A model generated the notes under the pieces. The model did no database searches. It was not told where the DNA came from and was given only the letters and a program-made list of their open reading frames with translations. From positions 123,754,001 through 123,818,000 of the forward strand of contig CM059431.1 of assembly GCA_030390025.1 (NCBI GenBank): a stretch of DNA of 64,000 nt. The letters run 5' to 3'. This document shows positions 1 to 64,000 of the stretch, piece after piece (the first letter of the stretch is position 1; each line of letters starts with the position of its first letter). The stretch is from Squalus acanthias. Lineage: Eukaryota. The translations under genes and the position numbers were made by a program.

Positions 1-152
1 TGCTTTGGGTCCCGTCTCCTGGAGGCGGGAAAGGCTTTAAATCCTTTTAACTGCCTGTTAACAGGTAGTTAGTTAACAGACAGGAAAAAGGATTAGTGCC
101 ATTTTGCCTTCTCAGGTGAAGGCTTCCCAACCTCGGAGAACCCCGACGGGTT

Positions 153-2493
153 TGTAAGGGGTCACGGTACTGGTGCGAGGTGAGGCCTTCGTTGCCTATA
201 CTATTGCTTGCTCTGGTCTCCGGCCAGACTTTTTGCAATAAGCACCTGTGAGTGGTTCGACCCACTCGCCCTTACGGTTCTGACACCTGGACTTAGATGC
301 AAGGCGCAGTAATGCAGAGAAAAGACTCAAATAGACCAGGTTGAATAGCACAAAATGAATATCTTTATTGCATGGCGTCTAAAATCATGAAATACATGTC
401 ATAGGCGCAGATCAAAGAGAGTACAAGTATACACACGTTCATAAAACTTGGTCTATGGAAATGGGGAACACACGACACATCGTAAAAGGGGGAACACATT
501 ATACATTAACCTTAGAAAACCACCCTCCCTTAATATACCTAAACTACGTCTGGATTTGTAGGATCAGAAAACATGCTCACCACTCGGCTCACTTCGGAAA
601 TTTAAAGTGAGGCACTCAGCTTGTTTTGCTACAGCGCCTGATCGTCACGTGGTTGTAAGAGTTTCTGCACCCTACTTGTTTACTCTCGCTGCCGCGAAAG
701 GTAAGCCAGATTCCCCGATGTCATGAAGTGGTCGATGGATTCAGACCGGATCGTGGAGTAGTCCGTAGAATTCAAAGATGGATTCTGTCATTATATCTTC
801 GGGCGTGGTCGGGGTTTACTGACCGCGGCAGCACGTGGAATTTCTTCTCGTCTTTCTTCTGGTTGCTCGGGCCTCTGGGTCCGGACACCGTTTACCGACG
901 CTCGGGATGGTGTACCCTGTTACTTGCCCTGTCGAGGCGGCTCGTTCCGATTGAGCTCCACCCAACACTCGAATAACCGACCAGCACGGCGAAAAGTCAA
1001 GAGCCAAGAGAGCCCGAGAGGGTCCAGCCCGAGAGAGAGAGAGAGTCAAGGAAGAGCCCAGGAAGAGAGAGAGAGCGATGGACATTTGTTCCCTATAGTT
1101 ATACTGCTTTGTCGGCCTTATCTCCCGCTCAAATCTAAACGTTTATTCTTTGTGTGATTTTGGCGCCCAAAACTCCCAGCATGGGGCGATTATCTTCTTA
1201 ACGGGTTTCGGTAACACCTGAAACTGGCCAACTATCCGTTAATACCTTCTCCATTGTTGAGCCAGCCAGGATGTGTATGAATCGTCTCCTCGACTGGTTT
1301 TGGGGCCCCCCGAATACTGGCTTAATCACCCGCCAATGTCTCTCTCATTGTTGAGCCGGGGGGGTATTTGTGTATTGATGTGTCTGGATGGGTTCTCGAT
1401 GGCCCAGTTCAATGATCCTTACTGTGCGTATGAAACGATTCCAGCACTTATATCATTGTTATTGTCCAGGATGCAAACGGGTTGCATCCTGCCTTTTCAA
1501 TGTGTACCGAGTATGATCCGATCTCATACTGAATGTATATTCGACGCCATCTTGTCTGCCCACTGTGTCTCTGGAAGCTTCTGCCACGATGCGCGGCGGC
1601 CATTTTACAGGCTTCTGTGTCCTTTATTATCAGGGCAGCATTTCGTTTAATAAAAATGATCAATTGAACCTGCTTCTCTCATATTATTTTGAATCGCGAT
1701 AATTGCGAAACTCTACGGGGGAAAAATTCAGCTGCTTGCGCCTCCCGTTAGCGCCTTAAATGGGCGCTAATGGGGCGTAAAGCAGCTAACGCCCGGGCGC
1801 AGCGCTGCCCACGCCTCCCGAAAAATTTAGTGGGAGGTTAGCGGCGGCGGCAGCCGGTAGCGCCCTGTGGCGCTGCGCCGCCGGCGATGACGTCATCGCC
1901 GTGCGCAGCGCCCCGCTCGCGCCCCGGCCGTGATCTTCAGTCGCGCCCCCTGATTTACCGCCAGACGCTATGTCCGACGGGTTCAGGGGGGCGTACGTGC
2001 GGCCGGGGTGGCGATATTTAAAGGGGAGGTGGCAGGCGGCCATTTTTGTTGCTGGCCGCCTGCCAGCACCTGCCCCCGTTGCTGTCCCCGGCCCCCGTGA
2101 AGCCCCCCCAGCGTGAAGTGCCGGCTGCGCTCCAAGAGCCCGGCACTTCTCTTGAGTGCCGGGCTCTTTTGCCGGCACTCCCGATCCCTGGGAGCCCAGC
2201 TGGGCCCCGGTTCGCGCTGCGCAAGGCCCCTCCCCTTTAAGAAGGGGAGGAAGGCCTGCAATACCGCGGCGCGACGTGCCGCAGCGCGTGGCGCTGCGGC
2301 ACGTAGCGCCAGGATATTCACTCGCAGCGCCCCAAGAGGGATGCGGGGTGCTTCCAGTTGCGCCCCGCTTCCCTCTTGGGGCGCAACCACTGAAGTTCCG
2401 GCGCGGGGCCGCTAATTTTTTCGGGGCGCTAAAAGTCGCGCCCCGGCGAGGTTAGCGCCCCAAATGGGGCGCGACTCAATTTTTACCCCTACA
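153..2493 (-). mobile_element. Solo LTR, family A copy 1 (about 1.57 kb net of the MITE insertion)
   Basis: TGT...ACA termini; 4-bp TSD GGTT (149-152, 2494-2497); reverse-complement homolog of 11339-12987; orientation taken from the AATAAA signal. Confidence 0.9.
1717..2489. mobile_element. CpG-rich Harbinger MITE, non-autonomous relative of 32419-36541
   Basis: TIRs GGGGGAAAAATT/AATTTTTACCCC; 3-bp TSD TAC (1714-1716, 2490-2492); both ends match the ends of the autonomous element (TTGCGCCTCCCGTTAGCGCCTTA...; GCGCCCCAAATGGGGCGCGAC). Confidence 0.9.
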
Positions 2494-3931
2494 GGTTGGA
2501 GGAGGCATGAAGGAGGCCTGCGGGGGTCGGAGGCACCTGAAAGTAAGATGTAGAATTATTTGATGGGTGCAAGTGTGGAGTGGTAAGTATGTAAGGTGAG
2601 TGATAAGTGTTTAAAAATGTTCACTTACCTTGTTTTCTTCCTACAGCCTTCATCCACCCGGGATCGGGAGGCCCGACATCCTCCTTGTCGATTTCACAGA
2701 CTGGCTGTTGGATCCTCCGAACCAACAGACATCTGAAATCAACAAAGTTGAAAGGTTTGATGAGTCCTGAACACAAGGTTTCATCAAGCTACAGAGAATG
2801 TCAGTGTTTGACAGCTTCACAGAGCTGTCAAATGCTGACATTTCTTCTTTCAAGAAGTCTTGATAGCACGTCAGACATTGACGTGCTTTGTCATTGACTT
2901 CCTCCCTAATTGGCCTGCTGAACCTGCAGGGCGGGCTTAACAAGGTCAATCAGGGAAAATCCCTCTGGTTGGTCAGACGATGATGGAGGCGGGACATTGA
3001 CACGACAAGCAGCAGTCCCGTCTCCAACTCGTCTGCATTGACAAAATCCAGCCCACAGGCTGCAAAATTTGGCACCTTAGTGCTGGTTCTTGAGGCCAGT
3101 TTCAGCAAAAAATGGTGTCTGCCCCGCTTCTGCCCACTTCTGGCATGGGCCGCGGCGGCTGTTATTTTGGGCAGGTCAGTAGCACGGCCATTGCCTGTGT
3201 TTGCCAGAAGAATGCTAATGAGTCAGATTGTAACGTCAATCAGTGTGCAAGGCTGATTTGACGCACAACGTGCAATTTTGGACGTTGCTGCTCGACTGCA
3301 CCTCCTCCACAAATCACACACAGCAGAACGTGCGGTCAGCTGTACGAGAGAATTCCCCCACATGGGGGATTTAAAGGGATCATCAACAACTACAATGACA
3401 TAGGTAGAACTAGGAATGAGGTTCTGCTGAGGGAGTTTGAGGAGCTAGGATCCAAATTAAAAAGCAGAACCTCAAAGGTAATAATTTCTGGATTATTACC
3501 TGAGCCATGCGCAAATTGGCATAGGTTTAAATGCGTGGCTCAAAGAGTGGTGTGGGAGGAAGGGATTTCAGTTCATGGGGCACTGGCACCAGTACTGGGG
3601 AAAGAGGGAGCTGTTCCATTGGCGAACAAGAGAAGTTAAATATAGTATTAGATCAAAGGAAGAGGCTTATAATTTTGCCAAAAAGCGTAGTAAGCCTGAG
3701 GATTGGGAGGATTTTAGAATTCGGCAAAGGAGGACCAAGAAATTGATAAAGAAAGGGAAAATAGAATATGAGAGTAAACTAGTGAGAGACATAAAAACAG
3801 ACTGTAAAATCTTCTATAGGTATGTAAAAAGGGAAAGATTAGTGAAAGTAAATATGGGTCCCTTACAGGCTGAGACAGGAGAAGTTATAATGGGGAATAA
3901 GGAAATGGTAAAGAAATTAAACAAATACTTT

Positions 3932-4768
3932 GGGCTGGATTCTGTCAGCCCCGAGGAGGCGGGTATGGAGGCCGGTAAAGTTGCAGAATTTGGGGGCGGG
4001 TGGCAAACCCGCCCCCATCCTGCCTCCGTGCCCTCTTGCCAGGAGGCGGGAAGCTGTCCTGTCCCGGATCCCGTCTCCTCGAGGCGGGAAAGGGATTAAA
4101 GCCTATTAACTGCCTGTTAACAGGTAGTTAACAGGCAGAAAATAGGATTATCCACATTTTTCATTTCGATGTACAGGCTTCCCAACCTCGGGGAACCCCG
4201 CCAGGGTGAAGGAGATGAGTAGGAGGTCTGTGGAGGTTGGAGGGGTCTGAAAGTGCAATGTAGAGGTGAGTGATGGGTGCAAGTGTGGAGTGGTAAGTAT
4301 GTAAGGTGAGTGTAAAGTGTTAGAAAATGTTCACTTACCTTTGTTTCTGCCTACAGCCTTCAGCCGCTGTGGAGCCAGAGTCCCGACATCTCCATTGTAG
4401 ATTTCACAGACTGGCTGTTGGATCCTGCAATCCAATAGCCAGGTGATTTCTACAAAGTTGAAAGGTTTGATGAGTCCTGAACACAAATACTCATCAAACT
4501 ACACAGAATGTCAGTGTTTGACAGCTTCACAGAGCTGTCAAACGCTGACATTTCTTCTTTCAAAAACTCTTAACAGATGTCACATCATACATTGACATGC
4601 TCTGTCACTGACTTCCCCCTAATTGGCCTGCTGAGCCCGCAGGGAGGGCTTAACAAGGTCAATCAGGGGAAAATCCCGCTGGTTGGTCAGAAACTGATGG
4701 AGGCGGGATTGAAAGCTGGCAAGCAGCAATCCCGCCTTCAAAGGCTTCCCATTGACAAAATCCAGCCC
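3932..4768 (+). mobile_element. Harbinger-type MITE family X, complete copy (837 bp)
   Basis: TIRs GGGCTGGATTCTGTCA/TGACAAAATCCAGCCC; 3-bp TSD TTT; interrupts CR1 ORF2. Confidence 0.9.
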
Positions 4769-5938
4769 TTTGTGTCTGCCTTCATGGAAGAAGTCGCAAA
4801 AAGCTTCCCGGAAATAGTGGAGAACAAAGGCTCTGGCGAGAATGAGGAATTGAAAGAAATTAGTATTAGTAAAAAAATAGTACTGGAGAAATTAATGGAA
4901 CTGAAAGCCAATAAATCACCTGGACCTGATGGCCTACATCCTAGGGTTTTGGAAGATAGAGGATGCATTGGTTGTCATTTTCCAAAATTCCATAGATTCT
5001 GGAATGGTTCCTGCAGATTGGAAGTTAGCAATGTAACTCCATTATTTAAGAAAGGAGGGAGAGAGAAAACAGGAAACTACAGACCTGTTAGCCAGACATC
5101 AGTAGTAGGGAAAATGCTACAAACTATTATTAAGGACGTGGTAACAGGGCACTTAGAAAATAATAATAGGATTGGGCAGAGTCACAACGGATTTATGAAA
5201 GGGAAATCATGTTTGACAAATCTGTGAGAGTTTTTTGAGGTTGTAACTAGCAGAATAGATAAGGGCGAACCAGTGGATGTGGTGCATTTGGATTTTCAGA
5301 AGGCATTCGATAAGGTGCCACACAAGAGGTTATTAAACAAAATTAGAGCTCATGGGATTGGGGGTAATATTCTAGCATGAATTGAGGATTGGTTAACGGA
5401 CAGAAAACAGAGAGAAGGAATAATTGCGTCATTTTCAGGTTGACAGGCTGTAACTTGTGGGGTACCACAAGGATCAGTGCTTGGGCCTCAGCTGGACCAG
5501 CCAAATAAATACTGTGGCAAAATGAGCAGGTCAGAGGCTAGGTATTCTGCGGCGAGTGTCTCACCTCCTGACTCCCCAAAGCCTTTCCACCATCTACAAG
5601 GCACAAGTAAGGAGTGTGATGGAATACTCTCCAGTTGCCTGGATGAGTGCAGCTCCAACAACACTCAAGAAGCTCAACACCATCCAGAACAAAGCAGCCC
5701 ACTTGATTGGCACCTCATCCACCACCTTAAACATTCACTCCCTCCACCACTGGCACACCGTGGCTGCAGTGTGTACCATCTACAAGTTGCACTGCAGCAA
5801 CTCGCCAAGGCTTCTTTGGCAACACCTCCCAAACCCGCGACCTCTTCCACCTAGAAGGACAAGGGCAGCAGGCGCATGGGAACACCACCACCTCCAAGTT
5901 ACCCTCCAAGTCTTCACGGAGGAAGACACAAAAAACCT

Positions 5939-6229
5939 GGAGCGGCTGCGGCGAGGCGGAGGACTCAAGAGGCGGCGGCGACCAGGTAGGCCCACAGAGG
6001 CGGCGGACCTGGGTGGAGCGGCTGCGGCGAGGCGGAGGACTCAAGAGGCGGCGGCGACCAGGTAGGCCCACAGAGGCGGCGGACCTGGGTGGAGCGGCTG
6101 CGGCGAGGCGGAGGACTCAAGAGGCGGCGGCGACCAGGTAGGCCCACAGAGGCGGCGGACCTGGGTGGAGCGGCTGCGGCGAGGCGGAGGACTCAAGAGG
6201 CGGCGGCGACCAGGTAGGCCCACAGAGGC
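5939..6229 (+). repeat. 76-bp GC/CpG-rich tandem monomer, about 3.8 copies (CR1 5'UTR)
   Basis: Units start at 5939, 6015, 6091 and 6167 and appear identical. Confidence 0.95.
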
Positions 6230-6425
6230 TTTTAAAGTGCAGGACGCAGTGGTTGCTGGGTAGGTGATTAATTTTTACCTGTATATAAGTTGGGCGGTTC
6301 CTAAACCCGAGACACTACACTTGTAGTGTCCCCCACCCTTCCTCCTCCTCTAACCTAAAGGAGGTGAGTGACTATCAGGTAAGCTCTTTTTTGTTCTAGT
6401 TTAATCTGCAAGTTAGCTGGAGGGG

Positions 6426-7352
6426 ATGGCAGGGGAGGCAGTGAAATGTTCCTCCTGCAGAATGTTTGAGGTGAGGGACGCCGTAGGTGTCCCTGCTGAT
6501 TACACCTGTGGGAAGTGCACCCATCTCCAGCTCCTCGAAAACCGTGTTAGGGAACTGGAGCTGGAGCTGGATGAACTTCGGATCATTCGGGAGGCAGAGG
6601 AGGTCATAGATAGAAGCTTCAGGGATGTAATTACTCCAAAGCATGAAGATAGATGGGTGACGGTGAGAGGGGCTAGGAGGAAGCAGTCAGTGCAGGGATC
6701 CTCTGTGGTCGTTCCCCTCAGTAACAGGTATACCGCTTTGAATACTGTTGAGGGGGACGACTTACCAGTGGTAAGCCATGGTGACCGGATCTCCGGCGCT
6801 GGGTCCGTCCCTGTGGCTCAGAAGGGAAGGGGGGAGAGCAGGAGAGCAATAGTTATTGGGGACTCAATAGTCAGAGGGACAGATAGGAGGTTCTGTGGCA
6901 GCAAAAGAGACTCACGGATGGTATGTTGCCTCCCGGGTGCCAGGGTCCGTGACGTCTCGGACCGTGTTTTCAGAATCCTCAAAGGGGAGGGGGAACAATC
7001 ACAAGTCGTGGCACACATCGGTACCAACGACATAGGTAGGAGAAGGGACGAGGATTTAAAACAGGAATTTAGGGAGCTAGGTTGGAAGCTGAGAGCCAGT
7101 ACAAACCATGTTGTAATTTCTGGTTTGTTGCCGGTGCCACGTGCTAGCGAGTTGAGGAACAGGGAGAGAGTGCAGATAAACACGTGGCTGCAGGGATGGT
7201 GTAGCGGGGAGGGTTTCAGTTATGTGGATAATTGGAGCACATTCTGGGGAAGGTGGGACCTGTACAAACAGGACGGTTTGCACCTGAACCAGAGGGGCAC
7301 CAATATCCTGGGAGGGAAATTTGCTACGGCTCTTCGGGGGGGTTTAAACTAA
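6426..7352 (+). CDS. CR1 ORF1p (308 aa): CxxC...CxxC zinc-binding motif, coiled coil, SGNH/GDSL esterase domain
   Basis: CSSC...CGKC; LENRVRELELELDEL; IVIGDSIVRG, HIGTNDI and DGLHL motifs. Confidence 0.93.
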   Translation: MAGEAVKCSSCRMFEVRDAVGVPADYTCGKCTHLQLLENRVRELELELDELRIIREAEEVIDRSFRDVITPKHEDRWVTVRGARRKQSVQGSSVVVPLSNRYTALNTVEGDDLPVVSHGDRISGAGSVPVAQKGRGESRRAIVIGDSIVRGTDRRFCGSKRDSRMVCCLPGARVRDVSDRVFRILKGEGEQSQVVAHIGTNDIGRRRDEDLKQEFRELGWKLRASTNHVVISGLLPVPRASELRNRERVQINTWLQGWCSGEGFSYVDNWSTFWGRWDLYKQDGLHLNQRGTNILGGKFATALRGGLN

Positions 7353-10249
7353 TTTGTCAGGGGGATGGGAAAAAGGGCTGTAGTCCACGAGCCAGTGGTG
7401 AGTGTAGGGAGGTACTGAGGAGGGTATCAAGGTCGCAGGAATGTACCGGCAGACAGGAAGATGGCTTGAAGTGTGTCTACTTCAATGCAAGGAGCATCCG
7501 GAATAAGGTAGGAGAACTTGGAGCGTGGATTGGTACTTGGGACTACGATGTGGTGGCCATTACGGAGACATGGTTAGAACAGGGACAGGAATGGTTGTTG
7601 GAAGTTCCGGGGTATAGATGTTTCAGTAAGAGTAGGGAAGTTGGTAAGAAAGGTGGAGGAGTAGCATTGTTAATCAAGGATAGTTTAACAGCGGCAGAAA
7701 GGCAGTTCGAGGGGGATCTGCCGTCTGAGGTAATATGGGCTGAAGTTAGAAATAGGAAAGGAGCGGTCACATTGTTAGGAGTTTTCTACAGGCCCCCAAA
7801 TAGTAATAGAGATGTGGAGGAAGAAATTGCAAAGCAGATTATGAATAGGTGTGGAGGTCACAGAGTAGTTGTCATGGGTGACTTCAACTTTCCAAATATT
7901 GATTGGAACCTTTATAGGTCAAACAGTTCGGATGGGATAGTTTTTGCACAGTGTGTGCAGGAGGGTTTCCTGACACAATATGTGGATAGGCCGACAAGAG
8001 CTGGGGCCACGTTGGATTTGGTACTGGGTAATGAACCGGGCCAAGTGTTTGATTTGTATGTGGGAGAGCACTTTGGAGATAGTGACCACAATTCGGTAAC
8101 TTTCACTATTGCAATGGAGAGGGATAGGGCCATACGGCAGGGCAGGGTTTATAATTGGGGGAGGGGTAATTATGATGCGATTAGGCAAGAATTAGGGAGT
8201 ATAAGATGGGAACAGAAACTATCAGGGAAAGGCACAAACGAAAAGTGGAGCTTTTTCATGGAGCAATTACTGCGTGTCCTTGATAGGTATGTCCCTGTCA
8301 GTCAGGGAGGAAATGGCCGAGTGAGAGAACCATGGTTCACAAAAGAGGTTGAATGTCTAGTCAAGAGGAAAAAGGAAGCGTATGTAAGGATGAGAAAACA
8401 AGGTTCAGTTGGGTCGATTGAGGGGTACAAGGTAGCAAGGAATGAGCTAAAAAAAGAGCTTAGGAGAGCTAGGAGGGGGCATGAGAAGTCCTTGGCGGGT
8501 CGGATCAAGGAAAACCCCAAGGCTTTTTACTCTTATGTGAGAAATAAAAGAATGACCAGGGTGAGGGTAGGGCCGGTCAAGGACAGTAGTGGGAACTTGT
8601 GCATGGAGTCAGAAGAGATAGGAGAGGTGATGAATGAATACTTTTCGTCAGTGTTCACCGAGGAGAGGGGCCATGTTCTTGAGGATGAGAGTGTGATAAA
8701 GGTGGATAGGCTGGAGGTGGTAGATGTTCTGAGGGAAGATGTTTTAGCAATTTTGAAGAACCTGAGGGTCGATAAGTCCCCTGGGCCAGATGGGATATAT
8801 CCTAGGATTCTTTGGGAGGCAAGGGAGGAGATTGCAGAGCCTCTGGCTTTGATCTTTGGGTCCTCACTGTCCACGGGAATGGTGCCAGAGGACTGGAGAG
8901 TGGCGAATGTTGTTCCTCTCTTCAAGAAAGGAAATAGGAATGACCCTGGTAATTATAGGCCGGTTAGTCTTACTTCGGTGGTTGGTAAGATAATGGAAAA
9001 GGTCCTGAGGGATAGGATTTATGACCATTTGGAAAGGGGCAACTTAATCAGGGATAGTCAACACGGATTCGTGAAGGGTAAGTCTTGCCTAACAAATTTG
9101 ATTGAATTCTTTGAGGAGGTAACTAAGTGTGTAGATGAAGGTAGAGCAGTTGATGTCGTATACATGGATTTTAGTAAGGCGTTTGATAAGGTTCCCCATG
9201 GTCGGCTTATGAAGAAAGTAAGGAGTTGTGGGATAGAGGGAAATTTGGCTGATTGGATAAGTAACTGGCTATCTCATAGAAGGCAGAGGGTGGTGGTGGA
9301 TGGAACATTTTCGGACTGGAGACCAGTTACCAGCGGTGTGCCACAGGGGTCGGTGCTGGGTCCTCTGCTGTTTGTGATTTTTATCAATGACTTGGAGGAG
9401 GGGACTGAAGGGTGGATCAGTAAATTTGCTGATGACACCAAGATTGGTGGAGCAGTGGATGAGGTGGAGGGCTGTTGTAGGCTGCAAAGAGACATTGATA
9501 GGATGCAGAGCTGGGCCAAAAAATGGCAGATGGAATTTAACCCTGATAAGTGCGAGGTGATTCATTTTGGTAGGGCAAATTTGAATAAGGATTACAGGGT
9601 CAACGGCAGGGTTCTGAGGAACGTGGAGGAACAGAGGGATCTGGGGGTTCATATCCACAGATCTCTGAAGGTTGCCACTCAAGTGGATAGAGCAGTAAAG
9701 AAAGCCTATGGTGTGTTGGCGTTTATTAACAGAGGTTTTGAGTTTAAGAACCGTGAGGTTATGCTGCAACTGTACAGGACCTTGGTGAGACCACATTTGG
9801 AATATTGTGTGCAGTTCTGGTCACCTCACTATAGGAAGGACGTGGAAGCATTGGAAAGAGTGCAAAGGAGATTTACCAGGATGCTGCCTGGTTTGGGGGG
9901 GAGGTCTTATGAGGAAAGATTGAGGGAGTTGGGGCTTTTCTCTTTTGAGCGGAGGAGGATGAGAGGCGACTTAATAGAGGTTTATAAGATGATGAGGGGG
10001 ATAGATAGAGTGGATATTCAGAGACTATTTCCTCGGGTAGAGGCAGCTGTTACAAGGGGGCATAACTATAAGGTGCATGGGGGGAGATATAGAAGGGATG
10101 TCCGAGGTAGATTCTTTACTCAGAGAGTGGTTGGGGTGTGGAATGGACTGCCTGCTGTGATAGTGGAGTCGGACACTTTAGGAACTTTCAAGCGGTTATT
10201 GGATAAGCACATGGAGCACACCAGAGTGATAGGGAGTGTGATAGCTTGA
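7349..10249 (+). CDS. CR1 ORF2p (APE endonuclease + reverse transcriptase); start given at the predicted -1 frameshift entry, frame open from 7232
   Basis: NARS, ITETWL, YRPP, GDFN, LDLVL and SDHN endonuclease motifs; YMDFSKAFDKVPH, GVPQGSVLGP and FADD RT motifs; no stops; first in-frame ATG only at 7841. Confidence 0.9.
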   Translation, partial: LICQGDGKKGCSPRASGECREVLRRVSRSQECTGRQEDGLKCVYFNARSIRNKVGELGAWIGTWDYDVVAITETWLEQGQEWLLEVPGYRCFSKSREVGKKGGGVALLIKDSLTAAERQFEGDLPSEVIWAEVRNRKGAVTLLGVFYRPPNSNRDVEEEIAKQIMNRCGGHRVVVMGDFNFPNIDWNLYRSNSSDGIVFAQCVQEGFLTQYVDRPTRAGATLDLVLGNEPGQVFDLYVGEHFGDSDHNSVTFTIAMERDRAIRQGRVYNWGRGNYDAIRQELGSIRWEQKLSGKGTNEKWSFFMEQLLRVLDRYVPVSQGGNGRVREPWFTKEVECLVKRKKEAYVRMRKQGSVGSIEGYKVARNELKKELRRARRGHEKSLAGRIKENPKAFYSYVRNKRMTRVRVGPVKDSSGNLCMESEEIGEVMNEYFSSVFTEERGHVLEDESVIKVDRLEVVDVLREDVLAILKNLRVDKSPGPDGIYPRILWEAREEIAEPLALIFGSSLSTGMVPEDWRVANVVPLFKKGNRNDPGNYRPVSLTSVVGKIMEKVLRDRIYDHLERGNLIRDSQHGFVKGKSCLTNLIEFFEEVTKCVDEGRAVDVVYMDFSKAFDKVPHGRLMKKVRSCGIEGNLADWISNWLSHRRQRVVVDGTFSDWRPVTSGVPQGSVLGPLLFVIFINDLEEGTEGWISKFADDTKIGGAVDEVEGCCRLQRDIDRMQSWAKKWQMEFNPDKCEVIHFGRANLNKDYRVNGRVLRNVEEQRDLGVHIHRSLKVATQVDRAVKKAYGVLAFINRGFEFKNREVMLQLYRTLVRPHLEYCVQFWSPHYRKDVEALERVQRRFTRMLPGLGGRSYEERLRELGLFSFERRRMRGDLIEVYKMMRGIDRVDIQRLFPRVEAAVTRGHNYKVHGGRYRRDVRGRFFTQRVVGVWNGLPAVIVESDTLGTFKRLLDKHMEHTRVIGSVIA

Positions 10250-11338
10250 TCTTGGTCTCGGACAATGCTCGGCACAACATCGAGGGCCGAAGGGCCTGTA
10301 CTGTGCTGTACTGTTCTATGTTCTATGTTCTATGTAAATATAAGAAAACCAAGGGTGTGACGAGAATGAGGAACTTAAAGAAATCATTATTAGTAAAACA
10401 GTACTAGCAAAATTAATGGGACTAAAAGTTGATAAATCCCAAGGACCGGATGACCTACATCCTAGGGTTTTGAAAGAGGTCGCCATTGGGATAGTGGACG
10501 CATTGGTTGTCATCTTCCAAAATTCTATAGTTTCTGGAACGGTTCCTGCAGATTGGAGGATAGCAAATGTAACCCCGCATTTAAGAAAGGAGGGAGAGAG
10601 AAAATGGGGAACTACAAACCTGTTAGCCTCACATCAGTTGTTGGGAAAATGCTGGAATCTATTATGAAGGATACAATAACTGGGCACTTAGAAACTAATA
10701 GTAAGATTGGGCAGAGTCAACATGGATTTATGAAAGGGAAATCCTGTTTGACAAACATATTGGAGTTCTTTGAGGATGTAACTAGTGGAGTAGACAAAGG
10801 GGAACTGGTAGATGTGGTGTATCTGGATTTTCAGAAGGCCTTCGATAAGGTCCCACACAAGAGGTTGGTGAACAAAATTAGGGCACATGGAATTGGGGGT
10901 AATATACTAGCATGGATTGAGAATTGGTTAACAGACAGAAAACAAAGAGTAGGGATAAACGGGCCTTTTTCAGGATGGCAGGCTGTGACTAATGGGGTAC
11001 CGCAAGGATTGGTGCTTGGTCCCCAGCTAATCACAATCTATATCAATGATTTGGATGAGGCGACTAAATGTAACATTTCCAAATTTGCTGATGATACAAA
11101 GCTAGGTGGCAGTGTCAGTTGCAAAAAGGATGTGAAGAGGCTTCAAGGGGATCTCGACAGGCTCAGTGAGTGGGCGAGATTATGGCAGATGGAATATAAT
11201 GTGGATAAATGTGAAGTTATCCACTTTGGTAGAAAAAACAGAAAGGCAGAGTATTTCCTAAATGGTGAAAGATTGGGAAATGCAGATGCTCAAAAGGGAC
11301 CTGGGTGTCCTTGTACATGAGTCACTGAAAGTGAATGT

Positions 11339-12987
11339 TGTAAAGTTTCGCAATTATCGCGATTCAAAATAACATAAGAGAAGCAGATTCGTTTGATCAG
11401 TTTTATTAAATGAAATGCTGTCCTGATAATAAAGGACACAGAAGCCTGTAAAATGGCCACCGAGCATCGTGGCAGAAGCTTCCAGAGACACAGTGGGCAG
11501 ACAAGATGGCGTTGAATATACATTTAGTATAAGATTGGATCATACTCGGTAAACACTGATAAAGACAGGATGCAATCCGTTTGCATTTGAAACAATAGCA
11601 AAGATATAAGTGCTGGAATTGTTTTCCATGCACAAGTAAGGATCATTGTACTGGGCAATCGAAGGCCCATCCAGACACATCAATACACAAATATCCCCCG
11701 GCTCTACAATGAGAGAGACATTGACGGGTGATTAAGCAAGTATTCGGGGGCCCCCAAAACCAGTCAGGGAGACGATTCGTACACATCCTGGCTGGGTCAA
11801 CAATGGGGAAAACATTAACGGATAGTTGGCCAGTTTCAGGTGCTACCGAAACCCGTTAAAGAAGACAACCGCCCCATGCTGGGAGTTTTGTGCACCAGTA
11901 TTACACAAAGGAAAAACATTAAGATTTGAGCGGGAGATAAGGAGGACACATCACTATAACTATAGAGAACAAATGTCCATCGGTCTCTTGATTCTCTTGA
12001 CTCGGGCTGAACTCTTATTCTCTTTTCTCTCGGCGGACCCTTGCTGAAGCTCTTCCTTAGGGCTGGACTTTGTTGACTCTTGACTTTTAGCCGTACTGGT
12101 CGGTTATTCGAATGTTGGGTGGAGCTCACTCGGAACGAGCCGCCCCGACAAGGGCAAGTAACAGGGTGCACCATCCCGAGTGTCGGTAAACGGTGTCTGG
12201 ACCCGAAGGCCCGAAGAGACGAGACGAGACGAGAAGAAGAGGAGAAGAATCCACGTGCCGCCACGGTCAGTAAACCCCGACCGCGCCCGAAAATATACAT
12301 AAAGAACTTTTCATTGAAGTCTACCGACAACCGGTGTCGAGCACAGGAAGACTCTTCTTTGAATTTTACAAACGTTTCCGAGTTCTGTCGAGTTCTTCAT
12401 GACAACAAGGAGTCTGGCCTGCTTGTCGCAGCAGTGAAAATAAACAAGTGGGGTGCAGAGACACTTGCAAACACGTGACAGTCAGGCGCTGCAGCGAAAC
12501 GAGCTGAGTGCCTCACTTTAAAATTCTCCGAAGTAACACGAGTGGTGAGCATGTTTCCCGATCCTACAAATCTAGACGTAGTGTAGGTATTGTTAAGGGA
12601 GGGTGGTTATTAAGGTTAAAGTATAATGTGTTCCCCTTTTTACGATGTGCCGTGCGTTCTTCATTTCCATAGACCAAGCTTTATGAATGTATGTATACTT
12701 GTACTCTCGTTAATTTGCGCCTATGACATGTACTTCATGATTTTGGACGCTATGCAATAAAGATTTCCATTTCGTACTATTCAACCGGGTCTATTTGAGT
12801 TTTTCTCTGCATTACTGCTCTCGCACCTAAGTCCAGTGTTAGAACCGTAAGGGCGAGTGGGTCGAACCACTCACAGGTGCTTATTGCAAAAAGGCTGGCC
12901 GGAGACCAGAGCAAGCAATAGTATTAGGCAACGAAGGCCTAACCTCGCACCAGCACCGTCTCTGAGACACAGGCACAAACCCTTACA
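11339..12987 (+). mobile_element. Solo LTR, family A copy 2 (1649 bp)
   Basis: TGT...ACA termini; 4-bp TSD ATGT (11335-11338, 12988-12991); TATA-like AATATACATAAA near 12292; AATAAA near 12756. Confidence 0.92.
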
Positions 12988-15009
12988 ATGTGCAGGTGCA
13001 GCAAGCCATTAGGAAGGCAAATGGTATGCTGGCCTTCATTACAAGAGGATTTGAGTACAGTAGTAAAGAAGTCTTACTCCAATTATATAGGGCCTTGGTG
13101 AGACCACACCTGGAGTACTGTGTACAATTTTGGTCTCCTTACCTAAGGAAGGATATACTTGCCATAGAGGGAGTGCAACGAAGGTTCACAAGATTGATTC
13201 CTGGGATGGCGTGACTGTCGTATGAGAAGAGATTGAGTAAACTAGGCCTGTATTCTCTTGAATTCAGAAGAATGAGAGGGGATCTCATTGAAGCATTCCA
13301 AATTATTACAGAGCTTGATAGGATGGATGCTGGGAGAATGTTTCCCTTGGCTGGGGAGTCTAGAACCAGGGCCACAGTCTCAGGATAAAGGGTAGGCCAT
13401 TCAAGACTGAGACGAGAAGAAATTTCTTCACACAAAGGGTGGTGAATCTTTGGAATTCTCTACCCTAGAGGGCTGTGGAGGCTCAGTCATTGGGTATATT
13501 CAAAACAGAAGTCGATAGATTTCTGACTCGTAAATGCATCAAGGGATATGGTGATAGGGCCGGTGAATGGAGTTGAGGCAGAAGATCAGCCATGATCTCA
13601 TTGAATGGTGGAGCAGGCTCGAAGGGTTCTGATGTAAATCACACACCATCCTGACTTAGAAGTATATCACTGATCCTTCATCATCGCTGGGTCAAAATCC
13701 TGGAACTCCCCACCTAACAGCACTGTGGGAGTACCTTCATCACAGGGACTGCAGCGGTTCAAGAAGACAGCTCACCACCACCTTCTCAAGGGCAGTTAGG
13801 GATGGGCAATAAATGCTGGCCTTGTCAGCGACGCCCACATCCCAAAAACAAATTTACAAAAAGCTATTCATAATCTACATCAATGATTTGCATGAGGGGA
13901 CCAAATGTATTATATCCATGTTTGCTGATGATACAATGTTGGGTGGGAATGTAAGTTGTGAGGAGGATGCAAGGAGGCTTCAATGGGATATAGACAAGCT
14001 AAGTGAGTGGGCAAGAACATGTCAAATGGAATATAATGTGGAGAAATGTGAAGTTATCCACTTTGGTAAGAAAAATAGAAGAGCATTGTATTTTTTAAAT
14101 GGTGAGAGATTGGGAAATGTTGGTGTTCAGAGGGACTTGGGTGTCCTTTTACCCGAATCACTGAAAGTTAACATGCAGGTACAGCAAGCAATTAGGAAAG
14201 CAAATGGTATTTTGGCCTTGATTACAAGAGGATTTGAGTATAAGAGTAAAGACGTCTTACTGCAATTATATAGGGCCCTGTTGAGACCACACCTGGAGTA
14301 TTGCATACAGTTTTGTCTCCTTGCCTAAAGAAGGATATACTTGCCATAGAGGGAGTGCAATGAAGGTTCACCAGACTGGTTCCTGGGATGGGGGGATTGT
14401 CCTATGAGGATAGATTGAGTTGACTAGGCCTATATTCCCTAGAATTTAGAAGAATGAGAGGTGATCTCATTGAAACATACAAATTCTTACTGGGCTTGAC
14501 AGGGTAGATGCTGGGAGGATGTTTCCCCTGGCTGGGGAGTCTAGAACCAGGGGTCACAGTCTCAGAATAAGGGGTCGGCCATTTAGGACTGAGATGAGGA
14601 GAAATTTCTTCAGAGGGTGAGGAATCTTTGGAATTCTCTACCCCAGAGGGCTGTGGAGCTCAGTCGTTGAGTATATTCAAGACAGAGTCCAATAGATTTT
14701 TGAATATTAAGGGATATGGGGATAGTTTGGGAAAGTGGAGATGGGATAGAAGATCAGCCATGATCTTATTGAATGGCGGAGCAGGCTCGAAGGGCCAAAT
14801 GGTCTACCCCTGCTCCTATTTCTTATGTTCTTATGTAACTTGCGGATGACTTGCTTGTTGATTTTTACTGGCTCTGTGTAAGTTTGTGGAACTGTTCAGA
14901 CCTTTCTACAATTATTTAAAGTTGGTGAGGTGAGAGGGAGTGGTGCTGCAAGTGGGGAAGGCCTTGCTTCTGAATTCAAGGGTTCTGCTCACACCACTTG
15001 CTCCCAGTC

Positions 15010-16145
15010 ATGAGGGCTCTACTTGCAGTCCCCCTCGCGCTGCAGCATGACAGGAAGATGGAGCAGAGGCAGCAAAGAAGTGGACAAGTTGCTTGCAGAG
15101 AGAGGAGGAGGAGGGGCAGGAGGGATCTCAGCAGGAGGCCTTACCCACCTAGGGTCTTCCGAGAGCACTTCTCCTACCTGCAGTTAAGCCAGGAGTAGTG
15201 TATTCGGAGGCTCCGCTTCACCAAGGAGGTGGTCACAGAACTCTGCCACCTCCTGGAAGCAAACCTACATCCTCAGCACAGAGCGATGACGGCGCTGCCA
15301 GTAGCCCTCAAGGCCACCATGGGCCTCAATTTTGTCGTCACCGCATCCTTCCAGTCTGCAGCAGGAGACATAGCAAACATCCCCCAGTTTGCCATCCATC
15401 ACATCCGGGAGGTCACAGAGGCTCTGCATTCCAGAGAAGGGACTTCATTGTCTTATCTTTGAGCAAAGAGAAGCAGGAGGAACATGCATGTGGCTTTGCC
15501 AGGATATCAGGCTTCCCCATGGTGCAGGGCGCCATTGACTGCACATATATGGCTTTGCGGGCACCGCATATCAATCCAGAGATGTACCGCAACCTCAAAA
15601 GCATCTCCTCACTTAACGTGCAGTTGGTGTGCGAACACATCCAGCACATCATGATGGTGAATACCCGGTTTCCTGGCAGCAGTCATGATGCCTTCATCCT
15701 GCACCAGTCCGGTGTGCCAGCAATCTTCCAGCCACCACGTCGAACCCGAGGGTGGCTGCTTGGAGACAGGGGCTATCCGCTCTACACCTGGCTGATGACT
15801 TCCCTCCGCAACCCCACCACTCATGGCCAGAAATCTTATAATGAGAGCCATGCTGCCACGAGGAACCTCATTGAGCAGACCAGATGGGTAATAAAGCAAT
15901 GATTCCGCTGCCTTCACCGCTTGGGAGGAGTCCTCCAGTACACGCCGGAGCGGGTGTCCCATTCCAGCATGGTCTGCTGTATCCTCCACAACTTGGCCAT
16001 CAAAAGGGCGCCACCACACGTTCCCCGACCACCTCAGGAGGAGGAGGAGGAAGAGGAGATGGAGGAGGAAGGGAGGAGGCAGGCAGCAGATCCCCATTCC
16101 GGACAGGCTGTCCGTGAGCGCCTCATCAGACTCTGGTTCTCCTGA
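15010..16145 (+). pseudogene. Harbinger DDE transposase pseudogene
   Basis: RRPYPPRVFREH, GAIDCT, GDRGY and IEQT motifs spread over several frames with stops and frameshifts; acidic C-terminal tract. Confidence 0.9.
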
Positions 16146-16335
16146 ATGAAACCCCAGATCTCCATTGCCCAACACTACCCCAACGTATCATCCCTTTGTC
16201 ACGGAACATCACAGAGTCTTTCTGGGCACAAAGCTGAAATGACAGCCACCACATAACAAACATTCCAAACATAATTTATAAATGAATCAATCCAAAACTA
16301 CATAACTAAGTCAACTAATCACCCTTGTGCATTCC

Positions 16336-18115
16336 CTTAGTGTCTGTCTTTCCTGTTCCTTTGCGTATTCTAGTGCTCCTACGCAGCGCTACCATAGTGG
16401 CTGCAGCATGGCTGGTGGAATTCTGCTGACTTTCCGTGTGGGAGACTGCAGATGGCCTCACAGGACGACCTTGAACAGCTCTGGGCCTAGAAGGCTGGCT
16501 GTAGACTGCACCACCTCAGTATGGGCGGCAACAGACTGGGCTGGCTGGCTGACAGGCAGCAGCAAGGGCACTGGCGGAGTGGCAGGGTGGGAGTGTGAAT
16601 GCTGTCATCCTGAGAGAGAACAGCAGGTTCTTGCTCCACGGAGCCACTGCATTTCCCTGGGGCAGCGCCTCAGCATTCCTCGCCATCTGTTGGAGCACAG
16701 ATTGCTGGAGTGCTGTGAGACCCTGTAAGTCCCTTTCCACACTCATAAACCCAGCCATGATGGCATCAGTCTGAGCTTGCATACGAGCAGTCTGAGCTAC
16801 CAGACATTGTACACCACACCACAAGTGTTCTAATGGAGTTGCCCATCACCTCCATTCTGGAAATCATGGGCTCCAAGCTCCACACAAAGCCCCATGCAAT
16901 GTTGGAGCTGGACTCCTCCATGCTCCTTGACACTGACAAGTGGCTCTCTGGCAGGCCTGCCATTGCACCAAGCATTTCTGTTTGTATGCCCATCACCCTT
17001 CTTCTGAAGGCCATCAAAGTCATCATCTGAGTCCCATGCAGCAGAATTCATGTGCGAATTCGCCCTCCGAGGGAGCTGGCACCCGAGCTACCGTTTCCCC
17101 CTGGCCTGGCTGCAGCCTTCTCGTGTCCGATGACTCACCTTGTGCAGATCCCACCTCTATACTACCCTCCAAAGTCCACACAGTGCCATTTTCTGAGCTG
17201 ATGCCTGGGCTTATCAGATCGAGTGATGGTGCCTCTTCTTCTCCATCGCTCTCCTGCTCTACTTGGTCGGGGACAGGCTGGGCTGCTGGCAGTTGAAAGT
17301 AGAAATAAACAAGTCTTGGGTTGTGGTGAGGGGGGGGGCCAGAGAAACCAAGATGTGGATGCTTACACCATCAGCAGCTTGTAAGTGATAAGAGATTGTG
17401 CCATAAGGGGAAGTGGGATGTGAGAAGAAGGATTAGGTATAAACATACCGTCATCAGCAATGCTTTCAACCTCGCCACTCGCCATAGGCTCAGTGATGGC
17501 CTCTGCAATGATCTCCAGCACCGCCTCCTCCATCGCAGTAAGGTTTTGAAGACGTGCTTCAACCCCCCGCCTGTCTGCTTCTGCTCATGGTGGTTGTGAG
17601 GCACCTTGGCCTGCAAGAGAAAGGGAAGCTTGTCAGTGAGTGTGGTGCAATGCGTTTGGCTGATGTGCCTGTCATGGATGAATAGCTGACATTGTGTGCC
17701 AGGTGTGAGATTTGGGTGTGAGGCTTGCAGCAGTGGTAAGTGTGTGAGCGTCAGGTGAAGCTATGATTATGAGGTAAATGAGTTGTGATTGCTAGAGATT
17801 GTTGGTAAGTGAGTGATGGGTGTGTGGTGCATGGAGTGGTGTGTGACGCTAGTGCTGCAGTAGGTGGCATTTGAAGATGCATTCACTCACCTTGACCACT
17901 GATGTGAGGTCATTAAACTGGATCCAGGTCCTGGGGGTAACACACGTGGCACTGACGGCTTGTGCTATCCCTCCCACTGCCTTCTGGCATTCTATCTGGA
18001 GGCCTCCTGCCCCCTGCCAGTAGAGGACCTGTCTTCTTTTGTGTACCTCCAGGACCAAGGCCTCCAGCGCTGCATTTGAGAAGCGCCTTGACCCTTCTCT
18101 TCCCTGTTGCGCCAT
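16336..18115 (-). pseudogene. Harbinger Myb/SANT-like gene pseudogene (exons about 18115-17891, 17610-17449, 17294-16336)
   Basis: RRFSNAALEALV...RTWIQFNDLT|gtgagt; AKVPHNHHEQKQTGGG exon 2; coiled-coil exon 3 with frameshifts. Confidence 0.8.
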
Positions 18116-19905
18116 GGCTGCATCCAGAGTGACAATGCAGTGCTTCTGCATCAAAGCACTTCCCCATTAAGAAGTACAGAGAGCCTAGGCAAAATTTTAT
18201 TGGCCAGTAGACTCTACATGATATTGTCCCCCCTCTTGAGCGCTGAGCCAACCACCAGCGCCTTTAGCATAAGCTCAGCGCTCCAATCATTATGATAAGC
18301 AGGCAGCACGAAATTTGCATGCTGCCTGCAACACTTTGAATGGGCGCGGGCAGATTGCGTTTCATGCTCCCCGTGCTCGTTTTTGGGCCCAATCCAATTT
18401 CACCCCAAAAGCCTCCTTCATTCTCCATCTGCCCAAGTTTCATATAAACCCCCAGCCCCCAAACTAGCCTACAGCTGATGTCCGAACTGGGTTGAAACCC
18501 CCTTCCCTCACTGTTTGCGACACCGCTGTTGTCCTGATATAAAGAAGAAAAGCAACGAGCAGCCAGTATATCTGAGGCAGTGAGAAGATGGACATTTTGT
18601 AGACGTGGATATGACAAGAAGGGGCGATCTAAGAGATAGAATGGACAGTGAGGGATGTCGGTATAGTTGCTGCAGAACATTTTGTAGACAGGTGTGTGAC
18701 TCTAATGGTCAAGGAACCAGCAGGAGAAGGGAATCAAAGACATAAAGCAGATCGCATGATTTTGAAATTTATGAAACTTTTCAGAAAAGTAACAGGACAG
18801 GCAAACTGAAGCACCTTGTGGAAAAAACCCACAAATAATGTATTTTATAGACCCAAAATGGGCAATATGTTTGTGGGGGGGAGGTTTTCTGTTACAATGG
18901 TCACCTGATAGCACTGACAGCACTTATTTATATTCTTGTAAGTCTGAAAAATTGTTGCAATATAAGTATATGAACACTTAGGGTGCTTGCATCACAGACC
19001 TCTGTCCATTATTTTAATGGAAGTGCAATCTATTGAAAATAAACAGGTTAATGTCTCTGTTAAAATAGTGAACAGACGAATGTCATTTGAAATCATTAAT
19101 GGGGTTAATTTCCATGGGGGTTCTCTTGCTTATGCATCGGAACTTTGGTGGAAAAGTTGCAGAATCTCCGGAGAAATTATATAAATACCATTTTTTTCTG
19201 CCAGTTTTCTGCAGTTTTCACAGCTCTTCCGCCAAAGTTAGGGCAGACATTAACCGCCTAAGTGTCTCTGTATTATTATCACAGTCATGTCTAGGTGATA
19301 ATTCTTAGAGACAAACAATAGCAAATTGCAATTCTATTGTGCTCCTCACTGACAGAGATATGCCTCAGAGTACTTTAGAGAATGAAGGAAAAAGGTAAAC
19401 CCTAAGCAGGAGGAATGTGGGGAAACAGAAAAGTTAGGTTTATGGGACCAAAAGCATCATTAAAGTGAAGTGCTCTTAGGAGGCTTTGGAAAGTAGGAAT
19501 CGAGGTGTGAAGACAGAGGGGGAGAAATTCATTATAGCCCAGGAACTGGCGGAAACTTTTGAAAAGTTTGAGAATTAGCGCCAGCCACTAATGCTGCAGA
19601 CTGCACGCAAAATTCAGTCTCATTGCACAAAGAACGGATTGGAGCACTAAATCAAGCGCTACTGGCGTAGCTCAGTGGCGTAGCTCAGTGGCATTAAACT
19701 CGAAGCGCTGAGTAATATCAGGTGCAGTCTAATCACGAGTTATCATTGCCACAGGCTCTTTCCAGTTCTTAAAGGGAAGGTTTATTGATGCTGCAGAAAC
19801 TCATTTTCATCATTGCTGGCTGTGCAGCCATCTATTCAACTATGGCAGGCACGTCACCCAAACACAATGCTCCACACTCACTCACACACTTTCCTTTCTC
19901 TTGCA

Positions 19906-21250
19906 GGCCAAGGTGGCTCACAACAGGAGGGAGCAGGAGCGCACAGGCTGGGGACAAGCCGACACACAACCACTGTCTGAGCTAGAAACTCGAGTGCTGC
20001 AGATTATTGGGCACCAGGTGGTGGGCGCCATGGTCACCGGCGACGTTGACCCCCTTGGGGACAATAACGGTATGTTCATCCCTGCTCCTTCTTCTCACAT
20101 CCCACTTCCCCTTCACCCCACAAGCCTTTCGCACTTCCCAGCTAATCATGCTGTATGCATGCATTTCTCCCTTTCCTATCCCCCGCCCCTCACCTTAACC
20201 CAACTCTTGTGCCTTTATGCTTTCAGATAATGAGCAAGCACCTGAGCAGCCTGTCCCTGAGGGCACCGTTGAGAGCGAGGTGGGAGAAGAGGAGAAGGAA
20301 GAACACACTGTGTCACTGCATGTCTCACCCGCAGGCACCAGCACAGATACTGGCACTATGCGATCTTTGCAGGCTAGTATAATAGCGGGATCTGCACAGG
20401 GTGAGGCACCGGGGATGAGTGGGCTGCAGCAAGGCCAGGGGGAAAGGATAGCTCGGGAGCCAGCTCCCCGGAGGGCGAGTTCGCGCGCGAGTTCTGCTGC
20501 ACAGAACTCAGATGAGGACCTCAATGGGGAGGCGTTTAGAAGAAGTGTGACACAGCGATGATAGGTGCAATGGCAAGGGTGCCTGAGAGCCTCTCGGCAA
20601 TGGTAAGGAGTATGGAGGAGACCGCCTCCAACATTGCACAGAGCTCTATGCACACCAGTCTGCAAAGGATGGTAGACTCCCAGAGAGATTGTGGCGACCC
20701 AGACCTGTTGCCGCGTGTGATGGGCGATCTGGCAGCTTCCATTGCAGCACAGGCAGAAGTGTCGCAACGTCTTAGTGCTGTAATGCAATCTATGCTTGGT
20801 GGCATCCAATCTCAGACTACTCTCATGCAGTCTCAGCATTGTGCAACGCAAGCTCTGACAGCTGCCATCATGGCTGGGTCTACCACCGTCGACCGAGGCT
20901 TTCACGATGTCGCAGCAGGCCTGCAATCTGTACCCCAACAGATTGCTATGGATGCTGAGGTGCTGTCCCGGGAATGACAGCATTTCTGCTCCTACCACTG
21001 GCACTCCGCTATTGTCCTTGTTGCTGCCTGTCATCCAGCCAGCCCAGACTGCTGCCGCCCATGCTGAGGTGGTGCAGTCTACAGCCGGGCCTTCCAGGCC
21101 CAGAGCTGGTCGAAGGCGTCCTACAAGGCCATCTGAAGTCGCCCGCATGGTCACACAGCAGCCTTCCACCAGCCCTGCTGCAGCCACTGGGCAACATTTC
21201 GTAGGAGCACTAAAGTAGGCAAAGGCACATTAACGAGGGGCACTAAGGAA
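19906..21250 (+). pseudogene. Harbinger Myb/SANT-like pseudogene (exon 2 19906-20069, exon 3 from 20227; exon 1 apparently deleted)
   Basis: ttgcag|AKVAHNRREQERTG exon; exon 3 homologous to 35341-34363 with stops and frameshifts. Confidence 0.8.
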
Positions 21251-24200
21251 TTGGACAAGGTTGAATAGGTAATGTTGTTGTTGTAAATATGTGTTCACTG
21301 ATTATTAATAATATTATTAATTCAGTTTGGATTATTTTGTGATGTCTCTCATTTCAGCTTTGTGCTGTGAAATGACCTGTGACAGGGATGTAATGATGGG
21401 GATGTGGTGAGCAATGGGGATCTGGAGTTTAATTTATTGGAACCGCAGTCTGATGAGGTGGTCACGGACCGCATTTTTGGAAGGCCGATTGAGTGGCTGC
21501 CTTCTCCCTCGCTCCTGTTCCTCCTCCTTCTCTTCCTCCTCATCTTCCTCTTCCTCTTCCTGAGGTGGTCCCACAATCCCTGGTGGCAAGGGCTGGGCCT
21601 TCGTGATGGCCAAGTTGTGGCACGTGCAGCAGATCTCGCGAAAAGGGACACCCGCTCAGCCGAGTACTGGAGGGCTCCTCCCGCGCGGTCAATGCAGCGG
21701 AACTGTTCCTTGAGCACCCCAATGGTCTGCTCGATGATGTTCCTGTACGCGGCATGGCTCTCATTGTATGAGTGCTGGGCAGGAGTGTTGAGGTTGCGGA
21801 GGGGAATCATAAGCCAGGTGAAGAGCGGATAACCCTTGTCTTCGACTAGCCAGCCGCCAGCTTGACGTGGTGGCTGGTAGAGTGCTGGCACACTGGTCTG
21901 GTGCAGGATGAAGGCATCGTGGCTGCTGCCAGGATAATGGGCATTCACATTGAGGATTTGCTGTCTGTGGTCGCACACAAACTGCACCTTAAGTGAGTGG
22001 TAGCCTTTGCGGTTACGGAAAATCAAAGGTAGTAATCTCCGGATTACTCCCGGTGCCAAGTGCTGGTGAGTAAAGGAATAGAAGAATAGAACAGATGAAT
22101 GTGTGGCTGGAGAGATGGTGCAGGAGGGAGGGCTTTAGATTCCTGAGGAATTGGGACCATTTCTAGGGAAGGTGGGACCTGTACAAGCCGGACGGGTTAC
22201 ACCTCAACAGATCCGGGACCAATATTCTCGCGAGGAGGTTTGCTAGTGTTGTTGGGGAGAGTTTAAACTAGCTTGGCAGGGGGATGTGCACCAACCTATA
22301 GGAATAGAAAAGAGGAATAAGGTGCATAAAAGAGTGAATGTGTTGGATAGTACGAGAGAAGAAAGTAGTACATATAGGAAGTAGTACCATATTAGATAGG
22401 AGCAGACTAAGAAAGACTACAAAAAATTCAAAAATGGGTTTAGAATGCATGTACGTAAATGCACAAAGTGTGGTGAATAAGGCTGGTGAGCTACAAGCAC
22501 AATTAGCTGTGTGGCAATATGATGTTGTGACAATAACGGAAACGTGGCTTAAAAATGGTGAGAACTGGGCAATTAATATTCAAGATACAGGTGTTCAGAA
22601 AAGATAGGGAAGGAAAAAAGGGAGGTGGCGTGGCAGTGCTGATTAAGGAAGACATTGTAGTGTTGGAAAGGGAGGATGTTCTTGAGGGGACAAGGACAGA
22701 ATCCATTTGGTTAAACTTGTAGAGCAAAAAGGGTATGATCACGCTATTGGGGGTATTCGACAGGCCTCCAAATAGTGAGAGGGAGGTAGAGGAGCAAATC
22801 TGCAGACTTTAATCTGGGGGACTTTAATTACCCAAATATCGATTGGGATAATACTAGGGTAAAGGGAAAGGAGGGGGAGAAATTTCTGAAATGTGTTCAG
22901 GAGAATTTCCTTGACCAGTATGTTCTTGGCCCAACTAGGAAGGAGGCATTGCTGGATCTGGTGCTGGGAAATGAGTTGGGCTATGTCGACCAAGTGGATA
23001 ACACTTGGGTACGAGTGATCATCGTATCATAAGATTTAGATTAGCAATGGAGAGGAGCAAGGAACAATCTAGAGTGGAACTTCTAAACTGGAATAGGGCT
23101 AACTTCAATGGGATGCAAAAGCATCTAGTCAGGGTAAAATGGAACCAAAGACTGACAGGAAAAATTGTAACAGAACAATGGGTGATCTTTAAGGAGGAGA
23201 TGTTGCAAGTACAGCCTAGGTACATTCCAACATGAGGGAAGGGTAGGGGAAACAAAGCAAGGGCTCTTGGATGACGAGGGAGATAGAGAAGATGATGAAA
23301 CAAAAAAAGAGGGTGTATGATGCATGTCAGGTCAATTCTTCAAGGGAAAACCAGACCAAATACAATAAGTTGAGAGGGGATGTGAAGATGAAAATAAAAT
23401 TGGCAAAGAGAGAATATGAGAGTAGAATGGCAGTTAACATGAAAGGGAACCTAAAAATCTTCTCCCGGCATGTAAACAGTAAGCAGGTAGTAAGAGGTGG
23501 CGTGGGGCCTATTAGGGACAAAGAAGATGATAAATGCTTAGAGGCACAGGGAAAGGCTAGAATATTCAATGAGTACTTTGTATCTGTGTTTACTAAGGAG
23601 GTGGATGCTGACAAAATATCAGGAGAAGTGGAAAAGGTAGAAGCAATGGAAGGGGTGAAAATTGATAGACAGGATGTACTAGAAAGGCTGGGAATGCTTA
23701 GAGTGGATAAGTCACCTGGTCCAGATGGCTTGCATCCCAGGTTGCTAAGGGAATTGGGGGAGGAGATAGCAGAAGGGCTTGCCATAATTTTCCAATCTTC
23801 CCTAGATGCGGGAGAGGTGCCTGAGGATTGGAAAGTGGCAAATGTGACAACATTTTCAAGAAAGGGTGTAAGGACAATCCTAGTAACTACAGGCCAGTCA
23901 GTTTAACATCAATGGTGGGTAAAGTTTTAGAAACAATAATCAAGAAAAAATTAACGGGCTCTTGGAGAGGTGGTTTAAGCTAATGAAGGAGAGCAAACAC
24001 AGATTTGTAAAAGGCAGATTGTGTTTGACTAATCTAATTAAATTATTTGATGAAGTAACAGGGAGGATTGATAAAGGGAATGCAATAGATGTTATCTGTA
24101 TGGATTTTAGGAAGGTGTTTGACAAAGTACCGCATAGAAGGCTGGTTAGCAAAATTGAGGCTCATGGAATAGGTAGGTCAGTGGCAGCTTGGATAAGGAA

Positions 24201-25117
24201 TTGGCTTAAGGACAGAAAACAGCAAGTTGTGGTAAATGGCTGTTTTTCAGACTGGAGGATGGTCGACAGTGGTGTTCCCCAAGGGTCAGTGCTGGGGCCA
24301 CTGCTTTTTTTGACATATATAAATGACCTGGATATTGGAATACAGAATAGAATTTCTAAATTTGCCGATGACACCATACTTGGGGGTGTGGCAAACAGTG
24401 AGGATGATACCAATCGACTGCAACAGGACATAGAAAGGCTAGCAGAATGGGCAGACAAGTGGCAGATTGAATTTAATACAGAGGAGTGTGAGGTGATACA
24501 TTTTGGCAGAAGGAACAGGGAGAGGTAATATACATTTAATGGCACAGTTTTAAAGTGTGTGCAGGGACAGAGGGACCTGGGAGTTAATGTGCATCGGTCC
24601 CTAAAGGTGGCGGGACATATTGAGAGAGTGGTTAGCAAAGCATATGGGATCTTGGGCTTCATAAATAGAGGTATTGAGTACAAAAGTAGAGAAGTTATGC
24701 TGAACCTTTATAAAGTGCTGGTTAGGCCACAACTGGAGTATTGTGTCCAGTTCTGGTCACCACACTTTAGGAAGGATGTAAAGGCACTTGAGAGGATGCA
24801 GAGGAGATTTACCAGAATGGTCCTGGGGATTGGGGGTCTTAGCTACAAGGACAGGTTGGAGAAGCTGGATTTGTTTTCATTAGGGCAAAGGAGGTCGAGG
24901 GGTGATTTGATAGAGGTGTACAAGATTATGACGGGTTTGGATAGGCAAGACGGGGAAAGGCTGTTCCCACTAGTTGATGGTACAAGGACTAGGGGACACA
25001 GATTTAAGGTTTTGGGCAAGCGATACAGGGGGGATGTGAGGAAAAACTTTTTTATGCAGCGAGTGGTGAGGTCCTGGAACTCGCTGCCGACAGAAGTGGT
25101 GGAAGCGGAGACACTTG

Positions 25118-25918
25118 GGGCTGGATTTTGAACCCGCCTCCTTCGAGATGTGGCCAACCCACTGCATTTTCCCTTGATTGACCTTGTTGAGCCCGCCCAG
25201 TGGGCTCAGCAGGCCATGTAAGGGCCACCCGGCAACAGGTGACATCACAGACTGACATTTCATCTGTCAAGAGCTTTTGACAGATGAAATATCAGCGTTT
25301 GACAGCTCTGTGAAGCTGTCAAACACTGACAGTACGATTTCTAACTTCAGTCCTTCCTTTCAGGCTGAGTTAGAAATCATTCCAGCACAGAAATCAGAAG
25401 GCTGCTGTTTTTGACAGGTCCACAGCTTTCCTGCTTTCTGTGCTGGTGAGATTTCTAACTCCCGAGAACTGAAGGGCTGACACCTGCAGGAGGAAGTTAA
25501 GGTAAGTAAAACTTTTTCCAACACTTAGCACTTACCTTGCACACTTACCTCTGCACACATGCACCCATCACTCACCTGCCCACCGGACATATCGACCCCT
25601 CCAACCCCTGCAGACCCACGGCCCGCCCCGATAACTTGGCGTGGTTGCCACCTGTCGGGAAGCCCACACTTTTCCTTTTAAAATAGGGATTATGCAAAAA
25701 AACTGCCTGTTAACACCCTGTTAACAGGCAGTTAATTGTCACTAATCCCTTCCCGCCTCAGGGAGTCGGGTCTCAGACCAGGTCGGGTACCCACCGCCAG
25801 AGAAACTGGCATGGAGGCGGGTTGGAGTCGGGATGGGGTCGGGACCCCCGATTCTGCAACTTTAACCACCCCCCCCCGCCTGCAAACCCGACTCCACGGG
25901 TCATTGAAAATCCAGCCC
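25118..25918 (-). mobile_element. Harbinger-type MITE family X, diverged reverse copy
   Basis: TIRs GGGCTGGATTTT/AAAATCCAGCCC; same TGACAG hairpin block in reverse; inserted in CR1 ORF2 3' end; TSD imperfect. Confidence 0.85.
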
Positions 25919-26348
25919 TGGATGTTTTCAAGGGGAGGCACTTGAGGGAAATAAACCTGCAGGGCTACGGGGATAGAGCGGGGGAATGGGACTAACTGGA
26001 TTGCTCTACAGAGAGCCAGCATGGACACGATAGGCCAAATGGCCTCCTTCTGTGCCGTTGTGACTCTATGTGCTGGATTTTGATTCAGGGGCGGGCTAGG
26101 GTCGTGTAATCCGCATTTCGTGTTAGCCACCCGAATCTAAATCGATGTGTGAGATTGATGCGATTTTAACATAATTGGCCAATTGAGTTCCAACGTGTGG
26201 GAACCCATGGCCAGTGAGTTTTTACAGTCTGAAAGTCGCTTCCGATGACGTCATCATTGCTGCAGCATTTAAGGTCTGCAACAAGCCTTGCTTCCTCTGC
26301 AGACTGCCAAGCTTCTGCCTTTGCATGTTAGAGGCACCTGCAGGAAGA

Positions 26349-28295
26349 ATGGCCAGCCAGAGACCTAGGTCTGCACCTCGATTTGATGACGTCGCCCTGC
26401 AAGCTTTAATTGAGGGAGCCAGAGCTAATAAGGAGGTGCTCTTCCCTTCTTCAGGGAGGAAGAAGCCTTCCCATCAAACCAAGGCTGTGTGGATCCAGGT
26501 GGCAGAGGAGGTCAACTCGTTGTCCATAACCCGCAGAACCTGGCTTCAGTGCAGGAAGAGGTTTCATGACCTGCTGCGCACTGGAAAAGTGAGTATGAAT
26601 TTCCCATCACCCTCATTCTGATCCTCATTGCCTCTCCTCACCAGCACTCAGCTTTGACAACCTCTTCCTCCACATCCCACTTGACATGGACATCCCTGCA
26701 CCCTTACCCATTCCCTCTCTCTGTCTGGTCACATTTACCTAACTATTTGATTATGCAGCCCTCACACTCCCTATCGCTGTGATGCTATGAAAACAATCTT
26801 ACAACACACAGGAAGGGCCCATGGTCTTGCCACCTAACTCCAAATTTGTCTCCTTCTAACCATCAATGATATAGATTTCTCACTCAAACTCCACTTGTCT
26901 CCCTCATTGCAGGAAAAGAGAGCTCACAATAAGAGGGAAAGAGCAAGGACAGGAGGAGGGCCACCCTCAGTAGCCCAGCTCACCACCTGGGAGGAGTCGG
27001 TCCTGGAGATCATGGGAGTGGAGGAGGATGTGCAAGTGGGGGACGGACAGACGGGTGCATCAGAGCAAGCTGGTGACAGAATAGTTTATCATCTCTCTCA
27101 TTGACATTGCATGAGTGACTGATAATGATTCTGATGCTCCAGCAGACTGACTTATGATCATCTGCAATATGCAATGTGCATGTAACCTTGGACTCACATC
27201 TCTGACTCTTTCCTTTACTCCCCCCCAGGACCATCGCAAGCAGCTGTCCCCACCGTCCAGGTGGAAGTGCATGAGCCTCACCACTCCTCAGAGGAAGCTG
27301 CAATCTCTGAGGGCGCCGCATCAGCAGAATTCAGCGCACCCAGCACCAGCGCAGACACTCACACCTCGGAGGGAACATCGCGAGATAGAGTAGTGTTGTC
27401 ACCTGGTGTATCACAGCTCACAAGTGAGCATCAGCAGATAGTGGAGACAGGGACAACAGTGGAGAGTCCTAGTCAGAGGGCGCAGAACTCTCCTAGCTTG
27501 GCTCAGCTGCATGTTGACCCTCTGCCTCTGGGTCCATCCATAAGATCAGCAGTGCTGGAACTCCAGGAACAGATGCAGGAGTCTCTGGCATGTTTTGTCT
27601 CCAGGGTCACTGTGAGTGTGGAGCGAATGGAGGAGTCCATCGCTAACATGAGCAGAGCCTTTGTGGAGTCATTGGCGCATGAACGCATCACCACGGAAAG
27701 GATGGCAACCTCCGTGGAAAGGATGGCTACAGTAGAGGAGAGGATGGCTATGGCTATGGAGGAGATAAGTCGCCAGAGTGTAGAAAACATGGTCATTGTT
27801 CAGAATAGACTGGCATCTCTTGAGGAGCGATGGTCATCTATTGAACACAGAAACCAGACCTTCATGGAAGTCCTTCTGAGTAGGACTTCCAGTGCAGATA
27901 CGGGTCCTCATGGCCCCCCTGCAGTGCAGCAAGGTGCTGTCAAGCCACTTGCTAGCTCTGAAGTGGGGCTGACCCATGAGAGGGATGTTGGTGGCAGACA
28001 ACAAGGAAGTGGGGGCTCCTCTCCAAGCGCTCACACGACCAAGCCACTGCAAAGCCCTCAGTCAGAGCCCCACCAGAGTCCTCACCCAACTGAGATCGGC
28101 GTCTCAACCCCTGCACAGCCGCAGGAGCAGCAGACTGTTGCCGAGCCCTCACAGGCTCGCAACCCCAGAGAACGCCCGCCAAAGGTTTCGAGGAAGGAGC
28201 AGCAAGAAAGTGAGCAAGGGGCCTCCACATCTGCTGAAGCCACAGGGGAAGCACCATGTAGGAGCATGCGTAAAAGAAAAATAATGCACAAGTAG
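26349..28295 (+). CDS. Harbinger Myb/SANT-like DNA-binding protein; join(26349-26588,26913-27072,27229-28295), 488 aa
   Basis: GT-AG introns in phase 0 and phase 1 keep one open frame. N-terminal domain APRFDDVALQALIEG...VWIQVAEEVN...RTWLQCRKRFHDL, then EKRAHNKRERARTGGG, a coiled coil and a basic C-terminus. Confidence 0.85.
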
Positions 28296-28553
28296 TATCA
28301 AGGGTAGTCACTTGGGTGTTATGTTGTGTTTAATCTTGAAATGCCAGCACTTGCTTGGTGTGATTAAAAATTCTGCTGGCAAACTGCTGAAGTTGTGGCG
28401 TCTGTCATTTCGCAAATGGGACTTCCACATTGAGGGCTTAGGATGACTTGCAATTGTCAGTATGGTGGTCAGAGTGATAGTAATCCGCAGGTTCCTGGCC
28501 ATTGTCAATGGTCTGATAAGAAGGTGCGAGGTAAAAGTGTGTGATTGTGCAGG

Positions 28554-28796
28554 CTAAGCAAATCTGGTCAAGAGCGTCCCTTGCATCTCGGGCAGCAATG
28601 TGGACGCGCGCTGGCGCCTTCTGGCCTGTGCAGCTTCAGGTGGGTGAGGAGCAGCTTGGCACTCCTGTTGATGCTGCTGCTGCTGGTGGTGCTGTTGTTC
28701 ATGGTTCTGCTGCTGCCGTTCATGGTTCTGCTGCTGCCACGGCTGGTCTTCGTCCGAATCTGATGTCCAGGAGGAAAGGAAATAAATGGTTCCCAT
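28554..28796 (-). pseudogene. Harbinger transposase remnant: Q-rich N-terminus fused to the extreme C-terminus
   Basis: MG...SDSDEDQP+Q-rich matches the N-terminus at 43920. Another frame reads VHIAARDARDAL, matching the C-terminal AHIAARETRDGL near 42030. No DDE core between them. Confidence 0.7.
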
Positions 28797-31629
28797 GCTT
28801 CTGGTATATGCCTCAGTTGAGGAAGCGCTCAGTCAAGGTGGTGAGAGGGGTTTCCCAGGAGTTCACACTGGAGATGGGTGTCAGGCTCCAAACTTCCACA
28901 GCTGTGGTTATGCCATATAAAAGTTCCCCCAGACCTCAGAGAACAAAGTCCTGCCAACTGCAAATGATGGCTGATCACATCTCCTATTTTATGGTTGAGC
29001 TGCAGCTGATAGTCAGCAATCCAAATGTGTTACCGCCAGGTTTCACATTCGTGGTTCAGAACAGGCGTGCTTCACGTGGAAAAAGGGTTAAAATCACAAA
29101 GGCCTTTCAAAATGGCATTATAGAGGCAATTTAGTGCTTGTTAAGGGCCTTAACGGCCTATCCCGCCTCTTGGAGGTGGGACGGAGTCGGGACCAGCAGA
29201 CACGATTTAATGAAAATTGCGTGGAGGCGGGATGGAGGCGGGCTTGTGCCCGCCCGCCAGTTTTCGCAATTTTAACCCCCCACATGCCTCCAAACCCGCC
29301 TCCACGGCTCAATGAAAATTCTGCCCTATGACTCTATCTCAGGATTGTTATACGGTGCCCGCAAAACCACGTGGGTGCAGTCAATGGCGTCCTGTACCAT
29401 GGGGAAGGCTGCTATCCTGGCAAAGCCACATGCACATTCGTTCTGCTTCTCTCTAGTGATGAGGAAGGAAATGTAATCCCTTCTCCTACTGTAGAGAGCC
29501 TCTGTGACCTCTCGGGTGGAGCGATGGATGGCGAACTGCGAGATGTTAGCTATGTCTCTTGTTGCAGACTGGAAGTTTCCGCTGGCGAAGATATTGAGGG
29601 CGACGGTGACCTTGTCTGCCACTGAGAGAGCCGTGGTCACCCTAATCTGAGGCTCGCGGTCTGGTTGAAGGAGGTAGCAGAGTTCTGTGGTGACCACCTT
29701 CTTGCTGAAGCAGAGCCTTCTAGTACACTGCTCCTCGCTTAATTAGAGGTAGGAGAAGTGCTCTCGGAATACCCTCGGAGAGTAAGGCCTCCTGTTGAGA
29801 GCCCTGATGGCCCTCCTCCTCCCTCTGGCCACATGTTCCAATCTTTCTCGCTGCCTCCGCTCCCTCCACCGTAGATCCTGGAGGGCGAGGGCGACTGCCA
29901 GTACAGCCCCCATTAATGTAACCAAGTGTAGCACTTTGATATGTTGTGAGAATAAATGTAACTAATTGTTAGCAGCCACAACATTCCTGATACTAAACAA
30001 CCTTTAAATGACTGAATTAAACTGTTGCACAATGTCAAACTGACAAGGAAGCAGTGAAACAGCACTAACATGACAGCTGCGACTCATTACTCATGATCCC
30101 TTTAAGTAGCGCCCCTGGAGCTGGCATCTGCCTGCTTGACACCTCCTCTCCCTGTTGCTGTCGGGGTGAGGCACTAAGGCAGGGGGGCGACAATGAATTT
30201 TGCAGATCGGGCGCCCGGTGAGTGTTGCACGCTCACTGACATCACGCTCTGCCTGCCGCTGAGGTCCCCGGTGATAACTCATAGCGGCAGCTCTATGGGG
30301 GGGGGGGGGGGGGCAGATTTGGCATGCGTCGCTGGATTCGCCTCGCTCCAGTGCTACTGCATCAGTGCCCCATTAGCACCCCTGCCAAGCTCTAACTTGA
30401 GGCACTAAACAACTGAATTTTTCCCCATTCAGGAGAGAGTTCTCGAGGGTAGAGATATAATGGCTGAGAGAGTGGGAAGAACAATGGGTGATAGGGCATA
30501 CAGATGAAGCAGATAGGGTAGGACCAAACCATGAAGAGATTTGAAAATGAGGTCAAGGGTCTTAAAAACAATTCATAGTGATGCAGGGATCCAGAACAAC
30601 TTGGTAAGGTTCCGGCTGGGAGAGGTGTGGAACTTTGTACAAGTGATGAGGTTGGCAGCAGTGTTCAGAAGGTGTTGTAGGGGTAGAGGCAGGAAGCGAT
30701 GGCTTTGAGAGCATCTGTAAAGGTAAAGCGTTAAGATATTAAAGTCATTGATTAGTATTGTTAGATTTGGTATTGTTCCCAAAGATAAGACTAAAACAAC
30801 AAGGTGTAGTCCAACACTTCAAAGAGCTGATTTTGCACCCATTGGAAGAGTTCTAGGGAAAATTAATTGGGAAATCACATCTAAATATAGATAACAGAAG
30901 AAAATATAACACATTTTAATGCCATTATACCAGAAGAAAGGAAGTGCATTCCATTTAAAAGAAATAAGGAACATAGCAAGACCTAGACTACAATGGTTTA
31001 CTAAGGAGATTCAGAACGCTGTTACCTACGTCACCATCCCCACAAAGTCCTGCACCCCTTTTAGCTGCATTCTTTCCCGCCTCCATCCCAATCAATCCCA
31101 GGTTAAGCCTGCTTGAGTGTTTCACTTTGTGCTAAGCTATTTTTAAAATTGCATATTTCCTCAAATCAGAACCACTTCAAGAAAAAAACCTAACAAACAA
31201 GTAGAAGATACAAGGAAACCAATAATGGGAAAAATTAAGATTCATACAAAAGGCAACGGCAGTAAATTGAAAATTAAGTGAGAAATGGAGGGACAAATTG
31301 CAGGGGCAGCAAGATGCACCCAAAAATTGTTTACATTTTACAAATGTTTTGGTCTTCACTATCTGTGGGGAATTCTGCTGGAGCGGATCGCCTGCCCATT
31401 GTAGAACCCACTCAATTTTCATTCTATCAAAATCAATAGAAAGAAAATCACATGGGTTCTACAATGGATGGCCAATCCACTCTGCTAGATTACCATCCAG
31501 GCGATGAAGATGAAAATTTGCCTCTATGTTGATAGCAGAAGGGAGGTCAACAAACACTTGGTTCCATTTAAGGGTAAATTGTACACAACTATTACAGGTG
31601 ATCAGGATATGGCAGATGTATTGATTATA

Positions 31630-32200
31630 CATTGATTTATTGAGTTTCAAACTCCATATCCTATCAATTATCAAGACTGCTGACTTCCACTACTGCAACG
31701 TCACAAGTCCCTGCCTTTACTTCACCTCTGTCACTGCTGAAATTATTATCCACACCTTTGTTACCTCCAGACTCAACCACTTCAATATACACCTTGCTGG
31801 CTTCCTGAGCTCCACTTTACAAACTCTCCAACTCGTCCAAAATCCTGTCACCAAAATCCTGTTCTGCACCAAGTCCCACTCACCTGTTACACCTGTCCTT
31901 GCCATCTTTCTTTGGTCCCCTGTCCTCCAACATATTGAATTCAAAACCCTCATTCTCATAGTTCACCTTTGTGGCCTTATCCTTCTCTACCATCAGACTA
32001 TGTCCAAGCCCATCCCTCTGGCCCTTTGATGCTGGCCTCTTGGGCATCTCAGTCTCACGTCGCTCCGCCATTAGAGCTTCAGCTATCTTGACACAACTGT
32101 TGGAAGTCCCTCCCTGAACATTTACACCTTGATATCTCTCTCCTCACCTCTAAAAGCCTTCTTAGAACTTATCTTTTACACCATGCTTCTGGTCATTTCT
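31630..32200 (+). mobile_element. L2 LINE 3' fragment
   Basis: IIHTFVTSRL...LQLVQN...SPVTPVLA...W: L2 ORF2 C-terminal signature. Confidence 0.8.
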
Positions 32201-32907
32201 CCTAACTTCTGTATTATTGCTCATCGTATGTTTTTAAATTCTAATGCAGGGGGGTGGGGGGGGGGGGGGGTAGGGGCCTTTACGGTATTAAAGGTTGTTC
32301 ATATCAATTTTTATGAAGAATTGTACACAAATTCAAATCATAGTAAATGGGGCTAAGTGAGCCAAAGCATATATAGAAATTAATAAAGAATGTATAATGC
32401 AGAAACTTAAAACTTTAAGGGGTAAAAATTCACTTGGTTGCGCCTCCCGTTAGCGCCTTAAGAGGGCGCTAATGGGGCGTTAAGCCGCTAACGCCCGGGC
32501 GCAGCGATGTTTGCGCCGCTCGAGAACTTAACTTGAGATTGTGCGGCGGCGCTAAAACTTACCGCTGCGACCACCTGCGCGCGCAGATTGTGACGTCATT
32601 CCATGGTGCAACGGCCTTGGGGCGCCCCGGAGCGGAAATTGAGTGGCGCCCCCTGCCTTACCGCCTGGCGCTTCCAACGACCGGAAGACTGGAACGTTAT
32701 CAATCGGTGTGGGGCTGGGGGGGGCGCTATTTAAAGGGGGCCTCTTCCTGTCTTTTTCTGTGGTCGACATTTATGCACCACTCGTTCTGAGAGAGAGAGA
32801 GAGACTTCTACATTGACTCAACGCTTTGTGAGGTAGTTTTGCCTATTCATCCTAACTTTGTTGCTACTTTAGTTGCTGTACCTCATTACTTTTCTGGCAA
32901 AGAGAAT

Positions 32908-34068
32908 ATGGGGGCTGCAATGATTGGGGGCGTCGTCCTGCTCCAGCTGAATCGGAGGATACCAAGACGCAGACAGAGAGTGGCAATGATGGCCAGACGG
33001 AGGAGGGCCATCAGGCGCATGTACAGGAGAGCTTACCCTCCCAGGGTATATCGTGAACAGCTCTCCTACATCCATATGTCCGAGGAGCTGTGTTTGCGAA
33101 GGCTGCGATTCAGCAAGGAGGTGGTCACTGAGCTCTGCCACCTGCTGCAGCCAGATCTGCAGCCTCAGCTGAGGTCCAGGACGTCTCTGTCGGTGGCAGT
33201 GAAGGTCACAGTGGCTTTGAACTTCTACGCCACTGGCTCATTCCAAGCTGCTGTTGGGGACCTCGCCAATATCTCCCAGTTTGCGGTGCATCGCTGCATC
33301 CGGCAGGTCACCAATGCCCTCTTCAGAAGGAGACGAGACTTCATCTCTTTCCCTATGACCCCAGACAAGCAGCGTGACCGTGCTCTGGGCTTTGCGAGGG
33401 TAGCGGGCTTCGCCATGGTGCAGGGCGCCATTGACTGCACGCATGTGGCTTTGCGTGCTCCGCGAGAGAATGCAGAGGAATTCAGGAACAGAAAGGGGTT
33501 CCATTCCTTGAATGTGCAGTTGGTCTGTGACCACAGACAGGTGATACTCGCTGTCAATGCCCACTATCCGGGCAGCTGCCACGATGCTTTCATCCTGCGC
33601 CAGACTACTGTGGCAGAAGTTTTCGAGGCACCGCATCAGCCAGTTGGTTGGCTTCTGGGGGACAAGGGGTACGCATTGAGCACCTGGCTGATGACACCGC
33701 TCCGTACGCCAAACACCCCTGCTGAGCTGCGGTACAATGAAAGCCATCAAGCAACCAGGAACATTATTGAGCGCACAATCGGCGTGCTGAAACAACGGTT
33801 CCGCTGTCTGGACCATTCCGGAGGAGCCCTGCAGTACTCGCCTGAGCAAGTTTCGAACTTCGTAGTCGTGTGCTGCATGTTGCACAACATGGCAATCCTC
33901 AGGACCCAGCCAATGCCACCAGGCCTTGTAGCACCACCAGAGGAGGAGGAGGAAGAGGAGGAAGAGGACGAGGACGATGATCATCAGCAGCACCAAGGCA
34001 GGAGGGCGGCCCACAATGGTCAAACTGCAAGGGCCGTCCGTCAACGACTAATAGCAAGCCGCTTCTAG
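32908..34068 (+). CDS. Harbinger (HARBI1-like) DDE transposase, 386 aa from the first ATG
   Basis: Uninterrupted ORF with GAIDCTHV, LLGDKGY and IERTIGVLKQRFR catalytic motifs and an acidic tail. Confidence 0.95.
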   Translation: MGAAMIGGVVLLQLNRRIPRRRQRVAMMARRRRAIRRMYRRAYPPRVYREQLSYIHMSEELCLRRLRFSKEVVTELCHLLQPDLQPQLRSRTSLSVAVKVTVALNFYATGSFQAAVGDLANISQFAVHRCIRQVTNALFRRRRDFISFPMTPDKQRDRALGFARVAGFAMVQGAIDCTHVALRAPRENAEEFRNRKGFHSLNVQLVCDHRQVILAVNAHYPGSCHDAFILRQTTVAEVFEAPHQPVGWLLGDKGYALSTWLMTPLRTPNTPAELRYNESHQATRNIIERTIGVLKQRFRCLDHSGGALQYSPEQVSNFVVVCCMLHNMAILRTQPMPPGLVAPPEEEEEEEEEDEDDDHQQHQGRRAAHNGQTARAVRQRLIASRF

Positions 34069-34362
34069 GGCCCCTGCCATTGCTACAAACACTAATCAAC
34101 CCAGCACGCAACCCCTAAGCCGGCCAAGGCACCAATAATTCCAACCACCAGCCATGTATATTTTGAATACAGAAACTTATTTATTTTACAAACTCTGTGT
34201 GTGTCAATTCCTCATGACAAACTCATAGAAATAAACACAAAAAAACAGTCAATAACATAACTGGTTCTCACAACCTGGAGATAATGTCCAAAACACTAAA
34301 CAAAAGTTGGACCATGAACCTCGGCCTTTAATAAAAAAATGACCAGCATTTTGTCACACCTC

Positions 34363-36184
34363 CTACTTTTTGCCCTTCGAGGGTGATCTCCTTCCCTTGC
34401 GCACTTCCCCCCTTCTAACCCTACTGCTCCTCCGTAATGGGACCTCAGTGGCTGCAGCAAGGCTGGTGGAAGGCTGCTGCTCGTCAGACCCTGACACTGC
34501 AGATGCCCCTGAAGGACGGCCTCGACCACTTCTGGGCCTGGAGGGCCCGGCTGCAGACTGCACCAACTCTGCATGGGCGGCAGCAGTCTGTCCTACAGGC
34601 GGTGGCAAGTGCAGTGGAGAAGTGACAGTGTTGGCAGCAGGAATGCTGTCATCGTGAGAGAGGCCAGCAACTCCCTGCTCGCCCGACACACTGGCACTCC
34701 CACGGGGCAGCACTTCAGCATCCGGAGCAATCTGCCGGAGAACAGATTGCTGGCCTGCTGCGGCGCGGTGACAGCCCCGGGGACATGTGCACGAACCATC
34801 GAGGTTGGCAGCAGTCTGTGCTCGCGTGGCCTCCATCTGAGTCTGTATGAGAGCAGTCAGAGGTGGGATCACGGCAGCCAGTGACTGAATTGCAGCACTA
34901 AGCGTTAGTGTGGCATCCGCCTGTGCTACAGCGAAGTGCTCCACACTCCTTGCCAGTGACTCAATGCATTCGGGCACCCTTCCCACTGCACCCATGAGCT
35001 CAGTGTGCATGCCCACCGCCTGGGTGTTCAATTCTGCAATCAGCCGCTCCTCCTCTGCGTCCATTGCAGTAGGAGTGTCTGGCATACTCTCCCTCTGGGG
35101 AGAAGGCCCCCGTTCTTCCCTACCCCCCCCATGGCGTTGCTGCAGCCCGCTGGGTCCTGGAGCTTCACCATCATCAGCCCCTTCCCCCTGCTCCCCTCCG
35201 GGGAAGGCGTGTTCCCAGTGTGGGCATGGGCTTCCTCGGGAGAGGGTGGCACTGATGCTCTGGCTTCCTCTTCCTCCTCAGCTGCAGCATCACTCCCAGT
35301 GGCAGCTTCAGGGCCCGTCTCCTCAGCTGGTGAATCACCATCTGAAAGCAGGGAGGTACAAGAGTGGCTTTAGCGTGAGGACAGGGTGGCAGTAAGGGAG
35401 GAATAAGTGCAGCGAGTTAGCAAGTTGGATTAAAAGTGTCAAAGGCTGGTGTTGTGAGGGACAAGTGGAAGGACAGAGGACAAAAAGGTGATGACCTTAC
35501 CATTGCTGTCCACAACGGGGTCGGCGTCTCCAGTGGCGACGGGACCGATCACCCGGCTTGCCACAATCCTGTGGACGCGCTCCTCCAGATCGCTGAGGGG
35601 TTGCAGCTGAAGCCGCCCTCCACCTGTCCGTTGCTGCTGTCTCCTATTATGAGCCAGCTTAGCCTGCAAGAAAAAGGACAGCATCTGAGTAAATATGCAG
35701 CCATGGTCTTGCCTGATGTGCCTCCCATAGGTGAATAGCCCTTACAATATACAGCCATGGTCTTGCCTGATGTGCCTCCCATAGGTGAATAGCCCTTACT
35801 GTATGCAAAGTGTGGAATGTGTGTGTGTGTTTGATGAAAGGGCCATAGGTGTTGGATGAGTGTTGTGCATTGGGGTTTTAAGACCCTCTGGCCATAGAGT
35901 GAGGTTGAGATGGAGGGATGGAGAGGTATTGAGAAAAAGCCACTCACCCTGACGACCCGAGTGAGGTCGTTGAACTTTTTGCGGCATTGAGTATGGGTCC
36001 TGGGCACCATGCTCCTGGAGGAGACGCTCTGAGCCACCTCCCTCCACACTCTTCTGAACTCGCGTGGCAAAGGCCTCCTGCCACTCTCAGGGAACAGCAT
36101 ACATCGTCTGCGCTCCACTGCGTCAACCAGAGCATCCAAGGCCCGCTCGGTGAAGCGATGAGCGCGTTCTCTCACCCTCTCCAT
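34363..36184 (-). CDS. Harbinger Myb/SANT-like gene, exons 36184-35948, 35663-35501, 35341-34363, with one 1-nt frameshift near 35195
   Basis: MERVRERAHRFTERALDALV...WREVA...QCRKKFNDL|gtgagt; canonical phase 0 and phase 1 introns. Exon 3 needs one extra G in GAGGGGAG to join the 34363-35085 frame. Confidence 0.85.
35692..35799. repeat. 54-bp tandem duplication in Myb intron 1
   Basis: AATATRCAGCCATGG...CCCTTAC twice, one mismatch. Confidence 0.9.
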
Positions 36185-36619
36185 GCTTGGCAGCAAAATG
36201 GATTACAGGTCTCTCCAGGCTGAGATTCAAGGCTGCAATGAGCAGGGTGTGGCTGGGGAGCAAGTGGCCCCCCCCGCTTTAAGAAGTGTCCGGCGCCAGT
36301 GTGTCTGTGTTCCCTCGCTAACTGGCAGCAGCTGCGCTGCGCTCGCGCGCTGAGTTAGCGCCTCACTCCTTGGCCTTTGCGCCTTAAGAGAGGTGTGCAG
36401 CGCCTGCTTTAGCGCTCCACTCACCTCACGGGGCGGTAAAAGTGAAGTTTCCAGTCAGTGCCGATAATTAGCGCCAGGCGCTAATATTTGCGTCCGGACG
36501 ATATTTGCGCCCCAAATGGGGCGCGACCTTATTTCTACCCCTAAATATCCACAAGACACAATATTACCAAAAATCATCAAAGAACGTAAAGGAAATGCAT
36601 TTATAATGTTTTAGTTGAT

Positions 36620-37330
36620 ACTTTTCAGAGTTCAATAAATAGGAATAATATCTGAGCACTTCAATATAGGAAATGTAGTACCGAGATTCAAAAAGAGAGC
36701 AAGGCACAAGCTAGTAATTACAGCCTGGTTAATGTAATATCCATAGATGGCAAAATGCTTGAGGGCATTCTATGTGATGCGATAATTGAACATCCAAAAA
36801 GCACAGGTATCACAGGCAGCAATCAACATGTTTTTAGAAGTAATAGGTATTTTTTTTACCAACCTACTGTAATTCTTGGAGCATTGTCTAAATTCGAGCA
36901 TGAAGGTAATCCAGTGGATATTTGGATTTTCAAAATACATTAAGCAACTTTCCTCGTGTGAGACTATTAGGGAAGATTCAGGCACATGGAATGGATAACA
37001 AATTGTCTAGATGGATTGAAAATTGGCTAACAATAGAATAAAAAATGCTAGGCCTGTTGGAAAGTAACGAGTAGTATTCCAGAGATCTGTTCTGAGACTC
37101 CTGCTGTTCACGATATTTGTGAATGATATGGATCAAGGTTTTATAGTTATATTATTTATTTTGCTGATGACACAAAGTTATGTGGGTAGGTAACAAGTAG
37201 GAGATCTCTTATGTCAATTATGTAGAGGCCTGAGATATGGCAAATTGATTTTAATGTGGATGAATATGGAACAATGTATATTGAGACAAGAACTTTTGCA
37301 TCATTCAAAGTAAAAATGGATAATTTTTAC
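36620..37330 (+). mobile_element. Highly decayed CR1 ORF2 fragment
   Basis: Residual RT motifs (GNPVD, WIENWL, FADDTKLCG) with many indels. Confidence 0.65.
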
Positions 37331-37549
37331 GGACAGGAAGAAACAGGGCTATAGGGTCAGCGGAGGGCAATGGATTAGTTTTGATTTGCTTTAGCATGTT
37401 CCCGATTGCTTTATCAGATTGCTTGAAGGTCATTCTGAGCAGTACCATTTTACAGGGCTTCCAAGACTTGTTTGCAACTATTAGGTTTGTCATTACACCG
37501 ACTAGTAGCACCTTATTGCCTGTGCCCTGCACCAGCAGGCTGAAAGGAA

Positions 37550-38180
37550 CAGTCACAGATGATGTCTTTTCTTACGGCTTCCTCCAATACCATTACCTGA
37601 TTTTAGTTACTCTAAGTTCCTCACTCTTATTAGCCCCTTGCTTCCTCACTATTTTTGGTATGCCTTTTTGTTTTCTACTGTGAAGACATACAAAATATTT
37701 GTTTAATGTCTCGGCCATTTCCTTGTTCCCCATTATAATTTCATCTGTCTCAGCCTCTAAGGGACCAACGCTTACTTTTACTACTCTCTGCCTTTGTACA
37801 TACTTACGAACATACGAACATACGAATTAGGAGCAGGAGTAGGCCACTCGACCTCTCGAGCCTGCTCTGCCATTCAATAAGATCATGGCTGATCTGATTA
37901 CTCCACATTCCCGCCTACCCCTGATAACCTTTCACTCCTTGCTTATCAAGTATCTATCTACCTCTGCCTTAAAAATATTCAAAGACTCTGCTTCCACCGC
38001 CCTCTGAGGAAGAGAGTTCCAAAGACTCACGACCCTACTTGTAGAAGCTCTGATGATGTCATAGAAACATAGAAACATAGAATCTAGGAGCAGGAGTAGG
38101 CCATTCGGCCCGTCGAGCCTGCTCCGCCATTCAATACGATCATGGCTGATCATCCAAATCCAGTACCCTGTCCCTGCTTT
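37550..38180 (-). mobile_element. Cluster of CR1 fragments: an ORF2 piece and two 3' ends (37805-38036, 38059-38180)
   Basis: (TACGAACA)n and (CATAGAAA)n tails followed by the reverse 3'UTR AGGAGCAGGAGTAGGCCA. Confidence 0.8.
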
Positions 38181-38189
38181 AATCCCCAC

Positions 38190-38346
38190 AGTACACATAT
38201 CCCACCCTACCCCCGTAACCCCACGTATTTAATTCCCCCTAACATATCCCATCCTATCCCCATAACCCCACATATTTAATCCCCCCTAACACTAAGGGTC
38301 AATTTATCATAGCCAAATCAACCTAACCCACACATTTTTGGACTGT
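38190..38346 (-). mobile_element. HE1-like SINE fragment with a short tandem duplication
   Basis: GGGTCAATTTATCATAGCCAAATCAACCTAACCCACACATTTTTGGACTGT resembles the elasmobranch HE1 SINE body (recognised from memory). Confidence 0.6.
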
Positions 38347-38505
38347 CATGGATGACTCGCCTTCAGCTCACCTGTTTAAAGGAGCCTTGCACACATCAGA
38401 GTTGAATATAGTTGAAGGTGGTTCTGAGGTTGTTGTGAGAGGTGGATGTTGCTGTTATATTATCCAATTGTTTGACTGTGAAGGTTCAAGCATTTATAAC
38501 CAAGG

Positions 38506-41187
38506 ATGGAGGCTCAGCGCCAGAAGGCTGCGCCCAGGTTTTCTGATTCCTCCCTGGAAATCCTGCTCCAGGGAGTGAGAGCACGCATGGAGGCCCTGTT
38601 CCCTGGTGATGGGAGGAAGATGCCAACTGCTACAACAAACAGGGCATGGCTGGAGATTGCCCACAAAGCGAGCAGCAGAGGTGTTGTGAGCCGCTCCTGG
38701 ATCCAGTGTAGGAAGCGATTTAATGACCTCATGAGGTCAGCTAAGGTGAGTACAATGCCACGTTCAACTACATCCTGATGTGAGTGTCACCCCAACCCCA
38801 TCATTCTGCCTTCCCAAACCTACTCCTGCACAACACCCCTCACACAAACCTACCTTGCAGGTACACCCATCTCCCACTGTCTATGCACCTACTCACATCC
38901 CCATCTCACTATCCAGCACAGACACTCACCCTCAGCCTAATGCAATCATAGAATCATAGAAAGTAATGCCACAGAAGGAAGCCATTTGGCAATGTCACGC
39001 CACTCCCGCATTGTCACCCTGTACAGATGTAACCCATCCATCCCTACACTCAACAAGTTCTCTTGTTTCCCTCCTTGCAGGAGAATAGAGCACAGAACAA
39101 CAGGGAGAGACAGAGGGCCCGTGGTGGCCTCCAATTTTGAGTGCATTGATGGCAGCAGAGGAGGAGGCACTGGAAATAAGTGGAGTTGCAGAGCTGCTGG
39201 CAGTGGGAGATTAAGAGAGGGGGACAGAATGAAATATCATACAGCCACATGGCATACAACAGTCACTCATGGTGTCATGGGGCGTGATCTTGCCAGCCCT
39301 GGGGAAGTGGGTATGGAGGCGGGACTGCCGGGAAAATGGCAGAATTTAGGGGCGGGTGCCCAACCCGCCCCCAACCCAACTCCATGCCATCTTGCTGGTA
39401 GCCGTCCCGCGTCGGGTCCCGTCTCCTTGGAGGTGGGAAGGGATTAAAGCCTATTAACTGCCTGTTAACAGGTAGTTAACAGGCAGAAAATAGGATTATC
39501 CCCTTCTTGCCTTCACAAGTGCGGGCTTCCCGAAGGCTCCGAAACCCGCCAGGTCAGCGAGGCGAGTACTGGGTCTGCGGGGGTCGGGGGGGTGCAAAAG
39601 TGTGCTGTGAAGGTAAGTGATGGGTGCAAGAGTGGAGAGGTGAGTATCTGAGGTAAGTGCAAAGTGTTATTAAAAGTGTACTTACCTTTGTTTCTTCCTG
39701 CCGGCTTCAGTCGGTGTGTATGCGGAGAGTCTCGGACCTCTGCGGTCGAGATGACAGATGGCCGTTGCATTCTCAGATGCAACAACCATCTCATTTCTTC
39801 AAAAGAAAGATGTTTGATGAGGTCTTGAATTCAAGACCTCATCAAACTACAGAGAATGTCAGTGTTTGACAGTTTCACAGAACTGTCAAACAATGACAAT
39901 TCATCTGTCAAAAATCTTTGACAGATGAAACATCATACGTTGATGTTCTCTGCAACCGGCTTTCCCTTAATTGGCCTGCTAAGCCTACTGGGCGGGCTTA
40001 ACAAGGTCTATCAAGGGAAAATAGCGTGGGTTGGCCAGAAGTTGTTAGAGGCGGGACTGAAACCCAACAAATGGGAGTCCCGCCTCCAAAAGCTCCCCAT
40101 TGGCAAAATCACCCCCTTGTCAGCAGCCAGTGAAATATGATCATGTGCATAATGGTAACTTACAACATTCTTATCATTACATTTCCAATTCATCTCTTTA
40201 CTCTCCCACAGGTCCATCAAGTGCCCCCGCGCCCCCACTGTCCAGCCCGAGGAGGAAGACGACTGCTCAGAGGAAGCTCCAGCCTCTGAGGGTGCACCGT
40301 CAGCAGACCCAAGCGCAGCCAGCACCAGTGCAGATACGCACACGTCAGTGGGTCATATGAGAGATGGAGTAGTGTTCTCACCTGGTGTCTCAGACATCAC
40401 AAGTGAGCAAGAGCAGATGGTGGAGAGAGGGAGAGCAGTGGAGACTCCTCGCCAGAGGGCGCAGGGTGCTCCAAGCTCTGCTCAGCTGGATGCAGATGCT
40501 AAACCTCGGGTTCTGTCAGTAAAGAGGATGATCTTGGAGGAGGAGCAAAAAATGAGGGAGGCTCTGGCAGCTTTTCCAGCCGCGATGTGCTCGATTGTAG
40601 GGAGGATTGAGGAGTCTATCTCCAACATGAGCAGCACCATGTCACAGGCGATGACGACGATGTGCTCTTCCATGGAAAGGATGGCCACCTGCATGGAGCG
40701 GCAAATGTGCCAGTCAAACAAGAACATGCTTGCTGTAAGCAACAGCTTGCATACTCTTACTGCAGTCATATCTAGGAGGGATACCAAGCTAGACTTGGGC
40801 AATCATCGCCCCACTGATGTGCAGCAAGGTGATCTCCAGCTTCATGCTAGCAGGGAGGTGTGGGTGGTCCATGAGAGAGATGATGGTGAGAGGGGACATT
40901 GAAGTGGGGGCTCTGCTCTAAGCACTCCCACTTCTCCCTCATTGCCTTCCCTTCAGTCAGAGCCCCACATATTGCCTCGGATCCCGATGATCGAGTCTGA
41001 TCCTGCGCAGGTGCAGGAGGAGCAGTCTATGGCGGGGCCCTCACAGGCTCCAAAACCCAGGGGACGTCCGCCAAAAGTGTTTGAGCAGTCAGAGCCGGGA
41101 AGTGAGCAGCCTGCCTCTACCTCTGCTGAAGCCACAGTGGGTGCATGTCGTCGAAGCACTAGGAAAAGAAAAATGACACAATTGTAG
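38506..41187 (+). pseudogene. Harbinger Myb/SANT-like pseudogene (exon 1 38506-38745, exon 2 from 39081, exon 3 40212-41187)
   Basis: APRFSDSSLEILL...WIQCRKRFNDL|gtgagt; premature stops in exon 2 and at 40900-40902; clear homolog of 26349-28295. Confidence 0.85.
39280..40116 (+). mobile_element. Harbinger-type MITE family X variant in Myb intron 2
   Basis: TIRs GGGCGTGATCTTGCCA/TGGCAAAATCACCCCC; flanks ATG/TTG; body colinear with 3932-4768. Confidence 0.85.
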
Positions 41188-41302
41188 ATGCACAAGGGTA
41201 TGCATATGGATGTTTTCCAAGATGTTACATTGTTGGTTTCATTTCTATTTGTAACCCACATAAATTTATTTCTTTGCACCACTTTCCCGTTTTGTCTTGT
41301 GA

Positions 41303-41790
41303 TTCACCAGGCTGATACCTGGGATGGCAGGAATGATGTATGAGGAGAGATTGGGTCGATTAGGCTTATATTCGCTAGAGTTTAGAAGAATGAGAGGGGA
41401 TCTCATTGAAACTTATAAAATTTTAACAGGACTAGACAGACTAGATGCAGGAAGGATGTTCCCGATGGCGGAGGAGTCCAGAACTAGGGGTCACAGTCTA
41501 AGGATAAGGGGTAAGCCATTTAGGACTGAGATGAGGAGGAATTTCTTCACCCAGAGAGTGGTGAACCTGTGGAATTCTCTACCACAGAAGGCAGTTGAGG
41601 CCAATTCATTAAATATATTCAAGAAGGAGTTAGATATATTTCTTAAGACTAACGGGATCAAGGGATATGGGGAGAAAGCAGGGACAGGGTACTGAATTTG
41701 GATGATCAGCCATGATCTTATTAAATAGCGGAACAGGCTCGAGGGGCCGGATGGCCTACTCCTGCTCCTATCTTCTATGTTTCTATGTTT
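41303..41790 (+). mobile_element. CR1 3' fragment
   Basis: YEERLGRLGLYSLEFRRMRGDLIE...RTRGH; 3'UTR and (TTTCTATG)n tail. Confidence 0.9.
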
Positions 41791-42339
41791 GTCCATTTTT
41801 GCCTGTTACCTGGGAAGTGGCCTTTTCAGTTGGACTGAATGGTCAGACATTACTTAACCTCGACCAAAGGATGTGGGTGTGATAGGAATGGTTTGGTCAT
41901 TTTAGGACTGCTTTGTGGTTTTGGGGCATGAGGGGGAATCTGCTTCTGCATCGGGGTGACATATGGGTGCACTGGTGCAACCTTACTAAATCGTGCCATT
42001 ATGAGACCATCCCGGGTCTCCCGCGCAGCAATGTGCGCCGCTGCTGGTGCCATCTGCACCTCAGGTTCCTCCTCCTCTTGTTCCACCTGCTCCTCCTCCT
42101 CTGAGGAGGCTCTGCACTCTGCGCCTTGCTCCTCCTGCAGCTCCAATCCTCGCTGCTACGCTATGTTGCGCAGTGCGCAGCATACGATGATCATTCTGGA
42201 GACCCTGCCTGGTGCATACTGAAGGGTCCCTCCAGATCTGTCCAGGCATCTGAAGCATATCTTCAGCATACCGATTGCTTGCTCTATTACACATCTGGTC
42301 ATTGATGTGGCTTTGATTATAATGCTCTTCAGCCACAAT

Positions 42340-43060
42340 GGCCCGTATTTTCAGACCCCCTCGGGTGTGTACGAGCTGTGTGCACACCCGTAGGGGTCTC
42401 GCAAGTGTTGGCTTCAGGCATGCGAAGTGTGCTGAAAACCGGCACTTCTGATCTGTCAAGAATCCTATTGACAGATCCTCCACCCGCCCTGGAGAAGGGC
42501 CTCTGCGGGTGGAGAGTTCCGCTTTCTGTACAACCTCCACCCGCTGAAAACCTTTAAAAATCTTACGCCTGGTAAAAGCCTGCATAAGGCCTGCTTTTAC
42601 CAGCATAAGAGTTTAAAAAAGTAAAAAAAATCATTTTTTTTTTACTCATTTATAATTTAAAAATACTTCTAAAAAAGGTAAGTTTATTTCAGCCCCGTAA
42701 ATAATTTTTTTTTTCAAAATATTTAATTTAATGTAATTTTAACTCATTTAAAATACGTGATTTAAAAAAAATATATTTAATGTTTTAGTGTGTTTTTTGA
42801 CTGATCCCCATTCATACTTTTGACAGGTCTAAGCTGTCAAAAGTGTGAAGGGGGATTCCCTTCTTTCATTGGTTCCCCATGGCCCATGTGATCCCAGGGA
42901 CGCTTGCGAACTGCCTGCGCCCCTGGGATACCTGGGCCTCTGCGCATTAGAGGCCCAGGATCGGAAGTGTCGGGACCTACGGAGACAGCAGGTAAGTTCG
43001 TAGATTTTCCAGATCGGAGGCATCCGCACGCAGGAAGCCTCCAATCAGAAAATGTGACCC
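42340..43060 (+). mobile_element. Harbinger-type MITE family Y, copy 1
   Basis: TIRs GGCCCGTATTTTC/GAAAATGTGACCC; flanks AAT/ATT; reverse homolog of 60506-61263. Confidence 0.85.
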
Positions 43061-43816
43061 ATTGCTTGGCCTCCTCAAGGGTTTCATCAGCCACGTCTTC
43101 AGTGGATAGCCCTTGTCTCCAAGCAGCCAGCTGGTGAGTCTGTTCGGAGGTGTGAAGTGCTGAGAGAGGGTGAACTGGTGGAGGATGAAAGAGTCATGAC
43201 AGCTCTCTGGGAATCTGGCACACACATGCATGATGATCTTTTTGTGGTTGCAGACAAGCTGCACATTGAGGGAGTGGAAGCTCTTATGGTTCACAAACAC
43301 TCCTGGGTGATCTGGGGGTGCCTTGATGTACACATGTGTGCAGTCAAAGACGCCCTGCACCTGTGGGAAGCCAGCCAGAGCCACAAAGCCGAGCGCCCGC
43401 TCAGTAACACTGGCTTCATCAGTGGCAAAGTGCACATAAGTGCCTGACTTGTGAAACATGACATCGGTCACCTAGGTGATGCATCTGTGTGCGGCCGACT
43501 GCGAGATCCTGCAAATGTCTGTTGTAGATCCCTGGAAGGAGCCTGAGGCATGGAAGGTGAGGACGGTGGTGACTTTGATAGCCACTGGTAAGGCGTGTTC
43601 ACCAGGTCCACTTGGCAGTAGGTCTTCTTCCAGCAAGCTACAAATGTCTGCATTGACATGACGCAATAGCCTGAGTCTCCTGAGGCACTGCTGTTCAGTT
43701 AGGTCCAGGAAGGTGATCCTCTGCCTATATACCCTGTGTTGGGGGTATCACCTCCGTCGAGGTGGACCCCTTTGCTGATCCCCCCTCTCCTGTGGAGGAG
43801 CAGGTCGGTGAGGAGA

Positions 43817-43819
<3 letters not shown>

Positions 43820-43848
<29 letters not shown>

Positions 43849-43864
43849 ATTGTTGTTGCTGCTG
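43820..43864 (-). repeat. CAG/CAA trinucleotide tract
   Basis: (CTG)9 CTA (TTG)3 (CTG)2 on the + strand. Confidence 0.9.
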
Positions 43865-44499
43865 GGGCTCATCTTGGTCTGAATCTGAGTCTAAGTTGAA
43901 ACAGTATAAGCGGCACCCATGCTGATCTGATAGATGCCAGGTAAAGTGGAGATCAGAGGCACAATCCTCCAATGTAGTGAGAGTGGCTTCCGAGGTTGCA
44001 GAAATCACCTGCAAACTCCTGAAAGCAAATTCTCTGCAACAATGGTGTCAGCAAGACCCTTTCCCTTCGGCAAGATAGCAGGTGTGAGGTGTGAGTATTT
44101 ATGTGATTATTTCAACTGTCAATTGTTCAACTCACACAATGGCCGGTCACTTCTCGCCTTGCTTTGACATCTTAATGGTCTGTTAATGACTTCTTCAATA
44201 CTTCAGTGAGGTCGCCCGCCTCCCCCAAGCGGGTCTCTGGCACGCTGAGAAACGCGCCGGAGTAAAAGGCGGAAGTCGACGGGATGAAGGCGGGTTCCTG
44301 ACGCACTGTCAATTTCAGCGCTGTCAATTTCAGCGCTTTTAACAGCCCACCCGCTCGCAAACCCACAGTCATTTCAATGGGAAAATTCCGGCCTTATTTT
44401 TCAATGTGGTCTCCTTATTTCTCCAACCAAAATTCATCACTTCACACTTACCTATATTGAAATTCATTTGCCACTTACACAGCCATTCTGTAAGTTTAT

Positions 44500-45060
44500 T
44501 AATCATCAGGTCGAATATGGTGTCTTGTCGCATAATGAAGGTGTCATGACAGTTTCCTGGGTAGCTAGCATTAACATGCAGGATAAGGTGACTGGCACCT
44601 CCTTGTAGTTGCAAATTAAATGAATGAAAGCCGTTCCTCATGAAATTAAAGGCGTTCTCTTCTGGGGCTTTGAGCCTTTCTGTTAAATGTGCAGCTAGTG
44701 TGTGATGTCAATTGCCTTATCTTTGTCCCTGTGGGAACATTTCCTGTTTGTAGAATTGAATGGCTTTCTCTCTTTGCTTAGCTTGTTCCATTGAGAAGGA
44801 AATGAATTGCACACCTTCCTGAAGAGAGCCTCAGTTACCTTCTTTGGTGAGCTGCTGCCTGACTAATGTGACAAATGTCGCTGGGGGCTGTATGAACGGA
44901 TCCAAGTTGCAAAGAAATTCAAGGCACTGGTGATTTTTGACTGGTACAGACAATACTTTTCTCCTGCTGGAAGTAGACTGCAGTTCTTCAGCCAACAGTT
45001 GGCATATCTCACCAATTGCCTCCAGAGCCTTCTGATACAAGTGAAATGCAGAGAACTCTA
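44500..45060 (-). pseudogene. Ancient Harbinger transposase relic (a short CR1 fragment lies at about 44394-44500)
   Basis: NGFHSFNLQL...HVNASYPGNCHDTFIMRQ; EICQLLAEELQ. Confidence 0.7.
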
Positions 45061-46089
45061 AGTGAGTCCTTCTGTCACTGATTTTATCGCGTGGCGGGAT
45101 CGTTCTATGTGAGAGGCCTGGGCGAGCAATTATCTTGCATGTCGAAGCCTAGAGCGTTTTTAACTCTTGGGTTGCATTTCCATATCCAGGACCCAAATCC
45201 CATCCGATTCCAGCAGAAATCACTGCCTGGCTGGTGGGTGGGACCGAAAATGTGGGCGGATGGAGGTTGATGCCAGGTACTCAAAGGAACGCTTCTCAGC
45301 AGTCAGGTAAGTGGTGAGCCGGGCGGGGGTGGGGGCAGCCTGAAGGGGGCGATCCCATTCGGGTGGTGGGAGGGAAGCTCGGGGCATGGGAGTCCCAAGG
45401 TTGCCTTGTGGGGCCCGTCAGCACTGCCAGTGGCTATTAGGGTCACCAAGGCTGGGAACAGCCGCGACTGAATATTTCTTCTCCAAACTGTCGATTTTCA
45501 AGAGGATTTGTAGCAATAAAGAAAGCAAAACAGAATGGTGTTGCCATAATCCAATTCCAAAAAATGGCCGCCAGAATTTTATTCCTATAAACCTGCCGTT
45601 CACATTATCATGTGCTCTGACCATGCCTGCCACATGTAAATGGAGGTGAGTGGGCCTGGCCAAAGTATCTCTGCAATTTTCTCCAATTAGCACGCTAATC
45701 TGATGTCAGAAATCAACGCTACTATAAAAATGGTGATAGGAGCAACAGAATGGCATACCTGAGGTGGATAGTACACAGAGGAGACCATTTTTAAAGAACT
45801 TTATTGCATATTTTTGGAGACTCATTTGGACAACAGGTTTTGCTTATTTGGGCTCATAAGCTTGACTGAAGAGATCTCCTGCCATTTACAGTGTGCTCTG
45901 GGGAAATTAACATTTTGAAGTGGAAAGATCGAGTTCCCTATAGGAATCCGTCATATTCTGTGTTCTGAAGAAGAGGAGGAGAATATAGAAGAGGCTAATT
46001 TGGAAGAATTGAGACATCACAGCGAGTGAAGCATCACAGAAGATCCTTATTTCCAGCATGTCGATACCCACTCCAGAAGGTTACAGACC

Positions 46090-47750
46090 TCAGAGGTTCT
46101 AGCTTGATTTTTCCGTGAGGCAATGTATTAGAAGGCTACACTTCTCCACAAAGGCGCTGGAGAGTTATGATAGCTGCTGGCTACAGACCTGAAGTCCACC
46201 TCAACAAGGTGTATGGTCATGTCAGTGATTGTTAAAGTGACACAGCCTGAACTTTAATAGCATTGGATCATTCCAGGCCTTAGGTGATGTAAGTCACATA
46301 AGTCCACTTGTTACCTAGAAATCTGCCATGACACCTTTGTATTTTGACAATCAATGGGACCTGCATTGATGTGCTAGAACACAGTTTTGGGTTGATTGAT
46401 TGGAGATCAGGGGTACCCCATGCAGCTCTGGCTGATGACTTCTCTCCAGCATCTAACCAACAGCTAGAATGTAGCTCTAATATCCACTCGAGCAGAGAAC
46501 AGCTATAATGAGGCCCTAATATCCACTCATATTGTTATATTGTATGGTATATTGGTATGCTGTATTCATGTTTCAACTACCTTTAAAGGTCTGAAGGAAT
46601 TTTGCAGTACAGCCTAGAAAGGGTTTCAACAACAATTGCTGCCGGCTGCATGTTGCATACCTGAGGGAGTGCTGCACTATCGGAGGTGAGGTTTTTCAGA
46701 TGAGAGGTTAAAATGAGGCTTTGTCTGCCCTCTCAGGTGAATGTAAAAAATTGCATAGCACTATTTGAAGAAGAGCAGGGGGGTTCTCTCCAGTGACTTG
46801 GCCAACATTTATCCATCAATCAACATCACTGAAACAGATTTTCTGGTCATTATCACATTGCTGTTTGTGGGAGCTTGTTGTGCGCAAATTGGCTGCCGCG
46901 TTTCCTACATTACAGCAGTGACTACACTTCAAAAGCACTTCCTTGGCTTTAAAGCACTTTGGGATGTCCTGAGGTCATGAAAGGTGCTCTATAAATACAA
47001 GTCTTTTTTCATTTCTTTTAACACTTCTCGCTCAATCAACACCACCAAAAACAGATTGTCTGGTCATTCATTTCATTGATGCTTGTGGGACATTCCTCTG
47101 TGGAAATTGGCGGCTACGTTTGCATATTACAACAGTGACTACATTTCGTTGGCTGTGGAGAGCTTTGGGATTTTCTGAGGTTATGATGCTATATGCATTT
47201 ATTTTCTTTCTCCTCCTGTTCACCAGTGCTCTGTGCATCGCCCCATGTTACTCCCTCTTTCTTGTTATCTACATTGCCCCAAGTGTGTGCATCTGGACTG
47301 GTGCTGGAATAAGCAAGGTGCCGTGACAGAAAAGATGAGGTTGCTGCATGAGTGGTTACTGCAGAGCTGCCAGGATGCTCTTCAGTCCGTGAACCTTCTA
47401 TGTTTGCTACGTTAAGGAAGGTTACAAAGGGAATACTTTTAGAAGGGTCTTTCACGTGTGACTTAGAAGTGACTGCAAAATTATAGAAGGCTTTACAATT
47501 ACAGTGAATGTCTGAAGACTGTAACAACTAAATATACTGTTGGCAATTCGTACTGTGAGGGCAATGTGGATATGTAAGTGAGTCGTGGGATGCGCATGGG
47601 TACCTATGACTTGACCAACCTTGTGAGATTATTAATCTGTTTCCAGCACTGTGTCGTTGTTCGTTGGGTGGTCAAGGTGGTACTGACTGCCTATGCCACC
47701 TTCCTCCATACAACCTGCATCACCCTCTTATGAGGCATTTGATCGGAGTG
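46090..47750. pseudogene. Ancient Harbinger relic: + transposase pieces (about 46090-46660) and - Myb pieces (about 47210-47750), with SINEs between
   Basis: GDQGYPMQLWLMT and LQYSLERVS...CMLH on +; WRKVA...QCWKQINNLTRLVK on -. Confidence 0.6.
46661..47015 (+). mobile_element. DeuSINE (SacSINE1-like), 5'-truncated; a second partial 3' copy follows at about 47020-47200
   Basis: GGAGGTG...TTTCAGATGAGAGGTTAAA Deu-like core and an L2-type 3' tail AAAGCACTTTGGGATGTCC...TATAAATACAAGTC (recognised from memory). Confidence 0.75.
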
Positions 47751-49324
47751 CCAAAGAGACCCGGCTCCAATTTTAACTCCAGGTGGATTCCCCGCTCAGG
47801 TTTGAGTTAAAATTACAGTTGGGCCTCAACGATGTCATCAGGTCGCAACATGCATGTGTAAAGAAGGACTCTGTTGGCATGTCCTCACTGCCTGCTCAGG
47901 ACAGCAGGTTAAATTTGCAGATGATGCCATCATGGCAGCTTTCGGACAGGTGAGAGCCAGGTTAATTTTAACTGTCCACCCACCAGGTTTCTGCTGAGTG
48001 AGTAGGGCCAAAATCATCCCCATCTCCTTGCCCTTATTTCTGCCAATAACACCTCTATTGATTTGTCTGAAAATCAGGGGATTCTTACCACTGCAGACAT
48101 CCCCAGTGCTGCCCCTCCTTCTGCCATTGCAAGCCTGTTTCTGCTGTCATCTTCTATCAATTCAAGATCTTCTGGTCCATCATTCTGCTCCAGCCTATTA
48201 ACTGCTTCAGCTAAATATCATTCCCCACCCTTCCAACAGTGATGAACCAGTCAGGATTAGGAATACCACTCTCAAGGCACCGTGCATATGAAGTAAGGCC
48301 CCTCGAGAAAAATGCTGTGGGTTACCAGCACAGACATGGGTGGGTAAAAGTCCCATTCTGCCCCTAAACTGCCAATAAGAAGTTAGTCCAGCCTTAAGTG
48401 TCAGCTAGTTTACTGTCCACAGATGCATGAAGGTGATAACAGATACATCATTTAATGTGATCAGTACACACCTTGATCATATTCACCAGCAACAGTAGTA
48501 TGACAGGATTGCGTGATTTTACCAGTCTGTGGACTAGCAGTGCTACCCTCCATATCCATGGCTAATGACACCATGTGCCAATCACAAGCAAATTCAGAAC
48601 ACAACTACAATGAGTATCATGCTACCCCAGGATGATTACAGAGCATGTCATTGGGGTCTTGAAGCATTGCTTCCAATGCCTCAAGCATCAGGGCACATTG
48701 CAGTATAGCCCCCCAGAATCTCCCATGTAAAGGCCACAATTTTGCCTCTATTGAGGGAAAAGTTATACAACATCACACTGCCCAACATCAATATTTTGTT
48801 GAAAGCAAAATTAGTTAATAATAGACACATTAAACTTGTACCCTTTGGAAATATGAGGTCAGATTTATTTTGAGGCAATAGAACTAATTGATACAGAATG
48901 ACACAGAAATTAAGGTAGAAAAATCTCTTCTACTGTTCTTAGCCTAACCTACAGAATAATTGTTTTCACATGTATTCCTAATTGGATTTCTGCTCTGGCA
49001 AAGAGCATACAGTTATTTCCTCACTTAAAATGTTACCGAATGCATTCTCAATAAATACATTTAGAACCTAATTTTAACAGGAGAATAGAAAGATTATGGG
49101 ATTTTGTACAAATAAATGAAATTCTTACAGTTTCCAATGTGACCAAATGTCTCACCCTTGAAAACAACAGCGGGAAACAGGGCCTCCTGTCAACCTTAAT
49201 ATTTGCAATTTTTGACAGCTCTAATTGGCTTCCAAAATGAGGTAAGAATTAAAATCTTCAGCATAAAATAACCTACAACTATTTGCTAATCATCTGCCTG
49301 AGGTATATATTAGTTACAAATGCG

Positions 49325-49728
49325 TCAGCTTTGCTCAGTTGGTAGCAATTTCTAAATCAGACAGTTATGGGTTTAATGCCTACTCCACATTGAAATGCAT
49401 AATCGAGGTTGGCACTCCAGTGTAGTGCTGCGCAAATTCTGCATTGCCAAAGGTGCTGTTCTTTAGATAGGATGTTAAACCAAGGTCCGGTTTTGTGGTT
49501 CAGTTAAGGTTAAAGATCCCATGGAACTATTTGAAGAAGAACACCATTTATCCAACATGTCTTCCATAATTAATAGCATCAGGAACATTTATCCCATTGC
49601 GATTATGGAATTTTGCTGTGTGCAAAAAGGTTACAGCATTTACTCACATAATTGCATTCAACATTGTGTGAAGCACTTTCAGATGTTTCTAAGAGATGTG
49701 ATCAGGCACTCTAGGGTATAAATTCATC
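49325..49728 (+). mobile_element. Decayed tRNA-headed DeuSINE
   Basis: GCTCAGTTGGTAGC A-box head; AAGATCCCATGGAACTATTTGAAGAAGA core; same tail as 46661-47015. Confidence 0.7.
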
Positions 49729-50312
49729 TTTGACAGTAGCACAAAATTGGAACTAGCGAATTGGCAGCCTGTTTTGCACTCCACTCAATTTTCTTTTCTA
49801 TTGACTTCAAGATGAATTTGTATATGAATGCCTATCCTTTTTTAAAAAGAAACATAAATATTCTGCTGTGATTTTTATTTTGAGATGCATCTGAGGGACA
49901 TGTTAAGGCATGATACGAATAAAATTTTCTCTTGTAAATTTTTTTACTATGAATTTTCTTCTTTACTTCTTGCTATGATGATTTATCTATTGTAGAAGTT
50001 AGTGGCTTCTTGCTGTTGTTAAGCCTGAGAGCACATGATTTCCACGATGTTATAGTAAAGGGTAGCTACAAACATGTGACTATGTTTACATGGTTCATTC
50101 CATGTGGTCGCATGTTTCTGGCTGCACCATGTATAGTTATGGTATTATGATATATAGTGGGAAACAGGTGGCAGTAGGTGGGTCTGTTTTAAATCCAGTG
50201 ATTTGGAAAGGATGATCGGGCGGGGAGTAAAATGGGCAGTGGACAAGCTGCTGCCTGTTTCCTGCCTGGCGGGAACAGTTAAAATCGACCCCCAAGAGGA
50301 CAGTTTGGTCAA

Positions 50313-50456
50313 AAAATGCAGATGTAGGAATTCGAAAACAAAAACAGAAAAATGCTGGAAACACTTGGCAGATAAGTCGACATTTGTGGTCTGTTTCTGT
50401 CTCCACAGATGCTGCTTGATCTGCTGAGTATTTCAGCATTTGCTGTTTTTGTTTCA
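50313..50456. repeat. Inverted pair of Penelope-like terminal fragments
   Basis: AAAACAGAAAAATGCTGGAAACACT... is inverted relative to CTCCACAGATGCTGC...CAGCATTTGCTGTTTTTGTTTC. Confidence 0.55.
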
Positions 50457-51951
50457 ACAAAGTTGTTCCTTAATTTGAACTTGAAATTGCGTGGGATCTT
50501 CTTATCTACACATCAGGCATAAAAGCTGTCTGAAGTTATATATAGTACGAGTTATCCACAGGTCATAATGCTGCAGGTGTGAGAAAAAATAGGACCGTTT
50601 GAGATGAGTGCTACAACTTGTGCAATATTCTATGGGTGCACTATTAAGCATGTTTGAGATTTCACTCAGTATAGTCTTAAATGATAATTAAAGCATTTAT
50701 CTTTCCTTAATTCTCAGTTCCATTAAATATCACGTTCCCGAAATATGGAATTACATTATGGGAACTCAGTGAGCATTCAAATATTTAATCAAACAGCCTA
50801 TAAAAATGTAGATATATTAACAGTCAGTAATGTAACTGAAATCCTTGTTTCACTTCTTAGATTAACATTTTAATGAAGCTATTGAAAATGCCTTTTAAAA
50901 TTATATTTGTTGCACTGGATTTGTGTAGTGTTTTAAAAATAATCTTGACACGTTGAAACAATTTATTTTTATAATTTGCCAATAAATAATTGCTGCCAAT
51001 GAGGAGCAGAATATAAAATGAGCAAAGACCGTAATGTTAATTTTAAAGAAAATTAGCTCAATGACTATAACAGTAATTATAACATACAAATTTATATAGG
51101 ATGGTTTGATATGATTTAACATTAATGTTTTAACTTTAATTCTGTTTAATAGAATTCACATAACATTAACATCTACTATAATACAAATTTCTCATTCCGC
51201 ATAGCAAATCATTCCCACAGTTGGATAGTTCTGTGCCCATTTTATTCATTAATTCAATATCTGACATAATTTCTTGTATTTTTTTCTGTGAAGGTATACA
51301 TTTAGATGAACATACATATGGTTAGATATAGATAGACAGACAGACAGACATCAAATGGATAAGCTACTTTTCCTGAAATTCAGCTACTGACCAAATCCCT
51401 AAGTAAACAGCTGCACTTCATCAACAATGATCGATTCCACTTAATGATCGTTCTGGGAAGTTTTCAAGTCTTAAAAATAAATCTGTGTAATATATGGATG
51501 AGATTTTCAGAAACCATGTGCCACCATTTGGATCTCGAGTACAACCAGCAGCTTATCGTAAAAATCACAGGTGCACTGCCCCGATATTCTATCCACTGAA
51601 GTCAATTTCGTCTAAAGTTTATTGATTTGAAGCATCGGCTATTTTAGGAAAAACTGTAGCAAGCCTGCTACTATAGGATTAATGTATCTGAAAAGCTGCT
51701 GACTGCTGCCAAAGATTTAAAGTACCTCTTTGTGTTATGGTGAACTGAAAAAAGAGATTCATGTAGACATTTAGCACCTTTTAATTCACTTTTGGCTGCC
51801 GCTGTATATTAACAATGAAATGCAAAGTGCCAGTTTTCAATTTGATGTAGAACAGCAGAATCTTGCAAAGATAGAATTATTTAGACACCCTGGTCCACTC
51901 TTCCATCGCTTCCAATTACCCCTCCCCTTCCCAGGCACATTCCTCTGCAAG

Positions 51952-52420
51952 CATAGGAACATAGGAACAGGAGGAGGCCATTCAGCCCCTCGAGCCTGTT
52001 CCACCATTAATGAGATCATGGCTGATCTACGACCTAACTCCACCTACCCGCCTTTGGCCCATATCCCTTAATACCATTGGTTAACAAAAATCTATCAATC
52101 TCACATTTAAAATTAACAATTGATCTAGCATCAATTGCCATTTGCGGAAGGGAGTTCCAAACTTCCACCACCCTTTGTGTGTAGAAGTGTTTTCTAATTT
52201 CACTCCTGAAAGGTCTGGCTCTAATTTTTAGACCATGCCCCCTAGTCCTAGAATCCCCATCCAGCGGAAATAGTTTCTCTCTATCTACTCTATCTGTCCC
52301 CCTTAATATCTTGAAAACTTAGATCAGATCACCCCTTAATCTCTTAAATTCTAGGGAATGCAACCCTAATTTGTGTAATCACTCCTCGTAACTTAACCCT
52401 TGCAGTCTGGGTATCATTCT
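51952..52420 (-). mobile_element. CR1 3' fragment
   Basis: (CATAGGAA)n tail and reverse ORF2 C-terminus. Confidence 0.85.
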
Positions 52421-52424
52421 CAGT

Positions 52425-52935
52425 AGGAGATGCAACGTTTTACCCTTTTACCCCCTCCCTTCCCACCTTGCAGGGCCCTAAAAACTCCTTCCAGGTGAAA
52501 CAGCAATTTACTTGTACTTCTTTCAATTTAGTATACTGAATTCGCTGCTCATGATGCGATCTCTTCTACACTGGGGAGAAGAAACGCAGATTAGGTGATC
52601 GCTTTGCGGAACACCTCCATTCAGCCCGCAAGCATGGCCCTGAGTCTCTGGTCGCTTGTCACTTTAATTCTCCGACCTACTTCCACTTTGACCTCTCTGT
52701 CCTCGGCCTCCTACACTGTCGTAATGAAGCTCAACGGAAGCTCGAGAAACAGCACCTCATATTTCGATGAGGCACTTCACAGCCTTCTGGACTCAGCGTT
52801 GAGTTCAACAATTTCAGATCATAACCACTGCTACCATTTTTTCGGTCAGCACTTGCTGGTAATGATTCTGCTTCTGTTATTTTCAGCTCCTCTAGACCCA
52901 TCTTTTGTTTCTTTTATTGCCCCATTACCACCATC
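52425..52935 (+). mobile_element. Penelope-like element fragment (GIY-YIG endonuclease pseudogene)
   Basis: Translates as FTCTSFNLVY*IRCS*CDLFYTGEKKRRLGDRFAEHL, the GIY-YIG signature of Penelope-like elements. Confidence 0.8.
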
Positions 52936-53357
52936 TTAATGCCACGAAGAGTGATTGATGAGTCAGATTACCTGACTAATGGCCCTGAATTTCCTGGATT
53001 ACATTTACATTGAAATTATGCCGAAGTTTTAGGATAGTTTCTGCGCTGATCTTGCTAATGGGAAGTTTTCTGCAGAGCTCATTTCCCTAAACTGGAATGT
53101 AAAAAGCAGCGTCAAACAAGCGCAAATACAGCACCACGAACAGGGGTAATAGCGAGATTGGTGTTGTCATCTGCTATGGCCCCTCTCTTGCCTCTGCTGC
53201 TTGTAAGCTTCGCAAAATTCCCCAGAAACTTTTATAGAACCCTAAAAGGGGTGATTTTTGGATTTTTCCTACGAATTTGGGATGATGGGACCTAAGTGAA
53301 GTGATTTGAGGTAAAACCCTCAGTTTTGGACATTTAAAGATCAGGGAAGAAAAACCC

Positions 53358-53962
53358 AGTACAAAGAAGGATCACTCGATTAATCCCGAGGATGAGGGGG
53401 TGGACATATGAGGAGAGGTTGAGTAGATTGGGACTCTACTCATTGGAGTTCAGAAGAGTGAGAGGCGATCTTATTGAAACATATAAGATTGTGAAGGGGC
53501 TTGATCGGGTGGATGCGGTAAGGTTGTTCCCAAGGATGGGTGAAACTAGAACTAGGGGGCATAATCTTAGAATAAGGGGCTGCTCTTTCAAAACTGAGAT
53601 GAGGAGAAACTTCTTCACTCAGAGGGTAGTAGGTCTGTGGAATTTGCTGCCCCAGGAAGCTGTGGAAGCTACATCATTAAATAAATTTAAAACAGAAATA
53701 GATAGTTTCCTAGAGGTAAAGGGAATTAGGGGTTACGGTGAGTGGGCAGGAAATTGGACATGAGGCTGAGTTCGGATTGATCAGGGCCCTGCGGGTGGCG
53801 GAGCGGGCCCAGGGGCTGAGTGGCCGGGTCCTGCTCCTACTTCTTGTGTTCTTTAGATTTGAGGTTAGGATCAGATCAGCCATGATCTTATTGAATGGCG
53901 GAGCAGGCTCGAGGGGCCGATTGGCCTACTCCTGCTCCTATTTCTTATGTTCTTATGTTCTT
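53358..53962 (+). mobile_element. CR1 3' fragment with a duplicated 3' terminus
   Basis: Open ORF2 C-terminus (53392-53763), two successive 3'UTR-end modules and a (TTCTTATG)n tail. Confidence 0.9.
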
Positions 53963-54537
53963 AAAATGACTTTTGAAAATGACTATGGGGAAATACAGCT
54001 TTCACAGACACAAGACAGGCTGCGAAGGGGTGTGGCGAAGCAGTGGACAGCTTTTGGGGTCAAGCTGTCTGGAATTTGTTTGCACTGCAATCCAGCAGGA
54101 GGAAGAACCTCACCCAAAGCCTCACAACACATCCAAAATTTAATAATTAAAGACACCTTTTGAATATCCCAGGCCCAAACAGGATGCCAGAAGCCTGTAA
54201 ACAATAAAACATCTAGTACAGCCATTACTTCATCAAAAACCAATCAGCCAGGTATCTATAGGGACAAGATTTGGTGCATAGATAAAAGCCCTGCCTAAAT
54301 GGGAGACATCGGAAGCCATCAGGACAGTTTAACACCAAGTTAAAACCATCAAAACTTAACAAGCCCGCAAAAACTAAGACAATGGAATGAACAGGCCTCA
54401 ACTGAAACCTAAATCACTTCAACACAAAACCGATTTAGTAAAGGGGTTTTGGCGCGAAAAAGACAAAGGGCCTGAACATTATAATTGAGGGCCTAATCCC
54501 CAAGAAAGTTAGTTGCAGCAAGTTCCAGCAAGACACT

Positions 54538-56862
54538 ACATAGAAACATAGAAACATAGAAAATAGGTACAGGAGTAGACCATTCGGTCCTTCGAGCCTG
54601 CACCGCCATTCAATGCGTTCATGGCTGAACATGCTACCTCAGTACCCCATTCCTGCTTTCTCGCCATACCCCTTGATCCCCCTAGTTGTGAGTGTTATAT
54701 CTAACTCCCTTTTGAATATATTTAGCGAACTGGCCTCAACAACCTTCTGTGGAAGAGAATTCCATAGATTCACCACTCTCTGGGTGAAGAAGTTCCTCCT
54801 CAGCTCAGTCTTAAATGGCTTCCCCTTAATCCTTAGACTGTGACCCCTGGTTCTAGTTTTCCCTACCATTGGGAACATTCTGCCCGCATCTAATTTGTCT
54901 AAACCAGTCAGGATTTTAAATGTCTCTATAAGATCCCCCCTCATTCTTCTGAACTCCAGAGGATACAAGTTCAGTTGACCCAATCTTTCTTGATATGTCA
55001 GTCCGGCCATCCCAGGAATCAATCTAGTGAACCTTCGCTGCACTCCCTCAATAGCAAGAATGTCCTTCCTTAAGTTAGGAGACCAAAACTGCGCACAATA
55101 CTCCAGGTGTGGCCTCACCAAGGCCCTGTACAACTGTAGCATCACCTCCCTACTCCTGTACTCAAATCCCCTTGCTATGAAGGCCATCATTCCGTTTGCT
55201 TTCTTGACTGCCTGCTGCACTTGCATTCCCACCTTCAGTGACTGATGTACCATGACGCCCAGGTCTCGTTGCACCTCCCCTTTCCCTAATCTGCCACCAT
55301 TCAGGTAATAGTCCGCCTCTCTATTTTTACCACCAAAGTGGATAACCTCACATTTATCCACATTGTACTTCATCTGCCATACATTTGCCCATTCACCCAA
55401 CCTGTCCAAGTCACTCTGTAGCCTCCTAGCATCCTCCTCATTGTTCACACTGCCTCCCAATTTAGTGTCATCCGCAAATTTGGAGATATTACATTTAATC
55501 CCTTCGTCCAAATCATTAATATATAATGTAAACAGCTGGGGTCCCAGCACCGAACCCTGCGGTACCCCGCTGGTCACTGCCTGCCATTCTGAAAAGTACC
55601 CATTTACTCCTACTCTTTGTTTCCTGTGTGCCAACCAGTTCTCAATCCACGTCAACACATTACCCCCAATCCCATGTGCTTTAACTTTGCTCACCAATCT
55701 CTTGTGTGGGACCTTGTCGAAGGCCTTCTGAATGTCCAAATACACCACATCTACTGGTTCCCCCCTGTCCACCCTATTGGAAACATCCTCAAAAAATTCC
55801 AGAAGATTTGTCAAGCATGATTTCCCTTTCACAAATCCATGCTGACTTGGACCTATCATGTCGCCACTTTCCAAATGGTCTGTTATGACATCTTTAATAA
55901 TTGCTTCCATCATTTTACCCACGACCGATGTCAGGCTGACCGGTCTATAATTCCCTGCTTTCTCCCTCCCTCCTTTTTTAAAAAGAGGGGTTACATTGGC
56001 CACCCTCCACTCTATCGGAACTGATCCAGAGTCTAAGGAATGTTGGAAAATGATCGTCAATGCATCCACTATTTCCAAGGCCACCTCCTTAAGTACTCTG
56101 GGATGCAGACCATCAGGCCCCGGGGATTTTTCAGCCTTCAGTCCCATCAATTTCCCCAATACCTTTTCCCGACTAATAATGATTTCCCTCAGCTCCTCCC
56201 TCTTACCAGATCCTCTGACCCCTTTTATTTCCGGCAGGTTGTGTGTGTCCTCCACAGTAAACACCGAACCAAAGTACTTGTTCAATTGATCTGCCATTTC
56301 CTTGTTCCCCATTACGACTTCCCCTGTTTCCGACTGCAGGGGACCTACGTTTGTTTTTACTAACCTCTTTCTTTTTACATATTTATAGAAGCTTTTGCAG
56401 TCCATTTTAATGTTCTCTGCAAGCTTCCTTTCATATTTTATTTTCCCTGCCCTAATCAAACCCTTCGTCCTCCTCTGCTGAGTTTTGAAGTTCTCCCAGT
56501 CCCCGGGTTTGCTGGTACTTCTGGCCAATTTGTATGCAATTTCCTTGGTTTTAATACTATCCCTGATTTCCCTTGTTAGCCATGGTTGAGCCACCTTCCC
56601 TTTTTTATTTTTATGCCAGACCGGGATGTACAATTGTTGTAGTTCATCCATGCGATCTCTAAATGTCTGCCATTGCCCTTCCACTGATAGCCCCTTAAAT
56701 ATCGCTTGCCAATTTAACCTCGCCAATTCACACCTCATACCCTCAAAGTTGCCCTTATTTAAGTTCTGGACCATGGTCTCTGACTTAACTGTTTCCTTCT
56801 CCATCCTAATGTAGAACTCCACCATACTATGGTCACTCTTCCCCAGGGGGCCTCGTACTACA
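54538..56862 (-). mobile_element. Young 5'-truncated CR1 with an uninterrupted ORF2 fragment (54639-56870, 743 aa in the ORF track)
   Basis: Runs from the SDH endonuclease end through the full RT (FADD) to the stop; (CATAGAAA)n tail; ACTACA at both junctions. Confidence 0.92.
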
Positions 56863-59032
56863 AGCCACACGACACGAGCAGGAGGAGGAGAGAAGCAGCA
56901 AGGCCACGAGGCAGACCCAGGGCGAGATTAGAGGCAAGGACAGACAAGGCCAGGCAAGGGCTAGAGCTGAGGCCACTGGGAGCGAGTCGGCATCGCTCAG
57001 CACACGGTCTAGCACTAGCAGCCACTAGCCAAGGTCACTGGAGGCTGGGAGCGAGTCGGCATCGCTCAACCCATGGTCCAGCCCCAGAAGGTACCGCCCC
57101 GACAGGCCTCCAACGCAACAAAACTCGACGACCAGACAACCATCGCAGATTTCACAGACCGGTACCACGTGGGGACGGCAGGCCCCAAAGGACAAAAAGA
57201 GAGTACCTCAAAATCGCAATCAACTTACCTGGCTGGATTTCGAACTGTCAAAACCCCTGTTTGGTGAGCATTATCCCTGATCTCCTGAAACCAAAACCTA
57301 GCTAGATAGTGGGATCTTTGGGAGGGATAAGGGTTTTTGTATATTGTCCTTCTCCCTCGCCTGTACCGTGTGTTCCCCAACCTGTGTTTTAAGCATTAAG
57401 TGTGTTTTAAGTTTGTTACCTTTTTCTTTTAATAAAGTCAAAATTCTTTCAACAGAACCTGTTGTCTACTGCATCTTTATTCACAACCCCTAAATAAGTC
57501 CAAGGTCTAGAACAAGGGGCGTGGGAGTGATTCGAACCGCTCACTGAGTCAAAGGTGAGGCTGACCTCTACCACACCCCCCCCTACATGCTCCTCCTCCA
57601 TTATTGTGGAGAACAGGGGTATGTCCATAGAGAAGGCCATTCCAATTGCTTAGGCAGGGGTCTGAAAAATTTCGGGAGCATTGACATTTGACAGCACTTT
57701 GTTTGAGTAGAGTTCAGGTCACAGTAATTTTTAAAGAATTGCAAAGAAAATCACTATCAAACTCCAGAAATCTCAGTGACGGCAATATCAGCTGACATAG
57801 GGCTCGGTGCTACTAAATTTTGATGGGTAAAGGCATGCCTTGCTCATGACTGGCATAAAAGCAGGAAAGTCGGGTGAGCTGGACTTTTGCAAGGGGGCGG
57901 AACTATGTAACTGAGCGACAGAAGGTTTTGGCAGATGTATCTCGGAAGCGTCACATTGGTGCTTACCGATGTTTCAGTGTAAAACTGGTGTAAACCACTT
58001 ACGTGCAAATTTCCTTAGGAAACAAACAGCACCGTGCCATTCTTACACCATAGTTAGACTGAGAATTTCCAGGAAATTCCAGGCAGTGTTTTAATCTTCC
58101 TAATTTCAAATATTTATTGCAGAAGTTTAGTCTTAGATTTCCTAACTCAAAACTTTTTAAACAGCAGAGGTACATATAACTCAGTCATTCATCAATAGAA
58201 GTCTGTACATTAGAGTATGTCCAAATATAATTCGGAAATTAGTTCAGAAGTTGTGACAGTTTAAAATAATATGTGGAGTAGTGTACACCAAATCAATTAT
58301 ATAAGATAGAACAAGTATAAGGCATATAAGAATGTTCAAGGTACTAACCTGATGTTAGAAAAAGATAATTGACAAAGAACCAGGAAGAGAAAAGATTACA
58401 GATGAATCACTGAAAATGTATCACAAAGTCTGGAACTAACACAGTGCAGAGTAAGACAGGTGTGTTTTGAATTGGTAGTTATACGTTACCTAATTAAACG
58501 TTACCTACTGTTTTATTAATATTGTCTTAAGGTGAAAACTTAAACAAGAATCTCATGAGTACTACTTGTTACTTCAGTAAAGTGAATAGTGGCTTTGCCA
58601 AGCACATACTGTAATCTTTAAATGAAATGTAATACTTGTGCAATGTTAAATTTTATTCAGCTAATGCTGTGTTATTATAATTCCAATTATTGCTATGATG
58701 ATTATATTAACAATCATGTTATCCTTGACCACATAGATATCGGACAGCATTTTCAGACGCACTGTGTCACCTGCGGGGCCTTGTATGGGCGGGTGGTGAA
58801 TTGGAAAATTGCAGGTGAACTGCCTTTGATTTCTGATAATACGTCTGCTGCTAGTGAGGACCTGCTGGTAACATGGGGGTCTCAGAAAATGTTACTCATA
58901 GTCCTGGTTAGATCTATCATATCTTTGTCAGAGCTAAATGGCGTTTAACCAGTACTGTACTTAAGTGCTAATGGTGATCTTGGCTGGACCTTTTTAATTG
59001 AGCAAGTTTATGCAGGAGGACACAGACTCACG

Positions 59033-61960
59033 GGAACAGGAGGAGGCCATTCAGCCCCTCGAGCCTATTCCACCATTCAATGAGATCATGGTTGATCTGT
59101 GACCTAACTCCATATACCCACCTTTGCCTCATATCCCTTAATACCATTGGATAATAAAAATTGATCAATCTCAGATTTAAAATTAACAATTGATCTAGCA
59201 TCAACTGCCGTTTGTGGAAGAGAGTTCCAAACTTCTACCACCCTTTGTGTGTAGAAGTGTTTCCTAACTTCACTCCTGAAAGATCTAACTCTAATTTTTA
59301 GGTTATGTCCCGTAGGCCTAAACTCTCCAACCAGCAGAAATAGTTTCTCTTTGTCTACCCACTTCAGTTTGCCTTAATAGCTTGCAAATCTCGATCAAAT
59401 AACTCCTTAACCTTACAAATTCCAGGGAATAAAAACTTAGTTTGTGTAGCCTCTCCTTGTAATTTAACCCTTGGAGTCCAAATATCATTCTGGTAAATCT
59501 ACGCTACAATCCATCCAAGGCCAATATATCCTTCCGAAGGTGTGGTGCCCAGAACTGCTCACAGTACTCCAGGTGTGGTCTAACTAGGGCTTTGTATAGT
59601 TGTAGTATAACTTCTACCCCTTTGTATTCTAGTCCTCTATATACAAAGCCTACCATTTCATTAGCCTTTTTGATTATTTTATGTACCTGTCGATGGCATT
59701 TTAATGATCTATGTACATGGACCCCTAAGTCTCTTTGGACCTCCACTGTTTCTAGCTTTTCACTCTTTAGAACATACTCTGATCATCTTTAGGTCCAAAG
59801 TGGATGACCTCACACTTGCCTACATTGAAATCCATTTGCCACAGTTTTGCCCATTCACTTAATCTGTTGATATCTCTTTGTAATTTTATGCTTCCATCTA
59901 CACTGCCTACAATGCCGCCTATCTTTGTGTCATTGACAAACCTGGATATGTTGCTTTCTATCCCATCATCTAAGTCATTAATAAATGCGATGAATAGATG
60001 AGGCCCCAACACAGATCCCTGTGGGACACCACAAGTCACATCCTGCCAATTAGATTACCTGCCCATTATTGCCTACACTCTGTCTCCTATCTCTCAGCCA
60101 ATTTCCTAACCAGGTCAATAATTTGCTCTCAATTCCATGGGCTTCTACCTTAGATAACAGTCTCTTATGAGGGATTTTACCGAATGCCTTCTGGAAGTAC
60201 TTATAAATAACATCCATAAACATTCCCCTGTGTACTACTTTAGTCACCTCTTCAAAAATTTCAATCAGATTCATAAGGCATGACCTCCCCTTTACAAATC
60301 CATGTTGATCAGCTGAAAATATTCAAGGTGTTGATTCACTCTATCCTTAATTATAAACTGTAGTAATTTCCTAACAACAGCTGTTAAGCTAACTGGTCTA
60401 TAATTCCCTAATTTCCCACTCTCACGATTCTTAAATAATGGAGCGACATGTGCAATTTTCCAATCTAAAGGAATAGTTCCTGTGTTGAAAGAACTTTGGA
60501 ATATTGGCCCGTATTTTCCGATCGCAGGCCTCCCGGGGCGGGGGGAGGCATGCAATCTGGAAAAATCTACGCCCTTACCTGAGGGCTCCCGGGACACACA
60601 CGCTTCCGCTCCTGGGCCTCACCAAACTTGAAGTGTGCAGTGCCCACGTATCCCAGGGGCGCATGTAGTTCGCAGCATCCCTGGGATCACGTGGGCCATG
60701 GGGAGCCAATCACAGAAGGGAATCTCCCTTCATACATTTGCAGGAAGACCTGTCAAATATATGAATGGAGATCACCCCAAAAACATAGTAAAACTTTAAA
60801 TACATTTTTTTCAAAAAATTACATTTTTAAAATGACTTGAAATTACAATAAATTAAGTATTTTAAACAAAAATTACATTTTTTGAAAAAAATCATTAAAG
60901 TTTATTACGGGGCTAAAAATAAACTTACCTTTTTTAAGTATTTTTAAATGATAAATCAGTGAAATTTTTTAAAAAACTTTTTTTCAACTCTTATCCTGGT
61001 AAAAGCAGGCCTTATGCCTGCTTTTACCAGGCGTAAGAATTGTAAGTGTTTTCTGCGGGCGGAGGGTCTCCAAAAAGCGGAACTCTCCGCCCGCAGAGGC
61101 CCTGCTCCAGGGCAGCCGGAGGATCTGTCAAGACCATTCTTGACAGATCGGAAATGCCGGTTTTCAGCGCATGCGCTGTGCATGCCTGAAACCAGCATTT
61201 CCGATGTCCCTACGGGTGGATACACAGCGCGTACCCACCCGTAGGGATCGGAATATCTGGGCAATTATAGTTAGGGCATCTGCAATGTTCTCACCTACTT
61301 CCATTAAAAAGCTGGGATGAAAATCATCTGGTCCTGGGGGTTTGTCACTCTTAAGTGCCATTATTTTCTTCATTACAGGTATTTTCCTTACATTAATTTT
61401 TGAAGAGTACCCGCCCCGATTCAATATTAGCTTCCTTGGGATGCTAGCCATGCTATCGTCTTCCTCTACTGTAGATACTGACGCAACGTAATTAATCAAA
61501 ATGTCCACCATTTCCTTATTTTAATTTACAATATCACCGTTATCAGTTTTCAAGGGGCTCACATTGCTCCTGACCAACCTCTTTTTCCTAATATAATAGT
61601 AAAAATAAATTGTGTAGATTTTGCTATCCCTTGCAAGTTTCTTTTCCTACTCCATTTTGTAGCACTTACTATGTGTTTTGTCACCTTTTGTTGTTCATTG
61701 TATCTCTGCCAGTCACAAGGACCTGTGCTATTTTTTGCATGTTTATATGCTTTTTGTTTTAGTTTTATTTTGTCCCTAACCTCTTTTGTTGTCCATGGCT
61801 GTTTTTTTGGGAAGTAGAGCTCTTGCCCCTTAGGGGTAAAAACTGATTCTGTGTCACCTTAAATTCTTTTTGACACCTCCCACTGATCTTCTGTCGATTT
61901 ACTGTGGACAGTCTCTGTCTCATCCCATTGAAGTCAGCTTTACCTAAAGCTAGAATCTCA
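59033..61960 (-). mobile_element. Degenerate CR1 ORF2, interrupted by MITE Y
   Basis: RT motifs with stops and frameshifts (GVPQGSVLGP, NYRPVSLT, PGPDDFHP). Confidence 0.85.
60506..61263 (-). mobile_element. Harbinger-type MITE family Y, copy 2 (758 bp)
   Basis: TIRs GGCCCGTATTTTCCGATC/GATCGGAATATCTGGGCA; TSD ATT (60503-60505, 61264-61266). Confidence 0.88.
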
Positions 61961-61961
61961 T

Positions 61962-62392
61962 TTTACTTACCTCGGCAGGTCCATGTTGGCTCCATCCTGG
62001 CCTCTAAAATGAATTTTCCTTGATTGGGTTTGTTAAGCCCGCTCAGCGCGTTTCCCGGCCAATTAGAGGAAGCGGGTCTGGTGACGTCATTTGATGACGC
62101 GTCAGCAGCCAGTTTCCTTAAATGCAACATGGCTAAATTTATTTTGACATTTGTGCTGTCAGTGTTCTACAGCATTGAGGTGCTGCAAACACTGACAAGC
62201 ACTGCACAGAGGTGCAGGGCTGCACCCAGACTCTCCCATGACTCCCTCCATATGCTTCCAATGGGTGGAAGACGCCTCCCCAGGAGATTAATGCAGCCTG
62301 GTTGCACATTGCACAGGAGGGCAAAAGCAGGGATGTGGTCAGGGGGACCTGGGTGCAGTGATGCAAACGTTTCAATGATCTGAGTAGATCAC
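61962..62392 (+). pseudogene. Harbinger fragment: promoter region plus decayed Myb exon 1
   Basis: RAAPRLSHDSL...RTWVQ*CKRFNDL; TGACGTCA at 62082-62089. Confidence 0.65.
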
Positions 62393-63479
62393 CATGTGTA
62401 CCATCTAAGTTGAATTTGCACCTGCAATTCATTCATTTGTTCCTTATACTCTGTGCGTTTGTATAAAGAACACTTATTTTAGCCACACTCCCCAACCTGT
62501 CCATCTGCTCTAATGTTGTTTTTCTCACACATTTCTTATTTCTCTCTCCTGATTTAATTACTTTACATCATCTAGTTTTCTCTTTACCGGTAGTGCCTAA
62601 AGCACAATTTTTGACTATTACTCTACTCTCTTCCCTTTTGTTTGTTTTAGAATTATTATTTATGCTACCTTTTCCACCTGAGCTCACCCATCGCCCCATT
62701 TACTGGTTTAAAGTCCTTGTGACCCCCCATTCATCCTTTCCGGTAGAACCTTGGTTGCAGCCCAGTTCATTATCCCCTTTCCTATACCTTTAGGTATATG
62801 TAACAACTGAAGCTATATTCCAGATCAAACTCCTGCTGCTTTCAGTAATGCTACTTAGTAGGTTCAAATACCTAATTTATAAATGATCATTTCACCAATT
62901 TAACTATGATCATGTCATACCTTGTACAAGGGTGAAACAGCTAAATCCAGTGACAATTAATTTTTTCAAGGCAGAAAGTTTTTGAAATCGTCAGAATCAA
63001 GACACAATTCTAATCTCTAATACAATCTATAATTAACTGAACTTGTGATCTAACAAAGTACAAAACCAACAGGTCATCAGCAATCTTGGCTACTGACATT
63101 CCTTACCCAATGCAAGCAGTATGGCCGTGATATTTTTCATCTATTTACCTGCAAACTTTGTGACAAACTTAAGCTCAAGATCCATTTGACAGAGATTCCA
63201 TTGTAGCCCTTTTCTCTCATTAGCAACCTACTTGGAGGGTGAAATTCTAAAGCTGTTTTCTTGCTGGAAAAATAAACCTTGCAGGGGAAAACTGCTGAAC
63301 CATTTTGTTTTGTAAAACAATACAAAATATTAGAATTTTAGCTAGATGATGCATGGTTTGCAACTGGTGTCTCCATGTGAAAAGATCAGTTATTTTTGAA
63401 CTCTTAATCCAGCTTTTAACGATTTGACGATTTTCCTCCCCTTCCACTGTTTAGTTCAACAATCAGGAATGGCAAGATA

Positions 63480-64000
63480 CCCCTTCAAGTACTGTTTGTA
63501 TGGCATTCTCTGTATGCCTGTGCTCTGTTCTTGTGATTTTGAGTGAGGCCTCTTCAAAAGAACTCCAGGGCTTGAAATTGCTAGGCCTTCCTCCTCTACA
63601 GATTTGCTCTTTCCTATTATGTGCCACTTTCTGTTGTAGCAGTGTTGAGATGTGAAAGTTTGAAGTGTATATACAGAGACAGCCAAGTGTCTATTCTGAA
63701 TCCTAGTACATGTGTCAGTAGATGAACATGCACCACACAGTTGGGTTTTCTTGGAAGGCGGCTTTGTGGGCACGAATTTATGGATGTAAGCGCTATAACA
63801 GTGGAAGCATACCCTGCTGATAGAATAAGTTTGTCTGAAGGTTTTGCATGTGGCTGCAATCAAGGTGCAACTGGCTGAAGTCACCCACTTTGGCCCTGAA
63901 AATCTATAGCCCTTCCAGCACACACCATGAGTCAGGCAGGGGTTCAGTTCTAGACCAGGACTCAGATATGCCAGCTCCTGACCTCTATGCAGAGTTTCCC
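63480..64000 (-). pseudogene. Ancient Harbinger Myb relic (exons 1-2)
   Basis: The minus strand reads cag|KVAHNRKEQICRGG...EEASLKI, homologous to Myb exon 2 of the other copies. Confidence 0.55.

Follow-up and report, generated by a model that had tools for sequence, protein, structure and literature searches.

The A_AAU_UUA slippery heptamer of Rous sarcoma virus is reportedly followed directly by the gag UAG, and the shift site of PEG10 is said to be G_GGA_AAC. In the arteriviruses and cardioviruses, a purine- or pyrimidine-rich motif lies ~10-14 nt 3' of the shift site. Programmed -1 frameshifting is the general picture for gag-pol expression in retroviruses and LTR retrotransposons, as given in the available part of PMC5009743. 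For the bicistronic RNAs of the non-LTR elements L1 and SART1, the sections available of PMC3894237 and PMC5009743 instead describe termination and reinitiation, which is proposed for L1 ORF2 and shown for SART1 (UAAUG); a slippery heptamer is absent, translation of ORF2 begins at its own start site or close to it, and the two proteins remain separate. Recoding has been put forward for LINEs with out-of-frame ORF1 and ORF2, namely frameshifting in HeT-A/TART (PMC5009743) and a +1 frameshift or reinitiation in Paramecium (PMC5405496); these belong to other clades, the direction differs or the site is undefined, and the available text of these papers reports no deeply conserved -1 heptamer. The two ORFs of CR1 elements have been treated as encoding two separate proteins (PMC2734521, PMC11835228), and the accessible part of PMC3894237 acknowledges the translation of ORF2 in any LINE as an open question. 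A full-text search, with subscription chicken and turtle CR1 papers outside its scope, returned no literature linking CR1 to frameshifting or to TTTAAAC/UUUAAAC.

The window, a 64,000-nt stretch of the genome of the dogfish Squalus acanthias, contains a full-length CR1-type LINE and the junction of a second copy, with the following features:

5938..6425, + strand: 5' UTR of the full-length CR1-type LINE, 5938 being the leftmost point common to the longest other copies
6426..7352, + strand: ORF1 (308 aa), an SGNH/GDSL esterase preceded by an N-terminal Cys motif and a coiled-coil region; the last codons read Leu-Asn-stop
7232..7352, + strand: ORF1/ORF2 overlap in which both frames are open, from the ORF reading
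7343..7349, + strand: slippery heptamer T_TTA_AAC in 0-frame phase, preceded in the window family by G_GGT_TTA, giving a tandem site
7350..7352, + strand: ORF1 stop TAA directly 3' of the heptamer; TAA or TAG in every lineage seen
7360..7377, + strand: G-rich tract, a candidate frameshift stimulator that also codes for Gly-Asp-Gly of ORF2
7349..10249, + strand: ORF2 as it would be read after a -1 slip (966 aa and stop), AP endonuclease and reverse transcriptase
10250..10335, + strand: 3' UTR containing a short hairpin (GGCC..GGCC), with (TGTTCTA)x3 as microsatellite tail in place of poly(A)
22029..22290, + strand: junction of a second CR1 copy, which belongs to another family and is older and decayed; AGT TTA AAC TAG followed by CAGGGGGATG

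The ORF1 frame extends over 6417..7352, with its ATG at 6426 and its stop at 7350-7352, and matches the Pfam family PF13472 (GDSL_2; 4.9e-12), while ORF2 matches PF03372 (8.2e-22) and PF00078 (2.1e-37). With an ORF2 that carries AP endonuclease and reverse transcriptase domains, an esterase-type ORF1, a 3' end that bears a short hairpin and microsatellite repeats in place of poly(A), and 5'-truncated copies, the element has the features of a CR1-clade LINE, and the homologues of its ORF1 are the ORF1s of elements from shark, ray, frog, turtle, snake and bird. Twenty-nine other copies are ~99 % identical with variable 5' truncation, three of which begin matching at 5938. Judging from sequence identity, the family is young: at least forty copies are 100 % identical over the 411 nt spanning the junction (among 1183 first-look candidates), and copies are ~99 % identical over 2-3 kb. 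The element, with its AUG-less -1 ORF2, is thus very probably active.

The sequence-only reading had proposed, from this one copy, that ORF2 is expressed through a -1 frameshift at the end of ORF1, and its description of the junction was borne out when the sequence was re-read. ORF1 ends GGT TTA AAC TAA, with TTTAAAC (7343-7349) in X_XXY_YYZ phase, and ORF2 lies in the -1 frame relative to ORF1 and is open through the junction (7232..10249). The ORF2 frame has its first ATG at 7841, downstream of the NARS, ITETWL and YRPP motifs, and the ATG at 7365 belongs to the ORF1 frame. The predicted slip product comprises 308 + 966 = 1274 aa with the junction GGLN-LICQGD, and the G tracts (GGGGG AT GGG AAAAA GGG) are present at 7360-7377, the first of them being conserved. 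Support for the splice acceptor that had been considered as a refuting route, TTTGTCAG|G at 7360, was not found: this stretch differs between families, and contigs cross the junction collinearly. Assembled contigs from three public runs, whose RNA status is a guess, run gap-free across the junction and do not differ from the window at 7343-7352.

A single in-phase heptamer could occur by chance and is weak evidence. ORF1 contains four in-phase XXXYYYZ sites (TTTAAAA, GGGTTTC, GGGTTTA and TTTAAAC), only the last two of which fall within the overlap. The signal rises above chance because of the conservation of the heptamer across lineages. In the window family, NNT TTA AAC TAR closes ORF1 in all thirty loci (30/30). 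It does so in 26/29 loci of family 2, where the other three are decayed and one further locus, in which the C-terminus was not reached, was omitted, in 12/12 loci of family 3, in 9/10 further subfamily loci, and in six of the eight metagenome loci with a readable ORF1 end (31 loci fetched). Further scans of genome contigs and viral contigs yielded nothing useful, L119 being a fragment of 506 nt. The three deep CR1 families of the dogfish genome that carry the motif share 42-61 % ORF1 identity, and the bird-like metagenome contigs with the motif ~30 %. The check that the sequence-only reading had suggested, that of heptamer phase and conservation at CR1 ORF1/ORF2 junctions, shows both to be kept, together with the abutting UAA/UAG and the -1 position of ORF2, across lineages down to ~30 % ORF1 identity. 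In a published consensus library (PMC13343379, Suppl. Table 2), TTTAAACTAG or TTTAAACTAA was matched twenty times, a count without a denominator, as each consensus cell holds 400 letters and the junction is visible for 5'-truncated consensus sequences only. By our own reading, seventeen of the twenty mark the end of an ORF1; these come from alligator, crocodile, bowfin, bullfrog, chimaera, stingray, sawfish, catshark, dogfish, coelacanth and a teleost, a halosaur. A broader search of this library revealed no new junction types among the three places listed per term. The dogfish consensus sequences SquAca_CR1-18 and SquAca_CR1-3 carry the same 10-mer in the 5' UTR, outside the junction. Wherever a copy is intact and its frames could be measured, ORF2 lies at -1, and in families 2 and 3 the -1 frame opens just 22 nt upstream of the stop, with the heptamer still inside the overlap. 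The position of an AUG in the ORF2 frame is not conserved, with none before the endonuclease motifs in the window family and varied places elsewhere.

Conservation at this site extends to the individual codons. Among twelve copies chosen for an intact ORF1 end, the terminal Leu is TTA in 12/12 and the terminal Asn is AAC in 12/12, whereas three other invariant Leu columns of the same copies mix CTA, CTG, CTC, CTT, TTG and TTA; at the one other invariant Asn column, three copies have AAC and nine have AAT. Synonymous sites are fixed within the heptamer, whereas outside it they vary freely. The codon preceding the heptamer Leu varies (GGT, AGT, GAT, TGT, GCT, ACT and TCT), with the final base always T. 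At the protein level, L307 and N308 are invariant in an alignment of twenty-four sequences, the members of which were chosen for the LN ending, at a mean column identity of 40 %. Without such selection, LN ends 59/64 close ORF1 homologues that reach the C-terminus and 53/104 distant esterase ORF1 representatives, so that about half of the latter lack this ending, which counts against the frameshift reading. For 111 of 112 LN-ending proteins, a U-ending codon is possible for the preceding residue. Three properties of canonical -1 sites are found at this junction: a heptamer in 0-frame phase, a downstream -1 ORF open across it, and a nucleotide sequence that diverged relatives keep even at synonymous sites.

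A GGGGGA begins 10 nt 3' of the heptamer in most lineages and is shifted or missing in the consensus sequences of bullfrog, coelacanth, SquAca_CR1-22 and SquAca_CR1-17a; this tract also doubles as Gly-Asp/Glu-Gly codons of ORF2, and both observations were counted against the frameshift reading. In the shark families, the 60-120 nt that follow the heptamer gave RNAfold z-scores near 0, and the RNAalifold consensus fold of the bird-like contigs was weak (-1.15 kcal/mol). The stimulatory element usual 5-9 nt downstream, a stable stem-loop or pseudoknot, is therefore judged to be missing, as far as the models of these tools extend, which leave out pseudoknots and G-quadruplexes; its absence, too, weighs against the frameshift reading. 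The bird-like contigs can form a 6-bp hairpin ~27 nt after the stop, in which two pairs show double changes, with negligible energy.

These data are best accounted for by an ancient programmed -1 frameshift that yields an ORF1-ORF2 fusion, an explanation that we regard as probable and that comparison among lineages strongly supports, while the frameshift itself is still a predicted event. The CR1 RNA would be bicistronic, with most ribosomes translating ORF1 and terminating at UAA. In a minority, the P-site tRNA-Leu on UUA and the A-site tRNA-Asn on AAC would slip by -1 to UUU and AAA, and these ribosomes would read on through CUA AUU UGU to produce a 1274-aa esterase-endonuclease-reverse transcriptase fusion. 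Slippage would keep ORF2 low relative to ORF1, much as retroviral gag-pol frameshifting does. The stop codon abutting the heptamer and the G-rich tract that begins 10 nt after the heptamer probably both belong to the signal, which may work by pausing, by a weak or non-canonical structure or by binding a protein. The heptamer, its phase, the reading frames, the lack of an AUG in the window family and the deep nucleotide conservation were read from sequence, whereas the slip, how efficient it is and whether the stop codon or G tract contributes are inferred.

Such an arrangement resembles gag-pol in that the upstream ORF ends with an X_XXY_YYZ heptamer, that the -1 ORF encodes a reverse transcriptase and that a low-ratio fusion is predicted, with a stop abutting the heptamer as in Rous sarcoma virus; it differs in that CR1 is a non-LTR element, that the upstream protein is an esterase rather than Gag, and that no pseudoknot or stable stem-loop was found. 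The coronavirus ORF1a/1b junction, according to the available portion of PMC8499926, shares an identical U_UUA_AAC in a deeply conserved overlap, but has a pseudoknot a few nt downstream and a 0-frame stop that is not fixed right after the heptamer. By analogy only, the G-rich tract may be compared with the protein-stimulated shift sites of arteriviruses and cardioviruses (PMC4937337 and PMC7939443, in the parts available), where a short linear motif also takes the place of a strong structure, although that motif is C-rich and its binders are known.

As the main alternative, ORF2 could be translated by termination-coupled reinitiation, in which some ribosomes would restart nearby in the ORF2 frame after UAA/UAG, at an AUG if present, at a non-AUG codon or independently of the codon, and the conserved block would constitute the reinitiation signal. 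The stop is fixed beside the ORF2 start in all lineages, many bird-like copies have an ORF2-frame ATG two codons past the heptamer (CTA GAC ATG), and the available part of PMC3894237 leaves ORF2 initiation open and cites SART1. However, a conserved AUG or near-cognate codon was not found, with AUU in two shark families, GCU in another, and GGU or GAU at the would-be restart codon of some bird-like copies, nor does any conserved restart codon overlap the stop or lie within a few nt of it, as in the SART1 and calicivirus type. An upstream UGGGA, which we take to be a TURBS-like motif, occurs in the window family only. Reinitiation further gives no reason for a canonical slippery heptamer that is in phase and has frozen synonymous sites, and on balance it appears unlikely. 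The TTTAAAC-TAR block might also serve a non-translational role, such as a C-terminal Leu-Asn for the esterase or an RNA or DNA site for packaging or reverse transcription, with ORF2 expressed by an unrelated route. This would agree with the invariance of Leu-Asn in the protein and with the 5' UTR location of the 10-mer in SquAca_CR1-18 and -3, where it stands apart from any junction, but a need at the protein level would fix neither TTA/AAC nor the third base of the preceding codon, and Leu-Asn is not needed for the esterase fold, since the distant non-LN ORF1s end QGN, SKN or in non-N tails. Such a role is considered very unlikely.

A third route would be slippage of RNA polymerase or reverse transcriptase in the upstream G run (7 G here), adding a G and fusing the frames. 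Fused-frame genomic copies do exist: the window-family copy L116 has 8 G, and four copies of another subfamily (L114, L115, L117 and L118) are fused with a 9-position run, consisting of 9 G in three and G7-A-G in L114. Of the best forty matches to the L115 junction, nineteen span 170 nt, sixteen 171, four 172 and one 174. Homopolymer length may, however, reflect assembly error, and the at least forty identical window-family copies all have 7 G. The heptamer is kept without a homopolymer (GAGAGGGC or GGGC before it) in family 3, in the bird-like copies and in the consensus sequences of crocodilians. Cis-preference is known for L1, and if it extended to CR1, as we infer, and ORF2p were made only from +1G RNAs, new copies should be fused. 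Polymerase slippage is thus the most improbable of these routes, and hardly credible as the source of ORF2p.

Under a wider version of the frameshift reading, which we consider doubtful, all esterase-bearing CR1-type LINEs of jawed vertebrates would make ORF2p solely as an ORF1-ORF2 fusion, through a module of XXXAAAC, UAR and a G-rich tract more than 400 My old that would work without RNA structure and be stimulated by the stop and by a protein. The protein bound to the G tract could possibly be ORF1p itself, resulting in feedback control, and lineages ending QGN or SKN would have swapped in a putative G_GGA_AAC or A_AAA_AAC. DNA of this QGN/SKN class was not found in the dogfish genome (best 37-43 % identity), in genome contigs or in viral contigs.

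CR1 predominates among the LINEs of birds, crocodilians, turtles, snakes and elasmobranchs. If the proposed frameshift is real, its expression strategy would be gag-pol-like, unlike that of L1, and the active enzyme would be predicted to be an esterase-endonuclease-reverse transcriptase fusion. It would add a rare, ancient and chromosomally abundant signal, with an unusual stimulator, to the frameshift signals of vertebrates, and annotation of such CR1 elements should not take the first ATG as the start of ORF2.

The window carries a full-length CR1-type LINE, of which the ORF1 product finds its best named homologues in sharks and rays on protein comparison. Its features are:

~5938-10335: full-length CR1-type LINE (window C7:123754001-123818000 of the 3.7-Gb assembly)
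upstream of ORF1: 5' UTR of the CR1 element
6426-7352: ORF1, 308 aa, GDSL/SGNH esterase (PF13472)
open 7232-10249: ORF2, AP endonuclease (PF03372) and reverse transcriptase (RT; PF00078)
3' end of the element: short hairpin and (TGTTCTA)x3 tail

Around it, on both strands, lie numerous other pieces of CR1-like ORF2 that belong to several families (4574-5494, 10344-11320, 12939-14658, 23268-25122, 41264-41665, 52085-53715, 54699-56882 and 59155-61646), and the window is thus largely LINE debris. ORF1 terminates in the codons GGT TTA AAC TAA, with TTTAAAC (7343-7349) in X_XXY_YYZ phase, while ORF2 lies in the -1 frame and has its earliest ATG at 7841, past the N-terminal endonuclease motifs. The window sequence thus bears out in full the observation from which the sequence-only reading proposed a -1 frameshift fusing ORF1 to ORF2. 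In the window family, T_TTA_AAC comes immediately after G_GGT_TTA, so that two slippery heptamers, both in phase, overlap (7340-7349); this tandem arrangement is specific to that lineage.

Comparison of CR1 ORF1/ORF2 junctions showed that the heptamer and its phase are kept across shark families, bird-like copies and published consensus sequences. A second, decayed copy in the window (~22029-22290; 61% ORF1 identity) reads AGT TTA AAC TAG, followed by CAGGGGGATG. In the family to which it belongs (family 2), NNT TTA AAC TAR is retained in 26 of the 29 loci whose ORF1 end can be read, the exceptions being three single decayed copies (GGA TTA AAC, TTA AGC and TTA AAA). A third family (~42% ORF1 identity), with many intact 321-aa ORF1s, carries GCT or ACT TTA AAC TAA in 12/12 loci, and the motif occurs in 9/10 additional subfamily loci. 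Among 31 metagenome loci, eight had a readable ORF1 end, their ORF1s being closest to proteins named from birds by the sources; six of these read GCT, TCT or ACT TTA AAC TAG, one is decayed, and in the last the ORF1 frame is broken and gctttaaactag follows nine bases downstream. The ORF2 frame is -1 in every intact measurable copy. In families 2 and 3 this frame opens just 22 nt upstream of the ORF1 stop, and the frame switch must therefore fall in the stretch containing the heptamer. When nine copies representing four deep lineages were anchored and compared without gaps, TTTAAACTA proved invariant between variable flanks.

Supplementary Table 2 of PMC13343379, of which 400 letters of each CR1-group consensus were covered (counts without denominator), contains TTTAAACTAG at least 12 times and TTTAAACTAA at least eight times. 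By our own reading, 17 of these 20 matches lie at the ORF1 end, with esterase C-terminal coding 5' and endonuclease coding 3' (alligator, crocodile, bowfin, bullfrog, elephant shark, stingray, sawfish, catshark, spiny dogfish, coelacanth and halosaur); the others fall in an AT-rich L2 5' region (1) and, in two dogfish families, in the 5' UTR (2). In the dogfish consensus sequences SquAca_CR1-18 and SquAca_CR1-3 of this table, GGTTTAAACTAR occurs ~100 nt from the 5' end, 5' of the ORF1 ATG.

Among 12 chosen copies with an intact ORF1 end, the terminal Leu and Asn codons are TTA and AAC in 12/12, while three other invariant Leu columns each use four to five codons and the second invariant Asn position has AAC in three copies and AAT in nine. 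In these copies the codon preceding the heptamer Leu always ends in T, although its residue varies (Gly, Ser, Asp, Cys, Ala, Thr). Leu-Asn stands exactly at or near the profile end in 59/64 close ORF1 homologues reaching the C-terminus and ends 53/104 distant representatives; the preceding residue is compatible with a U-ending codon in 111/112 LN-ending proteins (exception: one Glu). Other distant esterase ORF1s end in QGN (n=8; proteins P0149, P0155-P0157, P0163, P0168, P0176, P0192), SGN (P0225), SKN (P0178) or EN (P0210, P0232). Judged from these protein endings alone, the first three tails would fit G_GGA_AAC, G_GGA_AAC and A_AAA_AAC heptamers, respectively, and ...N tails including EN would fit other XXXAAAC-type heptamers. 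NCBI lists one shark-type CR1 ORF1 (P0006; 74% identical) under Pseudomonas aeruginosa, as an SGNH hydrolase, and a CR1 esterase fragment is encoded on a contig of 506 nt (L119) in a Providencia assembly; both probably represent host-DNA contamination of bacterial assemblies.

Downstream, GGGGGA begins exactly 10 nt 3' of the heptamer in every compared shark or bird-like copy in which this stretch is intact, and the consensus sequences of alligator, crocodile-3a, chimaera, sawfish and catshark share this spacing; in the same table (PMC13343379), bullfrog, coelacanth and SquAca_CR1-22 have the G-rich tract in a shifted position, and SquAca_CR1-17a lacks it. Within ORF2, the tract codes for Gly-Asp/Glu-Gly. 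Since its first Gly codon is GGG, immediately preceded by G, in 4/4 deep lineages, there are hints of constraint at the RNA level. RNAfold detected no unusually stable fold 3' of the heptamer in the shark families (z about 0), and the RNAalifold consensus of seven bird-like sequences reached -1.15 kcal/mol; thus no classical stimulatory structure was found. The ORF1 stop, always UAA or UAG, invariably adjoins the heptamer and may form part of the signal.

At least 40 window-family copies (of 1183 first-look candidates) show 100% identity across the 411 nt that surround the junction; 29 others share ~99% identity over 2-3 kb and are truncated to varying extents at the 5' end. Because its family is this young, the window element, with its AUG-less ORF2 at -1, is very probably retrotransposing now, and a non-standard route to ORF2p must exist for it. 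The serious rival to frameshifting is termination-reinitiation at the ORF1 stop, with which the fixed position of the stop beside the ORF2 start and an ATG two codons further on in many bird-like copies agree. However, the start codon is not conserved, and reinitiation leaves a canonical in-phase heptamer with frozen synonymous sites unexplained.

Fused-frame genomic copies, together with ray gene models in which the two ORFs are fused (P0041, P0090), suggest slippage in the G run 5' of the heptamer as another way of joining the frames, yet it is inapplicable to lineages lacking the run, and unfused, identical young copies dominate. Cis-preference is known for L1; if assumed for CR1, this dominance points to unfused RNA as the source of ORF2p. 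At loci of the window family (L116) and another subfamily (L114, L115, L117, L118) of this genome, the G run is one base longer, which places ORF1 and ORF2 in a single frame of up to 1280 aa; among the best 40 matches to L115, the junction spans 170 nt in 19, 171 in 16, 172 in four and 174 in one. Such copies could constitute a fused-ORF subfamily, or reflect slippage by RT or a polymerase, or an assembly error in the homopolymer. Splicing at TTTGTCAG|G was without support in the junction comparison across families and in contigs over the junction.

Full-text literature, older chicken and turtle CR1 papers lying outside its coverage, yielded no link of CR1 to frameshifting or to the heptamer, and a text search of the 2026 CR1 survey (PMC13343379) returned neither 'frameshift' nor 'overlap'. 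The available part of a recoding review (PMC5009743) names HeT-A and TART as its only non-LTR elements, and that of PMC3894237 treats ORF2 initiation as an open question. The frameshift first read from one copy is now supported by strong comparative evidence, and programmed -1 frameshifting is our interpretation of the CR1 junction. It would represent a known mechanism, with an atypical stimulator, in an element class where, as far as literature searches show, it had not been described before. Given how little ORF2p a LINE needs, weak stimulation of the site could be enough for CR1.

Follow-up and report, generated by a model that had tools for sequence, protein, structure and literature searches.

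A Harbinger element in Squalus acanthias with an open Myb/SANT gene and a deleted transposase

Harbinger transposons that have kept a DNA-binding gene and lost the transposase are already on record. In sea snakes of the genus Laticauda, solo-ORF variants of Harbinger-Snek code for the DNA-binding protein alone and exist in many copies (intact ones number 452 in L. colubrina and 6 in L. laticaudata); Harbinger-Snek also comprises full elements, variants with just the transposase, and short forms without coding sequence, according to the part of PMC8437027 consulted. For the nematode Caenorhabditis inopinata, the consulted part of PMC13668399 describes Harbinger-1M_cIno, a MADF-only element with TIRs and a 3-bp TSD, for which its authors propose an in-trans division of labour that they call hypothetical. 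A survey of fishes recorded no Harbingers in the elephant shark and called for the study of other cartilaginous fish (PMC9179366). Our search of openly accessible papers, Repbase and supplements aside, listed no paper on Myb-only Harbingers in sharks.

The element described here occupies positions 26070-29326 of a 64,000-nt stretch of Squalus acanthias DNA, analysed as a whole and called the window below. With a probability of about 0.7, we regard it as a non-autonomous copy, shortened by internal deletion, from a two-gene Harbinger family that is abundant and fairly young.

Structure of the element and its insertion site

The termini of the element and the repeats around it are the following:

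21440-29913, minus strand: Harbinger A, older and outer, its transposase split by CR1 (29913-29338, resuming at 22021-21440), with ATC duplicated
22025-29335, plus strand: host CR1-type LINE fragment, whose 3' end houses both the element and MITE X
25118-25918: MITE X, about 800 bp, with relatives at 67-70% in other parts of the window
26067-26069: left TSD TAT, its partner TAT lying at 29327-29329
26070-26083, plus strand: left TIR, starting GTG, with T at position 2 against G in the other termini of this type
29127-29312: right subterminal region, with five GGAG(G/T)(C/T)GGG sites and 75% likeness to the MITE X end
29313-29326, minus strand: right TIR
29327-29329: right TSD TAT

As inverted repeats, the two TIRs agree at 10 of 14 positions. 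GGG opens each of the seven other termini of the family type that were listed for the window, and the T at position 2 of the left TIR is probably a post-insertion change; single changes at TIR positions 1-3 reduce mobility in mPing, as stated in the part of PMC9921582 consulted. Excision of the element and one TAT in silico restores a perfect tandem 8-mer CR1 tail, and because only TAT does so, the TSD is TAT and the alternatives (a TSD of 2 bp, or none) were ruled out. Both the TIRs and the TSD of the preliminary description are thereby confirmed. The flanks fit the pattern A-N-N-Y-[TSD]-R-N-N-T, as do those of MITE X and of the MITE at 3932, and the TSDs at two related MITEs are TTT and TTG/TGG. 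With TIRs, a 3-bp TSD and a Myb/SANT DNA-binding gene, the element shows these features of PIF/Harbinger (PHIS) elements; its TAT is neither the TWA of the narrow PIF/Harbinger group nor the CWG of NuwaI, as these are defined in the consulted part of PMC4482050, and one insertion does not define a consensus for the family.

The Myb gene is predicted to have three exons on the plus strand:

26349-26588, plus strand: exon 1 of 80 codons, encoding a Myb/SANT-like domain that includes F12, W48, W65 and F72
26589-26912, plus strand: intron 1, GT..AG, phase 0, with a 1-nt insertion at 26797 that is absent from other copies
26913-27072, plus strand: exon 2, 160 nt
27073-27228, plus strand: intron 2, GT..AG, phase 1
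27229-28295, plus strand: exon 3, 1067 nt to the stop, with an acidic/low-complexity part, a heptad-like middle and a basic C-terminus

The predicted frame encodes 488 aa plus a stop and is free of lesions. Exon 1 matches PF13873 (37.6 bits against a cut-off of 21.7), and residues 1-484 of the spliced protein align with Heptranchias perlo XP_067827223.1 (39%, E 3e-84) gapless at both junctions, which upholds the intact spliced gene reported earlier. Splicing is predicted here from homology and not from reads; in two runs guessed to be RNA, introns are covered like exons and no splice joint is among the 15 joints listed (18 more), which speaks neither for nor against expression. Among named proteins, identity reaches at most 60% with exon 1 and 43% with exon 3, and relatives were found neither in genome contigs searched with exon 3 nor in viral contigs searched with exon 1.

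The transposase remnant, and the sister element that was used to map the deletion, are located as follows:

28554-28607, minus strand: transposase 3' end with the C-terminal helix and the stop, in a different frame from the N-terminal part, and with a 5-nt loss at 28573
28607-28608: deletion breakpoint, with look-alike sequence of about 16 nt on both sides
28608-28796, minus strand: transposase 5' end, ATG plus 63 codons, Q-rich
38506-44393: sister Harbinger C, of the same layout, its transposase full-length but broken

The remnant is 243 nt long (28796 to 28554): at 28608|28607, 63 N-terminal codons run directly into the final ~54 nt of the gene, and both halves match sister element C. Sized against the intact transposase D, about 1 kb (~335 codons) is missing, including the whole DDE domain; PF13359 has no match in the remnant, and tblastn with transposase D as query found nothing within 26070-29326. 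The intact DDE transposase that an autonomous Harbinger carries in the same element is therefore absent. A join of about 240 bp between the Q-rich N-terminus and the end of the gene had been correctly described, while the C-terminal helix included in that description is read out of frame, with only its last four residues in frame. These four arise through the 5-nt loss at 28573, and because the 80-aa open remnant frame needs this loss, which is missing in other copies, its reading as a functional peptide was rejected. Searched against proteins, the 80-aa frame gave nothing at E <= 10 among 78 longer and 2 similar-length candidates, which are weak negatives.

The family and its deletion forms

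The element belongs to an abundant, multi-copy Harbinger family. Relatives at least 85% alike are present in all four runs analysed (34,424 contigs in one run, and 7,472, 1,544 and 1,613 in the others) and cover 30 of 30 bins, and the right end is joined to other flanks in run X1 (29330 to 26034 and 29330 to 26036) and in run X16 (29326 to 26410). Summed contig depth was not taken as a copy number, as the flanks are also repeats and hence provide no single-copy control. At the break, 23 X1 contigs (agreement 0.88) depart at 28608, and from there the reading frame of the N-terminal codons runs on into ..RRRYP, the arginine-rich motif found in full transposases; transposase-bearing relatives are therefore present and varied, and a need for a foreign transposase is not supported, since these relatives, at least 85% alike, run in frame into a transposase of their own.

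Several other deletion forms can be read from the 15 joints listed (18 more). The form lacking 88 nt between 27303 and 27392, which shifts the Myb frame, has a contig depth of 556 in X1 against 34-117 for diverged single pieces; in X17, the Myb-breaking deletions 28033 to 28108 (74 nt) and 26503 to 27994 have depths of 281 and 67, with diverged pieces at 2.5-61. Since these depths lie in some cases well above those of diverged pieces, deleted forms spread with or without an intact Myb gene. The family also has its own cognate MITE of about 576 bp (26281 to 28963), found in X16 and X17.

The following history would account for these observations. In the tail-to-tail layout of Myb gene and transposase displayed by the family, about 1 kb of transposase was lost between the two look-alike stretches at the break, probably by gap repair or a slippage-type mechanism. 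Both ends having been kept, such a form could then be mobilised by the transposase and the Myb protein that full-length copies of the family supply, in line with established Harbinger biology; shorter elements transpose somewhat better, according to the consulted part of PMC10288884. The copy inserted into the CR1 tail at a site of the preferred form A-N-N-Y-[3 bp]-R-N-N-T and would have drifted neutrally by ~1.5-2.5% since then, as estimated from 10 visible changes. We propose that the Myb frame is open because the copy is young, not because it is needed, and that, whether the deletion is private or shared, this gene most likely rides along as a passenger.

Selection, youth and rival readings

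Differences between the element and its family include 40 listed (449 more), 16 of them in coding sequence. At 10 coding sites more than 90% of X1 depth differs from the element; 8 of these copy-specific changes are nonsynonymous and 2 synonymous, where 2.5 synonymous are expected under neutrality (p = 1.0), in a test of 10 sites only, all in exon 3. The element's own coding changes look neutral in pattern, and a Myb gene preserved by selection is not supported by them. At family-split sites, 4 of the 6 listed are synonymous (p = 0.035), and dN/dS between the element and sister C is 0.18 in exon 1, where dS is near saturation, and 0.56 in exon 3; as far as these sequences tell, constraint is present in the history of the family and cannot be dated after the loss of the transposase. 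The open 1,467-nt frame counts against neutral drift, with a 21-41% chance of staying open after 1.5-2.6% drift from substitutions alone and a 2-10% chance if one indel is assumed per 10 substitutions; in the 12 entries listed (3 more), two copy-specific indels fall beyond the coding exons and none within them. This low chance is softened because the copy was chosen for being intact.

The element could instead belong to a semi-autonomous helper subfamily sharing the junction, in which the Myb protein is made and recruits transposase from other copies to the family ends, while selection maintains the gene for raising the transposition of its own subfamily. We consider this unlikely: besides the 8:2 ratio of copy-specific changes and the spread of Myb-breaking forms, contigs leaving at the break number 23 against 13 at a copy-specific indel, and no junction-bridging contig is among the 32 pieces listed (45,125 more). 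A protein made in the cytoplasm works in trans, so that selection in cis would be weak, which also speaks against a helper. The depth at 28604, 4 nt from the break, shows no dip in X1 (rank 16 of 22 comparable sites), the picture that a junction common to many copies would give, and ranks 7, 4 and 6 of 22 in X6, X16 and X17, which argues the other way; it is a weak junction test, with a ~30-fold spread among comparable X1 sites and disagreement between runs. Support for a helper subfamily comes from the open three-exon frame with its canonical splice sites, from near-identical contigs of exon 1 in two further samples (differing at 0 of 171 and at 3 of 241 letters), from the smaller family subset carrying exon 1 and the left end (X1 bin depth of 15-49k, against 180-890k for bins 26525 to 29023), and from the transposition of the MADF-only element of C. 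inopinata in the laboratory, reported in the consulted part of PMC13668399. In metagenome contigs the exact junction pattern matched once, over 38 nt of an unrelated 180-kb contig, and this match was dismissed as chance. The odds are about even that the deletion is private to this locus or the mark of an amplified Myb-only subfamily like that of Harbinger-Snek.

The smaller subset also suggests that the element may represent a distinct subfamily. A bolder and rather improbable version is that a Myb-only subfamily, marked by one transposase deletion and by a left end and exon 1 of its own, swapped in from another lineage, was amplified in several shark species with its Myb gene maintained by selection, giving new DNA specificity to the transposases of neighbouring subfamilies and steering which ends move (its own, those of the ~576-bp MITE and perhaps those of X-type MITEs). 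It is retained because the junction may be shared, because exon 1 occurs on a smaller near-identical subset, and because synonymous divergence from sister C is higher in exon 1 (0.73) than in exon 3 (0.45; Fisher p = 0.0002).

That the Myb protein would be a specificity factor moving X-type MITEs is quite unlikely. The right end of the element matches 117 nt of MITE X (25802-25918) at 75% (E 3e-19 within the window), matches two other MITEs (68-69%) and element C (66%) as well, and the left end has no match anywhere in the window and no 9-mer site; the close resemblance previously noted is thus an overstatement. Sharing between the right end and X-type MITEs does hold for the repeated 9-mer GGAG(G/T)(C/T)GGG, of which 18 of 22 sites in the window fall in 200-nt end zones of the element and X-type MITEs (0.6 expected) and five at the right end of the element (0.009 in shuffles), motif and end zones having been picked after the sequence had been seen. 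Family D carries a different repeat, which favours the link; the 9-mer is also present in element C, and the X-type MITEs of the window are 17-33% apart in pairwise hits, far more than the element is from its own family. A special tie to MITE X is not supported, as a cognate MITE exists within the family itself and MITE X stands no nearer to the element than a sister family does.

A copy serving the host, as transposition repressor or early domesticated gene, is very improbable, even though Harbinger Myb genes were repeatedly domesticated in jawed vertebrates (consulted part of PMC9392472) and a related Myb-like protein forms one 90%-identity cluster across Hypanus, Hemitrygon and Mobula, given TIRs and TSDs that are still in place, insertion into the tail of a CR1 that itself sits in another transposon, changes that look neutral, membership of a high-copy family and the low identity to named proteins.

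Comparison with known systems

The family of the element resembles two-gene PIF/Harbinger and NuwaI transposons, as covered in the consulted part of PMC4482050, in its TIRs starting GGG, 3-bp TSD and Myb/SANT and DDE genes, and its inferred parent length of ~4.3 kb fits them too; the element departs from them in its deleted DDE domain and its TSD. Harbinger3_DR (Sinzelle et al. 2008, as cited in the consulted parts of PMC9179366 and PMC9392472) is of the same two-gene class. The H. perlo protein, named 'myb-related transcription factor, partner of profilin-like', is colinear over the whole 488 aa and belongs to a different family. NAIF1, MSANTD1-4 and MYPOP share the domain origin, and in the consulted part of PMC9392472 they are single-copy, syntenic and immobile; domesticated genes of the NAIF1/MSANTD type have lost their termini, whereas this is a high-copy repeat flanked by TIRs and a TSD. 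Copies of the Myb-only kind could plausibly furnish the material from which Myb-like genes have repeatedly been domesticated in vertebrates.

The preliminary description proposed a semi-autonomous class. An open Myb gene, a need for transposase in trans, non-autonomy and a multi-copy family all stand, while a new kind of element is not supported, Myb-only Harbingers having been published for Laticauda and C. inopinata (consulted parts of PMC8437027 and PMC13668399). The element is a shark example of a known Harbinger deletion-derivative class, in an elasmobranch genome where Harbingers are abundant and varied. Should the junction be common to many copies in several species, it would provide a direct test of whether the Myb gene is kept by selection or only by youth, which both of those papers leave open.

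Harbinger-1M_cIno has, like the element, one DNA-binding gene, TIRs and a 3-bp TSD (TWA there, TAT here), and its authors propose the same in-trans model; in C. inopinata one intact DDE gene is left and a new insertion was observed (consulted part of PMC13668399), whereas transposase-bearing relatives seem plentiful in the shark family and the element gives no sign of present movement. Harbinger-Snek solo-ORF variants, likened here by description, differ in host and family, and multi-copy status is shown for them only (consulted part of PMC8437027); they are likewise vertebrate Harbingers with the DNA-binding gene kept and the transposase deleted, and the element, with its Myb gene open, both ends kept and its transposase deleted, has the same solo-ORF form.

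Structure of element B and its surroundings

Element B (26070-29326) is a real, non-autonomous Harbinger that has kept its ends, while its membership in an amplified Myb-only subfamily is unproven. TAT is found at both flanks, excising B with one TAT gives back a perfect tandem 8-mer CR1 tail, and the TIRs agree at 10 of 14 positions. The pattern A-N-N-Y-[TSD]-R-N-N-T fits the flanks in three of the three cases scored (B, MITE X at 25118-25918 and a MITE at 3932), the scoring having left out a fourth MITE and element D (ends uncertain); TSD classes are defined in PMC4482050. The left TIR carries a T at position 2, against a G in the other termini, and by analogy with TIR changes in mPing and their effect on mobility (PMC9921582), the B copy is probably impaired in mobility. 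Two coding features lie inside B:

26349-26588, 26913-27072, 27229-28295: exons of the Myb gene, together 488 aa, stop-free
28796->28554, minus strand: transposase remnant, its two parts matching the two ends of the full-length but broken transposase of C, the sister Harbinger at 38506-44393

Exon 1 matches the PF13873 profile above its curated cut-off, and residues 1-484 of the spliced product align with H. perlo XP_067827223.1 (39%, E 3e-84), both junctions being gap-free. The nearest named proteins are from cartilaginous fish: exon 3 matches proteins of Heptranchias perlo and of Pristiophorus japonicus (5 matches, 35-43%), and exon 1 those of these two species and of rays (7 of 50 matches looked up), which makes a shark or a relative the most likely host. 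Comparisons of ends, exons and homology thus confirmed the TIRs, TAT TSD, spliced 488-aa Myb frame and collapsed transposase of the preliminary description. Both transposase ends named there are present, but the reading frame of the N-terminal piece does not continue into the C-terminal helix. About 335 transposase codons are absent, and the intact D transposase (386 aa, PF13359), used as query, had no match inside B.

In rays, a protein of 363-420 aa has a Myb domain related to that of B (60% to exon 1). Its sequences from Hypanus sabinus, Hemitrygon akajei, Mobula birostris and M. hypostoma form one cluster at 90% identity, each species contributing one contig. It is a candidate domesticated Harbinger Myb gene; such domestication is treated in PMC9392472.

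CR1-type LINE pieces and Harbinger elements crowd the window, whose 64 kb contain six or more loci derived from Harbingers. The transposase of the older outer Harbinger A (21440-29913) is interrupted by a CR1 fragment (22025-29335) with ATC duplicated, and its frame is restored on rejoining both sides. The 3’ end of this CR1 contains MITE X as well as B, with about 150 nt between them, and a four-level nest thus occupies 21440-29913. Other features are:

14995-17688, 44507-46658, 48629, 62251: decayed Harbinger transposase or Myb pieces
6417-10249: CR1, possibly young, whose 1005-aa endonuclease/reverse-transcriptase frame is uninterrupted and which also has an ORF1-like frame of 311 aa
32421-36542: Harbinger D, structurally complete in appearance, with a stop-free transposase of 386 aa (PF13359, 134.8 bits) and, convergent with it, a putative Myb gene of long open exons

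Relatives of B in sequencing runs and the transposase deletion

The B stretch is wholly or partly present in 20 of the 23 runs listed, with shares of 0.33-0.63 in 19 runs from 8 studies (8 labelled organisms and one unlabelled), and the run with the highest share may be the source sample of the window. If changes are evenly spread, a share of 0.44-0.63 means that about 1.5-2.6% of positions differ. Contigs at least 85% alike to B number 34,424 in run X1 and 7,472, 1,544 and 1,613 in the other three runs aligned (X6, X16 and X17), covering 30 of 30 bins. The right end of B meets different flanks in two contigs of X1 and one of X16, so that B has a multi-copy family, summed contig depth not being treated as copy number. 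The spread of X1 identity classes (4,240 contigs at 99+, 9,958 at 95-99, 14,094 at 90-95 and 6,132 below 90%) indicates several related subfamilies. X1 contigs joining 29330 to 26034 and 26036 are apparently two further insertions in a similar CR1 3’ end, a few bases apart, and the family may have inserted into CR1 tails repeatedly.

The joint 26281->28963, found in X16 and X17 (organisms A and B) among 15 joints listed (18 further), would represent a cognate MITE of the B family of about 576 bp (26070-26281 plus 28963-29326), with which a depth step at 26287 and an X6 loose end at 26281 agree. Deletions breaking the Myb frame occur at depth 556 in X1 (diverged single pieces there 34-117) and at depths 281 and 67 in X17 (pieces 2.5-61). 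Evidently, the family gives rise to deletion forms in large variety, and these can spread without an intact Myb gene. Among PIF/Harbinger elements, excision and insertion are more frequent for the smaller ones (PMC10288884).

Twenty-three X1 contigs match from 28608 on and differ before it; by hand translation of the minus strand, the differing letters extend the 63-codon N-terminus in frame into an arginine-rich motif ending YP, found at the same place in C and D. The break thus lies at 28607|28608, and transposase-bearing relatives exist in varied forms, though possibly within the 90%-alike subfamilies and not in that of B itself. The odds that other copies also carry the junction are about even. 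In favour is the X1 depth at 28604 (389k, 65 contigs; rank 16 of 22 comparable fixed-difference sites), even though this position is flanked by a copy-specific 5-nt loss 31 nt away and by the break 4 nt away on the other side. Against it count ranks of 7, 4 and 6 of 22 in X6, X16 and X17, the 23 loose contigs at the break vs 13 at a copy-specific 1-nt indel, and the lack of a bridging contig among 32 pieces listed (45,125 further). About 16 nt of look-alike sequence at both sides of the deletion, judged from C, blurs this test and suggests how the deletion may have arisen. A search for relatives of the junction or remnant in metagenome contigs and protein databases gave nothing usable.

Selection and possible mosaicism in the Myb gene

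Maintenance of the Myb gene by selection is not indicated. Coding differences make up 16 of 40 differences listed (449 further), all 16 in exon 3; the 10 sites where more than 90% of X1 depth is unlike the B copy comprise 8 nonsynonymous and 2 synonymous changes (p = 1.0; neutral expectation for the synonymous share 24.6%), and 4 of the 6 sites with a family split are synonymous (p = 0.035). Between B and C, exon 3 gives a dN/dS of 0.56 and exon 1 one of 0.18, with dS of exon 1 near saturation. Constraint along active lineages with drift in the inserted copy would be the usual picture. The chance of an open frame after such drift is 21-41% with substitutions only, which counts against a neutral reading, and 2-10% once indels are assumed at a rate of 1 in 10; the intactness of the gene is therefore somewhat lucky, in a copy that had been picked for intactness.

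Over 26287-26524, the DNA-binding exon has a small fraction of the remaining element's depth in all four runs; in X1, depth is 15-49k over exon 1 and the preceding stretch vs 180-890k from intron 1 to 29023, although a low-diversity stretch with fewer overlapping contigs would likewise lower summed depth. Long near-identical contigs of this region occur in X16 and X17 (0/171 and 3/241 differences), and synonymous divergence from C is 0.73 in exon 1 vs 0.45 in exon 3 (Fisher p = 0.0002). As a lead only, the exon may mark a smaller subfamily of mosaic history, with an exon or left-end swap possible. A selection-kept Myb helper with a swapped DNA-binding exon is improbable.

Terminal motifs and comparison with known Harbingers

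The likeness of the right end of B to MITE X, reported earlier, amounts to 75% over 117 nt, but at one end only, and two other MITEs and C reach 66-69%. The motif GGAG(G/T)(C/T)GGG, picked after inspecting the sequence, has 22 sites in the window, of which 18 fall within the 200-nt zones taken at nine ends of B and the X-type MITEs, where 0.6 would be expected; the right end of B has five and its left end none. It supports common ancestry of the B/C/X ends and is a good candidate for a predicted Myb-binding site of this wider group, unlike which D repeats a different subterminal 7-mer, TTAGCGC. That B mobilizes X MITEs is improbable: the 9-mer does not mark B in particular as the partner of X, given that X-type copies differ by 17-33% from one another and that the B family has its own MITE. 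X-type MITEs (25245-25461; related ones about 39850-39930) have common internal short inverted repeats, the TGACAG/CTGTCA hairpins.

Two-gene elements are described in PMC5741667, and transposition requires both Harbinger proteins, of which the Myb-like one binds the element ends as well as the transposase (PMC9179366, citing Sinzelle et al. 2008). In the literature searched (incomplete coverage), no paper on Myb-only Harbingers in sharks was found. Myb-only Harbingers as such are already in print (PMC8437027, PMC13668399). Harbinger-1M_cIno is a MADF-only element, mobile in the laboratory, for which its authors proposed an in-trans partition of the two functions that they termed hypothetical (PMC13668399). 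Harbinger-Snek has multi-copy solo-ORF variants (in Laticauda colubrina, 452 intact copies that encode only the DNA-binding protein; PMC8437027), and B would resemble these variants in retaining its ends and drawing transposase from its own family.
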